The notes under the pieces are model-generated. The model was not told where the DNA came from, did not search any database, and saw only the letters and a list, made by a program, of their open reading frames with translations. Below are positions 1-14,843 of a stretch of DNA of 14,843 bases, piece after piece. The stretch's first letter is position 1; each line of letters begins with the position of its first letter. The DNA is from Candidatus Heimdallarchaeota archaeon (GTDB lineage: Archaea; Asgardarchaeota; Heimdallarchaeia; Heimdallarchaeales; Heimdallarchaeaceae), in the NCBI GenBank assembly GCA_030668825.1, contig DAOVET010000061.1, positions 1 to 14,843 on the forward strand. Reading direction: 5' to 3'. The position numbers and the translations under genes are program-made.

Positions 1-75
1 ATAACTATCTATCCAGAATCAGATTCTTCTATAATAGCAAACTTAGTTAATTTCATTTTGGAAAATGGAAAATAG
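1..75 (+). CDS. Possible 3' end of a convergent + strand gene entering from the left (..ITIYPESDSSIIANLVNFILENGK*)
   Basis: Frame 1 is open from base 1 to TAG at 73-75, ending 11 nt before the stop codon of the minus-strand gene at 87. It is too short to identify. Confidence 0.35.
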   Translation: MTIYPESDSSIIANLVNFILENGK

Positions 76-86
76 AAGCATAATTA

Positions 87-659
87 TTATGTTCTAATTT
101 GAAGTTTTTTAGTTAGAATATACCATCCACTTCCTAAAGAAACAACAGCAATAATTAGTGATAATGATGACCAGCTAGCTCCAGCTACTGATTTAAGAGT
201 GAATATATAGATCCAATTTGTTTCATAGTAATGAGTTATCAAATCTTCCCCATGATAGACTTCTTCTTGGAATTTAATCAGAATGTCTAAGTCAACATTT
301 CCCCAACTGGAGTTATATTCAAATGTCAAAGTTGCAATGCTGGACATACCATTTGCTGTAAGATTATCAGTTGTTGAACCATAATCCGCAATGTAGGGTT
401 CTATTCTGAAGAAAACTTGTATTTCATGAATAAATTGAGAGTCTGTACCCAAGTCTTTTATCTTTATTTCAATTTGAAAAGTATTATTTCCATCTGCTAG
501 TTTTACTGAATCAATGGTAGCAATGATATCATAGATAGTTCCAGATGCAGTATCATATTCAAATGTCTGTGAAGCAGCGTTGACCATTGTCAAGCTTAAA
601 GAGAATAAACAGAGAGATAACAATGTAATAGCTAAAAAGTGTTTTACTGAAGACCTCAT
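87..659 (-). CDS. Hypothetical secreted, C-terminally membrane-anchored (glyco)protein, ~190 aa
   Basis: Signal-peptide-like N-terminus (MRSSVKHFLAITLLSLCLFSLSLTMVNA-AS), acidic Thr/Ser-rich ectodomain with sequons NNT, NLT and NSS, and a C-terminal hydrophobic helix followed by a basic tail (LSLIIAVVSLGSGWYILTKKLQIRT). The start is moved from 686 to the in-frame ATG at 659 because the 686 ATG overlaps a TATA box. Confidence 0.75.
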   Translation of the reverse strand: MRSSVKHFLAITLLSLCLFSLSLTMVNAASQTFEYDTASGTIYDIIATIDSVKLADGNNTFQIEIKIKDLGTDSQFIHEIQVFFRIEPYIADYGSTTDNLTANGMSSIATLTFEYNSSWGNVDLDILIKFQEEVYHGEDLITHYYETNWIYIFTLKSVAGASWSSLSLIIAVVSLGSGWYILTKKLQIRT

Positions 660-684
660 GACTAGTACTTTAGAGTGATTCAGC

Positions 685-698
685 ATATATAATTTGTT
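685..698 (-). promoter_or_regulatory. Archaeal promoter (BRE-like AACAAA + TATA box TTATATAT) for a leaderless transcript starting near ATG 659
   Basis: The minus strand reads AACAAA-TTATATAT, then 25 nt, then ATG. There is no SD motif before the ATG. Confidence 0.6.
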
Positions 699-710
699 AA
701 TAAGGAAAGA

Positions 711-1595
711 CTATATCTTGTATACAACCTGTGGTTCTGGTCTTGGAACCAATCTTCTGTATGTGCTTTTTGGGTAACCAACAGCTAAACAAGCATAGAG
801 TGTATGATTCTCTGGAAGATTGATTATCTCTCTAATTCTCTTAGAGTTCTCCCAACTCTTCTGGACATAACCGATGAATGTAGCCCCCAAACCCAGAGTT
901 GGAGCACCTAATGCTATATTCTGAGCTGCTATGTTACAATCTTCTATTGGTGATGATGTCTCAATATCAGTATGAATCAAAATAAGTGTTGATGAGTAAT
1001 GTAGAACTTTATCTATTCCTTTCTCCCAATGTTCAATGTGACTCTCTAACCGATATAGGCTTTTCTTAGCTTTATCAAAGAACTTCTTTTTACCACTTAA
1101 CAAAGCAAGAACATTCCAGAGAGTACTATTCAGCTGTTTCTTGAGTTTCTTGAAAAGCTCAATCATATTATCGAGGAGAAATTCAAGTTCTTTTCTATTA
1201 TTGATTATTGTATAACAGACTTTCCTATCATTATGTCCTGTGGGAGCATATCTTCCTAAATCTATCAGCTGTTCCATTTGTTCTTTGGTCACTTTTTTAC
1301 TTGAGAAATATCTTATAGATCTTCTCTGACGAATTGTTTCCAGAACTTGGTCGTAAGATAAAGTTTTTCCTTTCTTAGGGAAATTTTCATCAAGAGAATT
1401 TTCTATCATTCTATGTTGAACTATAGCATTTTCTGGACATACTGCAACACAATGACCACAATCATGACATCGGAATAAATTTTGATTAGTTACAGCTTTC
1501 TTATCAACTATATCAAAAATATATCGAGGACAAACATTGGAACAGCTTCCACATCCTATACAATCTTCTGTAATAGAAATTATTTCAGTACTCAT
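711..1595 (-). CDS. Nitroreductase-family flavoprotein with N-terminal 2x[4Fe-4S] ferredoxin domain
   Basis: Ferredoxin motifs CIGCGSCSNVCP and CHDCGHCVAVCP. Nitroreductase FMN-binding motifs RRSIRYF and APTGHN, plus LGLGATFIG and LAVGYP. Confidence 0.92.
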   Translation of the reverse strand: MSTEIISITEDCIGCGSCSNVCPRYIFDIVDKKAVTNQNLFRCHDCGHCVAVCPENAIVQHRMIENSLDENFPKKGKTLSYDQVLETIRQRRSIRYFSSKKVTKEQMEQLIDLGRYAPTGHNDRKVCYTIINNRKELEFLLDNMIELFKKLKKQLNSTLWNVLALLSGKKKFFDKAKKSLYRLESHIEHWEKGIDKVLHYSSTLILIHTDIETSSPIEDCNIAAQNIALGAPTLGLGATFIGYVQKSWENSKRIREIINLPENHTLYACLAVGYPKSTYRRLVPRPEPQVVYKI

Positions 1596-1617
1596 TAAAA
1601 TGGAATCTATTTGACTT

Positions 1618-1631
1618 CTTCAAAAGTTTTG
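1618..1631 (-). promoter_or_regulatory. Weak candidate BRE/TATA-like element (CAAAAC-TTTTGAAG) for the nitroreductase gene
   Basis: Lies 22 nt upstream of ATG 1595 with no SD motif. The match to the TATA consensus is imperfect. Confidence 0.3.
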
Positions 1632-1653
1632 TGAGTAAAAATTAAAATGTAAT

Positions 1654-2637
1654 CTATGGTACAGGATATAATTCATCAAAAACAGTATCTTTTACAATTT
1701 CTTCAAGATTCATCATAGGGGTATACCCTAACCGCTCAAGTTTATCAGTAGCGAAAATCCATTCCTTCCCCACCATTCTTGCATACTCACGATTGATTAA
1801 TGGTTGCTTCCTTGGTGAGACGAACCAGTGAATCCTTTCAAACATCCAAACCGCTACATAGACTATTGGGAAAGGAAGAGAATATTTGAATCTCTTTTTC
1901 CCAACAAGATGTTCCTCCATAACTAGTATCAAATCTTTGAATGATCTATTACATGAAACAATATTATAACATTCAATTTCATCTGAACCATTTTTAGTTA
2001 ATATCTCAAAAGCTTGACCTATATCATATGGATGAACTATTGAAACTTCATGTTTTGAATTTCCTAAAATTGGCATTATGTTAACTTTTACTAGCTTACT
2101 TACAACTGGATAGAAATGTCTATCATGTTTCCCCAAGATTAGTGGTATTCGTAAAATACTCCCTTTAATTCCGTTCTCTTCGCACATAATTTTTATAAGA
2201 ATCTCTGAATTTAATTTTGAATCTGCATAAAGACCTCTAGGCTTAAGTCTATGATTTTCTTTTGCAGGAGATTCAATTATTTTTCCATAAACAGCAGTAG
2301 TACTAGCAAAAATAATGTGTTTGATTTTATAATCTATTGCTGCTTGAATAACATTATTGGTTCCCTCGAAATTGACTTCATTGAAATCTTTTTTCTTAAC
2401 ATTTCTATGAACAGCTGCTGCTAGGTGCCAGATTGTGTCAATTTCATTTTCTTTTAGAATGTTTATTATTGACTGTTTATCTGTCAGGTCTCCAATTACA
2501 TACTTGACACCTTGTATTGGATTTGTGGGACTTTTTCTCACCATACCAAATATATTGGAATAGCCTTTAGCTTTAAGGTAATGCAAAACGCCCATTCCTG
2601 TACATCCAGATGCCCCTGTAACTAGTATACCTACCAT
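1654..2637 (-). CDS. NAD(P)-dependent epimerase/dehydratase (extended SDR family)
   Basis: Rossmann motif TGASGCTG, GDL, HLAA, VNFEGT, STTAVYG and catalytic YxxxK (YADSK). Confidence 0.9.
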   Translation of the reverse strand: MVGILVTGASGCTGMGVLHYLKAKGYSNIFGMVRKSPTNPIQGVKYVIGDLTDKQSIINILKENEIDTIWHLAAAVHRNVKKKDFNEVNFEGTNNVIQAAIDYKIKHIIFASTTAVYGKIIESPAKENHRLKPRGLYADSKLNSEILIKIMCEENGIKGSILRIPLILGKHDRHFYPVVSKLVKVNIMPILGNSKHEVSIVHPYDIGQAFEILTKNGSDEIECYNIVSCNRSFKDLILVMEEHLVGKKRFKYSLPFPIVYVAVWMFERIHWFVSPRKQPLINREYARMVGKEWIFATDKLERLGYTPMMNLEEIVKDTVFDELYPVP

Positions 2638-2660
2638 GACAATAGAGACAAAGCTAGCTC

Positions 2661-2676
2661 ATAAAAAAATCTTCTC
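2661..2676 (-). promoter_or_regulatory. Candidate BRE + TATA-like element (GAGAAGAT-TTTTTTAT) for a leaderless SDR transcript
   Basis: A purine-rich run followed by a T/A box, 23 nt upstream of ATG 2637. There is no SD motif at normal spacing. Confidence 0.4.
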
Positions 2677-2682
2677 CTTGTT

Positions 2683-2700
2683 GAAAGAAGAAAAAGAAAG
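2683..2700 (-). terminator. U-rich archaeal-type terminator downstream of cdr
   Basis: The minus strand reads CTTTCTTTTTCTTCTTTC, beginning 11 nt after the TAA stop. No hairpin is present. Confidence 0.5.
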
Positions 2701-2711
2701 TAGAGGTTGAA

Positions 2712-4421
2712 TTAACAACTTTGTCCTGAAAAGGGTTTGAGTTCCCCTACATGACCACCAGGTGGTAAATTGGAAATTTGATATGTATCATATCCACCAT
2801 TAAGGTTAATCACATTGAAACCATTATGTATAAGAATTCTGTAAGCAAGATAAGATGAAAATCCAACTTGACAATGCACACAAATTTGTTTATCCTTTGG
2901 AAGTTCATCAAGTCTAGATCTTAACTGTCCTAGGGGTATATTAATTGAGCCTTCAATATGTCCTTCCTCAAAGCTTTCAGGTGGTCTTACATCTACTATG
3001 ATTCCTCCATTTGATTTGAGTTTTTCAGTTTCATTCCATTGACACAACTTAACTTCACCAGAATGAACATTGGAAGCAACAAAACCAGCCATGTTAACAC
3101 AATCTCTTGCGCAACTAAATGGAGGTGCATAACACAATTCAAGATCTTGTAAATCATATACTGTTCCACCGAAATAGATAACAGTTGATAATATATCTAT
3201 CCTTTTTTCAGTTCCAGGTCCTCCTACAGCTTGAGCTCCTAAGATTTTACCATCTTTCTTATCAAAAATCAATTTCATTGCTATAGCTTGTGCTTCTGGA
3301 TAATACCCAGCATGGTTTTTGGGATGAACATAGATTTTTTCATATTCTATTTCCAAGGCATTCAGCTGTCTTTCAGTTAAACCTGTTTGTGCAGCTGTTT
3401 TACTAAATACTTGCAGTACTGCTGTACCTAATGCTCCTTTATACTTTGAATCTCTTCCAGCGATGTTATCAGCAGCAATTCTCCCCTGACGATTTGCAGG
3501 TCCAGCTAAAGGTACTGCAGTTTTTTTATGTGTTATAAGGTTGTTAATTTGAATTGCATCACCTACAGCGTATATATCAGGATCAGATGTCCTCATATTG
3601 TCATTAACAACAATATATCCTCGTTCAGTAAGTTCTAGATCACAACCTTTAGCTAATTCAGTTTGAGGTCTTACTCCAATACAGAGAACAATTAAATCTG
3701 TTTCTATTTTCTTCCCACTTTGAGTAGTCACTATGTATTTTTTACTTCCTGAATTATTATTGCTAAAGGATTTAACACCATCTCCGAGAATAAGTTGAAT
3801 ACGGTTCAATACTATTTCGTTGTTTATGAATTGAGCCATATCTTTATCCATTGTAGGCATAACTTGATCAAGAAGTTCAATTAAAGATACTCTCATTCCT
3901 CTAAAAGAAAGATTTTCTGCCATCTCTAAGCCAACATATCCTCCACCGATAACAACAGCTGTAGTTGGATTATTCTTTGTTATGAAATCCTCTATAGCCA
4001 AGGTATCTGGAATGTTTCTTAATGTAAATACAGGAACTTCGTTTATCCCTTTAAAATTAGGTCTTAAACATTCAGCTCCAGGAGATAAAACTAGATTATC
4101 ATAATCAAGAGTGTATTCTTCTTCTGTTTTTTGATTCTTAATCATAACCTGTTTTTTTTCTCTATTAATTGATAATACTTCAGAGTTAGTTCTAACATCA
4201 ATATTGAATTTAGATTTGAAATCACCAGGTTTCATTACTTCCAATGTTTCTCTTTCTTTAATCACTTTTCCCACATAATATGGTAATCCACAATTTGCGA
4301 AAGATACATATGGTCCTTTTTCTAGCATAACTATTTCTGTAGTTTCTTCTAGTCTTCTTAGTCTTGCAGCAGTTGAAGCTCCTCCAGCCACTCCTCCTAC
4401 AATCAACACTTTTTTAGTCAT
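2712..4421 (-). CDS. cdr: CoA-disulfide/persulfide reductase with C-terminal rhodanese domain (CoADR-RHD / Npsr-like)
   Basis: FAD motif GGVAGG, redox-active SFANCGLPY, NAD-binding GGGYVGLE, YAVGD, interface motif YAPPFS, and a rhodanese domain (IVDVR..F..GHIEGSINIP, HCQVG, NLNGGY). SD GGTGA at 4426-4430. Confidence 0.92.
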   Translation of the reverse strand: MTKKVLIVGGVAGGASTAARLRRLEETTEIVMLEKGPYVSFANCGLPYYVGKVIKERETLEVMKPGDFKSKFNIDVRTNSEVLSINREKKQVMIKNQKTEEEYTLDYDNLVLSPGAECLRPNFKGINEVPVFTLRNIPDTLAIEDFITKNNPTTAVVIGGGYVGLEMAENLSFRGMRVSLIELLDQVMPTMDKDMAQFINNEIVLNRIQLILGDGVKSFSNNNSGSKKYIVTTQSGKKIETDLIVLCIGVRPQTELAKGCDLELTERGYIVVNDNMRTSDPDIYAVGDAIQINNLITHKKTAVPLAGPANRQGRIAADNIAGRDSKYKGALGTAVLQVFSKTAAQTGLTERQLNALEIEYEKIYVHPKNHAGYYPEAQAIAMKLIFDKKDGKILGAQAVGGPGTEKRIDILSTVIYFGGTVYDLQDLELCYAPPFSCARDCVNMAGFVASNVHSGEVKLCQWNETEKLKSNGGIIVDVRPPESFEEGHIEGSINIPLGQLRSRLDELPKDKQICVHCQVGFSSYLAYRILIHNGFNVINLNGGYDTYQISNLPPGGHVGELKPFSGQSC

Positions 4422-4602
4422 AGGTTCACCGATTTTTTTTGCAAAATTGTATCAAACTCAAAGCCTTATGCTTTAAATGTAATTGTCTGAGCATGCCTAT
4501 ACTAATATTGATGACGCTAATTAAACAAAAGTAAGGTTATAAAAATAACAGAAATATATAGGTAAAAAACTGGTGATTTATATCTATAACAATTACCTTA
4601 AG

Positions 4603-5019
4603 TTATTGAATCAATTGTAGAGAAAGGGGCCCAAGTTTTTTCAATTCGTCCACAAACTCAGTTACAACTTCTGCGAATTTATGTCCTTCTGAAGCAGAGA
4701 CAAACTCGAATCTAACCCTATTGGGATTAATTCCCATCTCTTCCAAAAATTTCTTTGTGAGTTTTATTCGTCGACTAGCTTTATAATTTCCAGATTTATA
4801 GTGGCACTCACCAAAATGACAAGCACCGATTAATACACCATCTGCTCCTTTTCGAAATGATTCTAGAACAAATGCTGGATCAATTCTCCCTGAACACATG
4901 ACTCGGATTATTTTAATGTTAGGTGGATATTTAATTCTACTAGTTCCAGCTAAATCAGCTCCTGCATATGCGCACCAATTACATAGAAAGCCGATAATAT
5001 TGGGTTCATAATCTTCCAT
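4603..5019 (-). CDS. mvhD: MvhD-family [2Fe-2S] subunit (hydrogenase/HdrA adaptor), copy 2
   Basis: GFLCNWCAYAGADLAG, RVMCSGR, GADGVLIGACHFGECHY, VSASEG..FAE. SD AGGAG at 5027-5031. Confidence 0.95.
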   Translation of the reverse strand: MEDYEPNIIGFLCNWCAYAGADLAGTSRIKYPPNIKIIRVMCSGRIDPAFVLESFRKGADGVLIGACHFGECHYKSGNYKASRRIKLTKKFLEEMGINPNRVRFEFVSASEGHKFAEVVTEFVDELKKLGPLSLQLIQ

Positions 5020-5058
5020 TTTTTTTCTCCTTTATTATTTATACTGAATTTGTTATCT

Positions 5059-5553
5059 TCATACGATATTTGCTGTTATTTCCTCTTTTAATTCTTGAAT
5101 GATTGTTTGATAAACTTGATTAACGATTCCTTCAAACTTTTTTTGGAGTTCGAATGATAATTCATCACTAAACTCCATAGGATTCATGATTTCTATCCCG
5201 ATGATTTTTATATTCTTTGGAACATCGTCATATATTTGATTACTAAATTCCAAAGCTGTAAAGATATCTATGTTGTGATAATGCGAAGTATGTGAAGCAA
5301 GTGAAAATTCTTCAGGTTGAAGCTGTATTACTGTTCCTACTGAATTCTTTCCTGTTTGAATTGAATCTACAAGTATAGCACTGTCATATCCTCGAATCAA
5401 CTCCACTAACCCCAAACCTGCAATAGATATATCAGCCAAGATTTTAGTATTTTTTATAGGAGAAAATGTGTCCCTAATGCGCTCCATAACTTTGATGCCT
5501 ATAGCATCATCTCCTACTATAGGGTTTCCTAATCCTATTATTACTGATTTCAA
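5059..5553 (-). CDS. [NiFe]-hydrogenase maturation endopeptidase (HycI/HybD family), TTG start
   Basis: IIGLGNPIVGDDAIG, ILVDS and SHYH metal-ligand motifs. It lies in the same operon as a large subunit that carries a cleavable C-terminal extension. Confidence 0.9.
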   Translation of the reverse strand: MKSVIIGLGNPIVGDDAIGIKVMERIRDTFSPIKNTKILADISIAGLGLVELIRGYDSAILVDSIQTGKNSVGTVIQLQPEEFSLASHTSHYHNIDIFTALEFSNQIYDDVPKNIKIIGIEIMNPMEFSDELSFELQKKFEGIVNQVYQTIIQELKEEITANIV

Positions 5554-5556
5554 CCT

Positions 5557-8500
5557 TTATTTTTCTCCTAATGCTTTTATTTGTGCAAGTATTTGATGAT
5601 CAGTGTATCCAAGATGGTTAATCGCACCATTCAAACAAGCTGCTGCACAACTTCCACATCCTTTACATAAGGCTTCATTAACACTTGCCACTTCAGTTTC
5701 GTATCCGAATTGATTAATTATCTTGAGTTCTATTGCTGAATACGGACATGATTCAACGCAGAGTCCACATCCTCTACACAAACTCTCATCAACATGAGCA
5801 ATTGTTGCTTCTATTTCCAATTCTTTTTGTGAGAGTATATTACATGCTCTTGATGCAGCACTACTAGCTTGAGCTACTGTATCAGGTATATCTTTGGGAC
5901 TTTGGCAGCATCCTGCTAAAAAAACACCATCTGTAAAAGTATCTACAGGTCGGAGCTTTGGATGAGCTTCTAAGAAAAATCCATCTTCACTCATGCTAAT
6001 ATTCAATAACCTAGATAGTTCTTTGGAATCTTCTCGAGGAACTAAACCAGTTGCTAATACAACAAGATCTGCATGAATATCTGGATGTCCTTCTGCTTTG
6101 ACAATTACTCCCTTTTCATTACCGACCACTTGAATTGAATCATCTAATTCTCTTCTTCTGTAATCAACATCTTCAGCTTGTACTCTATTATAGAATTCCT
6201 CAAATCCTTTCCCGAATGCTCTAACATCTGTGTTATAAACAGTCAGTTTAGAATTTGGTAATTTATCTCTGACCATGTGTGCTTGTTTAGCAGTATACAT
6301 ACAGCAGACTCTTGAGCAGTATTTATGTCCTTCTTTATCCCTTGAACCAACGCATTGGATAAAAACTACATTCTCGGGTTCTTTTCCATTAATCTCAATA
6401 TGACCAGCTGTTGGTCCTGAAGCTGAAACTAATCTTTCAAATTCCATACCTGTAAGAACATTTGAAGTTTGACCATATCCATATTCAGGTTTGTTACTTG
6501 GGTCATAATTGTCAAATCCTGTTGCAACAACTATTGCTCCTATGTCTAGTTCAACATATTCAACTTCTTGATCATGAATTATAGCTTCTGCTTCACATGT
6601 TTCAACACATTGCATACATTCAGAACAGATCGAACAAGAGATACATCTTAGTGCCTCTTGAACAGCTTCTTCCTCAGTATATCCTAAATCAATTTCTCGG
6701 AAATCCTTTATTCTTTCCTCAACAGGAGCGCGTTTCATTTTCGCTCTAGGACGTTTCTCTTTATCAAGTCTGACAAAATCTATCTTAGTTATATCTCTAA
6801 CCCTACCTTCCTTAATGTCAACTTTTCGTAGATATCTGTCAATTGAAATTGCAGCTTCGGCACCCATTCCTATTGCATTGACTACAGATGGTACACCTGG
6901 GACAATGTCTCCCCCTGCAAATATTCCAGGAATATTTGTTTCAAAGGTTATAGGATCAATCTTTATTGTTCTACCACCAGGATTTGTCTCAATTTCCTCA
7001 AAACCTGTTAGATCAGATTTCTGTCCTATAGCAAAGATAATAGTATCACCTTCAATATCAGGAGAAGGATCATCATGAAATTCTGGTCTGAATGAACCAT
7101 CTTCTTCATAAACTGAAATACAAATTATGGTTTCTAAACCTGTAACTTTTCCTTTCTTGCTAAGTATCTTTTTGGGACCTAGTTCATTATAGAATATTAT
7201 CCCTTCCTCTTCTGATTCTTCTATTTCCCATATGTCAGCAGGCATTCTATCTTTCAATGCTAAATCTCTCGTCTCTAGACAAACAACACTGACTTCTTTT
7301 GCTCCCATTCTTAGTGCAACTTTAGCACAATCCATCGCTACGTTTCCACCACCAATAACAATAATTTTTTCTCCAAATTCTGGTGTTTTTATTCCCTTTT
7401 TCGCATCCTTTAGGAAAGTTAATCCTTCTAATATTCCTGAAACATCAGAACCTTCAACTTCTAAAACAGCTGGGAGCTGAGCTCCAATTCCTATGAAAAC
7501 AGCATCGTACTTATTCTTAATCTCTTCAAAAGAAATATCTTCTCCAACCTTAGTGTTTTTTATCAGGTTTATTCCTTGAACTAGAAGTCGATTTATATCA
7601 TATAACGCTATATCTAGAGGAAGACGATAAGAAGGAAGACAACTTGTCATAATCCCCCCAGGAATATCTGCTTCATCATAGACAGTTACAGGATATCCTT
7701 GCTCAAGCAATCTAATAGCACAAGATAGTCCTGAAGGTCCAGCTCCAATAATAGCTATTTTTTCTTTATTTGTAGGTTTTATAACCTCTGGAGAAGGCTC
7801 ATCATGTAATCTATTGTAATCTACAGCGAATCTTTTTAATTGCATTATTGACACAGGTTCATCAATCTCTGCTCTTTTACAAACCTCTTCACAAGGATGA
7901 TGACAAACTCTTCCACAAACTGAAGGAAACGGATTTTTATCTCGGATTACACCAAGAGCTTCTTTATATTTTCCCATACCTATAAGTTGAACGTATCCTT
8001 GAGCATTATTATTTGCAGGACATGCTACTTTACATGGAGAGTATTCCTCTAATTTAGCAATAACGTATTTCTTAGGAACAGCTTGAGGAAAAGGTATGTA
8101 GATTGCTTTTCTAGTCGTCATATTTTCATTATAATCATCCAGTTCTATTACAGGACAATTTTCTACACAGTCACCACACGCAGTACATTTGTTTACATCT
8201 ACAAAACGTGGCTTCTTTTTTACTGAAACTTTGAAATTACCTGCAAATCCTTCAACTTTTTCTATCTCAGAATAGGTCATAAGCTCTACATTTGGATGAC
8301 GAGCTACATCTACCATTTTTGGTGTTAAAATACATGCTGAACAATCTAAGGTTGGAAAAGTCTTATCTAATTGAGCCATTCTTCCTCCAATACTAGGTGT
8401 TTTTTCGACTAAATATGTGTGAAAACCCATATTTCCAATATCTAAAGCAGCTTGAATACCTGCTATTCCACCACCTATAACAAGAGCATTTGGAGTTACC

Positions 8501-8910
8501 CCTACTTTTTTCTTAATCAGAGGTTTTAAAAGAGATGCTTTGAGAACTCCACTTCTTACCAATGAAATTGCTTTCTCCGTTCCTTTTTCTTTATCTTTAT
8601 GTACCCATGAATCTTGTTCTCTAATATTAACCATTTCAAGGCAATATGGATTCATTCCTTTTTCTTCAACAACAGCTCTAAATGTTGGTTCATGCATTCT
8701 AGGAGAACAAGAAGCTACTACAATACGATCTAACCCAAGATTTTCAATGTCTTGTTTGATAAGTTCTTGACCTGGTTCTGAACACATGTATTTGTAATAT
8801 TTGCTAATTTCTACATTCGGAAAATCTTTCGCAACTTCAGCAACTTTCTCAACGTCAACTGTTGCACTGATATTAATCCCACACTCACATACATATACTC
8901 CTATTTTCAT
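5557..8910 (-). CDS. hdrA: Large HdrA-like flavo-Fe-S protein (HdrL type): HdrA core with an inserted GltD/NfnB-like NAD(P)H-binding FAD module
   Basis: HdrA motifs: VYVCECG, ASCSPRMHE, GGGIAG, DKTFPTLDCSAC, QCVGSRD, CSRVCCMYTAK, PKDIPDTVAQ and two C-terminal CxxCxxCxxxC. The insert contains PCKVACP, NPFPSVCGRVCHHPCEEVC, IIGAGPSG, GGGNVAMD, FAGGD and EALRC. Confidence 0.92.
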   Translation of the reverse strand: MKIGVYVCECGINISATVDVEKVAEVAKDFPNVEISKYYKYMCSEPGQELIKQDIENLGLDRIVVASCSPRMHEPTFRAVVEEKGMNPYCLEMVNIREQDSWVHKDKEKGTEKAISLVRSGVLKASLLKPLIKKKVGVTPNALVIGGGIAGIQAALDIGNMGFHTYLVEKTPSIGGRMAQLDKTFPTLDCSACILTPKMVDVARHPNVELMTYSEIEKVEGFAGNFKVSVKKKPRFVDVNKCTACGDCVENCPVIELDDYNENMTTRKAIYIPFPQAVPKKYVIAKLEEYSPCKVACPANNNAQGYVQLIGMGKYKEALGVIRDKNPFPSVCGRVCHHPCEEVCKRAEIDEPVSIMQLKRFAVDYNRLHDEPSPEVIKPTNKEKIAIIGAGPSGLSCAIRLLEQGYPVTVYDEADIPGGIMTSCLPSYRLPLDIALYDINRLLVQGINLIKNTKVGEDISFEEIKNKYDAVFIGIGAQLPAVLEVEGSDVSGILEGLTFLKDAKKGIKTPEFGEKIIVIGGGNVAMDCAKVALRMGAKEVSVVCLETRDLALKDRMPADIWEIEESEEEGIIFYNELGPKKILSKKGKVTGLETIICISVYEEDGSFRPEFHDDPSPDIEGDTIIFAIGQKSDLTGFEEIETNPGGRTIKIDPITFETNIPGIFAGGDIVPGVPSVVNAIGMGAEAAISIDRYLRKVDIKEGRVRDITKIDFVRLDKEKRPRAKMKRAPVEERIKDFREIDLGYTEEEAVQEALRCISCSICSECMQCVETCEAEAIIHDQEVEYVELDIGAIVVATGFDNYDPSNKPEYGYGQTSNVLTGMEFERLVSASGPTAGHIEINGKEPENVVFIQCVGSRDKEGHKYCSRVCCMYTAKQAHMVRDKLPNSKLTVYNTDVRAFGKGFEEFYNRVQAEDVDYRRRELDDSIQVVGNEKGVIVKAEGHPDIHADLVVLATGLVPREDSKELSRLLNISMSEDGFFLEAHPKLRPVDTFTDGVFLAGCCQSPKDIPDTVAQASSAASRACNILSQKELEIEATIAHVDESLCRGCGLCVESCPYSAIELKIINQFGYETEVASVNEALCKGCGSCAAACLNGAINHLGYTDHQILAQIKALGEK
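6261..6323. repeat. 63-nt perfect direct repeat shared between the hdrA paralogues (other copy 9609-9671)
   Basis: Base-by-base comparison. Encodes YCSRVCCMYTAKQAHMVRDK. Confidence 0.9.
8329..8394. repeat. 66-nt perfect direct repeat shared between the hdrA paralogues (other copy 10288-10353)
   Basis: Base-by-base comparison. Encodes SIGGRMAQLDKTFPTLDCSACI. Confidence 0.9.
8615..8715. repeat. 101-nt near-perfect repeat (2 mismatches; 56-nt perfect core at 8660-8715) shared between the hdrA paralogues (other copy 10574-10674)
   Basis: Base-by-base comparison, with the same 1959-nt offset as the 66-nt block. Encodes ASCSPRMHEPTFRAVVEE.GMNPYCLEMVNIRE. Confidence 0.9.
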
Positions 8911-8922
8911 AATTTTCCTCTC

Positions 8923-10869
8923 CTATTTAGCCAAAATACCTCCGATTTGAGCAAGGACTTGCTTATTACTATAGTGTTTCATTTTTATTGCACCCGTTGG
9001 ACAAGCTGCGGCACAACTACCGCATCCTTTACACAAGACATCATTTATCTTCATGATTTTATCTTCACTGGAAAATTCTAAAGCAGAATAAGCACATAGT
9101 TTCTCACAAATACGACATCCACTGCACAAATCATCATTTATTGTAGCAGTAATGGCTTCGACTAGAGCTTTACCTTGAGCTAAAGGAGCTGCTGCTCTAA
9201 CTGCTGCTCCACTTGCTTGTGCAACTGTATCTGGTATGTCTTTAGGACTCTGACAACAACCTGCTATGAAAATTCCATCTGTAAAAGTATCTAAAGGACG
9301 AAGCTTTGGATGAGCTTCTAAAAGGAAACCGTCAGCGCTCAAGCTGATATTAAGTTTTCTAGCTAGCTCTTTGTTATCCTTTCTAGGTATCAAACCTGTT
9401 GCTAACACAACCAAGTCTGCATGGATATCAGGATGATCTTCAGCTTTAACAATTACTCCTCCTTCATTACCAACAACTTGAATTGGATCATCTAATTCTC
9501 TTCTTCTGTATTCAACATCTTCATCTTTAACTCTATTATAAAATTCCTCAAATCCTTTACCAAAAGCTCTAACATCTGTGAAATAAACTGCTATTTTTGA
9601 ATCGGGATATTTATCTCTGACCATGTGTGCTTGTTTAGCAGTATACATACAGCAGACTCTTGAGCAGTATTCATGTCCTTCTTTATCTCGAGAACCAACA
9701 CATTGGATAAATACCACATTCTCAGGTTCTTTTCCATTAATTTCAAGATGTCCTTCAGTAGGACCTGCAGCGTTAACAATTCTCTCAAATTCCATTCCTG
9801 TTATTACGCTTGCATTTTCCTTATAGCCATACTTTGATTCTGGTGATGGATCAAAATTATCAAAACCTGTTGCAACAATAATAGTTCCAACATCTAATTC
9901 CACTAATTCTTCTTTCTGATTAAAATCAATTGCATTTTGTTCACAAGCACCAACACAAAGTAGTTCATCTCCACATTTCCCAAATTTTAACATATTGCAA
10001 CGTTCCGGATCTATAGTGTACACGAAAGGAACGGCTTGAGGAAATGGGATATAAATTGCGCTTCTTTTACTTAGGTTCTCATCAAATTCATTAAGAACTC
10101 GTCCTTTTAATCTACATGCTTCAGCGCAGAGTCCACACCCAACACATTTCTCGATATTTACATATCTTGGTTTCTTTTTGACTGTGACTTTGAAATTACC
10201 AATATAACCATCAACTTTCTCAATTTCTGAATAGGTCAGGAGTTCTATATTTGGGTGTCTTGCAGCATCCACCATTTTAGGTGCCAGAATACATGCTGAA
10301 CAATCTAAGGTTGGAAAAGTCTTATCTAATTGAGCCATTCTTCCTCCAATACTTGGATTTCGATCAACAAGATAGACCTGAAACCCATCATTTGCAATCT
10401 CTAAAGCAGCTTGAATACCCGCTATACCTCCACCAATAACCAATGATTTGGGGATAACACTTACTTCCTTACGTTCTAATGGTTCGAGAAATTGTGCTCT
10501 AGCAACAGCACCCGAAATTAGTTTTATTGCTTTCTCTGTAGCTCTTTCTTTGTCAGAATGTACCCATGAAACATGTTCTCTAATATTAACCATCTCAAGG
10601 CAATATGGATTCATTCCATTTTCTTCAACAACAGCTCTAAATGTTGGTTCATGCATTCTAGGAGAACAAGAAGCAACTACAACTCTATCTAGATTCAGCT
10701 CTTTTATGTCTTTTCTAATTAATTCTTGCCCAGAATCAGAACAAATGTACTTACTATAACGGCTACTTTCTACATTCGGAAGTGATTTAATTCTCTCTAC
10801 AACTTCAGGTACATTTACTGTAGCACTAATATTGATCCCACACTCACATACATATACGCCTATTTTCAT
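8923..10869 (-). CDS. hdrA: Heterodisulfide reductase subunit A (canonical size, putative electron-bifurcating FAD/Fe-S protein)
   Basis: The full HdrA motif set as above, an internal ferredoxin (CVGCGLCAEAC; CNMLKFGKCGDELLCVGAC) and a C-terminal ferredoxin (CSGCRICEKLC; CKGCGSCAAACP). SD GGGTGG upstream. Confidence 0.95.
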   Translation of the reverse strand: MKIGVYVCECGINISATVNVPEVVERIKSLPNVESSRYSKYICSDSGQELIRKDIKELNLDRVVVASCSPRMHEPTFRAVVEENGMNPYCLEMVNIREHVSWVHSDKERATEKAIKLISGAVARAQFLEPLERKEVSVIPKSLVIGGGIAGIQAALEIANDGFQVYLVDRNPSIGGRMAQLDKTFPTLDCSACILAPKMVDAARHPNIELLTYSEIEKVDGYIGNFKVTVKKKPRYVNIEKCVGCGLCAEACRLKGRVLNEFDENLSKRSAIYIPFPQAVPFVYTIDPERCNMLKFGKCGDELLCVGACEQNAIDFNQKEELVELDVGTIIVATGFDNFDPSPESKYGYKENASVITGMEFERIVNAAGPTEGHLEINGKEPENVVFIQCVGSRDKEGHEYCSRVCCMYTAKQAHMVRDKYPDSKIAVYFTDVRAFGKGFEEFYNRVKDEDVEYRRRELDDPIQVVGNEGGVIVKAEDHPDIHADLVVLATGLIPRKDNKELARKLNISLSADGFLLEAHPKLRPLDTFTDGIFIAGCCQSPKDIPDTVAQASGAAVRAAAPLAQGKALVEAITATINDDLCSGCRICEKLCAYSALEFSSEDKIMKINDVLCKGCGSCAAACPTGAIKMKHYSNKQVLAQIGGILAK

Positions 10870-10879
10870 AATACCACCC

Positions 10880-11719
10880 TTACATATCTCCTTCTAGATT
10901 TCTCAGTTGTTCATATGAAAACACTGGACCATCTTTACAAACATAGAGATTGCCTATGTTACACCTTCCACAAATGCCTATACCACATTTCATTCTCATT
11001 TCTAGAGTAGTGAAAATTTGATCATCTTTAAATCCTAAATCAACTAAATTCTGGATGACATATTTAATCATAATTGGTGGACCACATGTTATTGCAATAG
11101 TTTGATCTGGGGAAGGATTCAGTTTCTTAAGATTATCAGGAACAAATCCTACAAAGTCATCCCACCCCTCTTCTTCAACATCTATAGATAGATGGATATT
11201 GACATCATCTTTCTTTCCTAATTCTGCGAATTCTTCTTTGTAGCACAGATCATTTGTGCTTCTCGCTCCATAAATAATGTCTAAATTGGCATATTTATCT
11301 CGGTTATCTAGAGCGAAATTAATTATTGAACGAAGTGGAGCTTGACCGATTCCTCCTCCAATAAATAACAAATTCTTTCCTTCCCACTCTTTCACATTGA
11401 AGTGATTACCATAGGGACCTCTCAATCCTACTGAATCTCCAGGTTCATATTGGTGCAACTCAGTTGTGACTTTACCCAATCTTAGAACGCTCACTTCTAA
11501 GTACTCCTTTTGAGTGGGTGATGAAGAGATAGCGAACATGCTCTCACCAGTTCCAAATACACTTACCATAATAGTTTGCCCTGGTAGGAAGGTGAACTTC
11601 TTTTTGACTTCTTCATCTTTCAAAACTAATTTGAAGGTCTTAATAGGTCTCTCACCAACAGCTTCTTGTGTGATTCCAGAAATTGTAGCTAACCATGGGC
11701 TATATGGGTTTTTACTCAT
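10880..11719 (-). CDS. flxA: FlxA / AsrB / sulfhydrogenase gamma-like FAD/NAD(P)H-binding [2Fe-2S] subunit (FNR family)
   Basis: PGQ, ISSSP, LRGPYGN, GGGIGQAPLR, YGARS, CGPPIM and [2Fe-2S] motif MKCGIGICGRC..VCKDGPVF. The start overlaps the upstream gene by 8 nt. The symbol is assigned from gene order. Confidence 0.85.
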   Translation of the reverse strand: MSKNPYSPWLATISGITQEAVGERPIKTFKLVLKDEEVKKKFTFLPGQTIMVSVFGTGESMFAISSSPTQKEYLEVSVLRLGKVTTELHQYEPGDSVGLRGPYGNHFNVKEWEGKNLLFIGGGIGQAPLRSIINFALDNRDKYANLDIIYGARSTNDLCYKEEFAELGKKDDVNIHLSIDVEEEGWDDFVGFVPDNLKKLNPSPDQTIAITCGPPIMIKYVIQNLVDLGFKDDQIFTTLEMRMKCGIGICGRCNIGNLYVCKDGPVFSYEQLRNLEGDM

Positions 11720-12743
11720 TTGATATGACCCCCACTTTTTCTATTACATCTATGATATCAATATTTACAGGACAATAATCAATACATCTCCCACAACCCG
11801 TACAAGCAGTGATATCTTCATTCTTAGGGAAATAGCTGAACTTGTGATAAACTCTATTTCTTACTCTGCTCATTCTTATTGCTCTTGGATTGTGTCCTGA
11901 GGCATGCTGAGTGTATTCAGGATACATACACGAATCCCATACACGAATTCTTGCTCCTTCTCTCAGAGAAGATTCATCTTGCATATCGAAACAGTGACAA
12001 GTCGGACACAGATAAGTATAGATTCCACATCCAATACATTTTTGGGCAGTATTATGCCATAATTCGTGATCAAACATCTTATCTAGTTTAGGGACTAATC
12101 CATCAAGATCCATTTTTCTTGTGATACTTTCAACAGATTTGGTTACAATATTTCTTTTTGAATCTTCATCGTTTTTTGTAGATTTTTCAAATATATCTTC
12201 TACTGATTTTATCAGATTTTTTCCTTTTTCTGTGACTACTTCTACATAGAACCTATCATCTAAATCTGTAAAAAGAATGTCAACATTTTCAGTTGAACCT
12301 GGACTATCATCAAATGAAGTGCAGAAACAATTCTTCTCTGGAGAGTTACAAGTTAATCCGATTAGAACAGTATTTTTCCTTTTTGAAATGTAAAAAGGAT
12401 CTTCAAAATTCCCTTCGAAAACTGGATCAAGTATTTTAAAACTTCGAGCATCACAAGGTCTAATTGCAAAAATTAAACTCTTCTCTTCATTTATTTCAGT
12501 CGAAGTAACTGTACCTTTTCTTCCTGGTGTAAACTTGAATAGAGTCTCTGTCTGTTTGAAGATAAGAGATTTTGGAGGGACACGTGTTAAAAGGTATTTT
12601 AGGTTTAGCTCATCGAAATTACTAATTTGCTTGAACAATGAAAATCCATTTTCTTCAGTAGGCCCATATAGAACATGATTGGAAGAGAGCTTCTCAATCA
12701 GCTCAGGGAGTTTGTCTTTTTGTAAAATTAAATTTTCCATCAT
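11712..12743 (-). CDS. flxB: FlxB / AsrA / sulfhydrogenase beta-like 4Fe-4S dicluster protein
   Basis: RPCD, C..NCFC, CIGCGI(Y)TYLCPTCHCF, WDSC, RNRVYHKF and CTGCGRCIDYCPVNI. SD GAGGTG overlaps the upstream stop. The symbol is assigned from gene order. Confidence 0.85.
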   Translation of the reverse strand: MMENLILQKDKLPELIEKLSSNHVLYGPTEENGFSLFKQISNFDELNLKYLLTRVPPKSLIFKQTETLFKFTPGRKGTVTSTEINEEKSLIFAIRPCDARSFKILDPVFEGNFEDPFYISKRKNTVLIGLTCNSPEKNCFCTSFDDSPGSTENVDILFTDLDDRFYVEVVTEKGKNLIKSVEDIFEKSTKNDEDSKRNIVTKSVESITRKMDLDGLVPKLDKMFDHELWHNTAQKCIGCGIYTYLCPTCHCFDMQDESSLREGARIRVWDSCMYPEYTQHASGHNPRAIRMSRVRNRVYHKFSYFPKNEDITACTGCGRCIDYCPVNIDIIDVIEKVGVISNE

Positions 12744-12749
12744 AACACC

Positions 12750-13733
12750 TCACATAATAAACTCCTCGGGATCATCAGGTCGGAAAGTACCAAATAATGG
12801 TTTTTCTTCCGAGTCCATACCAGCAGAATATTCAAACATATTTTTCACGTCTTTCTCAATCTCTTTGTTTAATTCCATAAGAGGGATATTTACAGGACAA
12901 ACAGATTCACACTCTCCACACCCTACGCAACGTCCTGCTAGATGATATGCTCGCATAATATTCCAAGCAGTATTTTCTGATAGATTTACAGATCGTCTAA
13001 TCCACTGAGGATTAAGAAGATCAGCCATACATTCCTTACAATAACACAATGGGCATGCTTCTCTACAGGCATAACATCGAATACATCTATCAAAGTGTTC
13101 TTTCCAGTATTCCCATCTCTCTCCAACATCTTTTTCTTCTAGAACATCGAGATTCTTATGCTCTTCCAGATCCCAAGGTTCAACCTCTTCCCCAATAAGT
13201 ACATCATAAATAACAGGATTAGGAGCAATACAACTAGTACAGTGATCTGCTAACAGTTCCTCTTTAGCAATTTCATGAACTTTTCCATTAATAGTAATTT
13301 TATAAAATCCTTGCTCTTCTTCTATCGTAGAATAAGCTGTTTCATTGGGGAACATTGCTGTAATTTTCTTGTAATCAATTACACCTGAACACGGAATGCC
13401 AATAATAACTAAGTCCTCACGATTAAGTCCTTTCTCCTGGATAATCTGAACCAATGCTCGAGTGTCACATCCTTTTGCAACAATGCCTATCTTTCTTTTA
13501 TCCTCTTTTTCTTCTCGTTTTAAAGGAAGTTTATCTTCTAAGAGAGGATAAGCAGCAAGATTCTTTTTGCATAGAGGGTTAAAGATGAATTTGTCCGCAT
13601 ATTCAGTAGAGTAAGCAAATGCTGGACTTATTGTAAAACCAGTTGTTCCTTTCTTATAACCAATAACATATTTAACATCATCACGTGATACAACTTTCTT
13701 AACTTCATCTATAAGCAGTTGCTGATCTACCAT
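12750..13733 (-). CDS. flxC: FlxC-like (FdhB/FrhB-related) 4Fe-4S dicluster protein
   Basis: KGCD, GIPCSG, CTSC, CIRCYACREACPLCYCKEC and HLAGRCVGCGECESVCP. The start overlaps mvhD by 7 nt. The symbol is assigned from gene order. Confidence 0.8.
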   Translation of the reverse strand: MVDQQLLIDEVKKVVSRDDVKYVIGYKKGTTGFTISPAFAYSTEYADKFIFNPLCKKNLAAYPLLEDKLPLKREEKEDKRKIGIVAKGCDTRALVQIIQEKGLNREDLVIIGIPCSGVIDYKKITAMFPNETAYSTIEEEQGFYKITINGKVHEIAKEELLADHCTSCIAPNPVIYDVLIGEEVEPWDLEEHKNLDVLEEKDVGERWEYWKEHFDRCIRCYACREACPLCYCKECMADLLNPQWIRRSVNLSENTAWNIMRAYHLAGRCVGCGECESVCPVNIPLMELNKEIEKDVKNMFEYSAGMDSEEKPLFGTFRPDDPEEFIM

Positions 13734-14179
13734 TCATTCACCCTCTGAATATCTTTCATTGGACCAATTTTTTTTATATCCTCAGTAACTTCTTTGATTA
13801 CTTCAGCAAATTTCCTACCTTCAGCTGCACTAACCCAGGTCATTCGAACCCTCCGTGAATCTATCCCAATGAATTCCAGAAGATTCTTCAGAATTGCCAT
13901 TCGTCGTCTAGCTAACAAGTTACCATGTTGATAATGACAATCACCAGGATGACAACCTCCGATTAAAACACCATCAGCTCCTTGTTGAAGAGCATTAACA
14001 ACATACATTGGATTTACTCTTCCAGAACACATCACTTTGATAATTTTAATGTTGGGGGGATATTGTATCCTGCTGGTTCCAGCTAGGTCTGCGCCTGCGT
14101 AACTGCACCAATTACATAAGAAACCAATTATATTAGGTTCAAACTCCTCCATTTCAGAATTTGTTTCAGTTGCGGTCAT
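13727..14179 (-). CDS. mvhD: MvhD/FlxD-family [2Fe-2S] subunit, copy 1
   Basis: GFLCNWCSYAGADLAG, VMCSGR, GGCHPGDCHY, WVSAAEG. ATGA start/stop overlap with mvhA at 14176-14179. It occupies the flxD position ahead of flxCBA. Confidence 0.95.
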   Translation of the reverse strand: MTATETNSEMEEFEPNIIGFLCNWCSYAGADLAGTSRIQYPPNIKIIKVMCSGRVNPMYVVNALQQGADGVLIGGCHPGDCHYQHGNLLARRRMAILKNLLEFIGIDSRRVRMTWVSAAEGRKFAEVIKEVTEDIKKIGPMKDIQRVNEW

Positions 14180-14843
14180 TTTGAATCTTCTCTCCTTATT
14201 GTTTTGAGTAATTTTTTTTCATGTGAATAAATCTGTACTTCCAAAAGCATTTGACCTGGAAGTGAATGCGTAGCACATGCAAAACAAGGATCATATGCTC
14301 TAAATGCCATTTCTACCATATTGAGTAATCCATCATTGACTACCCCTTTCTTGATAAGTCCTTTAGCAGCTTCTCTGATAGACATACTAATTGCTGCAGC
14401 ATTATTAGTTGTAGCTACAACTAGATTTACTTTTTCGACTAACCCCTTTTCATCTAGCTTATAATGATGAATAAGTGTTCCCCGAGCTGCTTCAGTTACT
14501 CCTATTCCTTCACCAGGTTGTCCAACTGGGTTCCTGATTTTTTTGGAAGTTATATCTGGTTCATTTATTAGCTCTTGAGCTCTTTCTGTTGCATATAATA
14601 GTTCTATTAATCTTGCCCAATGAAAAGCTAATGTGGAATTGATAGGTTTTCCTCCTAAGGTTTCGTACATTCTTTTGTTTTCTGTTTCTGCTAAAGGAGT
14701 TGCCATTCCATCTGCTGCATTTAATCTACCAAGTGGTCCTACTCTATAAACACCGCTTTCTTGACCATCAATAAAACCTTTCCAACCAATCTTCTTCAGA
14801 TATGGAAATTTAGTATAACTCCATTCTTCAACATGCTCATCTA
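14176..14843 (-). CDS. mvhA: Group 3c (Mvh-type) [NiFe]-hydrogenase large subunit, 3' portion (5' end outside the window)
   Basis: The frame stays open beyond the ORF-track Met at 14706 to the window edge (DEHVEEWSYTKFPYLKKIGWKGFIDGQESGVYRVGPLGRLN). It contains EAARGTLIHHY, VATTNN and the L2 motif FRAYDPCFACATH, followed by a 29-aa extension. Confidence 0.95.
   Translation of the reverse strand, partial: DEHVEEWSYTKFPYLKKIGWKGFIDGQESGVYRVGPLGRLNAADGMATPLAETENKRMYETLGGKPINSTLAFHWARLIELLYATERAQELINEPDITSKKIRNPVGQPGEGIGVTEAARGTLIHHYKLDEKGLVEKVNLVVATTNNAAAISMSIREAAKGLIKKGVVNDGLLNMVEMAFRAYDPCFACATHSLPGQMLLEVQIYSHEKKLLKTIRREDSK

Follow-up and report, generated by a model that had tools for sequence, protein, structure and literature searches.

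Whether a [NiFe] hydrogenase assembled on HdrA-type flavoproteins can work without the HdrBC branch, and what it would then couple, is the question raised by the locus described here. The window (the whole stretch of DNA analysed, 14,843 bp) is one entire 14.8-kb contig of a Candidatus Heimdallarchaeota archaeon. The ORF list together with Pfam/NCBIfam scans gives nine co-oriented, tightly packed genes on its minus strand, combining Mvh hydrogenase, an Flx chain and two HdrA paralogs.

Operon structure and conservation

In operon order, followed by the downstream region, the features are:

14176..14843, minus strand: mvhA, 3' part, 221 codons, running off the contig end (Pfam NiFeSe_Hases positions 334-508)
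13727..14179, minus strand: mvhD1, FlxD-type [2Fe-2S] adaptor (Pfam FlpD 1.5e-57)
12750..13733, minus strand: flxC, 2x[4Fe-4S] protein, 327 aa (Fer4_8, Fer4_9 and Fer4_17 at residues 214-283)
11712..12743, minus strand: flxB, HydB/ShyB/AsrA-type Fe-S subunit, 343 aa (Pfam Fer4_22 7.5e-33; NCBIfam ShyB 8e-66)
10880..11719, minus strand: flxA, FNR-type FAD/NAD(P)H subunit with a [2Fe-2S] site, 279 aa (Pfam NAD_binding_1, FAD_binding_6, DHODB_Fe-S_bind)
8923..10869, minus strand: hdrA, 648 aa, full cofactor set (full-length alignments to 8rvu_a, 751 bits, and 5odc_A, 737 bits)
5557..8910, minus strand: hdrL, 1117 aa, HdrA with a GltD/NfnB-type insert (Pfam Fer4_20 and Pyr_redox_2)
5059..5553, minus strand: [NiFe] hydrogenase maturation endopeptidase (Pfam HycI 7.9e-08; NCBIfam hydrog_prot 7.7e-24)
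4603..5019, minus strand: mvhD2, hydrogenase-type MvhD (Pfam FlpD 2.9e-57)
4422..4602, minus strand: intergenic region with two oligo-T runs, read from the sequence
2712-4421: CoADR-rhodanese, the next gene after the intergenic region (present, inverted or absent here in relatives)

The spacings from mvhA to mvhD2 are -4, -7, +6, -8, +10, +12, +3 and +39 nt. All nine gene labels given in the original prediction hold in the domain scans, and the spacing agrees with its upper limit of 39 nt for overlaps and gaps (-8 to +39 nt). The operon likely ends at the oligo-T region after mvhD2. The contig, and with it the window, ends inside mvhA, so that mvhG and the 5' portion of mvhA are lost by truncation.

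Orthologues of the MvhA fragment with at least 82% identity are present in 11 of 24 same-genus genomes. Gene order is kept, as far as the contigs reach, in all ten orthologous loci fetched from these 11 genomes (five of the contigs extend to mvhD2), and identities of the Flx proteins among the loci go down to 66-69%. In all eight orthologous contigs reaching that far, mvhG immediately precedes mvhA. In the two complete orthologous operons followed upstream, those of congeners G012 and G001, mvhG is the first gene and the upstream neighbour is a divergent group-3b-like hydBGDA cluster only. In three studies the window is tiled by Logan contigs, evenly in depth and over 30, 30 and 28 of 30 bins. 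Since the order is conserved in congeners and the tiling is even, the arrangement is neither a chance nor a chimeric product; both a lack of conservation and a chimeric assembly had been named as findings that would overturn the original prediction, and there is no sign of either.

Hydrogenase subunits and MvhD adaptors

The MvhA fragment carries the C-terminal motif DPCFACATH followed by a 29-aa tail. Its full-length orthologue in G012 (493 aa, 97% identical over the window fragment) has VhuA as the top NCBIfam match with 420 bits, which is below the equivalog cut-off of 800, the next family scoring 192 bits. The best PDB matches of this orthologue are 7t2r_D (395 bits) and 5odc_F (376 bits). 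The orthologous MvhG is best matched by VhuG (217 bits). The large subunit is of the group-3c type with a C-terminal Ni-binding motif, and it is encoded together with MvhG and MvhD (MvhD twice in the window, mvhG in the orthologous contigs), as in MvhAGD-HdrABC.

The two MvhD paralogs fall into different parts of the MvhD tree, both groupings being only moderately supported and neither starred. MvhD1 belongs to a group of seven entries, all of which precede flxC (82/68). MvhD2 is grouped with MvhDs of congeners that directly precede mvhG, and the same group takes in the lone mvhD of a Hadarchaeota locus (89/90).

HdrA and HdrL

HdrA keeps all the Fe-S cysteine motifs aligned with 8rvu_a and 5odc_A as well as C193, E362 and K412 (C197, E356 and K409 of 5ODC), so that, by alignment, it has the FAD, the six Fe-S clusters and the E356/K409 pair of the HdrA of MvhAGD-HdrABC. 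A study of type III HdrA treats E356 and K409 as hallmarks of bifurcating HdrA (PMC12054007).

HdrL consists of HdrA halves, which align to 5odc_A and 8rvu_a, and an insert at about residues 285-765 (about 6616-8058 in the window). Residues 290-768 match 9bov_A, 8oh5_C, 9n5u_A (NfnA of NfnABC) and 5jca_L (NfnI large subunit). The insert is a GltD/NfnB-type FAD/NADP(H) module with two [4Fe-4S] clusters, as in HdrL and type III HdrA proteins; its dinucleotide motif is GGGNVA. It is located between the cluster motifs C242-C252 and C756-C772 and splits the inserted ferredoxin domain into two halves. In methanogen HdrA, the same domain passes low-potential electrons to ferredoxin. C190/C193, E825 and K875 of HdrL are conserved, and in HdrA and HdrL alike the FAD site, the trans-ligating cysteine and every Fe-S cysteine motif are preserved. 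In the tree the HdrA and HdrL cores of the window form a clade (98*), apart from the same-genus HdrAs linked to hdrCB (100*).

Flx chain

The C-terminal half of FlxC resembles the C-terminal part of FdhB from Fdh-Hdr complexes of known structure (9t1s_M, 2.5e-25; 7bkb_E, 1.6e-22; 8rvu_E, 1.3e-21). FlxB and FlxA match the beta and gamma (HydG) subunits of sulfhydrogenase I (9nez_B, 6.5e-52, and 9nez_C, 3.7e-64). FlxA is of the PyrK/FNR type, NfnA-type chains being far weaker matches (5jca_S, 7.5e-12), and it is also found in clusters without HdrL. By domain content and order, FlxA, FlxB, FlxC and the MvhD-like FlxD adjoin hdrA, as in the Flox-Hdr family.

Where HdrBC is encoded

No CCG-domain gene was found in the window by ORF and Pfam/NCBIfam scans, and in G012 and G001 the flanks of the operon, about 8 kb on the upstream and 9 kb on the downstream side, showed no hdrBC. 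An hdrBC pair immediately upstream, named in advance as a refuting observation, is therefore not there, as both operons start with mvhG. HdrB (with two CCG domains) and HdrC, which form the disulfide-reducing branch of the MvhAGD-HdrABC complex and are encoded in the Flox-Hdr cluster, are not encoded in this operon.

The picture is different for the lineage. An HdrB-sized CCG gene is present in 22 of the 24 other same-genus genomes. In the three congeners checked it belongs to a paralogous cluster, kor-mvhD-flxCBA-hdrA-hdrC-hdrB-FeS-flavoprotein, which in relatives includes fumarate-reductase-like genes. In the source MAG the ends of two contigs (C119 and C9) interrupt this cluster, and hdrCB is missing from the MAG only through an assembly gap. 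The earlier statement that HdrBC appears absent thus applies only to the operon and this assembly, not to the lineage. Neither does the co-occurrence of Mvh and Flx by itself mean HdrBC loss: in congener G004, Mvh, Flx, two HdrA, two MvhD and hdrCB are united in a single cluster. Congener G007 has hdrC-hdrB-hdrL-mvhD-mvhGA and no Flx, and the host genus holds at least six module combinations, one of them with a NuoEF-type module where HdrL has its GltD insert.

The HdrBC-less composition recurs in Hadarchaeota, where a 1.03-Mb contig carries the same gene set in a different order (mvhD, mvhA, mvhG, hdrA, GltD-type hdrL, mvhD, flxCBA), with no CCG-type match within 10 kb of it. Another locus (L106) has an analogous set with a NuoEF-type module in place of the GltD insert. 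Among the 13 HdrL-anchored loci that hold Flx, an HdrB match was found at one. HdrLs of the sister clade, in four bacterial loci (L036, L046, L047 and L110) and in G007, adjoin hdrC-hdrB together with mvhDGA, and locus L038 has hdrA-hdrL-mvhD-flxCBA without Mvh.

The usual alternatives for coupling NAD(P)H, ferredoxin and H2 were not found in the source assembly (90.6% complete), as it gave no [FeFe] hydrogenase, NuoF-type module (PF01512) or RnfD, and its only GltD/NfnB-type module is that of HdrL.

Comparison with known complexes

With MvhAGD-HdrABC of hydrogenotrophic methanogens (5ODC; related 8RVU and 9SW2) the operon shares the group-3c-type large subunit, the small subunit, MvhD, and an HdrA with all cluster and FAD residues. 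It differs in lacking HdrB and HdrC, in having two MvhD and two HdrA paralogs (one with an NADP(H) module), in the added FlxCBA NAD(P)H chain, and in its host, a Heimdall-group archaeon and not a methanogen.

The FlxABCD-HdrABC (Flox-Hdr) complex of Desulfovibrio vulgaris was reportedly described by Ramos and colleagues in 2015. Common to it, at the level of gene order and domain type, are the order of an mvhD-type adaptor, two Fe-S proteins, an FNR-type flavoprotein and hdrA, and an Flx chain of HydB/HydG-like parts. In contrast to Flox-Hdr, the operon has no hdrBC beside it and includes a hydrogenase and HdrL.

HdrL/type III HdrA clusters are described in three sources: HdrL-MvhD of Desulfobacterium autotrophicum (PMC2702500), HdrA9-11 of ANME-1 (PMC9012536, preprint) and type III hdrA with mvhADG of Bathyarchaeota (PMC12054007). 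A GltD/NfnB-type module within the inserted ferredoxin domain and a nearby MvhD, sometimes with mvhADG, are shared with our locus, whereas the pairing of HdrL with a plain HdrA, FlxDCBA and a second MvhD, and the missing hdrBC, set it apart. The NAD(P) motif is GxGxxA in the window HdrL and GxGxxG in the type III proteins of the Bathyarchaeota study, whose authors read the latter as NAD-preferring (PMC12054007).

NfnAB/NfnSL (5JCA) and the Bfu-type NiFe-HydABCSL (7T2R) presumably share substrates with the operon products: H2 or NADPH, NAD(H) and ferredoxin. The insert of HdrL is similar to the NfnI large subunit, and the 7T2R large subunit is the best PDB match of the MvhA orthologue. However, the small Nfn subunit is less close to FlxA than HydG is, the NuoF/NuoE parts of the Bfu-type enzymes (HydABC, NiFe-HydABCSL) were not found in the operon, nor PF01512 in the 90.6%-complete assembly, and the core is HdrA and not Bfu. 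Sulfhydrogenase I of Pyrococcus furiosus (9NEZ) has FlxB- and FlxA-like beta and gamma subunits, but the hydrogenase subunits of the operon fit the Vhu/Mvh type far better than HydA/HydD, and relatives hold the separate, divergent 3b-like cluster upstream of the operon.

Proposed complex and alternative explanations

We propose, at about even odds (probability roughly 0.5), that the operon encodes one soluble multi-flavin Fe-S complex built on HdrA/HdrL and linking H2, NAD(P)H and ferredoxin without an HdrBC branch; the H2/NAD(P)H/ferredoxin function of the original prediction is plausible. HdrA and HdrL would form a dimer at the core. Homology and gene neighbourhood suggest that MvhD2 docks MvhA and MvhG on one protomer, probably HdrL, and that MvhD1 (FlxD) docks the FlxA-FlxB-FlxC chain on the other, in the way that FdhB sits on MvhD in the solved Fdh-Hdr complexes. 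The ferredoxin-reducing domain of plain HdrA would be left free, and electrons could be exchanged among H2, NAD(P)H (at two sites) and ferredoxin. Most plausibly, a peptide/2-oxoacid fermenter would dispose of NAD(P)H and reduced ferredoxin as H2 by confurcation; published redox potentials make H2 formation from NADH and reduced ferredoxin feasible (abstract of PMC9304861). In reverse, H2 would yield NADPH and reduced ferredoxin, and the complex may double as the Nfn-like link of the cell between ferredoxin and NADP(H).

A single complex is favoured by the presence of two MvhD paralogs beside two HdrA paralogs, each MvhD grouping with a different type of partner. We further speculate, and regard it as possible but on balance doubtful, that HdrA and HdrL exist only as a heterodimer, which would hold two HdrA-type FADs and one GltD-type FAD as its three flavin sites and couple H2, NADH, NADPH and ferredoxin in one particle. 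Such an HdrBC-independent bifurcating/confurcating [NiFe] hydrogenase would also do the job of Nfn and might be the main H2/NAD(P)H/ferredoxin hub of some Heimdall-group archaea and Hadarchaeota.

Several observations speak against an HdrBC-free enzyme. No feature of HdrBC-associated HdrA is missing from HdrA or HdrL, the sister-clade HdrLs and the G004 cluster come with hdrCB, Flx and Mvh both join via MvhD-type adaptors, the donor port in known enzymes, and no obvious high-potential exit is encoded in the operon. As hdrCB is missing from the source MAG only through the assembly gap, HdrCB could join in trans. HdrA/HdrL would then recruit HdrC-HdrB of the paralogous cluster, possibly with the fumarate-reductase-like partners, in a conventional HdrABC-type enzyme that bifurcates electrons of H2 and/or NAD(P)H, with ferredoxin as one acceptor and a disulfide- or fumarate-type compound as the other. 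In some methanogens, hdrA and hdrBC are unlinked; hdrCB occurs in nearly all congeners and adjoins many bacterial HdrL loci, and G004 unites it with all the parts in one cluster, G007 with hdrL-mvhD-mvhGA. We nevertheless consider recruitment in trans unlikely: the hdrCB locus has an HdrA, MvhD and FlxCBA of its own, that HdrA forms a separate, strongly supported clade, the Hadarchaeota set likewise has no hdrBC nearby, and HdrB is so rare at the Flx-containing HdrL loci.

It is less probable still that two separate enzymes are merely co-transcribed, MvhAG-MvhD2-HdrL as an H2:NADP+ (and ferredoxin) oxidoreductase and FlxDCBA-HdrA as an NADH:ferredoxin-type module. Each half does stand alone, hdrL-mvhD-mvhGA without Flx in the four bacterial loci and G007, and hdrA-hdrL-mvhD-flxCBA without Mvh in L038, but such halves are usually accompanied by hdrCB or a second HdrA. 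In three lineages HdrA and HdrL occur as neighbouring paralogs that evolve in concert, the N-terminal domain and the trans-ligating cysteine expected of a dimer are present in both, and the complete gene set is found together in two phyla. The closeness of FlxB and FlxA to the sulfhydrogenase I subunits, together with the unencoded high-potential branch, would also fit a non-bifurcating NAD(P)+-reducing hydrogenase, functionally like group 3b/3d, with HdrA and HdrL as mere electron wires. This we find very improbable, as a 3b-type hydBGDA cluster is already next door in relatives and the FAD environment (E356, K409) that the type III HdrA study associates with bifurcation (PMC12054007) is intact in HdrA and in HdrL.

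Implications for Asgard hydrogen metabolism

The operon is a rewiring of known parts, those of Mvh-Hdr, Flx-Hdr and HdrL/type III HdrA. Our literature search found no paper describing or testing an Mvh-Flx-HdrA-HdrL composition without HdrBC. Current models of eukaryote origin give a central place to the way Asgard archaea metabolise hydrogen, and the published reconstructions consulted usually assign the cytosolic hydrogenases of these archaea to 'MvhADG-HdrABC' or 'FlxABCD-HdrABC'. The operon of this Heimdall-group genus instead joins a hydrogenase with two NAD(P)H modules and two flavoproteins of the HdrA type, no disulfide reductase being encoded next to them, and the predicted reaction is therefore H2/NAD(P)H/ferredoxin rather than H2/heterodisulfide/ferredoxin. 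If confirmed, this would be the first HdrA-based bifurcating hydrogenase working without HdrBC, and it would show how HdrA cores recombine with donor modules.

Gene content and limits of the operon

The window is the complete contig C84 of the MAG G000 (138 contigs, 90.6% complete, 33% G+C), and small-GTPase genes on the contigs neighbouring C84 are consistent with an Asgard origin of this MAG. All sizeable ORFs called in the window lie on the minus strand. Every gene label of the original prediction was upheld by Pfam and NCBIfam scans.

Products of the operon (4603-14843, minus strand), in gene order
[NiFe] hydrogenase large subunit (MvhA): C-terminal fragment of 221 aa, the gene being cut by the contig end; DPCFACATH motif and cleavable 29-aa tail
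MvhD1
FlxC, 327 aa: two [4Fe-4S] clusters
FlxB, 343 aa: HydB/ShyB/AsrA-type Fe-S protein
FlxA, 279 aa: FNR-type flavoprotein with a [2Fe-2S] site
HdrA, 648 aa
HdrL, 1117 aa
Hydrogenase maturation protease
MvhD2

The nine genes are spaced by -8 to +39 nt and none of their ORFs contains an in-frame stop. mvhD2 is followed by two oligo-T runs and stands 181 nt from the next gene, and we infer that the operon ends with mvhD2. The next gene codes for a CoA-disulfide reductase (CoADR)-rhodanese fusion and was rejected as an operon member: it is present in G000 and the congener G012, inverted in G014 and absent from this place in G001, G013 and G006. DNA of the window occurs in samples from marine sediment and cold seeps, and no RNA data set is listed for it. 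The run X20 carries an RNA-Seq label but is probably DNA; it yielded 17 short contigs only.

Genes downstream of the operon
2712-4421, minus strand: CoA-disulfide-reductase-type flavoprotein with a fused C-terminal rhodanese domain, resembling NADH-dependent persulfide/polysulfide reductases
1654-2637, minus strand: NAD-dependent epimerase
711-1595, minus strand: fusion of a two-[4Fe-4S] domain with nitroreductase
87-686, minus strand: 199-aa ORF with a hydrophobic N-terminus and no Pfam match

Where the contigs of relatives extend far enough (G012, G001, G013, G006, and G014), the nitroreductase-fusion and epimerase genes are kept 3' of the operon; the 199-aa ORF has downstream counterparts of 81-91% identity in G012 and G013.

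Conservation of the operon in the genus

The MvhA fragment has matches in 27 of the 41 relatives searched; orthologues with 82-100% identity were found in 11 of the 24 same-genus genomes. Ten of these 11 loci were compared, G009 being left out as its contig stops just past mvhA. The order mvhG-mvhA-mvhD1-flxC-flxB-flxA-hdrA-hdrL-(protease)-mvhD2 is kept in all ten within contig reach. Five loci (G012, G001, G013, G006, and G014) extend to mvhD2; no protease match was found at the G014 locus. mvhG, cut off in the window, directly precedes mvhA in all eight contigs that extend upstream. In G012 and G001 it is preceded by a 325-bp AT-rich spacer and a divergent group-3b-like hydB-hydG-hydD-hydA-protease cluster; an hdrBC pair immediately upstream, which would have refuted the original prediction, is not found 5' of mvhG in these two genomes. 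A chimeric assembly can be ruled out, because the window is covered evenly in depth by contigs of three independent studies and the congeners share its synteny. The operon is real and conserved.

Contig C32 of the same MAG was considered as the site of the missing mvhG and mvhA 5' end and rejected, as it holds a different locus:

G000:C32:17531-22522 (L121 2532-7523): hypD and a group-4-type [NiFe] core

This core includes a NuoC-like protein, a NuoD-like large subunit carrying a NiFe motif, a NuoI-like protein with two [4Fe-4S] clusters and a NuoB-like small subunit, and is the only other [NiFe] hydrogenase match in the assembly. No [FeFe] hydrogenase, NuoF-type module or RnfD was found in the assembly, and its sole Fer4_20 (GltD/NfnB) module is that of HdrL; with a genome completeness of 90.6%, these absences are provisional. 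Should they be borne out, NAD(P)H, ferredoxin and H2 would have no recognisable link other than the HdrA/Flx systems.

HdrA, HdrL and the MvhD adaptors

Over its whole length, HdrA aligns with methanogen HdrAs (751 and 737 bits) and retains all Fe-S cysteine motifs aligned in this comparison, as well as C193 (C197 of 5ODC, the trans ligand), E362 (E356) and K412 (K409). According to the alignment, the equivalents are also retained in HdrL (C190/C193, E825, K875). HdrL carries an insert at about residues 285-765, with one cluster motif of the inserted ferredoxin domain on either side; this insert is similar to the GltD/NfnB-type chains 9bov_A, 8oh5_C, 9n5u_A, and 5jca_L. The second dinucleotide motif of the insert, GGGNVA, would be of the NADP type by the rule given in the available text of PMC12054007, whereas the type III HdrAs described there carry GxGxxG.

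In a quick tree of 24 HdrA cores with the insert columns removed, adjacent HdrA and HdrL were mutual nearest relatives in the genus of the window and at two loci of other genomes, L053 (99*) and L038 (100*).

Adjacent hdrA-hdrL pairs
Window 5557-10869
L053 9050-14394
L038 2982-8320

As this pattern recurs in three distant lineages, it suggests that the tandem paralogues arose by repeated duplication, the insert being gained or lost, or underwent gene conversion.

When 30 MvhD sequences were placed in a tree and labelled by gene neighbourhood, MvhD1 belonged to a group of seven, all encoded 5' of flxC (82/68), while MvhD2 grouped with congener MvhDs encoded directly 5' of mvhG and with the lone mvhD of a Hadarchaeota locus (89/90). 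Since neither branch is starred, the assignment of MvhD1 as FlxD and of MvhD2 as the MvhD of the hydrogenase is only moderately supported. The C-terminal half of FlxC is similar to the corresponding part of FdhB in the solved Fdh-Hdr complexes, where this region connects to MvhD. FlxB and FlxA match, respectively, the beta and gamma subunits of Pyrococcus sulfhydrogenase I.

HdrBC in the lineage

The MAG contains a single CCG-domain protein (G000:C50:3196-5867, minus strand), HdrD/GlcF-like with two [4Fe-4S] and two CCG domains. Its gene adjoins those of a FAD-linked oxidase (GlcD/D-lactate-dehydrogenase-like) and a glycine-cleavage-H (GcvH)-like protein, and it is not an Hdr partner. CCG matches occur in 24 of the 25 genomes of the genus, and a gene of HdrB size (about 300 aa) in 22 of the 24 other genomes. 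In G001, G009, and G012 this gene belongs to a paralogous cluster, korD-korA-korB-korG-mvhD-flxC-flxB-flxA-hdrA-hdrC-hdrB, followed by the genes of an Fe-S protein (242 aa) and a FAD_binding_2 flavoprotein (561 aa). The latter is similar to fumarate reductase/Tfr.

The kor-flx-hdrACB cluster
L027 (G009:C119) 1680-13674: complete copy
G000:C119:5550-12926 and G000:C9:10275-10754: copy of the same MAG, split by an assembly gap

C119 stops inside hdrA and C9 inside the 561-aa flavoprotein gene, so that the gap spans the 3' end of hdrA, hdrC, hdrB, and the Fe-S gene. The original prediction that HdrBC appears absent thus stands for the operon but misleads for the organism, given this gap and the HdrB of the congeners. 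The kor-flx-hdrACB cluster could encode a bifurcating system driven by NADH, with fumarate or a thiol at the high-potential branch and 2-oxoacid:ferredoxin oxidoreductase at the low-potential one; presumably it resembles the NADH-dependent fumarate reductase of Hydrogenobacter.

Module combinations within and beyond the genus

Besides these two types, four further arrangements were found in congeners.

G004:C76 (L030): kor-hdrA-mvhD-mvhG-mvhA-mvhD-flxCBA-hdrA-protease-hdrC-hdrB-FeS-flavoprotein
G003:C8 (L028) and G021:C149 (L032): as G004:C76, minus Flx
G007:C56 (L031): hdrC-hdrB-hdrL-mvhD-mvhG-mvhA
G004:C107 (L029): hdrC-hdrB-[split HdrA]-mvhD-mvhG-mvhA

The G004:C76 cluster unites Mvh, Flx, two HdrA, two MvhD, and HdrCB. 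These arrangements argue against simply equating the joint presence of Mvh and Flx with the lack of HdrBC. They support that two HdrA paralogues accompany two MvhD paralogues, and also that hydrogenase and Flx are able to serve one shared HdrA core.

Beyond the genus, species-representative genomes were scanned for HdrL and the ORFs within 10 kb were labelled by BLAST; the best 80 of 593 confirmed stretches were considered, records of the window's own genome, or of a very close one, possibly being omitted. Among these 80, FlxB was present at 13 loci, an HdrB match accompanying it at L050 only, and an Mvh-type large subunit at ten, five of them with HdrB (L036, L046, L047, L068, L110). Both occurred together at two, L053 and L106. 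The Hadarchaeota locus L053 (contig of 1.03 Mb) includes mvhD, divergent mvhG-mvhA and hdrA-hdrL-mvhD-flxC-flxB-flxA, with an HdrL of true GltD type and no HdrB or HdrC match by BLAST within 10 kb. In a sample of 151 Asgard genomes, full-length GltD-type HdrL was found in the genus of the window and one other family among the matches listed (100 further matches lie beyond these).

L106, a 14-kb contig labelled "Thermoplasmata", was rejected as a second copy of the gene set, as Pfam shows no GltD-type HdrL there. Its second HdrA is split into three ORFs, as in G004.

Split HdrA
L029 (G004:C107) 6483-11447
L106 214-5138

One ORF codes for the N-terminal half fused to a [2Fe-2S] domain resembling NuoE, another for a NuoF-like FMN/NADH subunit, and the third for the C-terminal half joined to a NuoG-N-like Fer2_4 domain; a NuoEF/Bfu-type NADH module thus occupies the position of the GltD insert of HdrL. 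The neighbours are hdrCB and mvhDGA in G004, and flxDCBA, mvhDGA and a plain hdrA in L106. By its domain content L106 is an analogue of the gene set of the window rather than a copy. Its FlxD is nested among sequences of the Heimdall genus in the MvhD tree, so transfer or mis-binning is possible.

Proposed function

HdrA and HdrL would form a dimer, to which MvhD2 would attach the hydrogenase and MvhD1 FlxCBA. NADP(H) would react at the GltD insert, which would fill the ferredoxin exit of HdrL; ferredoxin would react at HdrA, whose inserted ferredoxin domain would be left free. In known enzymes, donors feed in at both MvhD ports, and HdrC is the way out for the high-potential electron. No exit of this kind is encoded in the operon; one MvhD port may serve as the exit, HdrCB may be supplied in trans, or the enzyme may work without bifurcation. 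The net chemistry would be interconversion of H2, NAD(P)H and ferredoxin. Reaction of NAD(P)(H) at an insert in the ferredoxin-exit position was proposed for type III HdrA (PMC12054007), and the potentials quoted in the abstract of PMC9304861 make H2 formation from NADH and reduced ferredoxin feasible.

We put the probability of such an HdrBC-free H2/NAD(P)H/ferredoxin complex at about 0.5. That HdrCB joins in trans is possible, if doubtful: the sister clade of the window's HdrA/HdrL pair consists of HdrLs located beside hdrCB, so HdrL-type cores are compatible with HdrBC, while the pair itself forms a clade (98*) apart from the same-genus hdrCB-linked HdrAs (100*). We consider it unlikely that the operon encodes two separate enzymes. 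A non-bifurcating hydrogenase, which would dispense with the missing exit, seems very improbable.

In the available parts of the literature, MvhADG-HdrABC and FlxABCD-HdrABC are assigned among Asgard archaea, Heimdallarchaeota included (10.1101/726976; PMC9723677; PMC11291895), and 89 of 94 species are reported to have [NiFe] clusters with FrhG-like subunits and an NAD(P)H-flavin reductase, a protein resembling HdrB, or HdrA (10.1101/2025.02.26.640444). The same partial texts cover the definition of HdrL (PMC2702500), HdrA-NfnB fusions and heterodimeric HdrA (preprint PMC9012536), type III HdrA with mvhADG (PMC12054007), and Syntrophobacter with Hdr/Flox having two hdrA, HdrABC/HdrL, and HdrAL/POR (PMC5947623). 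A unit of Mvh, FlxDCBA, HdrA and HdrL lacking HdrBC was found neither described nor assayed in the accessible text of the literature searched; supplementary tables (e.g., of the Imachi papers) may list such clusters.

Overall, the operon can be considered a new assembly of known modules with a predicted biochemical role. At least six combinations of Kor, Mvh, Flx, HdrA-HdrL, MvhD, and HdrCB within one genus suggest rapid shuffling of modules around the HdrA core.
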